Below, piece by piece: positions 1 through 64,000 of a stretch of 64,000 nucleotides of DNA. The notes under the pieces are model-generated. The model worked only from the letters and a program-made list of their open reading frames with translations, made no database searches and was not told the origin of the DNA. The translations under genes and the position numbers were made by a program. The DNA is taken from positions 361,398,001 to 361,462,000 of the forward strand of contig OZ024742.1 of the NCBI GenBank assembly GCA_964016885.1, written 5' to 3'. The DNA comes from Eledone cirrhosa. Lineage: Eukaryota. How positions within the stretch are numbered: position 1 is the stretch's first letter; each line of letters opens with the position of its first letter.

Positions 1-3000
1 ATGACCCTTCTCCACAGAGATACCTCTGACATGTCTACAAGGAATGGCTGTCAATGGCCCTTCTCCACAGTGATATCTCTGTCATGTCCACAAGGAATGG
101 CTGTCGATGACCCTTCTCCACAGCAATACCTCTGTCATGTCTACAGGGAATGGCTGTCAATGGCCCTTCTCCACAGTGATATCTCTGTCATATCTACAGG
201 GAATGGCTGTCAATGGTCCTTCTCCACAGAGATACCTTTGTCATGTCTATAGGGAATGGCTGTCAATGGCCCTTCTCCACAGTGATATCTCTGTCATGTC
301 TATAGGGAATGGCTGTCAATGGCCCTTATCCACAGTGATATCTCTGTCATGTCTACAGGGAATGGCTGTCAATGGCCCTTCTCCACAGTGTTATCTCTGT
401 CATGTCTACAGGGAATGGCTGTGAATAGCCCTTCTCCACAGTGATACCTCTGTCATGTCTACAGGGAATGGCTGTCAATGGCCCGTCTCCACAGTGATAC
501 CTCTGCCATGTGTACAAGGAATGGCTCTCAATGGCCCTTCTCCACAGTGATACCTCTTTCATGTCTACAGGGAATGGCTATCAATGGCCCTTCTCCACAG
601 TGATATCGCTGTCATGTCTACAGGGAATGGCTGTCAATGGCTCTTCTCCACAGCAATACCTCTGTCATGTCTAGAGGGTATGGCTGTCATTGGCCCTTCT
701 CCACATTGATACCTCTGTCATGTGTATAGGGAATGGCTCTCAATGGCCCTTCTCCACAGCAATACCTCTGTCATGTCTACAGGGAATGGCTGTCAATGGC
801 CCTTCTCCACAGTGATACCTCTGTCATGTCTATAGGGAATGGCTGTCAAATTGCCCTTCTCCACAGTGATACATCTGTCATATCTACAGGGAATGGCTGT
901 CAATGGCCCTTCTCCACAGCAATACCTCTGTCATGTCTGCAGGGAATGGCTGTCAATGGCCCTTCTCCACAGTGTTATCTCTGTCATGTCTACAGGGAAT
1001 GGCTGTCAATGGCGCTTCTTCACAGTGATACCTCTGTCATGTCTACAGGGAATGGCTGTCAATGGCCCTTCTCCACAGCAATGCCCTTGTCATGTCTACA
1101 GGGAATGGCTGTCAATGGCCCTTCTCCACAGTGATACCTCTGTCATGTCTACAGGGAATGGCTGTCAATGGCCCTTCTCCACATTGTTATCTCTGTCATG
1201 TCTACAGGGAATGGCTGTCAATGGCCCTTCTCCACAGCAATACCTCTGTCATGTCTACAGGGAATGGCTGTCAATGGCCCTTCTCCACAGTGATACCTCT
1301 GTCATGTCTATAAGGAATGGCTGTCAATGGCCCTTCTCCACAGCAATACCTCTGTCATGTCTACAGGGAATGGCTGTCAATGGCCCTTCTCCACAGCAAT
1401 ACCTCTGTCATGTCTACAGGGAATGGCTGTCAATGGCCCTTCTCCACAGTGATACCTCTGTCATGTCTATAGGGAATGGCTGTCAATGGCCCTTCTCCAC
1501 AGCAATACCTCTGTCATGTCTACAGGGAATGGCTGTCAATGGCCCTTCTCCACAGTGATACCTCTGTCATATCTACAGGGAATATCTGTCAATGGCCCAT
1601 CACTATAGTGATACCTCTGTCATGTCTATAGGGAATGGCTGTCAATGGCCCTTCTCCACAGTGATATCTCTGTCATGTCTACATGGAATGGCTGTCAATG
1701 GCCCTTCTCCACAGCAATATCTCTGTCATGTCTACAGGGAATGGCTGTCAATGGCCCTTCTCCACAGTGATATCTCTGTCATGTCTACAGGGAATGGCTG
1801 TCAATGGCCCTTCTCTACAGCCATACCTCTGTCATGTCTACAGGGAGTGGCTCTAAATGGCCCTTCTCCACAGTGATACCTCTGTCATGTCTATAGGGAA
1901 TGGCTCTCAATGGCCCTTCTCCACAGCAATACCTCTGTCATGTCTACAGGGAATGGCTGTCAATGGCCCTTCTCCACAGTGTTATCTCTGTCATGTCTAC
2001 AGGGAATGGCTGTCAATGTCCCTTCACCACAGTGTTTCCTCTGTCATGTCTACAGGGAATGGCTGTCAATGGCCCTTCTCTACAGTGAAATCTCTGTAAC
2101 GTCTACAGGGAATGGCTGTCAATGGCCCTTCTCCACAGTGATACCTCTGTCATGTATACAGGGAATGGCTGTCAATGGCCCATCTCTATAGTGATACCTC
2201 TGTCATGTCTACAAGGAATGGCTGGCAATAGCCCGTCTCCACAGTGATACCTGTCATTTCTACAGGGTATGGCTGTCATTGGCCCTTCTCCACAGTGATA
2301 CCTCTGTCATGTCTATAGGGAATGGCTCTCAATGGCCCTTCTCCAAGGTGATACCTCTGTCATGTCTACAAGGAATGGCTGTCGATGACCCTTCTCCACA
2401 GAGATACCTCTGACATGTCTACAAGGAATGGCTGTCAATGGCCCTTCTCCACAGTGATATCTCTGTCATGTCCACAAGGAATGGCTGTCGATGACCCTTC
2501 TCCACAGCAATACCTCTGTCATGTCTACAGGGAATGGCTGTCAATGGCCCTTCTCCACAGTGATATCTCTGTCATATCTACAGGGAATGGCTGTCAATGG
2601 TCCTTCTCCACAGAGATACCTTTGTCATGTCTATAGGGAATGGCTGTCAATGGCCCTTCTCCACAGTGATATCTCTGTCATGTCTATAGGGAATGGCTGT
2701 CAATGGCCCTTATCCACAGTGATATCTCTGTCATGTCTACAGGGAATGGCTGTCAATGGCCCTTCTCCACAGTGTTATCTCTGTCATGTCTACAGGGAAT
2801 GGCTGTGAATAGCCCTTCTCCACAGTGATACCTCTGTCATGTCTACAGGGAATGGCTGTCAATGGCCCGTCTCCACAGTGATACCTCTGCCATGTGTACA
2901 AGGAATGGCTGTCAATGGCCCTTCTCCACAGTGATACCTCTTTCATGTCTACAGGGAATGGCTATCAATGGCCCTTCTCCACAGTGATATCGCTGTCATG

Positions 3001-6000
3001 TCTACAGGGAATGGCTGTCAATGGCTCTTCTCCACAGCAATACCTCTGTCATGTCTAGAGGGTATGGCTGTCATTGGCCCTTCTCCACATTGATACCTCT
3101 GTCATGTGTATAGGGAATGGCTCTCAATGGCACTTCTCCACAGCAATACCTCTGTCATGTCTACAGGGAATGGCTGTCAATGGCCCTTCTCCACAGTGAT
3201 ACCTCTGTCATGTCTATAGGGAATGGCTGTCAAATTGCCCTTCTCCACAGTGATACATCTGTCATATCTACAGGGAATGGCTGTCAATGGCCCTTCTCCA
3301 CAGCAATACCTCTGTCATGTCTGCAGGGAATGGCTGTCAATGGCCCTTCTCCACAGTGTTATCTCTGTCATGTCTACAGGGAATGGCTGTCAATGGCGCT
3401 TCTTCACAGTGATACCTCTGTCATGTCTACAGGGAATGGCTGTCAATGGCCCTTCTCCACAGCAATGCCCTTGTCATGTCTACAGGGAATGGCTGTCAAT
3501 GGCCCTTCTCCACAGTGATACCTCTGTCATGTCTACAGGGAATGGCTGTCAATGGCCCTTCTCCACATTGTTATCTCTGTCATGTCTACAGGGAATGGCT
3601 GTCAATGGCCCTTCTCCACAGCAATACCTCTGTCATGTCTACAGGGAATGGCTGTCAATGGCCCTTCTCCACAGTGATACCTCTGTCATGTCTATAAGGA
3701 ATGGCTGTCAATGGCCCTTCTCCACAGCAATACCTCTGTCATGTCTACAGGGAATGGCTGTCAATGGCCCTTCTCCACAGCAATACCTCTGTCATGTCTA
3801 CAGGGAATGGCTGTCAATGGCCCTTCTCCACAGTGATACCTCTGTCATGTCTATAGGGAATGGCTGTCAATGGCCCTTCTCCACAGCAATACCTCTGTCA
3901 TGTCTACAGGGAATGGCTGTCAATGGCCCTTCTCCACAGTGATACCTCTGTCATATCTACAGGGAATATCTGTCAATGGCCCATCACTATAGTGATACCT
4001 CTGTCATGTCTATAGGGAATGGCTGTCAATGGCCCTTCTCCACAGTGATATCTCTGTCATGTCTACATGGAATGGCTGTCAATGGCCCTTCTCCACAGCA
4101 ATATCTCTGTCATGTCTACAGGGAATGGCTGTCAATGGCCCTTCTCCACAGTGATATCTCTGTCATGTCTACAGGGAATGGCTGTCAATGGCCCTTCTCT
4201 ACAGCCATACCTCTGTCATGTCTACAGGGAGTGGCTCTAAATGGCCCTTCTCCACAGTGATACCTCTGTCATGTCTATAGGGAATGGCTCTCAATGGCCC
4301 TTCTCCACAGCAATACCTCTGTCATGTCTACAGGGAATGGCTGTCAATGGCCCTTCTCCACAGTGTTATCTCTGTCATGTCTACAGGGAATGGCTGTCAA
4401 TGTCCCTTCACCACAGTGTTTCCTCTGTCATGTCTACAGGGAATGGCTGTCAATGGCCCTTCTCTACAGTGAAATCTCTGTAACGTCTACAGGGAATGGC
4501 TGTCAATGGCCCTTCTCCACAGTGATACCTCTGTCATGTATACAGGGAATGGCTGTCAATGGCCCATCTCTATAGTGATACCTCTGTCATGTCTACAAGG
4601 AATGGCTGGCAATAGCCCGTCTCCACAGTGATACCTCTGTCATTTCTACAGGGTATGGCTGTCATTGGCCCTTCTCCACAGTGATACCTCTGTCATGTCT
4701 ATAGGGAATGGCTCTCAATGGCCCTTCTCCACAGCAATACCTCTGTCATGTCTACAGGGAATGGCTGTCAATGGCCCTTCTCCACAGTGATACCTCTGTC
4801 ATGTCTATAGGGAATGGCTGTCAAATTGCCCTTCTCCACAGTGATACATCTGTCATATCTACAGGGAATGGCTGTCAATGGCCCTTCTCCACAGCAATAC
4901 CTCTGTCATGTCTGCAGGGAATGGCTGTCAATGGCCCTTCTCCACAGTGTTATCTCTGTCATGTCTACAGGGAATGGCTGTCAATGGCGCTTCTTCACAG
5001 TGATACCTCTGTCATGTCTACAGGGAATGGCTGTCAATGGCCCTTCTCCACAGCAATGCCCTTGTCATGTCTACAGGGAATGGCTGTCAATGGCCCTTCT
5101 CCACAGTGATACCTCTGTCATGTCTACAGGGAATGGCTGTCAATGGCCCTTCTCCACATTGTTATCTCTGTCATGTCTACAGGGAATGGCTGTCAATGGC
5201 CCTTCTCCACAGCAATACCTCTGTCATGTCTACAGGGAATGGCTGTCAATGGCCCTTCTCCACAGTGATACCTCTGTCATGTCTATAAGGAATGGCTGTC
5301 AATGGCCCTTCTCCACAGCAATACCTCTGTCATGTCTACAGGGAATGGCTGTCAATGGCCCTTCTCCACAGCAATACCTCTGTCATGTCTACAGGGAATG
5401 GCTGTCAATGGCCCTTCTCCACAGTGATACCTCTGTCATGTCTATAGGGAATGGCTGTCAATGGCCCTTCTCCACAGCAATACCTCTGTCATGTCTACAG
5501 GGAATGGCTGTCAATGGCCCTTCTCCACAGTGATACCTCTGTCATATCTACAGGGAATATCTGTCAATGGCCCATCACTATAGTGATACCTCTGTCATGT
5601 CTATAGGGAATGGCTGTCAATGGCCCTTCTCCACAGTGATATCTCTGTCATGTCTACATGGAATGGCTGTCAATGGCCCTTCTCCACAGCAATATCTCTG
5701 TCATGTCTACAGGGAATGGCTGTCAATGGCCCTTCTCCACAGTGATATCTCTGTCATGTCTACAGGGAATGGCTGTCAATGGCCCTTCTCTACAGCCATA
5801 CCTCTGTCATGTCTACAGGGAGTGGCTCTAAATGGCCCTTCTCCACAGTGATACCTCTGTCATGTCTATAGGGAATGGCTCTCAATGGCCCTTCTCCACA
5901 GCAATACCTCTGTCATGTCTACAGGGAATGGCTGTCAATGGCCCTTCTCCACAGTGTTATCTCTGTCATGTCTACAGGGAATGGCTGTCAATGTCCCTTC

Positions 6001-9000
6001 ACCACAGTGTTTCCTCTGTCATGTCTACAGGGAATGGCTGTCAATGGCCCTTCTCTACAGTGAAATCTCTGTAACGTCTACAGGGAATGGCTGTCAATGG
6101 CCCTTCTCCACAGTGATACCTCTGTCATGTATACAGGGAATGGCTGTCAATGGCCCATCTCTATAGTGATACCTCTGTCATGTCTACAAGGAATGGCTGG
6201 CAATAGCCCGTCTCCACAGTGATACCTGTCATTTCTACAGGGTATGGCTGTCATTGGCCCTTCTCCACAGTGATACCTCTGTCATGTCTATAGGGAATGG
6301 CTCTCAATGGCCCTTCTCCAAGGTGATACCTCTGTCATGTCTACAAGGAATGGCTGTCGATGACCCTTCTCCACAGAGATACCTCTGACATGTCTACAAG
6401 GAATGGCTGTCAATGGCCCTTCTCCACAGTGATATCTCTGTCATGTCCACAAGGAATGGCTGTCGATGACCCTTCTCCACAGCAATACCTCTGTCATGTC
6501 TACAGGGAATGGCTGTCAATGGCCCTTCTCCACAGTGATATCTCTGTCATATCTACAGGGAATGGCTGTCAATGGTCCTTCTCCACAGAGATACCTTTGT
6601 CATGTCTATAGGGAATGGCTGTCAATGGCCCTTCTCCACAGTGATATCTCTGTCATGTCTATAGGGAATGGCTGTCAATGGCCCTTATCCACAGTGATAT
6701 CTCTGTCATGTCTACAGGGAATGGCTGTCAATGGCCCTTCTCCACAGTGTTATCTCTGTCATGTCTACAGGGAATGGCTGTGAATAGCCCTTCTCCACAG
6801 TGATACCTCTGTCATGTCTACAGGGAATGGCTGTCAATGGCCCGTCTCCACAGTGATACCTCTGCCATGTGTACAAGGAATGGCTGTCAATGGCCCTTCT
6901 CCACAGTGATACCTCTTTCATGTCTACAGGGAATGGCTATCAATGGCCCTTCTCCACAGTGATATCGCTGTCATGTCTACAGGGAATGGCTGTCAATGGC
7001 TCTTCTCCACAGCAATACCTCTGTCATGTCTAGAGGGTATGGCTGTCATTGGCCCTTCTCCACATTGATACCTCTGTCATGTGTATAGGGAATGGCTCTC
7101 AATGGCACTTCTCCACAGCAATACCTCTGTCATGTCTACAGGGAATGGCTGTCAATGGCCCTTCTCCACAGTGATACCTCTGTCATGTCTATAGGGAATG
7201 GCTGTCAAATTGCCCTTCTCCACAGTGATACATCTGTCATATCTACAGGGAATGGCTGTCAATGGCCCTTCTCCACAGCAATACCTCTGTCATGTCTGCA
7301 GGGAATGGCTGTCAATGGCCCTTCTCCACAGTGTTATCTCTGTCATGTCTACAGGGAATGGCTGTCAATGGCGCTTCTTCACAGTGATACCTCTGTCATG
7401 TCTACAGGGAATGGCTGTCAATGGCCCTTCTCCACAGCAATGCCCTTGTCATGTCTACAGGGAATGGCTGTCAATGGCCCTTCTCCACAGTGATACCTCT
7501 GTCATGTCTACAGGGAATGGCTGTCAATGGCCCTTCTCCACATTGTTATCTCTGTCATGTCTACAGGGAATGGCTGTCAATGGCCCTTCTCCACAGCAAT
7601 ACCTCTGTCATGTCTACAGGGAATGGCTGTCAATGGCCCTTCTCCACAGTGATACCTCTGTCATGTCTATAAGGAATGGCTGTCAATGGCCCTTCTCCAC
7701 AGCAATACCTCTGTCATGTCTACAGGGAATGGCTGTCAATGGCCCTTCTCCACAGCAATACCTCTGTCATGTCTACAGGGAATGGCTGTCAATGGCCCTT
7801 CTCCACAGTGATACCTCTGTCATGTCTATAGGGAATGGCTGTCAATGGCCCTTCTCCACAGCAATACCTCTGTCATGTCTACAGGGAATGGCTGTCAATG
7901 GCCCTTCTCCACAGTGATACCTCTGTCATATCTACAGGGAATATCTGTCAATGGCCCATCACTATAGTGATACCTCTGTCATGTCTATAGGGAATGGCTG
8001 TCAATGGCCCTTCTCCACAGTGATATCTCTGTCATGTCTACATGGAATGGCTGTCAATGGCCCTTCTCCACAGCAATATCTCTGTCATGTCTACAGGGAA
8101 TGGCTGTCAATGGCCCTTCTCCACAGTGATATCTCTGTCATGTCTACAGGGAATGGCTGTCAATGGCCCTTCTCTACAGCCATACCTCTGTCATGTCTAC
8201 AGGGAGTGGCTCTAAATGGCCCTTCTCCACAGTGATACCTCTGTCATGTCTATAGGGAATGGCTCTCAATGGCCCTTCTCCACAGCAATACCTCTGTCAT
8301 GTCTACAGGGAATGGCTGTCAATGGCCCTTCTCCACAGTGTTATCTCTGTCATGTCTACAGGGAATGGCTGTCAATGTCCCTTCACCACAGTGTTTCCTC
8401 TGTCATGTCTACAGGGAATGGCTGTCAATGGCCCTTCTCTACAGTGAAATCTCTGTAACGTCTACAGGGAATGGCTGTCAATGGCCCTTCTCCACAGTGA
8501 TACCTCTGTCATGTATACAGGGAATGGCTGTCAATGGCCCATCTCTATAGTGATACCTCTGTCATGTCTACAAGGAATGGCTGGCAATAGCCCGTCTCCA
8601 CAGTGATACCTCTGTCATTTCTACAGGGTATGGCTGTCATTGGCCCTTCTCCACAGTGATACCTCTGTCATGTCTATAGGGAATGGCTCTCAATGGCCCT
8701 TCTCCAAGGTGATACCTCTGTCATGTCTACAAGGAATGGCTGTCGATGACCCTTCTCCACAGAGATACCTCTGACATGTCTACAAGGAATGGCTGTCAAT
8801 GGCCCTTCTCCACAGTGATATCTCTGTCATGTCCACAAGGAATGGCTGTCGATGACCCTTCTCCACAGCAATACCTCTGTCATGTCTACAGGGAATGGCT
8901 GTCAATGGCCCTTCTCCACAGTGATATCTCTGTCATATCTACAGGGAATGGCTGTCAATGGTCCTTCTCCACAGAGATACCTTTGTCATGTCTATAGGGA

Positions 9001-12000
9001 ATGGCTGTCAATGGCCCTTCTCCACAGTGATATCTCTGTCATGTCTATAGGGAATGGCTGTCAATGGCCCTTATCCACAGTGATATCTCTGTCATGTCTA
9101 CAGGGAATGGCTGTCAATGGCCCTTCTCCACAGTGTTATCTCTGTCATGTCTACAGGGAATGGCTGTGAATAGCCCTTCTCCACAGTGATACCTCTGTCA
9201 TGTCTACAGGGAATGGCTGTCAATGGCCCGTCTCCACAGTGATACCTCTGCCATGTGTACAAGGAATGGCTGTCAATGGCCCTTCTCCACAGTGATACCT
9301 CTTTCATGTCTACAGGGAATGGCTATCAATGGCCCTTCTCCACAGTGATATCGCTGTCATGTCTACAGGGAATGGCTGTCAATGGCTCTTCTCCACAGCA
9401 ATACCTCTGTCATGTCTAGAGGGTATGGCTGTCATTGGCCCTTCTCCACATTGATACCTCTGTCATGTGTATAGGGAATGGCTCTCAATGGCCCTTCTCC
9501 ACAGCAATACCTCTGTCATGTCTACAGGGAATGGCTGTCAATGGCCCTTCTCCACAGTGATACCTCTGTCATGTCTATAGGGAATGGCTGTCAAATTGCC
9601 CTTCTCCACAGTGATACATCTGTCATATCTACAGGGAATGGCTGTCAATGGCCCTTCTCCACAGCAATACCTCTGTCATGTCTGCAGGGAATGGCTGTCA
9701 ATGGCCCTTCTCCACAGTGTTATCTCTGTCATGTCTACAGGGAATGGCTGTCAATGGCGCTTCTTCACAGTGATACCTCTGTCATGTCTACAGGGAATGG
9801 CTGTCAATGGCCCTTCTCCACAGCAATGCCCTTGTCATGTCTACAGGGAATGGCTGTCAATGGCCCTTCTCCACAGTGATACCTCTGTCATGTCTACAGG
9901 GAATGGCTGTCAATGGCCCTTCTCCACATTGTTATCTCTGTCATGTCTACAGGGAATGGCTGTCAATGGCCCTTCTCCACAGCAATACCTCTGTCATGTC
10001 TACAGGGAATGGCTGTCAATGGCCCTTCTCCACAGTGATACCTCTGTCATGTCTATAGGGAATGGCTGTCAATGGCCCTTCTCCACAGCAATACCTCTGT
10101 CATGTCTACAGGGAATGGCTGTCAATGGCCCTTCTCCACAGCAATACCTCTGTCATGTCTACAGGGAATGGCTGTCAATGGCCCTTCTCCACAGTGATAC
10201 CTCTGTCATGTCTATAGGGAATGGCTGTCAATGGCCCTTCTCCACAGCAATACCTCTGTCATGTCTACAGGGAATGGCTGTCAATGGCCCTTCTCCACAG
10301 TGATAGCTCTGTCATATCTACAGGGAATATCTGTCAATGGCCCATCACTATAGTGATACCTCTGTCATGTCTATAGGGAATGGCTGTCAATGGCCCTTCT
10401 CCACAGTGATATCTCTGTCATGTCTACATGGAATGGCTGTCAATGGCCCTTCTCCACAGCAATATCTCTGTCATGTCTACAGGGAATGGCTGTCAATGGC
10501 CCTTCTCCACAGTGATATCTCTGTCATGTCTACAGGGAATGGCTGTCAATGGCCCTTCTCCACAGCCATACCTCTGTCATGTCTACAGGGAGTGGCTCTA
10601 AATGGCCCTTCTCCACAGTGATACCTCTGTCATGTCTATAGGGAATGGCTCTCAATGGCCCTTCTCCACAGCAATACCTCTGTCATGTCTACAGGGAATG
10701 GCTGTCAATGGCCCTTCTCCACGGTGTTATCTCTGTCATGTCTACAGGGAATGGCTGTCAATGTCCCTTCACCACAGTGTTACCTCTGTCATGTCTACAG
10801 GGAATGGCTGTCAATGGCCCTTCTCTACAGTGAAATCTCTGTAACGTCTACAGGGAATGGCTGTCAATGGCCCTTCTCCACAGTGATACCTCTGTCATGT
10901 ATACAGGGAATGGCTGTCAATGGCCCATCTCTATAGTGATACCTCTGTCATGTCTACAAGGAATGGCTGGCAATAGCCCGTCTCCACAGTGATACCTCTG
11001 TCATTTCTACAGGGTATGGCTGTCATTGGCCCTTCTCCACAGTGATACCTCTGTCATGTCTATAGGGAATGACTCTCAATGGCCCTTCTCCACAGCAATA
11101 CCTCTGTCATGTCTACAGGGAATGGCTGTCAATGGCCCTTCTCCACAGTGTTATCTCTGTCATGTCTACAGGGAATGGCTGTGAATAGCCCTTCTCCACA
11201 GTGATACCTCTGTCATGTCTACAGGGAATGGCTGTCAATGGCCCGTCTCCACAGTGATACCTCTGCCATGTGTACAAGGAATGGCTGTCAATGGCCCTTC
11301 TCCACAGTGATACCTCTTTCATGTCTACAGGGAATGGCTATCAATGGCCCTTCTCCACAGTGATATCGCTGTCATGTCTACAGGGAATGGCTGTCAATGG
11401 CTCTTCTCCACAGCAATACCTCTGTCATGTCTAGAGGGTATGGCTGTCATTGGCCCTTCTCCACAGTGATACCTCTGTCATGTGTATAGGGAATGGCTCT
11501 CAATGGCCCTTCTCCACAGCAATACCTCTGTCATGTCTACAGGGAATGGCTGTCAATGGCCCTTCTCCACAGTGATACCTCTGTCATGTCTATAGGGAAT
11601 GGCTGTCAAATTGCCCTTCTCCACAGTGATACATCTGTCATATCTACAGGGAATGGCTGTCAATGGCCCTTCTCCACAGCAATACCTCTGTCATGTCTGC
11701 AGGGAATGGCTGTCAATGGCCCTTCTCTACAGTGTTATCTCTGTCATGTCTACAGGGAATGGCTGTCAATGGCCCTTCTTCACAGTGATACCTCTGTCAT
11801 GTCTACAGGGAATGGCTGTCAATGGCCCTTCTCCACAGCAATGCCCTTGTCATGTCTACAGGGAATGGCTGTCAATGGCCCTTCTCCACAGTGATACCTC
11901 TGTCATGTCTACAGGGAATGGCTGTCAATGGCCCTTCTCCACAGTGTTATCTCTGTCATGTCTACAGGGAATGGCTGTCAATGGCCCTTCTCCACAGCAA

Positions 12001-15000
12001 TACCTCTGTCATGTCTACAGGGAATGGCTGTCAATGGCCCTTCTCCACAGCGATACCTCTGTCATGTCTATAGGGAATGGCTGTCAATGGCCCTTCTCCA
12101 CAGCAATACCTCTGTCATGTCTACAGGGAATGGCTGTCAATGGCCCTTCTCCACAGCAATACCTCTGTCATGTCTACAGGGAATGGCTGTCAATGGCCCT
12201 TCTCCACAGTGATACCTCTGTCATGTCTATAGGGAATGGCTGTCAATGGCCCTTCTCCACAGCAATACCTCTGTCATGTCTACAGGGAATGGCTGTCAAT
12301 GGCCCTTCTCCACAGTGATACCTCTGTCATATCTACAGGGAATATCTGTCAATGGCCCATCACTATAGTGATACCTCTGTCATGTCTATAGGGAATGGCT
12401 GTCAATGGCCCTTCTCCACAGTGATATCTCTGTCATGTCTACATGGAATGGCTGTCAATGGCCCTTCTCCACAGCAATATCTCTGTCATGTCTACAGGGA
12501 ATGGCTGTCAATGGCCCTTCTCTACAGTGAGATCTCTGTCATGTCTACAGGGAATGGCTGTCAATGGCCCATCTCTATAGTGATACCTCTGTCATGTCTA
12601 CAAGGAATGGCTGGCAATAGCCCGTCTCCACAGTGATACCTCTGTCATGTCTACAGGGTATGGCTGTCATTGGCCCTTCTCCACAGTGATACCTCTGTCA
12701 TGTCTATAGGGAATGGCTCTCAATGGCCCATCTCCACAGCAATACCTCTGTCATGTCTACAGGGAATGGCTGTCAATGGCCCTTCTCCACAGTGTTATCT
12801 CTGTCATATCTACAGGGAATGGCTGTCAATGGCTTTTCTCCACAGTGATACCTCTGTCATGTCTACAGGGAATGGCTGTCAATGGCCCTTCTCTACAGTG
12901 AGATCTCTGTCATGTCTACAGGGAATGGCTGTCAATGGCCCATCTCTATAGTGATACCTCTGTCATGTCTACAAGGAATGGCTGGCAATAGCCCGTCTCC
13001 ACAGTGATACCTCTGTCATGTCTACAGGGTATGGCTGTCATTGGCCCTTCTCCAGAGTGATACCTCTGTCATGTCTATAGGGAATGGCTCTCAATGGCCC
13101 TTCTCCACAGCAATCCCTCTGTCATGTCTACAGGGAATGGCTGTCAATGGCCCTTCTCCACAGTGATATCTCTGTCATGTCTACAGGGAATGGCTGTCAA
13201 TGGCCCTTCTCCACAGCCATACCTCTGTCATGTCTACAGGGAGTGGCTCTAAATGGCCCTTGTCCACAGTGATACCTCTGTCATGTCTACAGGGAATGGC
13301 TGTCAATGGCCCTTCTCCAAGGTGATACCTCTGTCATGTCTACAAGGAATGGCTGTCGATGACCCTTCTCCACAGAGATACCTCTGACCTGTCTACAAGG
13401 AATGGCTGTCAATGGCCCTTCTCCACAGTGATATCTCTGTCATGTCCACAAGGAATGGCTGTCGATAACCCTTCTCCACAGCAATACCTCTGTCATGTCT
13501 ACAGGGAATGGCTGTCAATGGCCCTTCTCCACAGTGATATCTCTGTCATATCTACAGGGAATGGCTGTCAATGGTCCTTCTCCACAGAGATATCTTTGTC
13601 ATGTCTATAGGGAATGGCTGTCAATGGCCCTTCTCCACAGTGATATCTCTGTCATGTCTATAGGGAATGGCTGTCAATGGCTCTTATCCACAGTGATATC
13701 TCTGTCATGTCTACAGGGAATGGCTCTCAATGGCCCTTCTCCACAGTGATATCTCTACCATGTCTACAGGGAATGGCTGTCAATGGACCTTCTCCACAGT
13801 GATCCCTCTACCATGTCTACAGGGAATGGCTGTCAATGGTCGTTCTCCTCAGTAATACCTCTGTCATGTCTATAGGGAATGGCTGTCAATGGCCCTTATC
13901 CACGGTGATATCTCTGTCATGTCTACAGGGAATGGCTGTCAATGGCCTTTCTCCACAGTGTTATCTCTGTCATGTCTACAGGGAATGGCTGTGAATAGCC
14001 CTTCTCCACAGTGATACCTCTGTCATGTCTACAGGGAATGGCTGTCAATGGCCCGTCTCCACAGTGATACCTCTGTCATGTGTACAAGGAATGGCTGTCA
14101 ATGGCCCTTCTCCACAGTGATACCTCTTTCATGTCTACAGGGAATGGCTATCAATGGCCCTTCTCCACAGTGATATCGCTGTCATGTCTACAGGGAATGG
14201 CTGTCAATGGCTCTTCTCCACAGCAATACCTCTGTCATGTCTAGAGGGTATGGCTGTCATTGGCCCTTCTCCACATTGATACCTCTGTCATGTGTATAGG
14301 GAATGGCTCTCAATGGCCCTTCTCCACAGCAATACCTCTGTCATGTCTACAGGGAATGGCTGTCAATGGCCCTTCTCCACAGTGATACCTCTGTCATGTC
14401 TATAGGGAATGGCTGTCAAATTGCCCTTCTCCACAGTGATACATCTATCATATCTACAGGGAATGGCTGTCAATGGCCCTTCTCCACAGCAATACCTCTG
14501 TCATGTCTGCAGGGAATGGCTGTCAATGGCCCATCTCCACAGTGTTATCTCTGTCATGTCTACAGGGAATGGCTGTCAATGGCGCTTCTTCACAGTGATA
14601 CCTCTGTCATGTCTACAGGGAATGGCTGTCAATGGCCCTTCTCCACAGCAATGCCCTTGTCATGTCTACAGGGAATGGCTGTCAATTGCCCTTCTCCACA
14701 GTGATACCTCTGTCATGTCTACAGGGAATGGCTGTCAATGGCCCTTCTCCACAGTGTTATCTCTGTCATGTCTACAGGGAATGGCTGTCAATGGCCCTTC
14801 TCCACAGTGATACCTCTGTCATGTCTATAGGGAATGGCTGTCAATGGCCCTTCTCCACAGCAATACCTCTGTCATGTCTACAGGGAATGGCTGTCAATGG
14901 CCCTTCTCCACAGCAATACCTCTGTCATGTCTACAGGGAATGGCTGTCAATGGCCCTTCTCCACAGTGATACCTCTGTCATGTCTATAGGGAATGGCTGT

Positions 15001-18000
15001 CAATGGCCCTTCTCCACAGCAATACCTCTGTCATGTATATAGGGAATGGCTGTCAATGGCCCTTCTCCACAGTGATACCTCTGTCATATCTACAGGGAAT
15101 ATCTGTCAATGGCCCATCACTATAGTGATACCTCTGTCATGTCTATAGGGAATGGCTGTCAATGGCCCTCCTCCACAGTGATATCTCTGTCATGTCTACA
15201 GGGAATGGCTGTCAATGGCCCTTCTCCACAGTGATATCTCTGTCATGTCTACAGGGAATGGCTGTCAATGGCCCTTCTCCACAGCCATACCTCTGTCATG
15301 TCTACAGGGAGTGGCTCTAAATGGCCCTTCTCCACAGTGATACCTCTGTCATGTCTATAGGGAATGGCTCTCAATGGCCCTTCTCCACAGCAATACCTCT
15401 GTCATGTCTACAGGGAATGGCTGTCAATGGCCCTTCTCCACAGTGTTATCTCTGTCATGTCTACAGGGAATGGCTGTCAATGTCCCTTCACCACAGTGTT
15501 ATCTCTGTCATGTCTACAGGGAATGGCTGTCAATGGCCCTTCTCTACAGTGAAATCTCTGTAACGTCTACAGGGAATGGCTGTCAATGGCCCTTCTCCAC
15601 AGTGATACCTCTGTCATGTATACAGGGAATGGCTGTCAATGGCCCATCTCTATAGTGATACCTCTATCATGTCTACAAGGAATGGCTGGCAATAGCCCGT
15701 CTCCACAGTGATACCTCTGTCATTTCTGCAGGGTATGGCTGTTATTGGCCCTTCTCCACAGTGATACCTCTGTCATGTCTACAGGGAATGGCTGTCAATG
15801 GCCCTTCTCCACAGTGATATCTCTGTCATATCTACAGGGAATGGCTGTCAATGGTCCTTCTCCACAGAGATACCTTTGTCATGTCTATAGGGAATGGCTG
15901 TCAATGGCCCTTCTCCACAGTGATATCTCTGTCATGTCTATAGGGAATGGCTGTCAATGGCCCTTATCCACAGTGATATCTCTGTCATGTCTACAGGGAA
16001 TGACTCTCAATGGCCCTTCTCCACAGTGATATCTCTACCATGTCTACAGGGAATGGCTGTCAATGGACCTTCTCCACAGTGATCCCTCTACCATGTCTAC
16101 AGGGAATGGCTGTCAATGGTCCTTCTCCTCAGTGATACCTCTGTCATGTCTATAGGGAATGGCTGTCAATGGCCCTTATCCACAGTGATATCTCTGTCAT
16201 GTCTACAGGGAATGGCTGTCAATGGCCCTTCTCCACAGTGTTATCTCTGTCATGTCTACAGGGAATGGCTGTGAATAGCCCTTCTCCACAGTGATACATC
16301 TGTCATGTCTACAGGGAATGGCTGTCAATGGCCCGTCTCCACAGTGATACCTCTGTCATGTGTACAAGGAATGGCTGTCAATGGCCCTTCTCCACAGTGA
16401 TACCTCTTTCATGTCTACAGGGAATGGCTATCAATGGCCCTTCTCCACAGTGATACCTCTGTCATGTCTACAAGGAATGGCTGTCGATGACCCTTCTCTA
16501 CAGTAATACCTCTGTCATGTCTACAGGGAATGGCTGTAAATGGCCCTTGTCCACAGTGATACCTCTGTCATGTCTACAAGGAATGGTCGTCAATGGCCCT
16601 TCTCCACAGTGATACCTCTGTCATGTCTACAAGGAATGGCTGTCGATGACCCTTCTCTACAGTAATACCTCTGTCATGTCTACAAGGAATGGTCGTCAAT
16701 GGCCCTTCTCCACAGTGATACCTCTGTCATGTCTACAAGGAATGGCTGTCGATGACCCTTCTCTACAGTAATACCTCTGTCATGTCTACAAGGAATGGCT
16801 GTCGATGAGCCTTCTCCACAGCAATAACTCTGTCATGTGTACAGGAAATAGCTGTCAATAGCCCTTCTCAACAGTGATATCTCTGTCATGTCTACAGGGA
16901 ATGGCTGTCAATAGCCCTTCTCCACAGTGATACCTCTGTCATGTCTATAGGGAATGGCTGTCAATGGCCCTTCTCCACAGTGATATCTCTGTCATGTCTA
17001 CAGGGAATGGCTGTCAATGGCCCTTCTCCACAGTGATACCTCTGTCATGTCTACAAGGAATGGCTGGCAATAGCCCATCTCCACAATGATACCTCTGTCA
17101 TGTCTACAGGGTATGGCTGTCATTGGCCCTTCTCCACAGTGATACCTCTGTCATGTCTATAGGGAATGGCTCTCAATGGCCCTTCTCCACAGCAATACCT
17201 CTGTCATGTTTACAGGGAATGGCTGTCAATGGCCCTTCTCCACAGTGTTATCTCTGTCATATTACAGGGAATGGCTGTCAATGGCTTTTCTCCACAGTGA
17301 TACCTCTGTCATGTCTACAGGGAATGGCTGTCAATGGCCCTTCTCTACAGTGAGATCTCAGTCATGTCTACAGGGAATGGCTGTCAATGGCCCTTCTCCA
17401 CAGTGATACCTCTGTCATGTATACAGGGAATGGCTGTCAATGGCCCACTCCATAGTGATACCTCTGTCATGTCTACAAGGAATGGCTGGCAATAGCCCGT
17501 CTCCACTGTGATACCACTGTCATGTCTACAAGGAATGGCTGTCAATGGCCCCTCTCCACAGTGATACCTCTTTCATGTCTACAGGGAATGGCTGTCAATG
17601 GCCCTTCTCCACAGTGATATCTCTGTCATGTCTACAGGGAATGGCTGTCAATGGCCCTTCTCCACAGCCATACCTCTGTCATGTCTACAGGGAGTGGCTC
17701 TAAATGGCCCTTCTCCACAGTGATACCTCTGTCATGTCTATAGGGAATGGCTCTCAATGGCCCTTCTCCACAGCAATACCTCTGTCATGTCTACAGGGAA
17801 TGGCTGTCAATTTCCCTTCTCCACAGTGTTATCTCTGTCATGTCTACAGGGAATGGCTGTCAATGGCTTTTCTCCACAGTGATACCTCTGTCATGTCTAC
17901 AGGGAATGGCTGTCAATGGCCCTTCTCCACAGTGTTATCTCTGTCATGTCCACAGGGAATGTCTGTCAATGGCTTTTCTCCACAGTGATACCTCTGTCAT

Positions 18001-21000
18001 GTCTACAGGGAATGGCTGTCAATGGCCCTTCTCTACAGTGAGATCTCTGTAATGTCTACAGGGAATGGCTGTCAATGGCCCATCTCTATAGTGATACCTC
18101 TGTCATGTCTACAAGGAATGGCTGGCAATAGCCCGTCTCCACAGTGATACCTCTGTCATGTCTACAGGGTATGGCTGTCATTGGCCCTTCTCCACAGTGA
18201 TACCTCTGTCATGTCTATAGGGAATGGCTCTCAATGGCCCTTCTCCACAGCAATACCTCTGTCATGTCTACAGGGAATGGCTGTCAATGGCCCTTCTCCA
18301 CAGTGTTATCTCTGTCATATCTACAGGGAATGGCTGTCAATGGCTTTTCTCCACAGTGATACCTCTGTCATGTCTACAGGGAATGGCTGTCAATGGCCCT
18401 TCTCTACAGTGAGATCGCTGTCATGTCTACAGGGAATGGCTGTCAATGGCCCATCTCTATAGTGATACCTCTGTCATGTCTACAAGGAATGGCTGGCAAT
18501 AGCCCGTCTCCACAGTGGTACCTCTGTCATGTCTACAGGGTATGGCTGTCATTGGCCCTTCTCCACAGTGATACCTCTGTCATGTCTATAGGGAATGGCT
18601 CTCAATGGCCCTTCTCCAAGGTGATACCTCTGTCATGTCTACAAGGAATGGCTGTCGATGACCCTTCTCCACAGAGATACCTCTGACATGTCTACAAGGA
18701 ATGGCTGTCAATGGCCCTTCTCCACAGTGATATCTCTGTCATGTCCACAAGGAATGGCTGTCGATGACCCTTCTCCACAGCAATACCTCTGTCATGTCTA
18801 CAGGGAATGGCTGTCAATGGCCCTTCTCCACAGTGATATCTCTGTCATATCTACAGGGAATGGCTGTCAATGGTCCTTCTCCACAGTGATATCTCTGTCA
18901 TGTCTATAGGGAATGGCTGTCAATGGCCCTTATCCACAGTGATATCTCTGTCATGTCTACAGGGAATGGCTGTCAATGTCCCTTCTCCACAGTGTTATCT
19001 CTGTCATGTCTACAGGGAATGGCTGTGAATAGCCCTTCTCCACAGTGATACCTCTGTCATGTCTACAGGGAATGGCTGTCAATGGCCCGTCTCCACAGTG
19101 ATACCTCTGCCATGTGTACAAGGAATGGCTCTCAATGGCCCTTCTCCACAGTGATACCTCTTTCATGTCTACAGGAAATGGCTATCAATGGCCCTTCTCC
19201 ACAGTGATATCGCTGTCATGTCTACAGGGAATGGCTGTCAATGGCCCTTCTCCACAGCAATACCTCTGTCATGTCTAGAGGGTATGGCTGTCATTGGCCC
19301 TTCTCCACATTGATACCTCTGTCATGTGTATAGGGAATGGCTCTCAATGGCCCTTCTCCACAGCAATACCTCTGTCATGTCTACAGGGAATGGCTGTCAA
19401 TGGCTGTCAATGGCCCTTCTCCACAGTGATACCTCTGTCATGTCTATAGGGAATGGCTGTCAAATTGCCCTTCTCCACAGTGATACATCTGTCATATCTA
19501 CAGGGAATGGCTGTCAATGGCCCTTCTCCACAGCAATACCTCTGTCATGTCTGCAGGGAATGGCTGTCAATGGCCCTTCTCCACAGTGTTATCTCTGTCA
19601 TGTCTACAGGGAATGGCTGTCAATGGCGCTTCTTCACAGTGATACCTCTGTCATGTCTACAGGGAATGGCTGTCAATGGCCCTTCTCCACAGCAATGCCC
19701 TTGTCATGTCTACAGGGAATGGCTGTCAATGGCCCTTCTCCACAGTGATACCTCTGTCATGTCTACAGGGAATGGCTGTCAATGGCCCTTCTCCACATTG
19801 TTATCTCTGTCATGTCTACAGGGAATGGCTGTCAATGGCCCTTCTCCACAGCAATACCTCTGTCATGTCTACAGGGAATGGCTGTCAATGGCCCTTCTCC
19901 ACAGTGATACCTCTGTCATGTCTATAAGGAATGGCTGTCAATGGCCCTTCTCCACAGCAATACCTCTGTCATGTCTACAGGGAATGGCTGTCAATGGCCC
20001 TTCTCCACAGCAATACCTCTGTCATGTCTACAGGGAATGGCTGTCAATGGCCCTTCTCCACAGTGATACCTCTGTCATGTCTATAGGGAATGGCTGTCAA
20101 TGGCCCTTCTCCACAGCAATACCTCTGTCATGTCTACAGGGAATGGCTGTCAATGGCCCTTCTCCACAGTGATACCTCTGTCATATCTACAGGGAATATC
20201 TGTCAATGGCCCATCACTATAGTGATACCTCTGTCATGTCTATAGGGAATGGCTGTCAATGGCCCTTCTCCACAGTGATATCTCTGTCATGTCTACATGG
20301 AATGGCTGTCAATGGCCCTTCTCCACAGCAATATCTCTGTCATGTCTACAGGGAATGGCTGTCAATGGCCCTTCTCCACAGTGATATCTCTGTCATGTCT
20401 ACAGGGAATGGCTGTCAATGGCCCTTCTCCACAGCCATACCTCTGTCATGTCTACAGGGAGTGGCTCTAAATGGCCCTTCTCCACAGTGATACCTCTGTC
20501 ATGTCTATAGGGAATGGCTCTCAATGGCCCTTCTCCACAGCAATACCTCTGTCATGTCTACAGGGAATGGCTGTCAATGGCCCTTCTCCACAGTGTTATC
20601 TCTGTTATGTCTACAGGGAATGGCTGTCAATGTCCCTTCACCACAGTGTTTCCTCTGTCATGTCTACAGGGAATGGCTGTCAATGGCCCTTCTCTACAGT
20701 GAAATCTCTGTAACGTCTACAGGGAATGGCTGTCAATGGCCCTTCTTCACAGTGATACCTCTGTCATGTATACAGGGAATGGCTGTCAATGGCCCATCTC
20801 TATAGTGATACCTCTGTCATGTCTACAAGGAATGGCTGGCAATAGCCCGTCTCCACAGTGATACCTCTGTCATTTCTACAGGGTATGGCTGTCATTGGCC
20901 CTTCTCCACAGTGATACCTCTGTCATGTCTATAGGGAATGACTCTCAATGGCCCTTCTCCACAGCAATACCTCTGTCATGTCTACAGGGAATGGCTGTCA

Positions 21001-24000
21001 ATGGCCCTTCTCCACAGTGTTATCTCTGTCATGTCTACAGGGAATGGCTGTGAATAGCCCTTCTCCACAGTGATACCTCTGTCATGTCTACAGGGAATGG
21101 CTGTCAATGGCCCGTCTCCACAGTGATACCTCTGCCATGTGTACAAGGAATGGCTCTCAATGGCCCTTCTCCACAGTGATACCTCTTTCATGTCTACAGG
21201 AAATGGCTATCAATGGCCCTTCTCCACAGTGATATCGCTGTCATGTCTACAGGGAATGGCTGTCAATGGCCCTTCTCCACAGCAATACCTCTGTCATGTC
21301 TAGAGGGTATGGCTGTCATTGGCCCTTCTCCACATTGATACCTCTGTCATGTGTATAGGGAATGGCTCTCAATGGCCCTTCTCCACAGCAATACCTCTGT
21401 CATGTCTACAGGGAATGGCTGTCAATGGCTGTCAATGGCCCTTCTCCACAGTGATACCTCTGTCATGTCTATAGGGAATGGCTGTCAAATTGCCCTTCTC
21501 CACAGTGATACATCTGTCATATCTACAGGGAATGGCTGTCAATGGCCCTTCTCCACAGCAATACCTCTGTCATGTCTGCAGGGAATGGCTGTCAATGGCC
21601 CTTCTCCACAGTGTTATCTCTGTCATGTCTACAGGGAATGGCTGTCAATGGCGCTTCTTCACAGTGATACCTCTGTCATGTCTACAGGGAATGGCTGTCA
21701 ATGGCCCTTCTCCACAGCAATGCCCTTGTCATGTCTACAGGGAATGGCTGTCAATGGCCCTTCTCCACAGTGATACCTCTGTCATGTCTACAGGGAATGG
21801 CTGTCAATGGCCCTTCTCCACATTGTTATCTCTGTCATGTCTACAGGGAATGGCTGTCAATGGCCCTTCTCCACAGCAATACCTCTGTCATGTCTACAGG
21901 GAATGGCTGTCAATGGCCCTTCTCCACAGTGATACCTCTGTCATGTCTATAAGGAATGGCTGTCAATGGCCCTTCTCCACAGCAATACCTCTGTCATGTC
22001 TACAGGGAATGGCTGTCAATGGCCCTTCTCCACAGCAATACCTCTGTCATGTCTACAGGGAATGGCTGTCAATGGCCCTTCTCCACAGTGATACCTCTGT
22101 CATGTCTATAGGGAATGGCTGTCAATGGCCCTTCTCCACAGCAATACCTCTGTCATGTCTACAGGGAATGGCTGTCAATGGCCCTTCTCCACAGTGATAC
22201 CTCTGTCATATCTACAGGGAATATCTGTCAATGGCCCATCACTATAGTGATACCTCTGTCATGTCTATAGGGAATGGCTGTCAATGGCCCTTCTCCACAG
22301 TGATATCTCTGTCATGTCTACATGGTATGGCTGTCAATGGCCCTTCTCCACAGCAATATCTCTGTCATGTCTACAGGGAATGGCTGTCAATGGCCCTTCT
22401 CCACAGTGATATCTCTGTCATGTCTACAGGGAATGGCTGTCAATGGCCCTTCTCCACAGCCATACCTCTGTCATGTCTACAGGGAGTGGCTCTAAATGGC
22501 CCTTCTCCACAGTGATACCTCTGTCATGTCTATAGGGAATGGCTCTCAATGGCCCTTCTCCACAGCAATACCTCTGTCATGTCTACAGGGAATGGCTGTC
22601 AATGGCCCTTCTCCACAGTGTTATCTCTGTTATGTCTACAGGGAATGGCTGTCAATGTCCCTTCACCACAGTGTTTCCTCTGTCATGTCTACAGGGAATG
22701 GCTGTCAATGGCCCTTCTCTACAGTGAAATCTCTGTAACGTCTACAGGGAATGGCTGTCAATGGCCCTTCTTCACAGTGATACCTCTGTCATGTATACAG
22801 GGAATGGCTGTCAATGGCCCATCTCTATAGTGATACCTCTGTCATGTCTACAAGGAATGGCTGGCAATAGCCCGTCTCCACAGTGATACCTCTGTCATTT
22901 CTACAGGGTATGGCTGTCATTGGCCCTTCTCCACAGTGATACCTCTGTCATGTCTATAGGGAATGACTCTCAATGGCCCTTCTCCACAGCAATACCTCTG
23001 TCATGTCTACAGGGAATGGCTGTCAATGGCCCTTCTCCACAGTGTTATCTCTGTCATGTCTACAGGGAATGGCTGTGAATAGCCCTTCTCCACAGTGATA
23101 CCTCTGTCATGTCTACAGGGAATGGCTGTCAATGGCCCGTCTCCACAGTGATACCTCTGCCATGTGTACAAGGAATGGCTGTCAATGGCCCTTCTCCACA
23201 GTGATACCTCTTTCATGTCTACAGGGAATGGCTATCAATGGCCCTTCTCCACAGTGATATCGCTGTCATGTCTACAGGGAATGGCTGTCAATGGCTCTTC
23301 TCCACAGCAATACCTCTGTCATGTCTAGAGGGTATGGCTGTCATTGGCCCTTCTCCACAGTGATACCTCTGTCATGTGTATAGGGAATGGCTCTCAATGG
23401 CCCTTCTCCACAGCAATACCTCTGTCATGTCTACAGGGAATGGCTGTCAATGGCCCTTCTCCACAGTGATACCTCTGTCATGTCTATAGGGAATGGCTGT
23501 CAAATTGCCCTTCTCCACAGTGATACATCTGTCATATCTACAGGGAATGGCTGTCAATGGCCCTTCTCCACAGCAATACCTCTGTCATGTCTGCAGGGAA
23601 TGGCTGTCAATGGCCCTTCTCCACAGTGTTATCTCTGTCATGTCTACAGGGAATGGCTGTCAATGGCGCTTCTTCACAGTGATACCTCTGTCATGTCTAC
23701 AGGGAATGGCTGTCAATGGCCCTTCTCCACAGCAATGCCCTTGTCATGTCTACAGGGAATGGCTGTCAATGGCCCTTCTCCACAGTGATACCTCTGTCAT
23801 GTCTACAGGGAATGGCTGTCAATGGCCCTTCTCCACAGCGATACCTCTGTCATGTCTATAGGGAATGGCTGTCAATGGCCCTTATCCACAGCAATACCTC
23901 TGTCATGTCTACAGGGAATGGCTGTCAATGGCCCTTCTCCACAGCAATACCTCTGTCATGTCTACAGGGAATGGCTGTCAATGGCCCTTCTCCACAGTGA

Positions 24001-27000
24001 TACCTCTGTCATGTCTATAGGGAATGGCTGTCAATGGCCCTTCTCCACAGCAATACCTCTGTCATGTCTACAGGGAATGGCTGTCAATGGCCCTTCTCCA
24101 CAGTGATACCTCTGTCATATCTACAGGGAATATCTGTCAATGGCCCATCACTATAGTGATACCTCTGTCATGTCTATAGGGAATGGCTGTCAATGGCCCT
24201 TCTCCACAGTGATATCTCTGTCATGTCTACATGGAATGGCTGTCAATGGCCCTTCTCCACAGCAATATCTCTGTCATGTCTACAGGGAATGGCTGTCAAT
24301 GGCCCTTCTCCACAGTGATATCTCTGTCATGTCTACAGGGAATGGCTGTCAATGGCCCTTCTCCACAGCCATACCTCTGTCATGTCTACAGGGAGTGGCT
24401 TAAATGGCCCTTCTCCACAGTGATACCTCTGTCATGTCTATAGGGAATGGCTCTCAATGGCCCTTCTCCACAGCAATACCTCTGTCATGTCTACAGGGAA
24501 TGGCTGTCAATGGCCCTTCTCCACAGTGTTATCTCTGTCATGTCTACAGGGAATGGCTGTCAATGTCCCTTCACCACAGTGTTATCTCTGTCATGTCTAC
24601 AGGGAATGGCTGTCAATGGCCCTTCTCTACAGTGAAATCTCTGTAACGTCTACAGGGAATGGCTGTCAATGGCCCTTCTCCACAGTGATACCTCTGTCAT
24701 GTATACAGGGAATGGCTGTCAATGGCCCATCTCTATAGTGATACCTCTGTCATGTCTACAAGGAATGGCTGGCAATAGCCCGTCTCCACAGTGATACCTC
24801 TGTCATTTCTACAGGGTATGGCTGTCATTGGCCCTTCTCCACAGTGATACCTCTGTCATGTCTATAGGGAATGGCTCTCAATGGCCCTTCTCCACAGCAA
24901 TACCTCTGTCATGTCTACAGGGAATGGCTGTCAATGTCCCTTCTCCACAGTGTTATCTCTGTCATGTCTACAGGGAATGGCTGTCAATGGCTTTTCTCCA
25001 CAGTGATACCTCTGTCATGTCTACAGGGAATGGCTGTCAATGGCCCTTCTCCACAGTGTTATCTCTGTCTTGTCCACAGGGAATGTCTGTCAATGGCTTT
25101 TCTCCACAGTGATACCTCTGTCATGTCTACAGGGAATGGCTGTCAATGGCCCTTCTCTACAGTGAGATCTCTGTCATGTCTACAGGGAATGGCTGTCAAT
25201 GGCCCATCTCTATAGTGATACCTCTGTCATGTCTACAAGGAATGGCTGGCAATAGCCCGTCTCCACAGTGATACCTCTGTCATGTCTACAGGGTATGGCT
25301 GTCATTGGCCCTTCTCCACAGTGATACCTCTGTCATGTCTATAGGGAATGGCTCTCAATGGCCCTTCTCCACAGCAATACCTCTGTCATGTCTACAGGGA
25401 ATGGCTGTCAATGGCCCTTCTCCACAGTGTTATCTCTGTCATATCTACAGGGAATGGCTGTCAATGGCTTTTCTCCACAGTGATACCTCTGTCATGTCTA
25501 CAGGGAATGGCTGTCAATGGCCCTTCTCTACAGTGAGATCTCTGTCATGTCTACAGGGAATGGCTGTCAATGGCCCATCTCTATAGTGATACCTCTGTCA
25601 TGTCTACAAGGAATGGCTGGCAATAGCCCGTCTCCACAGTGGTACCTCTGTCATGTCTACAGGGTATGGCTGTCATTGGCCCTTCTCCACAGTGATACCT
25701 CTGTCATGTCTATAGGGAATGGCTCTCAATGGCCCTTCTCCAAGGTGATACCTCTGTCATGTCTACAAGGAATGGCTGTCGATGACCCTTCTCCACAGAG
25801 ATGCCTCTGACATGTCTACAAGGAATGGCTGTCAATGGCCCTTCTCCACAGTGATATCTCTGTCATGTCCACAAGGAATGGCTGTCGATGACCCTTCTCC
25901 ACAGCAATACCTCTGTCATGTCTACAGGGAATGGCTGTCAATGGCCCTTCTCCACAGTGATATCTCTGTCATATCTACAGGGAATGGCTGTCAATGGTCC
26001 TTCTCCACAGAGATACCTTTGTCATGTCTATAGGGAATGGCTGTCAATGGCCCTTCTCCACAGTGATATCTCTGTCATGTCTATAGGGAATGGCTGTCAA
26101 TGGCCCTTATCCACAGTGATATCTCTGTCATGTCTACAGGGAATGGCTGTCAATGGCCCTTCTCCACAGTGTTATCTCTGTCATGTCTACAGGGAATGGC
26201 TGTGAATAGCCCTTCTCCACAGTGATACCTCTGTCATGTCTACAGGGAATGGCTGTCAATGGCCCGTCTCCACAGTGATACCTCTGCCATGTGTACAAGG
26301 AATGGCTGTCAATGGCCCTTCTCCACAGTGATACCTCTTTCATGTCTACAGGGAATGGCTATCAATGGCCCTTCTCCACAGTGATATCGCTGTCATGTCT
26401 ACAGGGAATGGCTGTCAATGGCTCTTCTCCACAGCAATACCTCTGTCATGTCTAGAGGGTATGGCTGTCATTGGCCCTTCTCCACATTGATACCTCTGTC
26501 ATGTGTATAGGGAATGGCTCTCAATGGCCCTTCTCCACAGCAATACCTCTGTCATGTCTACAGGGAATGGCTGTCAATGGCCCTTCTCCACAGTGATACC
26601 TCTGTCATGTCTATAGGGAATGGCTGTCAAATTGCCCTTCTCCACAGTGATACATCTGTCATATCTACAGGGAATGGCTGTCAATGGCCCTTCTCCACAG
26701 CAATACCTCTGTCATGTCTGCAGGGAATGGCTGTCAATGGCCCTTCCCCACAGTGTTATCTCTGTCATGTCTACAGGGAATGGCTGTCAATGGCGCTTCT
26801 TCACAGTGATACCTCTGTCATGTCTACAGGGAATGGCTGTCAATGGCCCTTCTCCACAGCAATGCCCTTGTCATGTCTACAGGGAATGGCTGTCAATGGC
26901 CCTTCTCCACAGTGATACCTCTGTCATGTCTACAGGGAATGGCTGTCAATGGCCCCTCTCCACATTGTTATCTCTGTCATGTCTACAGGGAATGGCTGTC

Positions 27001-30000
27001 AATGGCCCTTCTCCACAGCAATACCTCTGTCATGTCTACAGGGAATGGCTGTCAATGGCCCTTCTCCACAGTGATACCTCTGTCATGTCTATAGGGAATG
27101 GCTGTCAATGGCCCTTCTCCACAGCAATACCTCTGTCATGTCTACAGGGAATGGCTGTCAATGGCCCTTCTCCACAGCAATACCTCTGTCATGTCTACAG
27201 GGAATGGCTGTCAATGGCCCTTCTCCACAGTGATACCTCTGTCATGTCTATAGGGAATGGCTGTCAATGGCCCTTCTCCACAGCAATACCTCTGTCATGT
27301 CTACAGGGAATGGCTGTCAATGGCCCTTCTCCACAGTGATACCTCTGTCATATCTACAGGGAATATCTGTCAATGGCCCATCACTATAGTGATACCTCTG
27401 TCATGTCTATAGGGAATGGCTGTCAATGGCCCTTCTCCACAGTGATATCTCTGTCATGTCTACATGGAATGGCTGTCAATGGCCCTTCTCCACAGCAATA
27501 TCTCTGTCATGTCTACAGGGAATGGCTGTCAATGGCCCTTCTCCACAGTGATATCTCTGTCATGTCTACAGGGAATGGCTGTCAATGGCCCTTCTCCACA
27601 GCCATACCTCTGTCATGTCTACAGGGAGTGGCTCTAAATGGCCCTTCTCCACAGTGATACCTCTGTCATGTCTATAGGGAATGGCTCTCAATGGCCCTTC
27701 TCCACAGCAATACCTCTGTCATGTCTACAGGGAATGGCTGTCAATGGCCCTTCTCCACAGTGTTATCTCTGTCATGTCTACAGGGAATGGCTGTCAATGT
27801 CCCTTCACCACAGTGTTACCTCTGTCATGTCTACAGGGAATGGCTGTCAATGGCCCTTCTCTACAGTGAAATCTCTGTAACGTCTACAGGGAATGGCTGT
27901 CAATGGCCCTTCTCCACAGTGATACCTCTGTCATGTATACAGGGAATGGCTGTCAATGGCCCATCTCTATAGTGATACCTCTGTCATGTCTACAAGGAAT
28001 GGCTGGCAATAGCCCGTCTCCACAGTGATACCTCTGTCATTTCTACAGGTTATGGCTGTCATTGGCCCTTCTCCACAGTGATACCTCTGTCATGTCTATA
28101 GGGAATGACTCTCAATGGCCCTTCTCCACAGCAATACCTCTGTCATGTCTACAGGGAATGGCTGTCAATGGCCCTTCTCCACAGTGTTATCTCTGTCATG
28201 TCTACAGGGAATGGCTGTGAATAGCCCTTCTCCACAGTGATACCTCTGTCATGTCTACAGGGAATGGCTGTCAATGGCCCGTCTCCACAGTGATACCTCT
28301 GCCATGTGTACAAGGAATGGCTGTCAATGGCCCTTCTCCACAGTGATACCTCTTTCATGTCTACAGGGAATGGCTATCAATGGCCCTTCTCCACAGTGAT
28401 ATCGCTGTCATGTCTACAGGGAATGGCTGTCAATGGCTCTTCTCCACAGCAATACCTCTGTCATGTCTAGAGGGTATGGCTGTCATTGGCCCTTCTCCAC
28501 AGTGATACCTCTGTCATGTGTATAGGGAATGGCTCTCAATGGCCCTTCTCCACAGCAATACCTCTGTCATGTCTACAGGGAATGGCTGTCAATGGCCCTT
28601 CTCCACAGTGATACCTCTGTCATGCCTATAGGGAATGGCTGTCAAATTGCCCTTCTCCACAGTGATACATCTATCATATCTACAGGGAATGGCTGTCAAT
28701 GGCCCTTCTCCACAGCAATACCTCTGTCATGTCTGCAGGGAATGGCTGTCAATGGCCCTTCTCCACAGTGTTATCTCTGTCATGTCTACAGGGAATGGCT
28801 GTCAATGGCGCTTCTTCACAGTGATACCTCTGTCATGTCTACAGGGAATGGCTGTCAATGGCCCTTCTCCACAGCAATGCCCTTGTCATGTCTACAGGGA
28901 ATGGCTGTCAATGGCCCTTCTCCACAGTGATACCTCTGTCATGTCTACAGGGAATGGCTGTCAATGGCCCTTCTCCACAGTGTTATCTCTGTCATGTCTA
29001 CAGGGAATGGCTGTCAATGGCCCTTCTCCACAGCAATACCTCTGTCATGTCTACAGGGAATGGCTGTCAATGGCCCTTCTCCACAGCGATACCTCTGTCA
29101 TGTCTATAGGGAATGGCTGTCAATGGCCCTTCTCCACAGCAATACCTCTGTCATGTCTACAGGGAATGGCTGTCAATGGCCCTTCTCCACAGCAATACCT
29201 CTGTCATGTCTACAGGGAATGGCTGTCAATGGCCCTTCTCCACAGTGATACCTCTGTCATGTCTATAGGGAATGGCTGTCAATGGCCCTTCTCCACAGCA
29301 ATACCTCTGTCATGTCTACAGGGAATGGCTGTCAATGGCCCTTCTCCACAGTGATACCTCTGTCATATCTACAGGGAATATCTGTCAATGGCCCATCACT
29401 ATAGTGATACCTCTGTCATGTCTATAGGGAATGGCTGTCAATGGCCCTTCTCCACAGTGATATCTCTGTCATGTCTACATGGAATGGCTGTCAATGGCCC
29501 TTCTCCACAGCAATATCTCTGTCATGTCTACAGGGAATGGCTGTCAATGGCCCTTCTCCACAGTGATATCTCTGTCATGTCTACAGGGAATGGCTGTCAA
29601 TGGCCCTTCTCCACAGCCATACCTCTGTCATGTCTACAGGGAGTGGCTCTAAATGGCCCCTTCTCCACAGTGATACCTCTGTCATGTCTATAGGGAATGG
29701 CTCTCAATGGCCCTTCTCCACAGCAATACCTCTGTCATGTCTACAGGGAATGGCTGTCAATGGCCCTTCTCCACAGTGTTATCTCTGTCATGTCTACAGG
29801 GAATGGCTGTCAATGTCCCTTCACCACAGTGTTATCTCTGTCATGTCTACAGGGAATGGCTGTCAATGGCCCTTCTCTACAGTGAAATCTCTGTAACGTC
29901 TACAGGGAATGGCTGTCAATGGCCCTTCTCCACAGTGATACCTCTGTCATGTATACAGGGAATGGCTGTCAATGGCCCATCTCTATAGTGATACCTCTGT

Positions 30001-33000
30001 CATGTCTACAAGGAATGGCTGGCAATAGCCCGTCTCCACAGTGATACCTCTGTCATTTCTACAGGGTATGGCTGTCATTGGCCCTTCTCCACAGTGATAC
30101 CTCTGTCATGTCTATAGGGAATGGCTCTCAATGGCCCTTCTCCACAGCAATACCTCTGTCATGTCTACAGGGAATGGCTGTCAATGTCCCTTCTCCACAG
30201 TGTTATCTCTGTCATGTCTACAGGGCATGGCTGTCAATGGCTTTTCTCCACAGTGATACCTCTGTCATGTCTACAGGGAATGGCTGTCAATGGCCCTTCT
30301 CCACAGTGTTATCTCTGTCATGTCTACAGGGAATGTCTGTCAATGGCTTTTCTCCACAGTGATACCTCTGTCATGTCTACATGGAATGGCTGTCAATGGC
30401 CCTTCTCTACAGTGAGATCTCTGTCATGTCTACAGGGAATGGCTGTCAATGGCCCATCTCTATAGTGATACCTCTGTCATGTCTACAAGGAATGCCTGGC
30501 AATAGCCCGTCTCCACAGTGATACCTCTGTCATGTCTACAGGGTATGGCTGTCATTGGCCCTTCTCCACAGTGATACCTCTGTCATGTCTATAGGGAATG
30601 GCTCTCAATGGCCCTTCTCCACAGCAATACCTCTGTCATGTCTACAGGGAATGGCTGTCAATGGCCCTTCTCCACAGTGTTATCTCTGTCATATCTACAG
30701 GGAATGGCTGTCAATGGCTTTTCGCCACAGTGATACCTCTGTCATGTCTACAGGGAATGGCTGTCAATGGCCCTTCTCTACAGTGAGATCTCTGTCATGT
30801 CTACAGGGAATGGCTGTCAATGGCCCATCTCTATAGTGATACCTCTGTCATGTCTACAAGGAATGGCTGGCAATAGCCCGTCTCCACAGTGATACCTCTG
30901 TCATGTCTACAGGGTATGGCTGTCATTGGCCCTTCTCCACAGTGATACCTCTGTCATGTCTATAGGGAATGGCTCTCAATGGCCCTTCTCCACAGCAATA
31001 CCTCTGTCATGTCTACAGGCAATGGCTGTCAATGGCCCTTCTCCACAGTGATATCTCTGTCATGTCTACAGGGAATGGCTGTCAATGGCCCTTCTCCACA
31101 GCCATACCTCTGTCATGTCTACAGGGAGTGGCTCTAAATGGCCCTTGTCCACAGTGATACCTCTGTCATGTCTACAGGGAATGGCTGTCAATGGCCCTTC
31201 TCCAAGGTGATACCTCTGTCATGTCTACAAGGAATGGCTGTCGATGACCCTTCTCCACAGAGATACCTCTGACATGTCTACAAGGAATGGCTGTCAATGG
31301 CCCTTCTCCACAGTGATATCTCTGTCATGTCCACAAGGAATGGCTGTCGATAACCCTTCTCCACAGCAATACCTCTGTCATGTCTACAGGGAATGGCTGT
31401 CAATGGCCCTTCTCCACAGTGATATCTCTGTCATATCTACAGGGAATGGCTGTCAATGGTCCTTCTCCACAGAGATACCTTTGTCATGTCTATAGGGAAT
31501 GGCTGTCAATGGCCCTTCTCCACAGTGATATCTCTGTCATGTCTATAGGGAATGGCTGTCAATGGCCCTTATCCACAGTGATATCTCTGTCATGTCTACA
31601 GGGAATGGCTCTCAATGGCCCTTCTCCACAGTGATATCTCTACCATCTCTACAGGGAATGGCTGTCAATGGACCTTCTCCACAGTGATCCCTCTACTATG
31701 TCTACAGGGAATGGCTGTCAATGGTCCTTCTCCTCAGTGATACCTCTGTCATGTCTATAGGGAATGGCTGTCAATGGCCCTTATCCACAGTGATATCTCT
31801 GTCATGTCTACAGGGAATGGCTGTCAATGGCCCTTCTCCACAGTGTTATCTCTGTCATGTCTACAGGGAATGGCTGTGAATAGCCCTTCTCCACAGTGAT
31901 ACCTCTGTCATGTCTACAGGGAATGGCTGTCAATGGCCCGTCTCCACAGTGATACCTCTGTCATGTGTACAAGGAATGGCTGTCAATGGCCCTTCTCCAC
32001 AGTGATACCTCTTTCATGTCTACAGGGAATGGCTATCAATGGCCCTTCTCCACAGTGATATCGCTGTCATGTCTACAGGGAATGGCTGTCAATGGCTCTT
32101 CTCCACAGCAATACCTCTGTCATGTCTAGAGGGTATGGCTGTCATTGGCCCTTCTCCACATTGATACCTCTGTCATGTGTATAGGGAATGGCTCTCAATG
32201 GCCCTTCTCCACAGCAATACCTCTGTCATGTCTACAGGGAATGGCTGTCAATGGCCCTTCTCCACAGTGATACCTCTGTCATGTCTATAGGGAATGGCTG
32301 TCAAATTGCCCTTCTCCACAGTGATACATCTGTCATATCTACAGGGAATGGCTGTCAATGGCCCTTCTCCACAGCAATACCTCTGTCATGTCTGCAGGGA
32401 ATGGCTGTCAATGGCCCTTCTCCACAGTGTTATCTCTGTCATGTCTACAGGGAATGGCTGTCAATGGCGCTTCTTCACAGTGATACCTCTGTCATGTCTA
32501 CAGGGAATGGCTGTCAATGGCCCTTCTCCACAGCAATGCCCTTGTCATGTCTACAGGGAATGGCTGTCAATGGCCCTTCTCCACAGTGATACCTCTGTCA
32601 TGTCTACAGGGAATGGCTGTCAATGGCCCTTCTCCACAGTGTTATCTCTGTCATGTCTACAGGGAATGGCTGTCAATGGCCCTTCTCCACAGCAATACCT
32701 CTGTCATGTCTACAGGGAATGGCTGTCAATGGCCCTTCTCCACAGCGATACCTCTGTCATGTCTATAGGGAATGGCTGTCAATGGCCCTTCTCCACAGCA
32801 ATACCTCTGTCATGTCTACAGGGAATGGCTGTCAATGGCCCTTCTCCACAGCAATACCTCTGTCATGTCTACAGGGAATGGCTGTCAATGGCCCTTCTCC
32901 ACAGTGATACCTCTGTCATGTCTATAGGGAATGGCTGTCAATGGCCCTTCTCCACAGCAATACCTCTGTCATGTCTACAGGGAATGGCTGTCAATGGCCC

Positions 33001-34420
33001 TTCTCCACAGTGATACCTCTGTCATATCTACAGGGAATATCTGTCAATGGCCCATCACTATAGTGATACCTCTGTCATGTCTATAGGGAATGGCTGTCAA
33101 TGTCCCTTCACCACACTGTTATCTCTGTCATGTCTACAGGGAATGGCTGTCAATGGCCCTTCTCCACAGTGTTATCTCTGTCATGTCTACAGGGAATGGC
33201 TGTCAATGGCCCTTCTCCACAGCAATACCTCTGTCATGTCTACAGGGAATGGCTGTCAATGGCCCTTCTCCACAGCGATACCTCTGTCATGTCTATAGGG
33301 AATGGCTGTCAATGGCCCTTCTCCACAGCAATACCTCTGTCATGTCTACAGGGAATGGCTGTCAATGGCCCTTCTCCACAGCAATACCTCTGTCATGTCT
33401 ACAGGGAATGGCTGTCAATGGCCCTTCTCCACAGTGATACCTCTGTCATGTCTATAGGGAATGGCTGTCAATGGCCCTTCTCCACAGCAATACCTCTGTC
33501 ATGTCTACAGGGAATGGCTGTCAATGGCCCTTCTCCACAGTGATACCTCTGTCATATCTACAGGGAATATCTGTCAATGGACCATCACTATAGTGATACC
33601 TCTGTCATGTCTATAGGGAATGGCTGTCAATGTCCCTTCACCACACTGTTATCTCTGTCATGTCTACAGGGAATGGCTGTCAATGGCCCTTCTCCACAGT
33701 GTTATCTCTGTCATGTCTACAGAGAATGGCTGTCAATGGCCCTTCTCCACAGCAATATCTCTGTCATGTCTACAGGGAATGGCTGTCAATGGCCCTTCTC
33801 CACAGTGATACCTATGTCATGTCTACAAGTAATGGCTTTCGATGACCCTTCTCTACAGTAATACCTCTGTCATGTCTACAAGGAATGGCTGTCGATGAGC
33901 CTTCTCCACAGCAATAACTCTGTCATGTCTACAGGGAATGGCTGTCAATAGCCCTTCTCAACAGTGATATCTCTGTCATGTCTACAGGGAATGGCTGTCA
34001 ATGGCCCTTCTCCACAGTGTTATCTCTGTCATGTCTACAGGGAATGGCTGTCAATGGCCCTCCTCCATAGTGATACCTCTGTCATGTCTACAGGGAATGG
34101 CTGTCAATTGCCTTTCTTCACAGTGATACCTCTGTCATGTGTACAAGGAATGGCTGTCAATGACCCTTCTCCATAGTGATACCTCTGTCATGTCTACAAG
34201 GAATGGCTGTCAATGGCCCTTCTCCACAGCAATACCTTTGTCATGTCTATAGGGAATGGCTGTCAATGGCCCTTCTCCACAGTGATGCCTTTGTCATGTC
34301 TACAGGGGATGGCTGTCAATGGCCCTTCTCCACAGCAATACCTTTGTCATGTCTATAGGGAATGGCTGTCAATGGCCCTTCTCCACAGTGATGCCTTTGT
34401 CATCTTGTCCACAAGGAACA
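1..34420. repeat. 53-bp tandem satellite array (~650 monomers), runs off the left window edge; higher-order repeats of mostly 30, 38 and 45 monomers
   Basis: Consensus atggcccttctccacagtgatacctctgtcatgtctacagggaatggctgtca (53 bp), repeated head-to-tail without interruption. A diagnostic +1 monomer (gtcaaattgcc) recurs at spacings of 2384, 1591, 2384, 2386, 2015, 2810, 5044, 2025, 2015, 3127, 2015 and 3659 bp. Confidence 0.99.
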
Positions 34421-35271
34421 GCTGAACCATATCTCAGACAGGAGAGTAGAGTGTCTTTCTTTTTCCCCTCTCTCATTCATTCATTAGTTTATTTGTGTTT
34501 CTTTTTTCTTCTTCATCTCTCTTTTTTGTTATCCCCTTATTGCTATGTATATTTACAGTTTCTATCACATTTCCCATTTAGAAAATAAACCAGTTATGTG
34601 TACTAGGCCAAACAGTTCATAGCCTGAATATGAAGGATTGATGCTAGAGCTGTGAAATCTTGCAGGCATTAATTTCACCTCTTATTAATAACTGCATTAT
34701 TTCTTTCCATGGCCTATATTGAAAAATAAACCTCATTTGGTAATTCCTTGAGAGTATCTTGGTCAGTCTCTGAACTTTTCAGCCTACATATATCTAACAT
34801 AAACCAATCCTCCATTGTTGAATACATGAATGCATCACTTTCCCCATCCTCACCCCAAACATTTAAATTTGTCTCTCTTTTGTTTGAGAAGAGACATGTT
34901 TGTTCCAAATATTTACAGCAACAATGTGAGTGTCATTACAAAAAAATATTTCTTTTTCCATGAAGCATTTTATTAAGTAATAAGGACTTCACATTATTCA
35001 CTTTAACATCAAGTGTGACATTTTAATTTGAAGAAGAATGTTACAATCTTTAATTGCTGTTAAAATTTAATTACAATTGAAGTTATGATAATGCACTCAA
35101 GTGGATATAAAATTTGGAAGCCTCCTATATTTGCAGCTGTTACATTCCTGTTGTGAAACTTTGATATTCAATACTAATATAAATATATATAAATATATGG
35201 TATGCAAATAAATATAAGATATGCAACAAAAAATGTTATATCTTATATTTGTGAACTAGCAGCATCAATGG

Positions 35272-35518
35272 AGTGAAGGTGCATGGCTTAGTGGTAAGGG
35301 TGTTAGACTAATGACCATAATGTTGCAGGTTTGATTCCTGGGCTGGGTTGTGTGTTGTGTTCTTGAGCAAAACATTCATTTCCAGTTGATCCAGTATATT
35401 CAGCTGAAAATGTATATTAACAATAACTGGAGGTTTAACTCTGTGATAGACTGACATCCTGTAACCTCAGTCAATACCACCAAACTGGGAAAAGCACCAG
35501 CCTGACAAGCCTTGAGAT
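35272..35518 (+). mobile_element. Old tRNA-derived CORE-type SINE
   Basis: A-box-like tggcttagtggt, B-box-like ggtttgattcc, then the CORE-like gttgtgttcttgagcaaaaca. Similar to the copy at ~41965. Confidence 0.7.
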
Positions 35519-35560
35519 CAGGGTTAGATTTAGTCCTAGGGGGCCCAGGGCATTTCAGGT

Positions 35561-35779
35561 TTAACCCTTTAGCATTTAAACCGGCCAGAATTCTCTCACC
35601 TCTTTCTTTTCAAACCGGCTGTAACTAGCCACTCATACTGATGTTAAGGTCTTGTTTTCAAAGTAAATAATAACATCATCAAAATCTCATTGATTCGATG
35701 TGAATAATTATGTAAGATAAAGCATTTACTGCGAAAATACAATAGTAGATATAGAGTAATGTGATTGCTAAAGGGTTAA
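35561..35779 (+). mobile_element. piggyBac-type MITE with TTAA TSD
   Basis: TTAA|ccctttagca ... tgctaaaggg|TTAA. A related copy lies in the opposite orientation at 48718-48934 (shared ggccagaattctctcacct). Confidence 0.85.
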
Positions 35780-36900
35780 GTGAGGAAACATTTTATTTAT
35801 GGGAGTATAAAACAGAAAGACAAAAGCAATATTCTCTCTAATCTCACTTATATAAATATCTCCTTACAATAGTTTCGTTTCTAGAAGAACTCTTATTAGA
35901 ACCACCAATAATTGAAGAATCCACAATACTCTTCAGGAGAGTTTAAATTCTTCAAAAGCTAAGAGAAAATTGACCAAGAAATTACCATACTGTTTCATAT
36001 ATATATACACACACACACACACATATATATGAATGTATGTATAGTATATTTGGTAATATACCATATGTTTAATTAAAAACATTTAAAAGACCTTACGCTA
36101 TCAGTTTTAAAGTAGTGACTATGTCACTTCTTTTTGGCGAAAGAAGGGAGAGAAGCTAACAGTCTGTTTCATGCTGGTTGGCAATCCTGAGAGCCCTGTA
36201 CTCCCCTGTTTTTGCTGAAATTATAGAAGCTGGATTCTTATAGAATTCCAGGAGCTCATTATACAGAGCGATTGCCAGTCCAGCAAAAATTAGGTAAGAG
36301 GATTGGTGTTCTGAAATAGAGATGTATACATGAATGTATATATAGTATATTTGGCAATACACATATATATTTGTCTTCAATAAAGGAATTTGACTACATC
36401 TTAAAGAGTGAATGTATTTAATTGTAAAATGTTGAGGAATGTCATTGAGAATATCTTCTTAACCATGATTGTGGTTTAAATGTATTTAATGTTGCAAGTG
36501 TTTTGGCTTCATACAAAGTCTTCTGTTGACCCTTAAGATGTGTAGCTGATTGTCACACTTGGTGGTAAATTGATGGTCGCTTTCATTTTTGTTTCCCTAC
36601 TTTTTCTTTTCTTTTTCTCTTTTTTTTTTTCTTTCTCTCGCTCTGGTTATATATTTTGGTGTTGTTTTTGTGAAGTTTCTAGCAATAGTTAATTGTATTT
36701 GTTATATTAGTAATGTTATTCTGAAAGAATTGTGAGATATTTGAAATATTATTTATGTTTGTATATATTTTATTTAATAAAAATTTTAAATACTAATATA
36801 TATATATAGTAATAATAATAAATGTGAAGACTAAAATCCAAAGAGGGCTCGATAAGGATAACTATATATCAAATATATAAGAACCCTAGAGCAAATATTT

Positions 36901-37020
36901 ATTAAAATAACAGATCAAAGTTTAAGCAAAGAATTGTTGCTTTCACCCTTAACGGGATCTTCTGAAACTTAAGAGTAAAAGCAGCAGTTCTTTGCTTAAA
37001 CTTTAATCTGTTATTTTAAT
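36901..37020. repeat. Short inverted repeat / hairpin (52-bp arms, 16-bp loop)
   Basis: attaaaataacagatcaaagtttaagcaaagaattgttgctttcacccttaa is the reverse complement of 36969-37020 with ~5 mismatches. Flanked by TA-rich sequence. Confidence 0.9.
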
Positions 37021-37794
37021 ATATATATATACACTGGCATTAAATAAAACCTGAGGATATGTAAAAGTTTCAGCATTATTTGTATGATTAAATGATAAAT
37101 ATGCATATACTCCACAGAAAGCAACTTAAGTTGCAATCTATAGAAAAATAAGGAATTCATAGTATCTTTTCTAGACATCTCTAATAGAGAAATTAATTAA
37201 AACATTACATTTATACTTGTGTAAACATTTGCTATATGAATAAAATACACCTTTTCTTAATATATCAAAACTAAAACAAAAACTAAACTAAAAAGTAAGC
37301 TAAAAATATACATCAGTGAGAAAGCTTGTTTTAAATTAAGATTTTAAAACTTAAATTGAACACAAAATATCAAACAAAACACAAATAGCAACGTAATAAA
37401 TTTCATTTACAATATTCAACCCTTTTGAAATGTTACCTCAAACCTTTGCTATTTTGATGTTTCATGAGGAATAGGTATTGGAAAGCAGACAAATATCAGA
37501 CAAACAAAATGGCCACAATGATGTAAATGTCTTTTTATAAAGTTCTGTTGAAACACACCCAGCGCTAAAAGCCAACCAAGGAATGGAATTCCTTGTTTGT
37601 ATTTAATGATTGCTTGCCTCATTCAGAATAATTACCATCTACATCTCTCCTTCTAGCCACTTAACCCAATGGAAATATATATGAACAAACCTTTCAAAGA
37701 TTCCTATTGCCATGTTGGGCAAGGGTGGGTTGTAATTACATCAGTTGCAATCTGTATATATGTATTTTCGAGTGAATAACAATAATATAATGAC

Positions 37795-37921
37795 TGTTTC
37801 TACTTTTGGCACAAGGCCAGCAATAACCCAGTGTATTACTGGTACTTTATGTTATCGACCCCGTAAGGATGAAAGGCAAAGTTAACCTCGGCGGGATTTG
37901 AACTCAGACCATAAAGGGCCG
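37795..37921 (-). mobile_element. 5'-truncated tRNA-derived SINE, inverted partner of the copy at 37973-38165
   Basis: Reverse complement of 38035-38158 (gagttcaaatcccgccgagg...gctggccttgtgccaaaagtagaaaca). Confidence 0.85.
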
Positions 37922-37972
37922 TATGGTCTGAGTTCAAATAATATTATATTATAATATTATTAATAATATTAT

Positions 37973-38165
37973 AGGGCGGTGGATTTGCAGTATCGGTAGA
38001 GGGTCAGACACCATGCTTTCCAGCAAAGTTACGTCCCTTTACGATCTGAGTTCAAATCCCGCCGAGGTTGACTTTGCCTTTCATCTTTACGGGGTCGATA
38101 AAATAAAGTACCAGTAATGCACTGGGTAATTGCTGGCCTTGTGCCAAAAGTAGAAACAATTATTA
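37973..38165 (+). mobile_element. tRNA-derived SINE (second family), near full length
   Basis: Head ggcggtggatttgcagtatcggtagag, B-box gagttcaaatccc, tail gtagaaac(att)n. Homologues at 47262, 47451 and 48245. Confidence 0.85.
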
Positions 38166-38389
38166 ATAATATTATAATATTATTAATATTCGGTTTGTTT
38201 ACAAGCAAACAGCTTTATTAACACCGTGTGTGTTTTCTAAATGACCAATCTTATCCTTTTGTTTCAGCAGTAGCTGAGTAGAAACAGTTGACAATTGTTT
38301 CAGAGCTTTTGCTCTTTATCGAGATTGTGTATCCTCATCACTGCGAACTGCCAGTTCAGTTGATCGTGTCTTGCTCATAAAGAACTGAT

Positions 38390-38562
38390 TTTGGCTTGGT
38401 TTCTACGGCTGGATGACTTTAACAATGCCACCCATATTTTCGTTGTGACACCTACGTGACGAGTTTATAGTGTGGACTTGGTGCTGTTGTTGTATTGCCA
38501 ACATGGCCAATCTCCAGTGTGGATTGGGTGCTTTTTATTCTGACACCTATACGACCACTTTA
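38390..38562 (-). mobile_element. SINE/RTE 3'-tail fragments containing one dispersed copy of the 48-bp satellite monomer
   Basis: Minus strand reads gtaaagtggtcgtataggtgtcagaataaaaagcacccaatccacactg and catccagccgtagaaacc. Confidence 0.7.
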
Positions 38563-38575
38563 CATATACATATGC

Positions 38576-38610
<35 letters not shown>

Positions 38611-39087
38611 AATTACACTCAAGATTATCCAAGAACTTTGTGCGTAACATCTGAAAAATATTATGCAGGAGTGAGACAGGTTTACAGTGTTAATCACGGG
38701 CTTATGGCCATTCAATACAACATTGTAAAGATGGCTCTTTTCTGTAAAGGTGTGGCAGTTATCGTGTGTGGGACTGTGTGTGTTATTGTTGTTAAAACAT
38801 ATTGGTACATATTATGCACATTGCAAACATTATCTATATATAAAGCAGAGTGTGGTAATGTATTTTATGACAAAAAGTAACAGTAAAATGTTATACAGGT
38901 TTAACCTCGTATTTGTTCACTGTTATGATCAACTACCAGGTGAAAATTATATTACAAGTAACTGCCATTAGGAAGGGCATCCAGCTATAGAAACCATGTA
39001 AGAATTAGTTCTGTATAAGCAAGACATGCTGGTCACCTTCCTCAAATTGTTTCAAATGGGATAACCTATTTAACACATTAAACTATG

Positions 39088-39123
<36 letters not shown>

Positions 39124-40039
39124 TAGGAAAGCAATGTTCAATTGGTCAGTGTGCAGAAATAAAATAATATTTATTTAGGTTCATAAATAGAACAAAATTG
39201 CTGCCTAGCATTTCAAGACCAAATATTGACCAATCTCCAAAATGTAAGAGGGATCAAATTTGTGACCTATCTATCTTCTTCCATTTATGAACATAAATAA
39301 ATAGAGTATATATATATATATATATAGAAAGATTTGAATGGATACAGTTTAGTTGAAAGGAATTTATTGACACGTGTTTCTATAACAGTTACATAACCTA
39401 AAACAGCTGCTATCTACAAACTTTTAGTTATGCAGACATTAAATATTTCAATGTTATTATTTACTGTCATTTCATCAGAGTAATATTACTGAGGACCTAT
39501 TTAGTTTTTATAGAGAATATTAGGAGGGAGGGGTGAAGTTGTCAGAAGAATAGTTCAAGGAGTGGTTTTTCAATAGCAGTGAGAATTCTTGGTGGCAGTG
39601 AGTAATTAGATTCCCATCTGTTGTTTTGACATTTTTTATAGAATATATTATTGGTTATTTTTCTAAATCTATAGAAGGATTAGACATAGTAAAGATATGC
39701 GTGGTTGGTTTTGTGTTTGCACTTAATTAACATTCAGACTTAAATTTTTCTTTCTAGTGTACGTATCCTTTCACCCACGCATTCACACACAAATATATTT
39801 GCACACCTCTACAAAATACATATACTCACAATTCACATATTCATACTTACATATATATACACATGCATACACATATATATACACACATGTATTCATGTAT
39901 ATACATACGCGCTCATGTGTATACATTTTCATACTCAACTTATCTTTATATACACACGTATAGACACACACATATATACATACATACTCTAGTCCATGTG
40001 TACACACATACACATACATACACATCCATATACACATAT

Positions 40040-40072
<33 letters not shown>

Positions 40073-40527
40073 AGCACTTTAATACATGAATACACTTACA
40101 TCTAACTATACACATCAAACATATATATATATTTACTTATTTATATACATTTTCACATATATATACATACTTATGGACGTTTTTAGACACATTCATTATC
40201 GCATATTTGCACCTATTCTCATCAGCATATCTTTCCATTATTAGTGTGGTAATTTAAGGTTATTAATATATGTTGAGAAGAGATTGTTTTTATATTTTTC
40301 TAACTAGATTAAGGTTTATATAGTTGGGGGATGTCCCTCTTTTATGTAATATTCGGCTTGTAGTGGGAAAAAAGGGTTTTAGTTCTGTGACGGCAGAATA
40401 ATGTTCGTTCAATTCTGTTATTCACCAGTTTCTTCTTGTGTGTGATTATGTAATAAATCTCAAGATTACACAATTTGCAGAAATTTTGGCTCCTGGAAAA
40501 GCTTTGGGTTTTAGCTAATTTCCAGAA

Positions 40528-40758
40528 AAAGCTTGGACGCTCAGGGATAGCGATCAAAAGTTTACCCTAAAATGGGAGAAATTAGCTAAAACCCAAAGCT
40601 TTTCCAGGAGCCAAAATTTCTGCAAATTGTGTAATCTTGAGATTTATTACATAATCACACACAAGAAGAAACTGGTGAATAACAGAATTGAACGAACATT
40701 ATTCTGCCGTCACAGAACTAAAACCCTTTTTTCCCACTACAAGCCGAATATTACATAA
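40528..40758 (+). pseudogene. C-terminal fragment of a Penelope-like GIY-YIG endonuclease (CxLC...N.R.E...CRH type); a shorter mirror copy lies at 40342-40520 on the minus strand
   Basis: Translates as KAWTLRDSDQKFTLKWEKLAKTQSFSRSQNFCKLCNLEIYYIITHKKKLVNNRIERTLFCRHRTKTLFSHYKPNIT*. This fits the recalled PLE pattern W.LK.....IKW.I.......CNLCL.EK..I.....LN.R.E....CRH..K.LL. It is absent from the ORF track on + because it has no start codon. Confidence 0.8.
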
Positions 40759-40870
40759 AAGAGGGACATCCCCCAACTATATAAACCTTAATCTAGTTAG
40801 AAAAATATAAAAACAATCTCTTCTCAACATATATTAATAACCTTAAATGACCACACTAATAATGGAAAGA

Positions 40871-40928
40871 TATGCTGATGAGAATAGGTGCAAATATGCG
40901 ATAATGAATGTGTCTAAAAACGTCCATA
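40871..40928 (+). ncRNA. Candidate degenerate minimal type I hammerhead (mirror copy 40172-40229, minus strand)
   Basis: tatg-CTGATGA-gaa-taggtgca...tgtgtcta-AAAAC-GTC-cata. Stem I (tatg/cata) is intact, but the G12 position is A and the stem II register is imperfect. Confidence 0.4.
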
Positions 40929-41025
40929 AGTATCTATATATATGTGAAAATGTATATAAATAAGTAAATATATATATATGTTTGATGTGTATAGTTAGAT
41001 GTAAGTGTATTCATGTATTAAAGTG

Positions 41026-41082
<57 letters not shown>

Positions 41083-41632
41083 ATATGTGTATATGGATGT
41101 GTATGTATGTGTGTACACATGGACTAGAGTATGTATGTATATATGTGTGTGTCTATACGTGTGTATATAAAGATAAGTTGAGTATGAAAATGTATACACA
41201 TGAGTGCGTATGTATGTACATGAATACATGTGTGTATATATATGTGTATGCATGTGTATATATATGTAAGTATGAATATGTGAATTGTGAGTATATGTAT
41301 TTTGTAGAGGTGTGCAAATATATTTGTGTGTGAATGCGTGGGTGAAAGGATACGTACACTTGAAAGAAAAATTTAAGTCTGAATGTTAATTAAGTGCAAA
41401 CACAAAACCAACCACGCATATCTTTACTATCTCTAATCCTTCTATAGATTTAGAAAAATAACCAATAATATATTCTATAAAAAATGTCAAAACAACAGAT
41501 GGGAATCTAATTACTCACTGCCACCAAGAATTCTCACTGCTATCGAAAAACCACTCCTTCAACTATTCTTCTGACAACTTCACCCCTCCCTCCTAATATT
41601 CTCTATAAAAACTAAATAGGTCCTCAGTAATA

Positions 41633-41752
41633 TTACTCTGATGAAATGACAGTAAATAATAACATTGAAATATTGAATGTCTGCATAACTAAAAGTTTGT
41701 AGATAGCAGCTGTTTTAGGTTATGTAACTGTTATAGAAACACGTGTCAATAA
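41633..41752 (+). ncRNA. Candidate type I hammerhead ribozyme with extended stem II, slightly degenerate (mirror copy 39364-39483, minus strand)
   Basis: ttact-CTGATGA(41638)-a-atgacagt...~80 nt...actgttat-a-GAAAC-ACGT-GTC(41747)-aataa. Stem II has 8 bp, loop III is palindromic, and stem I (ttact/aataa) has one mismatch. Confidence 0.55.
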
Positions 41753-41899
41753 ATTCCTTTCAACTAAACTGTATCCATTCAAATCTTTCTATTTTTCTCC
41801 GGATTACTTTTGGAACTACAACTGGAACCGTCGAGCAAACTCTACGTGAGCTGATAATCTACTGTGTGTAATATTTATATTACAACACAACGGAAAATA

Positions 41900-41950
<51 letters not shown>

Positions 41951-41964
41951 TATACATAAGTATA

Positions 41965-42283
41965 AGGAGGCATATGGCTTAGCAATCGAAAGGTTGTGAG
42001 TTCAATTCTCAGACCGGGTGATGTGTTGTTTCCTTGGGCAAGACACTTTATTTCACATTGCTCCAGTTTACTCAGCTGTAGAAATGAGATATTAGGGACT
42101 GGGGTCCATATCATTCCACTGCAAAGTGGTCGTGGAGGTGCCACGGCAAAAAAAAGCACCCAGCACTCACTGTAAATGAGGTTGGTGTTAGGAAGGGCAT
42201 CCAGCTGTAGAAATCAAGCCAGCATCAGTTCCCGTCCCACCCTTGTAAGTAGAGAAAAGCAGACGTAAAATGAAATGAATGAA
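41965..42283 (+). mobile_element. tRNA-derived CORE-type SINE with RTE-like tail
   Basis: Head tggcttagc...gagttcaattc, CORE-like gttgtttccttgggcaagacacttt, tail aaaaagcacccagcactcactgtaaa...gttaggaagggcatccagctgtagaaa...gacgtaaaatgaaatgaatgaa. Confidence 0.85.
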
Positions 42284-43531
42284 ACCCCTATACTTAGCTT
42301 TTGTTGACTTGGAGAAAGCCTTTGACAGAGTCCCACACTCCATTATCTGGTGGGCTCTTAGAAAACGAGGTGATGATGAATGGCTTGTGAGAGCTATACA
42401 AGCCATGTATAAAGAAACAGTCAGCAAGGTTAGAATTAACAACGAATATAGTGAAGAGTTTAGCGTAAAAGTTGGTGTTCATCAGGGCTCCGTTCTTAGC
42501 CCCCCCTACTATTTATTATTGCCCTTCAGTCTATAACAGAGGAGTTCAAGACCGGCTGCCCATGGGAACTCCTATATGCAGATGATCTAACGTTCATAGC
42601 TGAATCAATGGCTGAACTAGAGAAGAAATTCCAAACATGGAAGCATGGCCTAGAATCAAAAGGCCTTAAAATTAACCTGTCCAAGACTAAAGTTCTTGTT
42701 TGTAGGAAGGAAAATAGGGCACTGGTCCCATCTGAGAAATGGCCATGCTCAGTGTGTAGGAAAGGAGTAAGCTGAAACTCCATTTTATGTCCCAAATGCA
42801 AAGTATGGGTGCATAAAAGATGTAGTGTGATCACAGGTAAGTTAACTAAGAATATAGATTTTATATGTGGCCGGTGGTCTGGTGCAATAAGTAGCAGCAA
42901 ATGCCCAGGGAATACTAGCTCATTCCATTGCACATATGGTTCTATAGAAATCTTGGACACCTTCCGTTACCTGGGTGACAAAATCAGCAGTGGTGGAGGG
43001 TGCTCTGAAAGTACAGTAGCTAGAGTCAGAACAGGGTGGAAAGAGTTCATAGAGCTTATACCACTATTGGCCGCTAAAAGGTTCTCTCTAAAAATGAAAA
43101 GCAGGCTGTATGAACCCTGCATACGAACACCAATGTTACATGGCAGTGAGACCTGGGCATTGTATGAAGAGGAGACGTGCAGACTGGAGAGAAACGAAGC
43201 TTGCATGCTCCGCTGGATGTGTAATAGTAATATACATGAATGGCAAAGCATAAACGAACTAAGGGAGAAATTAGGAATAAGAGGGATCAGATGTTGTTTA
43301 CTCGAGAGAAGACTACGTTGGTACGGTCACGTGATGCTCATGAAAGACGACAGCTGTATAAAAAAGTGCATGGCGATAAAAATAGACGGTAGCCACGGAG
43401 TAGGCAGACCCAGAAAAACCTGGGACGACTTGATAAATTCCAACCTCACACACTTACACCTCTCCAAGAAAATGTCACTGGACCGAGATCTTTGGTGCTT
43501 CACAGTAATACAGAAGACCAGCCTTGCCTAA
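42279..43531 (+). pseudogene. Disrupted reverse transcriptase ORF of the RTE element
   Basis: +1 frameshift in the C7 run at 42500-42506, in-frame TGA at 42773-42775, and no endonuclease or N-terminal RT. Confidence 0.9.
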
Positions 43532-44032
43532 GTACAAAGCAAATCCTACAGTCAGTAGGCACCTCTAACAAAATACACCCCCCCCTCCTCCTTAAATGTG
43601 AAGTTATGTTGGTACCATAACATCCAGTCCGAAACAAATGAGGTCGTGTAGGTGTCACAACAAAAAAAACACACAGTCCATGCTGTAATGTGGCCGTGTA
43701 GGTAACACGCTAAAAACCTCCCAGTCCACACTGTAAACGTGGTTGGTGTTGGGAAGGGCACCCAGCCGTAGAAAACCCGCCAGACGTGTAGGCGTCATGA
43801 CAAATAACACAGTCCATGCTGTAATGTGGCCATGTAGGTAATACGGTAATAACCTCCCAGTCCACACTGTAAACGTGGTTGGTGTTACGAAGGGCATCCA
43901 GCCGTAGAAAACCGGCCAGACAGTCCTATACGAGCAGGACAACAAATCTTGCCTCAAGTGGGAAAACTCCCATCCAAACCCATGCAAGCGTGGAAGATGG
44001 ACGTTAAACGATGATGATGATGATGATGTTGA
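42279..44032 (+). mobile_element. 5'-truncated RTE-clade non-LTR retrotransposon (RT remnant plus 3' UTR with (GAT)n tail)
   Basis: Motifs AFVDLEKAFDRVP, GVHQGSVLSP, ELLYADD (YADD 42575-42586), FRYLG, LHGSETW, RRLRWYGHV and GRPRKTW; stop at 43531. The 3' UTR ends ggacgttaaac(gat)n. Confidence 0.95.
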
Positions 44033-44150
44033 TATATATATTTAAAGGTTAAACAAGATCCAATGAATAAATCAAAGAATGAGTTTTACAATAGATTGGA
44101 AGCACTGAACAGATTTGGTTTTCCGGAGTTATTAATATTAATTCAAAATA

Positions 44151-44390
44151 TTACTCGAGAAAAGACTATGTTGGTACGGTCATGTGATGCGCATGAAAGA
44201 CGGTAAAAACCTCCCTGTCCACACTGTAAACGTGGTTGGTGTTAGGAAGGGCATCCAGCTGTAGAAATCCCGCCAGACAGTCCTATACGAGCAAGACAAC
44301 CAATCTTGCCTCAAGTGGGAAAATTCCCATCCAAATCCATGCAAGCGTGGAAGATGGACGTTAAACGATGATGATGATGATGATGATGAT
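44151..44390 (+). mobile_element. Short internally deleted copy of the same RTE family
   Basis: 44151-44202 matches ORF sequence 43298-43349 and is fused directly to 3'-UTR sequence matching ~43846-44030, with a (GAT)n tail. Confidence 0.9.
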
Positions 44391-44440
44391 ATATATATAT
44401 ACTCTATTTATGTTCATAAATTGAAGAAAATAGATAGGTC

Positions 44441-44530
44441 ACAATTTTTATTTTTATATCTATTGAATAATTATATATAAATATATATATATATATATAA
44501 TTATTCAATAGATTTAGAAATAAAAATTGT
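44441..44530. repeat. (TA)n-centred palindrome
   Basis: acaatttttatttttatatctattgaataattatatata pairs with tatatataattattcaatagatttagaaataaaaattgt. Confidence 0.9.
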
Positions 44531-44539
44531 GTTATTTGG

Positions 44540-45092
44540 CATATGGAATTTAGTGTATATGCAGTTGATTTTTAGGACATTTTGTTTATCCTAACTCTTA
44601 TAGCTGAATCTGTTGAATAGTTCTAGAACAAAACTTCAAATAGAATAAGGAGTTGATGTAAACCTTGTAAACACAAAATATTTTGTTAGCAGGTAAAAAG
44701 CTAGAATTCTATTACTTTCTAGGAGGAAGCAATTTTATATGGTATACTTAAAGAATGGTGAAGATGAAGTGCAATGTATTAATCAAAGGCAAACTAAACA
44801 GAGAAGACTTCGTATGTTACAGACGTGGAAAAGTATTAGCCATGTGTTATACCATTTAGAAATGAAGCATATTTACTATTGATACTATAAATTGTTTTGA
44901 GGGAATGCTGCCAAACCCATGTACTATGAGTATTAAGATACCTTAACATAAACCTCTGGATTTATATACCCATATAACTCATGAAAGGACAAACATTTTG
45001 AAGGAATGTCACAAATGGAGAGATGCCCTGCTGAGAAGGACCTCTCCAACCGATGTGTGAGAAACTGAACGTAAAAATGAGTATGATGATGT
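44540..45092 (+). mobile_element. Highly decayed RTE remnant
   Basis: tggaatttagtgtatatgcagttgat resembles WELLYADD, gtaaaccttgtaaacacaaaa resembles VNLxKTK, and the tail is aacgtaaaaatgagtatgatgatg. Confidence 0.55.
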
Positions 45093-45094
45093 TT

Positions 45095-45427
45095 TCAGTC
45101 ATTGTATAGGGGTCATGCTGACATACTTTCTTCAAGGGATTTAGTCAATTCAATCAACTCAAGTAATTATTCTAGACTTATTTCAAAATTTCTCTATTGA
45201 ATGGTTAAAGTACCAGTTGTTTTAATATAAAGAGATGCAACACCAACAAACATGATCGCAGATACACATATATATCTATAAATATATTTGACAGGATTCC
45301 ACACAGATTTTGTTTGCAAAAGTTTACTCAGAAAACATTGATCATGCGGATGTCATGCTGTAGGATTGATCACAGAAATAATTATTTGCACAACAAACAC
45401 CTGAACCACAAATCTATGCCTGCACCT
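45095..45427 (-). mobile_element. Decayed tRNA-derived SINE(s)
   Basis: The minus strand starts aggtgcaggcatag..tgtggttc, resembling the heads of the other SINEs. Heavily diverged. Confidence 0.45.
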
Positions 45428-46479
45428 ATTTCTACTAATTTCTCCCCAATAAATGCATATTTCATATATACCACATACATGACACATCGAAAACCTTTCT
45501 AAATCATATTATTTTTTGGTTTACATAAAATATGTAAAATAAACAAAGAATTGATTTTAGCATTGCGAATATTGAAAATTGATTTTAGTTTTCATATGAA
45601 AAATTGTTGTTTGAATAATCAGCATTTCAGGAAATAGCGATTTGTTATGTAACAATAAAAATAATTTTATGATAGTTTAGAATGTTTTCCAAGAATACAG
45701 ACATATATAATCTCACAGTCTGGCACTTCAATTCACTTGAAACTCATTATACCATTCTATATTTCACTGCTGTTTTATTTGTCTAAATTGACAGTTACAA
45801 CACTTTTCTTTAGATGTAGATCTAAATACATTTCTACATTTTTGTGTCAAAGATGTTACAAGATTTTAAGCATGTCTTATTAATCATATTTTATCAGTTT
45901 ATTCTCTGAATACCAGCACTCAGGAATTCTCTTTCAACTACTTGGATACTGCAGTCAAATGAATAAATAATTCAAGGTAAATGTAATATTCAAACATTTT
46001 TGAAAATCAGTTGTTTCTTGTCTAACATTAGTACAATTCTAAACTGAAACATTATGATTTAATGTTTTATCAAGGTGTGTGTGTTTGAGTGAAACATATC
46101 TATATAACATCAATATAAAGTATTATTTGTGTCATCACTTATATTGTGTAGTATTCTCTTCCATAAAGTAGAATGTATGATATAGAAATTCAAGATCAAA
46201 TGTTATCAAAGCATCTCATTTCGTAATACAAATCTCCATTTTTGTATTTCATAGAAGGTAGATATCTTCAATAGAAGTGTATGAAAATTATTTGATATTT
46301 TCTTCAAATCTTGAACATAAATCTCTTGTTTTGACGTCAACTTAAATATTTTCCAATAAAAATCCTTCTGTGTAAAACATTCATTGCTTTTTTGAAATTA
46401 GCCATATATTTTAGAAATGCAGCCTACTAGGGTATTTTAAAAAGGGAGAAAAGTATTCAAAAATAATCAATAGTATTAA

Positions 46480-46880
46480 ATGTTTGCATTAAACACTAAA
46501 CAAATTCTGACTAAATATCAGCATAATGCAAAAAACAATTGAACAAAGTATAAAGCCAAATAAACACAAAAAATTAGAAGACAACATCAACAATAACACA
46601 AAATGGCATCTAAAAGAAGGCAAAAAAGACAATAAAATCAATAGTATAGTATGAATTTGTAACATGAATAACATAAGGCATAAAAATGGCAACAGCATAA
46701 AGCATAAAATAACAACTAGAGCAAAGTAGAAAACAATAACAATAGAAGCATTAAAAAGCAAGCCCTAAAGGCAACATCATCATCATCATCATAAAGTATA
46801 AAATGGCAACCACTATACAAAATCAGTAATAACAATTTATTTACAAGTCGAAACAATACAAAAACAACGGCAAATAAGTA
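46480..46880. repeat. A/C-rich low-complexity tract (decayed AAC/AAT microsatellite)
   Basis: aacaac/aataac/catcat runs, which produce spurious hydrophobic minus-strand ORFs. Confidence 0.7.
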
Positions 46881-47261
46881 GCTACTTTCGATGTGTAATC
46901 TCCTCCTATTCCATTGCATAATCTTTAAAATGTTTCTCTCTCAATATAAACAAGTGTATGAAAAAAAAAAATACTCTTTTTTTTTTCTCCACAAGTGTTC
47001 AGTATTTGAATATTTTCTCTTCTAAGTATTACAACCATCAATATTTGAGAGTATTTTATGTTACTATTATAACCACCAATATTTAGAACTATTTTTGCCA
47101 ATCTCTCTTATAGCTATCAATATTGTTTTAATGCAACAAATGCCATTTGTTAGATGCATAGTAGAATTTTGATTTCCTATAACTTGCTGCTGAAGCAAAC
47201 TTACAAAAAAATATTTTCTTTTAGTTTCATTATTATTAGCATTATTATTATCATTGATAAA

Positions 47262-47650
47262 AGGGTAGTGGATTGGCAGAATCGGTAGAGCGTCAGACAA
47301 AATACTTTACAGTATAGAGTTGTCGCCTTACGTTTTAAGTTCAAATCCTTATGGGGTTGAGAAAATAAAGTACCAGTAACGCAGTGGGGTGGATTTCTTC
47401 TACTTCTCCCCAAATTGTTGGCCTTGTGCTTAAATGAAAACCATTATTAAAGGGTGGTGGATTGGCAGTATCGGTAGAGGGTTGGACGCCATGCTTTGAT
47501 GCACAGAGTTATGGTCCTTGCCATTCTGAGTTCAAATCCCACCGAGGTTAACTTTGCCAGTCATCCTTACGGGTTGATAAAATAAAGTAACAGTAATGCA
47601 CTGGGTATTTGCTGGCCTTGTGCCAAATGTAGAAACAATTATTATTATTG
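47262..47650 (+). mobile_element. Two tandem tRNA-derived SINEs (47262-47448 and 47451-47650)
   Basis: Both begin gggt(a/g)gtggattggcag..tcggtagag, have gttcaaatcc B-boxes and end gccttgtg...(att)n. Same family as 37973. Confidence 0.85.
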
Positions 47651-47829
47651 ATAAAAATATCTGAAGTTCCCAGTACTAGTATTTAGTGAGATATCATAGT
47701 GAGACCTTTAATACTGGGTAAATAAAAGCCATTAATGTTTTGTTTGTTATTTAAATCCTGGTCAACCCTAATCAAGCAAACATATGCACAATGGTATTGT
47801 AGCCATAATCTTCCCACACTTTATGTAGA

Positions 47830-48075
47830 CAGAGCCAGATTTAGATGTTGGGGTTGCCTGGGGCACTTCAGGTTTGAGGGTCCCATCAGACAGAAAAAAA
47901 TTAGCATGCACAGCAAACCCCTAATTTTACATATTAAAGTTAGCATGGCACAAGTAATTGGAATTGAAAAGTTATCCATACAAGTATTAGATTAAAAAAA
48001 TCCACTAATCCTAAAACCACAACAAAGGGCACAAATAAAATGCACCAGCCCTTGCTTGTGCCCCACCCCCAATGA
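47830..48075 (+). mobile_element. hAT-like MITE fragment retaining its left end
   Basis: Left end cagagccagattta. The body (cacttcaggtttg...aattttacatat..aagttagc.tgg..caagtaattggaattgaaa) is repeated at 48400-48530. A left-end stub is also present at 35519-35562. Confidence 0.55.
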
Positions 48076-48369
48076 AGGTGGCTTAGGGCATGTGTACACA
48101 CAAGTAATTGCATGTGTACACACAAGTATTTTTCAGCTAAGACAGGAATGGTATTATATGTACAATTCAGATATTATGTGTACAAAAGTTAAGCTGTCAA
48201 AATACTACAAGAATTAATAATTATATTCAATATACATTCATTGTGTGGATAGTGGATTGGCAGAATCGGTAGAGCTTCAGATATAATGCCATTGCAGTAT
48301 TTGTTCAAACTTTTTACATTCTGAGTTCAAAGGCCACCACCACAAACTTTGCTTTTTATTCATCTGGGT

Positions 48370-48670
48370 AGGGTTGGAGTTGGACCGGAGGGCGGGGGTG
48401 CACTTCAGGTTTGGAAGGTCCTCTCATACACAAAACATTAGAATACACAGCAACCCCACCAATTTTACATATCGAAGTTAGCTTGGTGCAAGTAATTGGA
48501 ATTGAAAGGTTATACAAACAGGTATTAAATTCGAAAATTATAACCCTCCGAAAACTAAAAAGCCCAGCTGACGTCACAAATAATTTGCTATGGCCATCAT
48601 TGGTGGCACCCTGCACTGCAGGTGACCCGGGGCAATTGCCACATTTGCCCCCCATTAAATCCGGCCATGC
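48370..48670 (+). mobile_element. hAT-like MITE retaining its right end
   Basis: Ends gccccccattaaatccggccatg, complementary to the cag(a/g)gcc(a/g)gattta left end. The body is shared with the 47830 copy. Confidence 0.6.
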
Positions 48671-48717
48671 TTCAGGGGCCAATACAATAATATTCTAATC
48701 AAGTAGTGAAGTTAAGT

Positions 48718-48934
48718 TTAACCCTTTAGCATTCACATTACTCTATATATATACTAATGTATTTTTGTGGTAAGGTTTTATCTCACATAATATCAAATCT
48801 ATAAGATTTTGATATTATTTATTTTGAGAACAATACCTTAACATCAGTGTGAGTGGTCAGTTAAGGCTGGTTTGAACAGAAAGAGGTGAGAGAATTCTGG
48901 CCAGATACGGCCAGTTTAAATGCTAAAGGGTTAA
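48718..48934 (-). mobile_element. piggyBac-type MITE with TTAA TSD
   Basis: TTAA|ccctttagcatt ... aatgctaaaggg|TTAA. Confidence 0.85.
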
Positions 48935-49429
48935 TCAATGTTGCCTCTCTCCATAAACTTTGCTGGCCTTGAGCCTTAATGAAAAACTATTCTACATTCA
49001 CTCGGGGCAAACTTCTGTCACACAAAATCTATTTACAAAACATTAGATTTTTACATGAACTGATTAATAAAAATCTCAGACAACATTGAATGAAGGTCTA
49101 TGTTATCTAATGTGTTCTCATCTGTATTGAAACAGCATATGAATTGAATGGGATTTTTATGCTATTTCTAGCAGGTCAGGTAACTATCTAGATATTTTCC
49201 CAATGGCGTATTTATATTTTTCAGTAGTGTTTGTAATGAATTGATCTATGCAGGGGTTTTTATAAGAGAGCTCAGTGTTGGTTGTATTGAATCAACTAAA
49301 TTATGAAAGGACACATGACAATCTGCTGGAATAAATAAAGGTCTATAATGATTGCAAGAACATTCATTTCCATTTGCTGTTATAAACACAATAGAGTAGT
49401 ATTTGTAGTGACACACAGAAACATTGATA

Positions 49430-52400
49430 TGTAAAGTGGTTATGTAGTTATCACAACAAAAAGCACCCAGTACACAGTGTAAAGTGATTATGTAGGTATC
49501 ACAACAAAAAGCATCCAGTACACACTGTAAAGTGGTCGTGTAAGTGTCACAACAAAAGGCACCCAATACAGATATAAAGTGGTCGGTAAGTGTTACAACA
49601 AAAGGCACCCAATACACACTGTAAAGTGGTCATGTAAGTGTTATGTGGTCATGTAGGTGTTACAATAAATGGCACCCAATACACGCTGTAAAGTGGTCGT
49701 GTAAGTGTTACAACAAAAGGCACCCAATACAAACTGAAAAGTGGTCATGCAGGTGTTACAACAAAAGGCACCCAATACACGCTGTAAAGTGGTCGTGTAA
49801 GTGTTACAACAAAAGGCACACAATACACACTGTAAAGTGGTCATGTAGGTGTTACAACAAAAGGCACCCAATACATGCTGTAAAGTGGTCGTGTAAGTGT
49901 TACAACAAAAGGCACACAATACACACTGTAAAGTGGTCATGTAAGTGTTAAGTGGTCATGTAGGTGTTACAACAAAAGGCACCCAATACACGCTGTAAAG
50001 TGATTATGTAGGTGTTACAACAAAAGGCACACAATACACACTGTAAAGTGATTATGTAGGTATCACAGTAAAAAGCACCCAGTACACACTGTAAAGTGAT
50101 TATGTCGGTATCACAGCAAAAAGCACCCAGTACACACTGTAAAGTGTTTGTGTAGGTATCACAGCAAAAAGCACCCAGTACACACTGTAAAGTGATTATG
50201 TAGGTATCACAGCAAAAAGCACCCAGTACACACTGTAAAGTGATTATGTCGGTATCACAGCAAAAAGCACCCAGTACACACTGTAAAGTGTTTGTGTAGG
50301 TATCACAGCAAAAAGCACCCAGTACACACTGTAAAGTGATTATGTCGGAATCACAGCAAAAAGCACCCAGTACACACTGTAAAGTGTTTGTGTAGGTATC
50401 ACAGTAAAAAGCACCCAGTACACACTGTAAAGTGATTATGTCGGTATCACAGTAAAAAGCACCCAGTACACACTGTAAAGTGTTTGTGTAGGTATCACAG
50501 CAAAAAGCACCCAGTACACACTGTAAAGTGATTATTTCGGTATCACAGTAAAAAGCACCCAGTACACACTGTAAAGTGTTTGTGTAGGTATCACAGTAAA
50601 AAGCACCCAGTACACACTGTAAAGTGATTATGTCGGTATCACAGCAAAAAGCACCCAGTACACACTGTAAAGTGTTTGTGTAGGTATCACAGCAAAAAGC
50701 ACCCAGTACACACTGTAAAGTGATTATGTAGGTATCACAGCAAAAAGCACCCAGTACACACTGTAAAGTGATTATGTCGGTATCACAGCAAAAAGCACCC
50801 AGTACACACTGTAAAGTGTTTGTGTAGGTATCACAGCAAAAAGCACCCAGTACACACTGTAAAGTGATTATGTCGGAATCACAGCAAAAAGCACCCAGTA
50901 CACACTGTAAAGTGTTTGTGTAGGTATCACAGTAAAAAGCACCCAGTACACACTGTAAAGTGATTATGTCGGTATCACAGTAAAAAGCACCCAGTACACA
51001 CTGTAAAGTGTTTGTGTAGGTATCACAGCAAAAAGCACCCAGTACACACTGTAAAGTGGTCGTGTAGGTATCACAGCAAAAAGCACCCAGTACACACTGT
51101 AAAGTCGTTGTGTCGGTATCACAGCAAAAAGCACCCAGTACACACTGTAAAGTGTATGTGTAGGTATCACAGCAAAAAGCACCCAATACGCACTGTAAAG
51201 TGTTTGTGTTGGTATCACAGCAAAAAGCACCCAGTACACACTGCAAAGTGGTTGTGTAGGTATCACAGCAAAAAGCACCCAGTACACACTGTAAAGTCGT
51301 TGTGTAGGTATCACAGCAAAAAGCACCCAGTACACACTGTAAAGTAATTATGTAGGTATCACAGCAAAAAGCACCCAATACACACTGTAAAATTGTCAGG
51401 TAAGTGTAACAACAAAAGGCACCCGATACACACAGTAAAGTGGTCATGTAGTTGTTACAACAAAAGGCACCCAATACACGATGTAAAGTGGTCGTGTAAG
51501 TGTTACAACAAGAGGCACCCAATACACTCAGTAAAGTGGTCATGTAGGTGTTACAACAAAAGGCACCCAATACACGCTGTAAAGTGGTCGTGTAAGTGTT
51601 ACAACAAAAGGCACCCAATACACACAGTAAAGTGGTCATGTAGGTGTTACAACAAAAAGCACCCAATACACGCTGTAAAGTGGTCGTGTAAGTGTTATAA
51701 CGAAACGCACCCAATACACACTGTAAATGGGTCATGTAGGTGTTACAACAAAAGGCACCCAATACAGACTGTAAAGTGGTCGTCTAGGTGTTACAACAAA
51801 AGGCACCCAATACACGCTGTAAAGTGGTCGTGTAAGTGTTATAACGAAACGCACCCAATACACACTGTAAATGGGTCATGTAGGTGTTACAACAAAAGGC
51901 ACCCAATACAGACTGTAAAGTGGTCGTCTAGGTGTTACAACAAAAGTCACCCAATACGCACTGAAGTGGTCATGTAACTGTTACAACAAAAGGCACACAA
52001 TACACACTGTAAAGTGGTCATGTAGGTGTTACAACAAAAGGCACCCAATACAAACTGTAAAGAGGTCATGTAAGTGTTATAACGAATTGATTATGTAAGT
52101 ATCACAACAAAAATCATCCAGTACACACTGTAAAGTGGTCGTGTAAGTGTCACAACAAAAGGCACCCAGTACACACTGTAAAGTGGTCGTGTAAGTGTCA
52201 CAACAAAAGGCATCCAATACACACTGTAAAGTGGCCGTGTAGGTGTTACAACAAAAGGCATCCAATACACGCTGTAAAGTGGTCGTGTAGGTGTTACAAC
52301 AAAAGGCATCCAATACACGCTGTGAAGTGGTAATGTAGGTGTTACAACAAAAGGCATCCAATACACACTGTAAAGTGGTAATGTAAGTGTCATAATGAAA

Positions 52401-55400
52401 TACACCCAATACACACTGTAAAGTGGTCATGTAGGTGTTACAACAAAAGGCACCCAATACACACTGTAAAGTGGTCATGTAAGTGTCACAACAAAAGGCA
52501 CCCAATACACACTGTAAAGTGGTCATATAGGTGTTACAACAAAAGGCACCCAATACACACTGTAAAGTGGTCGTGTAAGTGTTATAACGAAATGCACCCA
52601 ATACACACTGTAAATTGGTCATGTAAGTGTCACAACAAAAGGCACCCAGTACACACTGTAAAGTGATTATGTAGGTATCACACCAAAAAGCATCCCTTAC
52701 ACACTTTAAATTGATTATGTAAGTATCAAAAGGCACCCAATACACACTGTAAAGTGGTCGTGTAAGTGTCACAACAAAAGGCAGCCAATACACACTGTAA
52801 AATGGTCATGTAAGTCTAACTAGAAAAGGCACCCAATACAAGCTGTAAAGTGGTCGTGTCATTGACACAACAAAAGCAACCACTACACACTGTAAAGTGA
52901 ATGTGTAGGTGTTACAACAAAAGGCACCCAATACACACTGTAAAGTGGTCGGGTAGGTGTTACAACAAAAGGCACCCAATACATGCTGTTAAGTGGTCGT
53001 GTAAGTGTTACAACAAAAGGCCCCCAATACACACTGTAAGGTGGTCATGTAGGTGTTACAACAAAAGGCACCCAATACACACTGTGAAGAGGTCGTGTAA
53101 GTGTTACAACAAAAGGCACCCAATACACACTGTAAAGTTGTTGTGTAGGTATCACAGCAAAAAGCACCCAATACACACAGTAAAGTGCTCATGTAGATGT
53201 TACAACAAAAGGCACCCAATACACACTGTGACGAGGTCGTGTAAGTGTTACAACAAAAGGCACCCAATACACACTGTAAAGTGGTTGTGTAGGTATCACA
53301 GCAACAAGCATACAGTACACACTGTAATGTGGTTGTGTAGGTATCACAGCAAAAAGCACCCAGTACACACTGTAATGTGGTTGTGTAGGTATCACAGCAA
53401 AAAGCACGCAGCACTCTCTGTAAAGTGACTGTGTAGGTATCACAGCAAAAAGGACCCAGTACTCACTTTAAAGTGGTTGTGTAAGTATCACAACAAAAAG
53501 CACCCCTTACACACTGTAACGTGATTATGTAGCTATCACATCAAAAAGTACCCAGTACACACTGTAAAGTGATTATGTAGGTATCACACCAAAAAGCATC
53601 CAGTACACACTGTAAAGTGGTTGTTGAAGTGTCACAACAAAAGGTACCCAATACACACTGTAAAGTGGTCGTGTCAATGACACCACAAAAGACACGCATT
53701 ACACACTGTAAAGTGTTTATGCCGGTGTTACAACACAAGGCACCCAATACACATTGTCAAGTGGTCGTGTAGGTGTTACAACACAAGGCACCCAATACAC
53801 GCTGTAAAGTGGTCATGTAGGTGTTACAACACAAGGCACCCAATACACAATGTTAAATGGTCGTGTAGGTCTTACAACAAAAGGCACCCAATACACGCTG
53901 TAAAGTGGTCACGTAACTGTTACAACAAAAGGCACCCAATACACACTGTAAAGTGGTCGTGTAGGTGTTACAACAAAAGGCACTCAATACACAATGTAAA
54001 GTGGTCATGTAGGTGTTACAACAAAGGGCACCCAATACACACTGTAACCTTGTCATGTAAGTGTTACAACAAAAGGCACCCAATACTCACTGTAAAGTGG
54101 TCATGTAGGTGTTACCACAAAATGCACCCAATACACACTGTAAAGTGTTCATGTAAATGTTACAACAAAAGGCACCCAGTACACACTGTAAAGTGGTTGT
54201 GTAGGTATCACAGCAAAAAGCACACAGTACACACTGTAACGTGATTATGTAGGTATCTCAGCAAAAAGCACCCAGTACACACTGTAAAGTGATTATGTAG
54301 GTACCCCAGCAAAAAGGACCTAGTACACACTGTCTAATGATTATGTAGGTATCACAGCAAAAAGCAGCCAGTACACACTGTAAAGTGATTATGTAGGTAT
54401 CACACCAAAATGCACCCAATACAATCTGTAATATGGTCGTGTCAGTGACACCACAAAAGACACCCAATACACACTGTAAAGTGGTCATGTAGGTGTTACA
54501 ACACAAGGTACCCAATACACACTGTTAAGTGGTCATGTAACTGTTACAACAAAAGTCACCCAAAACACACTGTAAAGTGGTCCTGTAGGTGTTACAACAA
54601 AAGGCACCCAATACACACTGTAAAGTGGTCATGTAAGTGTTACAACAAAAGGCACCCAATACACACTGTAAAGTGGTCATGTAAGTGTTACAACAAAAGG
54701 CACCAAATACTCACTATAAAGTGGTCGTGTAAGTGTTACAACAAAAGGCACCCAATACATACTGTAAAGTGGTCATGTAAGTGTTACAACAAAAGGCACC
54801 CAATACAAACTGTAAAGTGGTCATGTAAGTGTTACAACAAAAGGCACCCAATACAAACTGTAAAGTGGTCATGTAACTGTTCCAACAAAAGGCACCCAAT
54901 ACAAACTGTAAAGTGGTCATGTAAGTGTTACAACAAAAGGCACCCAATACAAACTGTAAAGTGGTCATGTAAGTGTTACAACAAAAGGCACCCAATACGC
55001 ACCGAAGTGGTCATGTAACTGTTACAACAAAAGGCACCCAATACACACTGTAAAGTGGTCATGTAGGTGTTACAACAAAAGGCACCCAATACAAACTGTA
55101 AAGTGGTCACGTAACTGTTACGACAAAAGGCACCCAATACAAACTGTAAAGTGGTCATGTAAGTGTTACAACAAAAGGCACCCAATACACACTGTAAAGT
55201 GGTCATGTAACTGTTACGACAAAAGGCACCCAATACAAACTGTAAAGTGGTCATGTAAGTGTTACAACAAAAGGCACCCAATACACACTGTAAAGTGGTC
55301 ATGTAGGTGTAACAACAAAAGGCACCCAATACTCACTGTAAAGTGATCATGTAAGTGTTACAACAAAAGGCACCCAATACAAACTGTAAAGTGGTCATGT

Positions 55401-58400
55401 AACTGTTACAACAAAAGGCACCCAATACACACTGTAAAGTGGTCATGTAAATGTTACGACAAAAGGCACCCAATACAAACTGTAAAGTGGTCATGTAAGT
55501 GTTACAACAAAAGGCACCCAATACACACTGTAAAGTGGTCATGTAGGTGTTACAACAAAAGGCACCCAATACTCACTGTAAAGTGATCATGTAAGTGTTA
55601 CAACAAAAGGCACCCAATACAAACTGTAAAGTGGTCATGTAACTGTTACAACAAAAGGCACCCAATACACACTGTAAAGTGGTCATGTAAGTGTTACAAC
55701 AAAAGGCACCCAATACTCACTGTAAAGTGGTCATGTAGGTGTTACAACAAAAGGCACCCAATACACACTGTAAAGTGGTCATGTAGGTGTTACAACAAAA
55801 GGCACCCAATACTCACTGTAAAGTGCTCATGTAGGTGTTACAACAAAAGGCACCTAATACACACTGTAAAGTAGTCATGTAGGTGTTACAACAAAAGGCA
55901 CCCAATACACACTGTAAAGTGGTTATGTAGGTGTTACAACAAAAGGCACCCAATACGCACTGAAGTGGTCATGTAACTGTTACAACAAAAGGCACCCAAT
56001 ACACACTGTAAAGTGGTCATGTAGGTGTTACAACAAAAGGCACCCAATACAAACTGTAAAGTGGTCATGTAAGGGTTACAACAAAAGGCACCCAATACAC
56101 ACTGTAAAGTGGTCATGTAAGTGTTACAACAAAAGGCACCCAATACGCACTGAAGTGGTCATGTAACTGTTACAACAAAAGGCACCCAATACTCACTGTA
56201 AAGTGGTCATGTAACTGTTACAACAAAAGGCACCCAATACGCACTGAAGTGGTCATGTAAGTGTTACAACAAAAGCCACCCAATACACACTGTAAAGTGG
56301 TCATGTAAGTGTTACAACAAAAGACACCCAATACACACTGTAAAGTAGTCATGTAAGTGTTACAACAAAAGGCACCCAATACACACTGTAAAGTGGTCAT
56401 ATAAGTGTTACAACAAAAGGCACAGAATACACACTGTAAAGTGGTCATGTAGGCGTTACAACAAAAGGCACCCAATACACATTGTAAAGTGGTCATGTAA
56501 GTGTTACAACAAAAGGCACCCAATACACACTGTAAAGTGGTCGTGTAAGTGTTACAACAAAAGGCACCCAATACACACTGTAAAGTGGTCATATAACTGT
56601 TACAACAAAAGGCACCTAATACAAACTGTAAAGAGGTCATGTAACTGTTACAACAAAAGGCTCCCAATACACACTGTAAAGTGGTCATGTATGTGTTACA
56701 ACAAAAGGCACCCAATACAAACTGTAAAGTGGACATGTAGGTGTTACAACAAAAGGCACCCAATACAATCTGTAAAAGGGTCGTGTCAGTGACACCACAA
56801 AAGACACCCATTACACACTGTAAACTGGTCATGTAGGTGTTACAACACAAGGTACCCAATACACACTGTTAAGTGGTCATATAGGTGTTACAACAAAAGG
56901 CACCCAATACGCACTGAAGTGGTCATGTAGGTGTTAAAACAAAAGGCACCCAATACAAACTGTAAAGTGGTCATGTAAGTGTTACAACAAAAGGCACCCA
57001 ATACTCACTGTAAAGTGATCATGTATGTGTTACAACAAAAGGCACCCTATAGACACTGTAAAGTGGTCATGTAGGTGTTACAACAAAAGGCACCCAATAC
57101 ACACTGTAAAGTGGTCATGTAACTGTTACAACAAAAGGCACCCAATACACACTGTAAAGTGGTCATGTAACTGTTACAACAAAAGGCACCCAATACACAC
57201 TGTAAAATGGTCATGTAGGTGTCACAACAAAAGGCACCCAATACACACTGTAAAGTGGTCATGTAGATGTTACAACAAAAGACACCCAATACACACTGTA
57301 AAGTGGTCATGTAGGTTTTATTACAAAAGGCACCCAATACACACTGTAAAGTGGTCATGTAAGTGTTACAACAAAAGTCACCCAATACACACTGTAAAGT
57401 GGTCATGTAGGTGTTACAAAAAAAGGCACCCAATACGCACTGAAGTGGTCATGTAACTGTTACAACAAAAGGCACTCAATACACACTGTAAAGTGGTCAT
57501 GTAACTGTTACAACAAAAGTCATCCAATACACACTGTAAAGTGGTCATGTAGGTGTTACAACAAAAGGCACCCAATACACACTGTAAAGTGGTCATGTAA
57601 GTGTTACAACAAAAGGCACCCAATACACACTGTAAAGTGGTCTTGTAGGTATTACAACAAAAGGCACCCAATACACACTGTAAAGTGGTCATGTAAGTGT
57701 TACAACAAAAGGCACCCAATACGCACTGTAAAGTGGTCATGTAGGTGTTACAACAAAAGGCACCCAATACGCACTGAAGTGGTCATGTAACTGTTACAAC
57801 AAAATGCACCCAATACACACTGTAAAGTGGTCATGTAGGTGTTACAACAAAAGGCACCCAATACAAACTGTAAAGTGGTCATGTAAGTGTTACAACAAAA
57901 CGCACCCAATACACACTGTAAAGTGGTCATGTAAGTGTTACAACAAAAGGCACCCAATACACACTGTAAAGTGGTCATGTAGGTGTTACAACAAAAGGCA
58001 CCCAATACACACTGTAAAGTGGTCATGTAAGTGTTACAACAAAAGGCACCCAATACACACTGTAAAGTGATCATGTAACTGTTACAACAAAAGGCACCCA
58101 ATACAAACTGTAAAGTGGTCATGTAGGTGTTACAACAAAAGGCACCCAATACACATTGTAAAGTCGTCATGTAGGTGTTACAACAAAAGGCACCCAATAC
58201 GCACTGAAGTGGTCATGTAACTGTTACAACAAAAGGCACCCAATACACACTGTAAAGTGGTCATGTAGGTGTTACAACAAAAGGCACCCAATACAAACTG
58301 TAAAGTGGTCATGTAAGTGTTACAACAAAACGCACCCAATACACACTGTGAAGTGGTCATGTAAGTGTTACAACAAAAGGCACCCAATACACACTGTAAA

Positions 58401-61400
58401 GTGGTCATGTAGGTGCTACAACAAAAGGCACCCAATACACACTGTAAAGTGGTCATGTAGGTGTTACAACAAAAGGCACCTAATACACACTGTAATGTGG
58501 TCATGTAGGTGTTACAACAAAAGGCACCCAATACACACTGTAAAGTGGTCATGTAACTGTTACAACAAAAGGCACCCAATACGCACTGAAGTGGTCATGT
58601 AGGTGTCACAACAAAAGGCACCCAATACACACTGTAAAATGGTCATGTAAGTGTTACAACAAAAGGCACCCAATACACACTGTAAAGTGGTCATGTAAGT
58701 GTTACAACAAAAGGCACCCAATACACACTGTAAAGTGGTCATGTAAGTGTTACAACAAAAGGCACCCAATACACACTGTAAAGTGGTCATGTAAGTGTTA
58801 CAACAAAAGGCACCCAATACACACTGTAAAGTGGTCATGTAAGTGTTACAACAAAAGGCACCCAATACACACTGTAAAGTGGTCATGTAAGTGTTACAAC
58901 AAAAGGCACCCAATACACACTGTAAAGTGGTCATGTAAGTGTTACAACAAAAGGCACCCAATACACACTGTAAAGTGGTCATGTAAGTGTTACAACAAAA
59001 GGCACCCAATACACACTGTAAAGTGGTCATGTAGGTGTTACAACAAAAGGCACCCAATACTCACTGTAAAGTGGTCTGTAGGTGCTACAACAAAAGGCAC
59101 CCAATACACACTGTAAAGTGGTCATGTAAGTGTTACAACATAAGGCACCCAATACGCACTGAAGTGGTCATGTAACTGTTACAACAAAAGGCACCCAATA
59201 CACACTGTAAAGTGGTCATGTAGGTGTTACAACACAAATCACCCTATACACACTGTAAAGTGGTCATGTAGGTGGTACAACAAAAGGCACCCAATACACA
59301 CTGTAAAGTGGTCATGTAAGTGTTACAACAAAAGACACCCAATACACACTGTAAAGTGGTCATGTAAGTGTTACAACAAAAGGTACCCAATACACACTGT
59401 AAAGTGGTCATGTAAGTGTTACAACAAAAGGCACCCAATACACACTGTAAAGTGGTCATGTAGGTGTTACAACAAAAGGCACCCAATACACATTATAAAG
59501 TGGTCATGTAAGTGTTACAACAAAAGGCACCCAATACACACTGTAAAGTGGTCGTGTAAGTGTTACAACAAAAGGCACCCAATACACACTGTAAAGTGAT
59601 CATATAACTGTTACAACAAAAGCACCCAATACAAACTGTAAAGAGGTCATGTAACTGTTACAACAAAAGGCTCCCAATACACACTGTAAAGTGGTCATGT
59701 ATGTGTTACAACAAAAGGCACCCAATACAAAATGTAAAGTGGTCATGTAGGTTTTACAACAAAAGGCACCCAATACAATCTGTAAAATGGTCGTGTCAGT
59801 GACACCACAAAAGACAACCATTACACATTGTAAAGTGGTCATGTAGGTGTTACAACACAAGGCACCCAATACACACTGTTAAGTGGTCATGTAGGTGTTA
59901 CAACAAAAGGCACCCAATACGCACTGAAGTGGTCATGTAGGTGTTACAACAAAAAACACCCAATACAAACTGTAAAGTGGTCATGTAAGTGTTACAACAA
60001 AAGGCACCCAATACTCACTGTAAAGTGATCATGTAGGTGTTACAACAAAAGGCACCCTATACACACTGTAAAGTGGTCATGTAGGTGTTACAACAAAAGG
60101 CACCCAATACACACTGTAAAGTGGTCATGTAACTGTTACAACAAAAGGCACCCAATACACATTGTAAAGGGGTCATGTAAGTGTTACAACAAAAGGCTCC
60201 CAATACACACTGTAAAGTGGTCGTGTAAGTGTTACAACAAAAGGCACCCAATACACACTGTAAAGTGGTCATATAACTGTTACAACAAAAGGCACCTAAT
60301 ACAAACTGTAAAGAGGTCATGTAACTGTTACAACAAAAGGCTCCCAATACACACTGTAAAGTGGTCATGTATGTGTTACAACAAAAGCCACCCAATACAA
60401 ACTGTAAAGTGGACATGTAGGTGTTACAACAAAAGTCACCCAATACAATCTGTAAAATGGTCGTGTCAGTGACACCACAAAAGACACCCTTTACACACTG
60501 TAAAGTGGTCATGTAGGTGTTAGAACAAAAGGCACCCAATACACACTGTAAAGTGGTCATGTAGGTGTTACAACAAAAGGCACCCAATACACCCTGTAAA
60601 GTGGTCATGTAAGTGTTACAACAAAAGGCACCCAATACTCACTCTAAAGTGGTCATGTAGGTGCTACAACAAAAGGCACCCAATACACACTGTAAAGTGG
60701 TCATGTAAGTGTTACAACAAAAGGCACCCAATACACACTGTAAAGTGGTCATGTAACTGTTACAACAAAAGGCACCCAATATAAACTGTAAAGTGGTCAT
60801 GTAGGTGTTACAACAAAAGGCACCCAATACACACTGTAAAGTGGTCATGTAAGTGTTACAACAAAAGGCACCCAATACACACTGTAAAGTGGTCATGTAA
60901 GTGTTACAACAAAAGGCACCCAATACACACTGTAAAGTGGTCATGTAGGTGTTACAACAAAAGGCACCCAATACTCACTGTAAAGTGGTCTGTAGGTGCT
61001 ACAACAAAAGGCACCCAATACACACTGTAAAGTGGTCATGTAAGTGTTACAACATAAGGCACCCAATACGCACTGAAGTGGTCATGTAACTGTTACAACA
61101 AAAGGCACCCAATACACACTGTAAAGTGGTCATGTAAGTGTTACAACAAAAGGCACCCAATACACACTGTAAAGTGGTCATGTAAGTGTTACAACAAAAG
61201 GCACCCAATACACACTGTAAAGTGGTCATGTAAGTGTTACAACAAAAGGCACCCAATACACACTGTAAAGTGGTCATGTAGGTGTTACAACAAAAGGCAC
61301 CCAATACTCACTGTAAAGTGGTCTGTAGGTGCTACAACAAAAGGCACCCAATACACACTGTAAAGTGGTCATGTAAGTGTTACAACATAAGGCACCCAAT

Positions 61401-64000
61401 ACGCACTGAAGTGGTCATGTAACTGTTACAACAAAAGGCACCCAATACACACTGTAAAGTGGTCATGTAGGTGTTACAACACAAATCACCCTATACACAC
61501 TGTAAAGTGGTCATGTAGGTGGTACAACAAAAGGCACCCAATACACACTGTAAAGTGGTCATGTAAGTGTTACAACAAAAGACACCCAATACACACTGTA
61601 AAGTGGTCATGTAAGTGTTACAACAAAAGGCACCCAATACACACTGTAAAGTGGTCATGTAAGTGTTACAACAAAAGGCACCCAATACACACTGTAAAGT
61701 GGTCATGTAGGTGTTACAACAAAAGGCACCCAATACACATTGTAAAGTGGTCATGTAAGTGTTACAACAAAAGGCACCCAATACACACTGTAAAGTGGTC
61801 GTGTAAGTGTTACAACAAAAGGCACCCAATACACACTGTAAAGTGGTCATATAACTGTTACAACAAAAGGCACCCAATACAAACTGTAAAGAGGTCATGT
61901 AACTGTTACAACAAAAGGCTCCCAATACACACTGTAAAGTGGTCATGTATGTGTTACAACAAAAGGCACCCAATACAAAATGTAAAGTGGTCATGTAGGT
62001 TTTACAACAAAAGGCACCCAATACAATCTGTAAAATGGTCGTGTCAGTGACACCACAAAAGACAACCATTACACATTGTAAAGTGGTCATGTAGGTGTTA
62101 CAACACAAGGCACCCAATACACACTGTTAAGTGGTCATGTAGGTGTTACAACAAAAGGCACCCAATACGCACTGTTAAGTGGTCATGTAAGTGTTACAAC
62201 AAAAGGCACCCAATACTCACTGTAAAGTGATCATGTAGGTGTTACAACAAAAGGCACCCTATACACACTGTAAAGTGGTCATGTAGGTGTTACAACAAAA
62301 GGCACCCAATACACACTGTAAAGTGGTCATGTAACTGTTACAACAAAAGGCACCCAATACACATTGTAAAGTGGTCATGTAAGTGTTACAACAAAAGGCT
62401 CCCAATACACACTGTAAAGTGGTCGTGTAAGTGTTACAACAAAAGGCACCCAATACACACTGTAAAGTGGTCATATAACTGTTACAACAAAAGGCACCTA
62501 ATACAAACTGTAAAGAGGTCATGTAACTGTTACAACAAAAGGCTCCCAATACACACTGTAAAGTGGTCATGTATGTGTTACAACAAAAGCCACCCAATAC
62601 AAACTGTAAAGTGGACATGTAGGTGTTACAACAAATGTCACCCAATACAATCTGTAAAATGGTCGTGTCAGTGACACCACAAAAGACACCCTTTACACAC
62701 TGTAAAGTGGTCATGTAGGTGTTAGAACAAAAGGCACCCAATACACACTGTAAAGTGGTCATGTAGGTGTTACAACAAAAGGCACCCAATACACACTGTA
62801 AAGTGGTCATGTAAGTGTTACAACAAAAGGCACCCAATACTCACTCTAAAGTGGTCATGTAGGTGCTACAACAAAAGGCACCCAATACACACTGTAAAGT
62901 GGTCATGTAAGTGTTACAACAAAAGGCACCCAATACACACTGTAAAGTGGTCATGTAACTGTTACAACAAAAGGCACCCAATATAAACTGTAAAGTGGTC
63001 ATGTAGGTGTTACAACAAAAGGCACCCAATACAAACTGTAAAATGGTCATGTAAGTGTTACAACAAAAGGCACCCAATACACACTGTAAAGTGGTCATGT
63101 AAGTGTTACAACAAAAGGCACCCAATACACACTGTAAAGTGGTCATATAGGTGCTACAACAAAAGGCACCCAATACACACAGTAAAGTGGTCATGTAACT
63201 GTTACAATAAAAGGCACCCAATACACACTGTAAAGTGGTCATGTAGGTGTTACAACAAAAGGCACCCAATACTCACTGTAAAGTGGTATGTAGGTGCTAC
63301 AACAAAAGGCACCCAATACACACTGTAAAGTGGTCATGTAAGTGTTACAACATAAGGCACCCAATACACACTGTAAAGTGGTCATGTAGGTGCTACAACA
63401 AAAGGCACCCAATACACACTGTAAAGTGGTCATGTAACTGTTACAACAAAAGGCACCCAATACACACTGTAAAGTGGTCATGTAGGTGTTACAACAAAAG
63501 GCACCCAATACACACTGTAAAGTGGTCATGTAATTGTTACAACAAAAGGCACCCAATACACACTGTAAAGTGGTCATGTAAGTGTTACAACAAAAGGCAC
63601 CCAATACACACTGTAAAGTGCTCATGTAAGTGTTACAACAAAAGGCACCCAATACACGCTGTAAAGTGGTCATGTAGGTGTTACAACAAAAGGCACCCAA
63701 TACTCACTGTAAAGTGGTCATGTAGGTGCTACAACAAAAGGCACCCAATACACACTGTAAAGTGGTCATGTAACTGTTACAACAAAAGGCACCCAATACA
63801 CACTGTAAAGTGGTCATGTAGGTGTTACAACAAAAGGCACCCAATACACACTGTAAAGTGGTCATGTAACTGTTACAACAAAAGGCACCCAATACACACT
63901 GTAAAGTGGTCATGTAAGTGTTACAACAAAAGGCACCCAATACACACTGTAAAGTGGTCATGTAGGTGTTACAACAAAAGGCACCCAATACACACTGTAA
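49430..64000. repeat. 48-bp tandem satellite array (~300 monomers), runs off the right window edge
   Basis: Consensus gtaaagtggtcatgta(g/a)gtgttacaacaaaaggcacccaatacacact. A variant domain at ~50040-51390 has alternating monomers, and there is a ~2.2-kb duplication in the distal part. Confidence 0.99.

Follow-up and report, generated by a model that had tools for sequence, protein, structure and literature searches.

Penelope-like elements (PLEs) of the Hydra clade are described as having a C-terminal GIY-YIG endonuclease (EN), RWK and DKT motifs, a CxCX5C linker, and CxxC and CxH without the CCHH motif; they also carry a hammerhead and favour (TA)n targets (PMC8557442). In the same account Naiads have an N-terminal EN and are described as devoid of canonical hammerheads. 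Its supplement includes an octopus Hydra family (Hydra-1_Obim), and a 966-nt 5'-truncated inverted copy is given for Penelope-13_HM, also of the Hydra clade. Inverted PLE copies with a tail at one end have already been published (PMC8557442; PMC3846280), and the origin of inverted and tandem PLE structures is termed undefined in the first of these sources. For PAc, a Poseidon element of Anolis, the published text describes cutting and extension of both strands, two internal start sites that bound a tail, a predicted dimer, and uncut RNA as the substrate (PMC11167929).

The 2.6 kb palindrome examined here lies in the window, the whole 64,000-nucleotide stretch of Eledone cirrhosa DNA that was analysed, and is made of two 5'-truncated copies of a Hydra-clade PLE, head to head in a (TA)n tract. 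Its arms (39324-40522, minus strand, and 40578-41792, plus strand) are 99.2% identical, with 1184 matches, 9 substitutions and 2 indels of 22 nt (TA) and 6 nt, both microsatellite. (TA)n lies on either side: the left target remnant is at 39307-39325, and 41903-41958 holds site B and the right target remnant, with 41903-41907 assignable to element or target. Placed on the 3510-nt natural unit of a full-length locus (L022), the window reads minus 3510 to 2286, plus 2231 to 3510 and plus 1 to 116. The left arm is tail-less, covers unit nt 2286-3510 and ends at site A; the right copy (40523-41902, plus) covers unit nt 2231-3510 followed by the tail and ends at site B. They meet in a blunt junction (40522/40523), with the left arm nested in the right copy. 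The right copy begins with the 55-nt spacer between the arms (40523-40577, plus) and retains the last 77 codons and TAA of the open reading frame (40525-40758, plus), a C-terminal part of the EN with CxxC-E, N and CxH from which the GIY-YIG motif itself has been lost. There follow the 3' UTR or pseudo-LTR (40759-41791, plus), with an internal (TA)n-(TATG)n tract at about 41028-41270; site A (41790-41792, plus), where tail-less copies end and where reverse transcription would first start; and the tail (41793-41902, plus), which is the 5' leader of the element (unit nt 2-111) with a predicted AC-rich hairpin. These data uphold the layout in the initial annotation, made from the sequence without database searches: arms of about 1.2 kb and very high identity, a 55-bp spacer that is extra in-frame coding sequence of the plus copy (frame 40519-40758 is extended upstream in other copies), and an asymmetric tail of 110 nt, 3' of the right arm only, that has no mirror image and gives way to (TA)n. 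The window copy is dead and the locus itself is ordinary.

Frame 40519-40758 translates as ...EKAWTLRDSDQKFTLKWE...CKLCNLE...N...CRH...PNIT-stop. A search of the 3.0 Gb genome with a 378-base query gave 40 scored loci at 99% among at least 1354 candidates. Longer copies showed the window peptide to be the C-terminal end of a roughly 780-aa ORF with the order RT, CNCTYPDNC, IIY..YVG and then the CKLC..E..N..CRH of the window. Full-length members of the family were recovered as 10 full-span units, of which two (L022 and L057) have uninterrupted ORFs of 765-766 aa closed by TAA; the in-frame UGA codons raised in the initial annotation were found in neither. No Pfam match was obtained with the 79-aa frame or a 777-aa ORF, and a PDB sequence-profile search returned 2 matches, both irrelevant. 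A structure model of the ORF (pLDDT 88) had TERT in 8 of its top 10 fold matches. PF01541 (GIY-YIG) was matched by 9 of 69 aligned relatives (best 6.3e-5) and not by the query itself; the alignment displays the GIY-YIG columns IIY..YVG, R, H, E and N. RWK and DKT are present as RRVRWK and KADKTS, and the CxCX5C linker is CNCTYPDNC in L022, L040 and L027 and is deleted in L057. There is no CCHH in the EN, which has a single unconserved Cys between IIY and YVG and conserved CKLC and CRH. No insertion of the IFD kind was seen between motifs A and B relative to P0045, a protein that the ORF matches at E 1.8e-108 (33% over 93%) and that is near-identical to Hydra-1_Amil when compared by eye. The window peptide likewise matches the C-terminus of P0045 (E 2e-9).

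The identification as a Penelope-like element was therefore correct: a TERT-like RT and a GIY-YIG domain lie in a single ORF, with pseudo-LTRs and truncated tandem and inverted copies. The suggested Naiad-like affinity did not hold, the EN being C-terminal with DKT and no CCHH, and a hammerhead being present; Naiads, besides the features given above, have CCHH, DKA and an IFD. The family does share with Naiad a (TA)n bias, inverted and tandem insertions and a tail on one side. As judged from its motifs and from by-eye comparison with reference sequences, it is a Hydra-clade PLE, resembling Hydra-1_Amil, Hydra-1_Obim and Penelope-13_HM in every protein feature listed for the clade as well as in the 3' hammerhead and the (TA)n target. 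It is a new family within this known clade, separate from the Hydra-1_Amil-like P0045 (33%), and its best database match is 35-38%. It differs from other Hydra PLEs in unit length (3510 nt against generally <3 kb, due to a long 3' UTR), in its longer hammerhead (about 120 nt against 80-100 nt) and in being very young and abundant, with copies at a median of 0.35% from the majority allele (127 arms).

In full-length copies the 110-nt tail sequence lies between the pseudo-LTR and the ATG. Copies end either at site A (unit 3510) or at site B (unit 116), 116 nt further on; (TA)n follows all 118 of 118 such 3' ends, and at each site 3-5 nt of TA match the target. A helix pairing the two sites was predicted with probability 0.7 in a 137-nt segment and ≤0.11 in four longer ones, and is treated as a lead only. 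We note that (TA)n within the UTR of L021, L030, L033 and L045 runs from tens to thousands of bases or holds further insertions.

The two ends are used according to a rule. We mapped 74 loci (the window, 38 loci found with an ORF query and 35 found with a tail query) and later 17 held-out loci, all top-scoring matches and not a random sample; L039, with a 22-nt internal inversion, was left out of the counts. Long inverted repeats occur at 24 of the 38 ORF-query loci. Head-to-head inversions were present at 47 of the 74, and 46 of these 47 (one a duplicate of another) have one A and one B end, the remaining one being cut by a SINE. Among the held-out loci 10 of 17 were inverted, of which seven were clean A+B pairs, one (L143, which may be a B/B pair) was ambiguous and two (L133 and L142) had internal ends. 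In total 53 of 57 inverted loci are A+B, one is ambiguous and none is A/A; at L107 the rule led us to expect an A end on the open arm and an A end was found. Single copies are mostly A-ended in the sets whose ends were unselected (22 A ends and no clean B end), from which it follows that primings at A and B are unequal. At L133 (6819-8400, oriented) the two arms of an inverted pair have a common starting base and are separated by 145 nt of (TA)n; here self-complementary TA tracts probably mediated a duplication at the level of DNA.

The two arms of a locus share a haplotype and probably come from one source locus; one RNA and two RNAs alike are compatible with the data, and gene conversion may have contributed. 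In 43 arm pairs (L050 was set aside as a duplicate of L049, and L033, L046 and L054 for lack of overlap) only 1 of 293 comparisons at common polymorphic sites was discordant, against a mean of 77 and a minimum of 53 in 301 shuffled pairings. Both arms had 33 rare variants in common where 0.35 were expected, and the held-out loci gave 1 discordance in 40; 99 unshared differences between arms persist. The window arms share 3 private alleles that are absent from all of the 91-122 other arms compared. A sequencing run, X6, whose unique flank is identical letter for letter, has the family allele at 39480 and 39543. The claim in the initial annotation that one integration event made the structure is probably right. 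Sharing extends to tandem units: at L110, for instance, these have 9 private variants in common and 0 different over 1692 sites, which would fit either a circular template, as proposed in PMC4209133, or homology-guided jumps.

One explanation for these data, and the one we consider probable, is a single insertion in which the two ends of the break each prime reverse transcription from one of two fixed sites separated by 116 nt. The EN would cut both strands of (TA)n, one break end would prime at site A (UAU) and the other at site B (UAUAU), and the template would be RNA of one source locus that continues past an uncleaved hammerhead as far as the leader. The two RTs would stop independently, after which the cDNA 3' ends would be joined and filled in; in the window the 55 nt between the two stops would be due to chance. 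Strand displacement would be required for one RNA to yield overlapping arms; to our knowledge PLE RTs have no RNase H. We infer two-site priming from end products alone, and count against it the L143, L133 and L142 loci, the unequal use of A and B in single copies, the top-scoring sample, and an inversion junction (unit 2067/1478) that is identical in L056 (5251-5252) and L099 (6187-6188; both oriented). These two loci differ in flanks and haplotypes and carry the tail on opposite arms, and their common junction is unexplained by independent stops. Truncation points also cluster mildly (23 close pairs against 15.9, P 0.03).

Another possibility is self-priming, as has been proposed (PMC3846280), in which one cDNA or antisense RNA folds back and is extended to give a hairpin, after which the EN trims one end at A and the other at B; a tail produced by EN resolution has also been proposed (PMC8557442). 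Such a hairpin would draw both arms from one source, accounts for the nested left arm and 55-nt loop of the window, and with trimming of each end could yield the same one-tail pairs and microhomology. Junction microhomology, a mean of 2.0 nt in 29 insert-less junctions against 0.7 simulated (0 of 20000 as high), fits both mechanisms equally well, and in 17 of 46 junctions there are 1-51 additional bases. The blunt junction and nested arm of the window mean that this locus alone does not discriminate between them. Self-priming predicts short loops, however, and across the family the point at which one arm is truncated does not correlate with that of its partner (rho -0.18, p 0.25); the median offset is 1067 nt, and offsets of <100 nt occur at 3 of 43 loci against 2.7 expected. 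Short offsets at the level of chance make the near-perfect palindrome of the window the chance end of a broad range. Also against self-priming are 5 loci where one arm is tail only and has no overlap with the other, and the likeness of A and B to the in vitro picture of RT start sites in PAc. The fold-back of the initial annotation is accordingly less favoured, and we regard it as unlikely while giving it some weight.

It is improbable that the palindrome began as a single insertion that afterwards underwent inverted duplication of its DNA, by a template switch perhaps via self-complementary (TA)n. Although this predicts the three private variants shared by the window arms and has a likely parallel in L133, the left arm ends exactly at site A, which is internal to the right copy, (TA)n is absent from the centre, and the A/B rule extends over 53 of 57 loci. 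Two independent insertions in the same (TA)n, homogenized by gene conversion, we hold to be a slimmer prospect again. The family does re-insert into (TA)n beside older copies (L021, L143), but the window junction is blunt and without (TA)n, A/A pairs are absent, and haplotypes agree almost totally while the 99 unshared differences persist. No bridging read or contig across the junction or the (TA)n ends was obtained; an assembly or fold-back read artefact is nevertheless very unlikely indeed as the source of the palindrome because the arms differ (by the substitutions and indels given above), the ends are asymmetric, and the same layout recurs at 56 other loci under a family-wide rule.

Two-site priming as favoured here is close to the PAc system. 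In both, as far as the published PAc account goes (PMC11167929), the tail lies between two fixed ends in an AT-rich target, an AC-rich hairpin stands beside the second site and the hammerhead is apparently uncut in the template; the family differs in its 116-nt tail (30-40 nt in the published work), in the position of the tail before the ATG and in the 3-5 nt TA homology at both sites. Perhaps, and this we put forward tentatively and with more doubt than confidence, PLEs integrate by obligate two-site twin priming, in which an RT-EN dimer would prime both ends of a (TA)n break at A and B on a single RNA, which could be a circle made by the hammerhead, and singles, tandems, tail-only inversions and palindromes would be two independent run lengths on one template. 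In LINE-1 twin priming both target ends prime and the cDNAs are joined by microhomology, giving an inversion. The family differs from this in that its second site is fixed and its arms usually overlap to form a palindrome; the five loci with tail-only, non-overlapping arms are like it.

The hammerhead motifs of the initial annotation were confirmed as one type I hammerhead per arm, but neither window copy passes the descriptor, which was modelled on the published Hydra table and composed after the candidate had been seen. The plus-strand hammerhead (41633-41752) has stem I at 41633-37/41748-52, CUGAUGA at 41638, an unusually long stem II domain of 92 nt, GAAA at 41736 and a palindromic stem III, with a predicted cut after 41747; its mirror copy lies at 39364-39483 (minus). 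In the family the stems are 5/8/4, matches are on the sense strand only and the predicted cut is 44 nt before site A. Any match occurred in 2 of 2000 shuffles of a 1160-nt UTR, with 0 as good, and 117 of 121 arms passed; the two window arms do not, as stem I is broken in both by a private T>C (41636/39480). The predicted active fold lies 3.8 kcal/mol above the MFE in L022 and 7.7 in the window. Rfam (E≤1, 37000-44000) gave 34 matches and no hammerhead; its miRNA matches were below the cut-off and were rejected as due to the palindrome and microsatellites. A short-stem-II hammerhead at 41638-41682 was rejected for want of a stem I match, as was CTGATGA at 40875/40225, which had no stem I or descriptor match. 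Judged by eye, a further CUGAUGA (40870-40930) is followed by ACGU-C and has a 4-bp stem I but lacks GAAA, and is perhaps a decayed hammerhead. Inserted copies do not start at the hammerhead cut: all 8 upstream pseudo-LTRs begin 5' of it, so that inserted cDNAs crossed the hammerhead, as in PAc. Hammerheads with a palindromic stem III are thought, according to PMC4209133, to be active as dimers. Two independent insertions of a 190-bp SINE-like element, with duplications of about 20 bp, occupy the same place in stem II (L099 4673-4866 and L109 3667-3854), and a third lies elsewhere in the UTR (L103, about 4650; all oriented); ARAGORN found no tRNA in the SINE-like inserts. The window has copies at 37973-38159, 37795-37923 and 47451-47638, two of which make a 136-bp inverted repeat.

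A transcript across the locus would be predicted to fold into a 1.2-kb hairpin, and as the sense strands of the arms point outward this would need read-through from outside; dsRNA or a hairpin, if formed, would be incidental. The copies bear no A>G excess as an ADAR imprint (A>G, 52 alleles over 1237 A columns; T>C, 54 over 829 T columns). A 55-nt spacer disfavours cruciform extrusion.

The locus sits in a 15-kb AT-rich island between arrays of 53-bp and 48-bp satellites. The former fills 1-34403 of the window (34 kb, 649 copies, 90% matches, with recurring longer-period variants). The latter (49645-64000) resembles the head of a dispersed repeat at 42110-42230, 43670-43800 and 44160-44290 and, on this resemblance, was possibly derived from a retroelement. 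At 42279-43531, 380 bp from the element, is a broken non-LTR (LINE) RT (RVT_1, E 3e-9) with a PHD-like Cys cluster, the one domain that Pfam found in ten ORFs of the island. Part of the stretch is present in 18 sequencing runs with 15 organism labels, and some of these matches are likely trace DNA. In run X9, which bears another organism label, unbranched contigs match the element (39337-39800) at about 96-98%, and the repeat at 38968-39011 is also present, the unique flank being absent; a close relative or horizontal transfer would account for this. Horizontal transfer involving organism C was unsupported, with fragments in run X3 and none in X22.

What is added here to the published inverted copies is, at the level of a family, the rule of one A and one B end together with arms of the same source; neither such a count nor a same-source test was found in the open papers searched, though older PLE reviews may contain them. 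As the family is young and abundant, its insertions may serve as replicates of a single reaction. It shows a form of hammerhead that Rfam misses, and it seeds the genome with long inverted repeats. The end rule and the same-source arms give a prediction for the published PAc system, and argue against self-priming.

Follow-up and report, generated by a model that had tools for sequence, protein, structure and literature searches.

A type I hammerhead motif with an extended, covarying stem II, likely to act as a dimer, in the terminal repeat of a Hydra-clade Penelope-like element of Eledone cirrhosa

An inverted pair of element copies and its family

The window, by which we mean the whole 64,000-nucleotide stretch of DNA analysed here, lies in a 3.0 Gb genome and contains an inverted repeat (39324-41792) formed by two copies of the same retroelement. 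The hammerhead motif examined below is located in the right arm, which opens with the final 63 codons of a GIY-YIG endonuclease and continues to the family 3' end at +155 from the predicted cut; the left arm carries the same motif on the other strand (Table 1). Much of the surrounding sequence is repetitive, with a satellite array at 1-34000 (53-nt unit, about 630-640 copies, organised in higher-order repeats), a second, A-rich tandem array at ~49400-64000 whose unit lengths are multiples of about 48 nt, and a diverged inverted piece of the latter at 38438-38564. A 136-nt repeat, probably a common SINE or MITE, occurs as an inverted pair at 37788-38165 with more copies near 47450-47660, and a broken reverse transcriptase (RT) fragment to the right of the element (42290-43531) is presumably of the RTE type of LINE.

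Table 1. Positions in the window of the two element copies and of the parts of the hammerhead motif
Feature	Position	Strand	Basis or remark
Hydra-clade element, sense copy, 5'-truncated	40524..41902	+	matches family copies over the whole arm; ORF end, 3' UTR, pseudo-LTR and terminal (TA)n; left end approximate
Inverted partner copy, 5'-truncated	39324..40522	-	3' end is the shorter family end (about +44), followed by (TA)n
Hammerhead on inverted partner, same motif	C3 at 39478, predicted cut after 39369	-	sequence
GIY-YIG endonuclease C-terminal remnant (CxxC ... E ... N ... CxH), stop included	40567..40758	+	translation
TATA-box-like word, 34 nt before core	41604..41611	+	possible promoter, word given without background count
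Stem I, 5' strand	41633..41637	+	C at 41636 a rare mismatch, T in the family
Core C3-A9, CUGAUGA	41638..41644	+	sequence; invariant in five families
Extended stem II, 91 nt, 36 predicted pairs	41645..41735	+	fold
Stem II basal helix, 8 bp	41646-41653/41727-41734	+	sequence, fold
Module, 5' strand: C, bulged A, U, U, G	41663..41667	+	conserved
Module, 3' strand: UAGG	41716..41719	+	20 nt upstream of GAAA in each of the five families
GAAAC-ACGT-GTC: GAAA, 2-bp stem III, palindromic loop	41736..41747	+	sequence
Stem I, 3' strand (41748-41752), overlapping AATAAA word	41748..41753	+	sequence

A 501-nt arm query against the genome returned 803 candidates, and all of the 40 that were scored were near-identical, which points to a young, high-copy family. 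Longer copies encode an RT and an endonuclease, and one of them (locus L038) has a single intact ORF of 773 amino acids in which the RT is followed by a C-terminal GIY-YIG endonuclease. A Pfam scan of this ORF returned 0 families. It contains RWK at residue 37, DKT at residue 121, a CxCX5C linker at 631, and CxxC (729) and CxH (757) around E and N, with the C-terminal CxxC being the only one and with no CCHH. This combination, RWK, DKT, CxCX5C, CxxC and CxH without CCHH, is described as diagnostic of Hydra-clade Penelope-like elements (PLEs; PMC8557442), and from its predicted protein the element is assigned to that clade. Endonuclease queries drew about 58,000-60,000 first-look candidates in the genome, and such elements seem to be very abundant.

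The family inserts into (TA)n and is arranged as tandems and inverted pairs. The tandem loci L038 and L044 each carry two sense motifs, spaced 3536 and 3607 nt apart, one motif per unit, and within the unit the ORF starts 210 nt downstream of the predicted cut. The window locus has no tandem sense pair and follows the family's usual inverted arrangement, with its nearby partner on the opposite strand. The window copy is most likely dead; its activity is unlikely because the ORF is truncated, stem I carries a mismatch (see below), and the sole nearby partner is on the other strand.

Four sister families, B (L037/L046), C, F, and H, share 49-65% endonuclease identity with the window family (A), and the five form one clade (support 100/99) in a 40-row tree restricted to endonuclease regions from loci of this genome and of metagenomes. 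The sister hammerheads are found about 390-500 nt past the ORF end. For a more distant family, E (37% identity), no family hammerhead was found in 17 extended loci, the copies of which are apparently 3'-truncated.

Hammerhead core, loop III and the extended stem II

The hammerhead proposed by the first-pass annotation was recovered at its stated coordinates, with CTGATGA, the basal stem II helix, and GAAAC-ACGT-GTC all in place. Three helices surround the core, which is open at stem I; the core letters (CUGANGA, GAAA, UH) and the 2-bp stem III are invariant across the five families, and stems I and II covary among them. As read from these features, the motif is a type I hammerhead predicted to be self-cleaving, with the cut expected after C41747. 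The stem I that had been proposed, ttact/aataa, pairs at 41633-41637/41748-41752, but on both arms of the inverted repeat it carries a C.A mismatch, where the family has TTATT. Stem I is TTATT, a perfect 5 bp, in 39 of 41 distinct family copies, with TTACT confined to the window and one older copy (L106), and every contig that covers the mismatch site, from three public runs, has a T there. The mismatch makes a perfect 12-nt palindrome of 41626-41637 and the same change occurs in L106, perhaps as a quasi-palindrome correction. An AATAAA word falls no more than 10 nt past the cut in all five families, and a TATAAA-like word lies 34-47 nt upstream of the core in four of the five (35-47 nt in three of the four sisters); a scan with bacterial promoter models, which are not relevant to the host, stayed at chance level.

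The loop III segment at 41739-41746 is an 8-nt self-complement, and the earlier description of a dimer-type PLE type I hammerhead with a palindromic loop III held for this Hydra-clade element. The palindrome is perfect in families A, B, F, and H and imperfect in C, and its centres vary (ACGT, ATAT, AATT, GTAC; three kinds of centre change) while remaining palindromic. The predicted loop III duplex is worth -6.4 to -10.3 kcal/mol in A, B, F, and H versus +2.4 kcal/mol for the monomer hairpin, and only -1.1 kcal/mol in C.

The two halves of the core are separated by 91 nt, which the first-pass annotation had read as an insertion of ~80 nt; the long stem II stands, though what fills it is a folded helix rather than a loose loop, and it is more aptly called an evolved extension of the helix, with covariation. 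Above an A.A mismatch at its foot (41645/41735), the insert folds as a single hairpin with 36 pairs and -26.8 kcal/mol (z, -4.3 to -5.2), a stability reached by 0 of 200 shuffles, while 31 control windows from the same 3' UTRs had a mean z of -0.05 and a minimum of -2.8. In context, the basal stem II pairs of the window family have probabilities of 0.85-1.0. Within the hairpin there is a small module (C-G, bulged A, U.G, U-A, G.U) that is nearly invariant while neighbouring pairs swap. A pseudoknot between its UAGG and a downstream CCU was also considered, and no complement was found at a constant place, with none in family H. An Rfam scan of the window returned 31 matches at E<=5, none of them a hammerhead and all microRNA-like, nearly all on microsatellites; the lack of a hammerhead match is expected with a stem II of 91 nt and agrees with the earlier prediction that such a motif would escape a standard search.

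A further half-core and a second core had also been annotated. The inner GAAA..GTC (41667-41681, + strand) is present but is paired within the hairpin, lacks a stem I, and occurs in the window family only, being absent in all of the sister families (B, C, F, and H); its proximal stem has a pair probability of 0.0000, forcing it costs 12.9 kcal/mol, and a GAAA..GTC within 10 nt turns up in 4.7% of shuffled inserts. Upstream, the supposed second core at 40871-40928 does possess CTGATGA (40875..40924, + strand), but TAAAA replaces GAAA in 38 of 38 distinct copies (GAAA is lacking in 52 of 52 raw matches), and its fold (z, -0.64) is not better than that of shuffles. It is absent from the 3' UTR of the one sister-family copy read, and two copies of an older subfamily are cut off by truncation before the site, which could be a decayed relic. 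Conservation and covariation across copies, the check suggested for both cores, was found for the distal core over five families, while the second core was without GAAA in every copy examined. With the upstream core lacking GAAA in all 38 copies, an excised or circular RNA of ~820 nt has no support, and the spacing that matters is that of the tandem unit, 3536-3607 nt. Nor does the element fit a non-LTR retrozyme, in which short non-coding tandem units with one hammerhead apiece give small circles, as the unit is 3.5 kb and coding and has no second intact core at 820 nt.

Conservation among sister families and long arms elsewhere

The extension is kept by the sister families, with a stem II of 85-90 nt and a predicted hairpin of 28-37 pairs, such that all five families fall within 85-92 nt; the hairpin is clearest in F (z, -4.9) and B (z, -3.0) and is a weak fold in C (z, -1.3). 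When each family was represented by a single row, 89% of the 118 cells of 24 named pairs were paired and 16 of the 24 had two-sided changes, and 0 of 500 shuffles scored as high, with slid controls at 3-7 pairs. RNAalifold on seven rows returned 17 of 28 pairs. These values are read as support for the helix and not as a probability, because they come from a small number of related rows, which also supplied the structure. Conservation over the whole insert is modest (9 invariant columns versus 3.5+-1.9, maximum 9, in 100 shuffles; upstream control stretches had 6 and 3). The UAGG at position -20 from GAAA occurs in 38/40, 53/58, 28/28, 20/20, and 18/19 of the distinct copies of the respective families; it was seen first in four families, and the fifth (H), which was found with a pattern that did not require UAGG, has it too.

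Several features of the families are less favourable to catalysis. The foot of stem II is mismatched in all five (A.A, A.A, A.G, C.A, U.U), which counts against cleavage; a G-C pair is described as the norm at this position with U.U tolerated (PMC3088659), and U.U is common in Hydra motifs (PMC8557442). In all five families a single mismatch precedes the first R-Y pair (R10.1-Y11.1 position), and the published Hydra rows are similar. In B and C the basal stem II has a low predicted probability in a 100-nt context (P<=0.03), and the stem I of B is bulged and weak. In families B and F (L046 and L183), 8 nt of the strand at or beyond the cut site are exactly complementary to the UAGG segment, and the resulting 8-bp pairing, as modelled, would be a possible off state.

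A genome search for a long-arm pattern (72-100 nt between the core halves), which left out the commonest families, gave 355 matches versus 3 in a reversed control. Among the first 100 matches listed, most belong to family H; the remainder are long-armed motifs of other kinds that lack UAGG, many of them having a non-palindromic loop III and mostly no ORF within reach. Two motifs (L098:1205 and L124:1173) have a stem II of 115-116 nt with 44 pairs (z, -8.3) and a palindromic loop III, with no parent ORF found; six diverged motifs (L201, L203, L204, L213, L230, and L236) of about 92-94 nt have a non-palindromic loop III, no UAGG, and no nearby ORF; and L232 and L240 have a stem II of 72-75 nt. 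L232 lies 1086 nt past a Hydra-like ORF that is distant (30% identity) and falls outside the clade of the five families, and long arms may therefore have arisen repeatedly. Many compact hammerhead families, with a stem II of 13-36 nt, also occur in the flanks of genomic loci.

Relatives in marine metagenomes were collected as 80 loci, 70 of which had enough downstream DNA, and a motif was present in 49 of the 70. All 49 had 10-29 nt between the core halves (median, 18), in a scan that allowed 170 nt and with some rows repeating one family; 7 of the 21 misses were inspected and none were long-armed. A published core search (PMC8557442) allowed 7-17 nt between the halves, and a 'long' helix II in PMC13725137 amounts to 6-8 bp. 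PLE hammerheads are already known and their role is unsettled. With search descriptors assuming a short helix II, a clade that keeps one of 85-92 nt shows that such motifs are undercounted, and the five families offer a natural set of variants for testing the binding and activation of a ribozyme by protein.

Proposed action, alternatives and known systems

The reading that we favour, with a probability of roughly 0.6, is that the motif is a type I hammerhead in a Hydra-clade PLE terminal repeat, with a covarying hairpin of ~90 nt as its stem II, and that it likely cuts the element RNA as a dimer. Transcription of a tandem element would begin near stem I, at about the start of one hammerhead, and run just beyond the next, so that one RNA would bear a motif at each end. 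The two motifs would then pair via the 8-nt loop III palindrome, the 2-bp stem III being too weak alone, and cut after GUC, which would yield a unit-length RNA of 3.5 kb, possibly circularised. Release of a unit RNA by two paired hammerheads has been proposed for other PLEs (PMC4209133, PMC6765202), and both dimer action and help from protein have been reported for other PLE hammerheads (PMC4209133, PMC6765202, PMC11167929). Copy ends, in a sample biased by queries that included downstream sequence, fall at the cut site in 0 of 165 cases and cluster 40-55 and 155-195 nt beyond it, which suggests that copies derive from uncut or re-joined RNA.

With less assurance, the bulged-A/UAGG module, fixed in sequence, may be where a protein docks, most probably the RT-endonuclease of the element itself, and docking could stand in for the loop-loop contact that a stem I of 3-5 bp cannot make. 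A further, tentative proposal, about which we are more doubtful than convinced, is a distinct subclass of hammerheads in which helix II is a protein-docking domain of ~90 nt and the module recruits the RT-endonuclease, switching an inactive fold to a cleaving dimer and so coupling RNA processing to reverse transcription. Were this true, such genomes would harbour a large, hidden class of long-armed hammerheads.

A contrary account, a minority prospect in our estimation, grants an active hammerhead and gives its extension no function: stem II would have been lengthened once by fold-back or slippage and kept paired just to hold the core halves, with UAGG an inherited similarity. The other long-armed motifs in the genome (72-116 nt), unrelated in sequence and lacking UAGG at -20, fit this account, as do a whole-insert identity that barely exceeds shuffles and the wide variation of stem II length among the motifs of the genome, from 13 nt upward. 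It does not predict a length held at 85-92 nt in five families that are only 49-65% identical in their endonuclease, nor a module fixed exactly at -20 while the neighbouring pairs swap freely. Alternatively, the fold could serve chiefly as a signal by which the RT-endonuclease binds or packages the RNA, with self-cleavage marginal and dispensable for transposition. The lizard Poseidon element provides a model, as it cuts only with protein, insertion is normal in its catalytic mutants, and no RNA-seq ends are reported at the site (PMC11167929), and both the genomic copies running across the cut site and the competing inactive folds in B, C, and F are in keeping with it. We consider it unlikely, however, because the invariant core letters and stem III, together with the covariation of stem I and loop III across five families, indicate selection on the catalytic fold.

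It is very improbable that the insert is a spliceosomal intron, from GT at 41652 to AG at 41718, the removal of which would leave a compact hammerhead with a stem II of 9-10 bp. The GT and AG are suitably placed in the window family, AG-G is conserved at the 3' place, and in Penelope of Drosophila virilis the hammerhead adjoins the end of an intron (PMC4209133), yet the GT donor is absent in B, C, F, and H and altered in one subfamily, the sisters have no pyrimidine tract, and no intron-less genomic copies were found (0), nor any joints in covering contigs, of unspecified kind, from three public runs. The base after AGG covaries with its pairing partner, for which reason a splice-site reading of UAGG was also rejected. 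Finally, the first-pass model, in which the core switches between two 3' halves and acts with the second core 823 nt upstream to free the ~820-nt RNA, can hardly hold, for although its words are present in the sequence and the upstream site has a 4-bp pairing resembling stem I, the upstream GAAA is missing throughout and the inner half-core neither forms in the predicted ensemble nor recurs in the sisters.

Returning to the proposed dimer-acting hammerhead with an extended stem II, the closest known systems are the PLE hammerheads themselves. Those of the Hydra clade (PMC8557442) share with it the clade, a place near the 3' end, the type I arrangement, an often unpaired or odd stem II foot, a short stem III, and (TA)n targets, but the 26 published rows have a stem II of 3-7 bp with loops of 3-10 nt, as opposed to 85-92 nt, 28-37 pairs, and a module, and the octopus motif Hydra-1_oBim is short-armed and differs from that of the window. 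The minimal, dimer-forming PLE hammerheads (PMC4209133, PMC6765202) have in common with it a short stem I, a weak stem III, a palindromic loop, and an extra base after A9, as well as one motif per pseudo-LTR, with a spacing there of about 3 kb; however, a 'larger than usual' helix II in that group is only 7-8 bp, and G10.1-C11.1 is typical where the first pair here is A-U in four of the five families (PMC4209133). Within the partly covered literature searched, no earlier long-armed PLE hammerhead was found, though a precedent is possible; the longest published PLE case found was PLE-X1_sMoe of a spike moss (PMC8557442), flagged as deviating for its long stem II of 9 bp with a 35-nt loop, which is about half the length of that in the window, belongs to another clade and kingdom, and has no evident module in common.

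Beyond the PLEs, the discontinuous hammerheads of mammalian Clec2 genes (PMC2950038) are natural motifs whose large insertions hide them from ordinary searches, as here, although in the search that found them the insertions are in loop 1 or 3 and in the 3' UTRs of host mRNAs, whereas the motif described here has a continuous helix II and lies in a retroelement. The Poseidon element PAc of the green anole (PMC11167929) is similar in its PLE motif, in the two 3' ends of its genomic copies, where a tail is optional, and in copies made from RNA spanning the cut, and it differs in that its hammerhead is compact and overlaps the start codon and its tail is 30-40 bp, compared with about 110-145 nt here. 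Cleavage in the anole element is protein-dependent and was dispensable in vitro, and the copies of the family described here likewise cross the cut.
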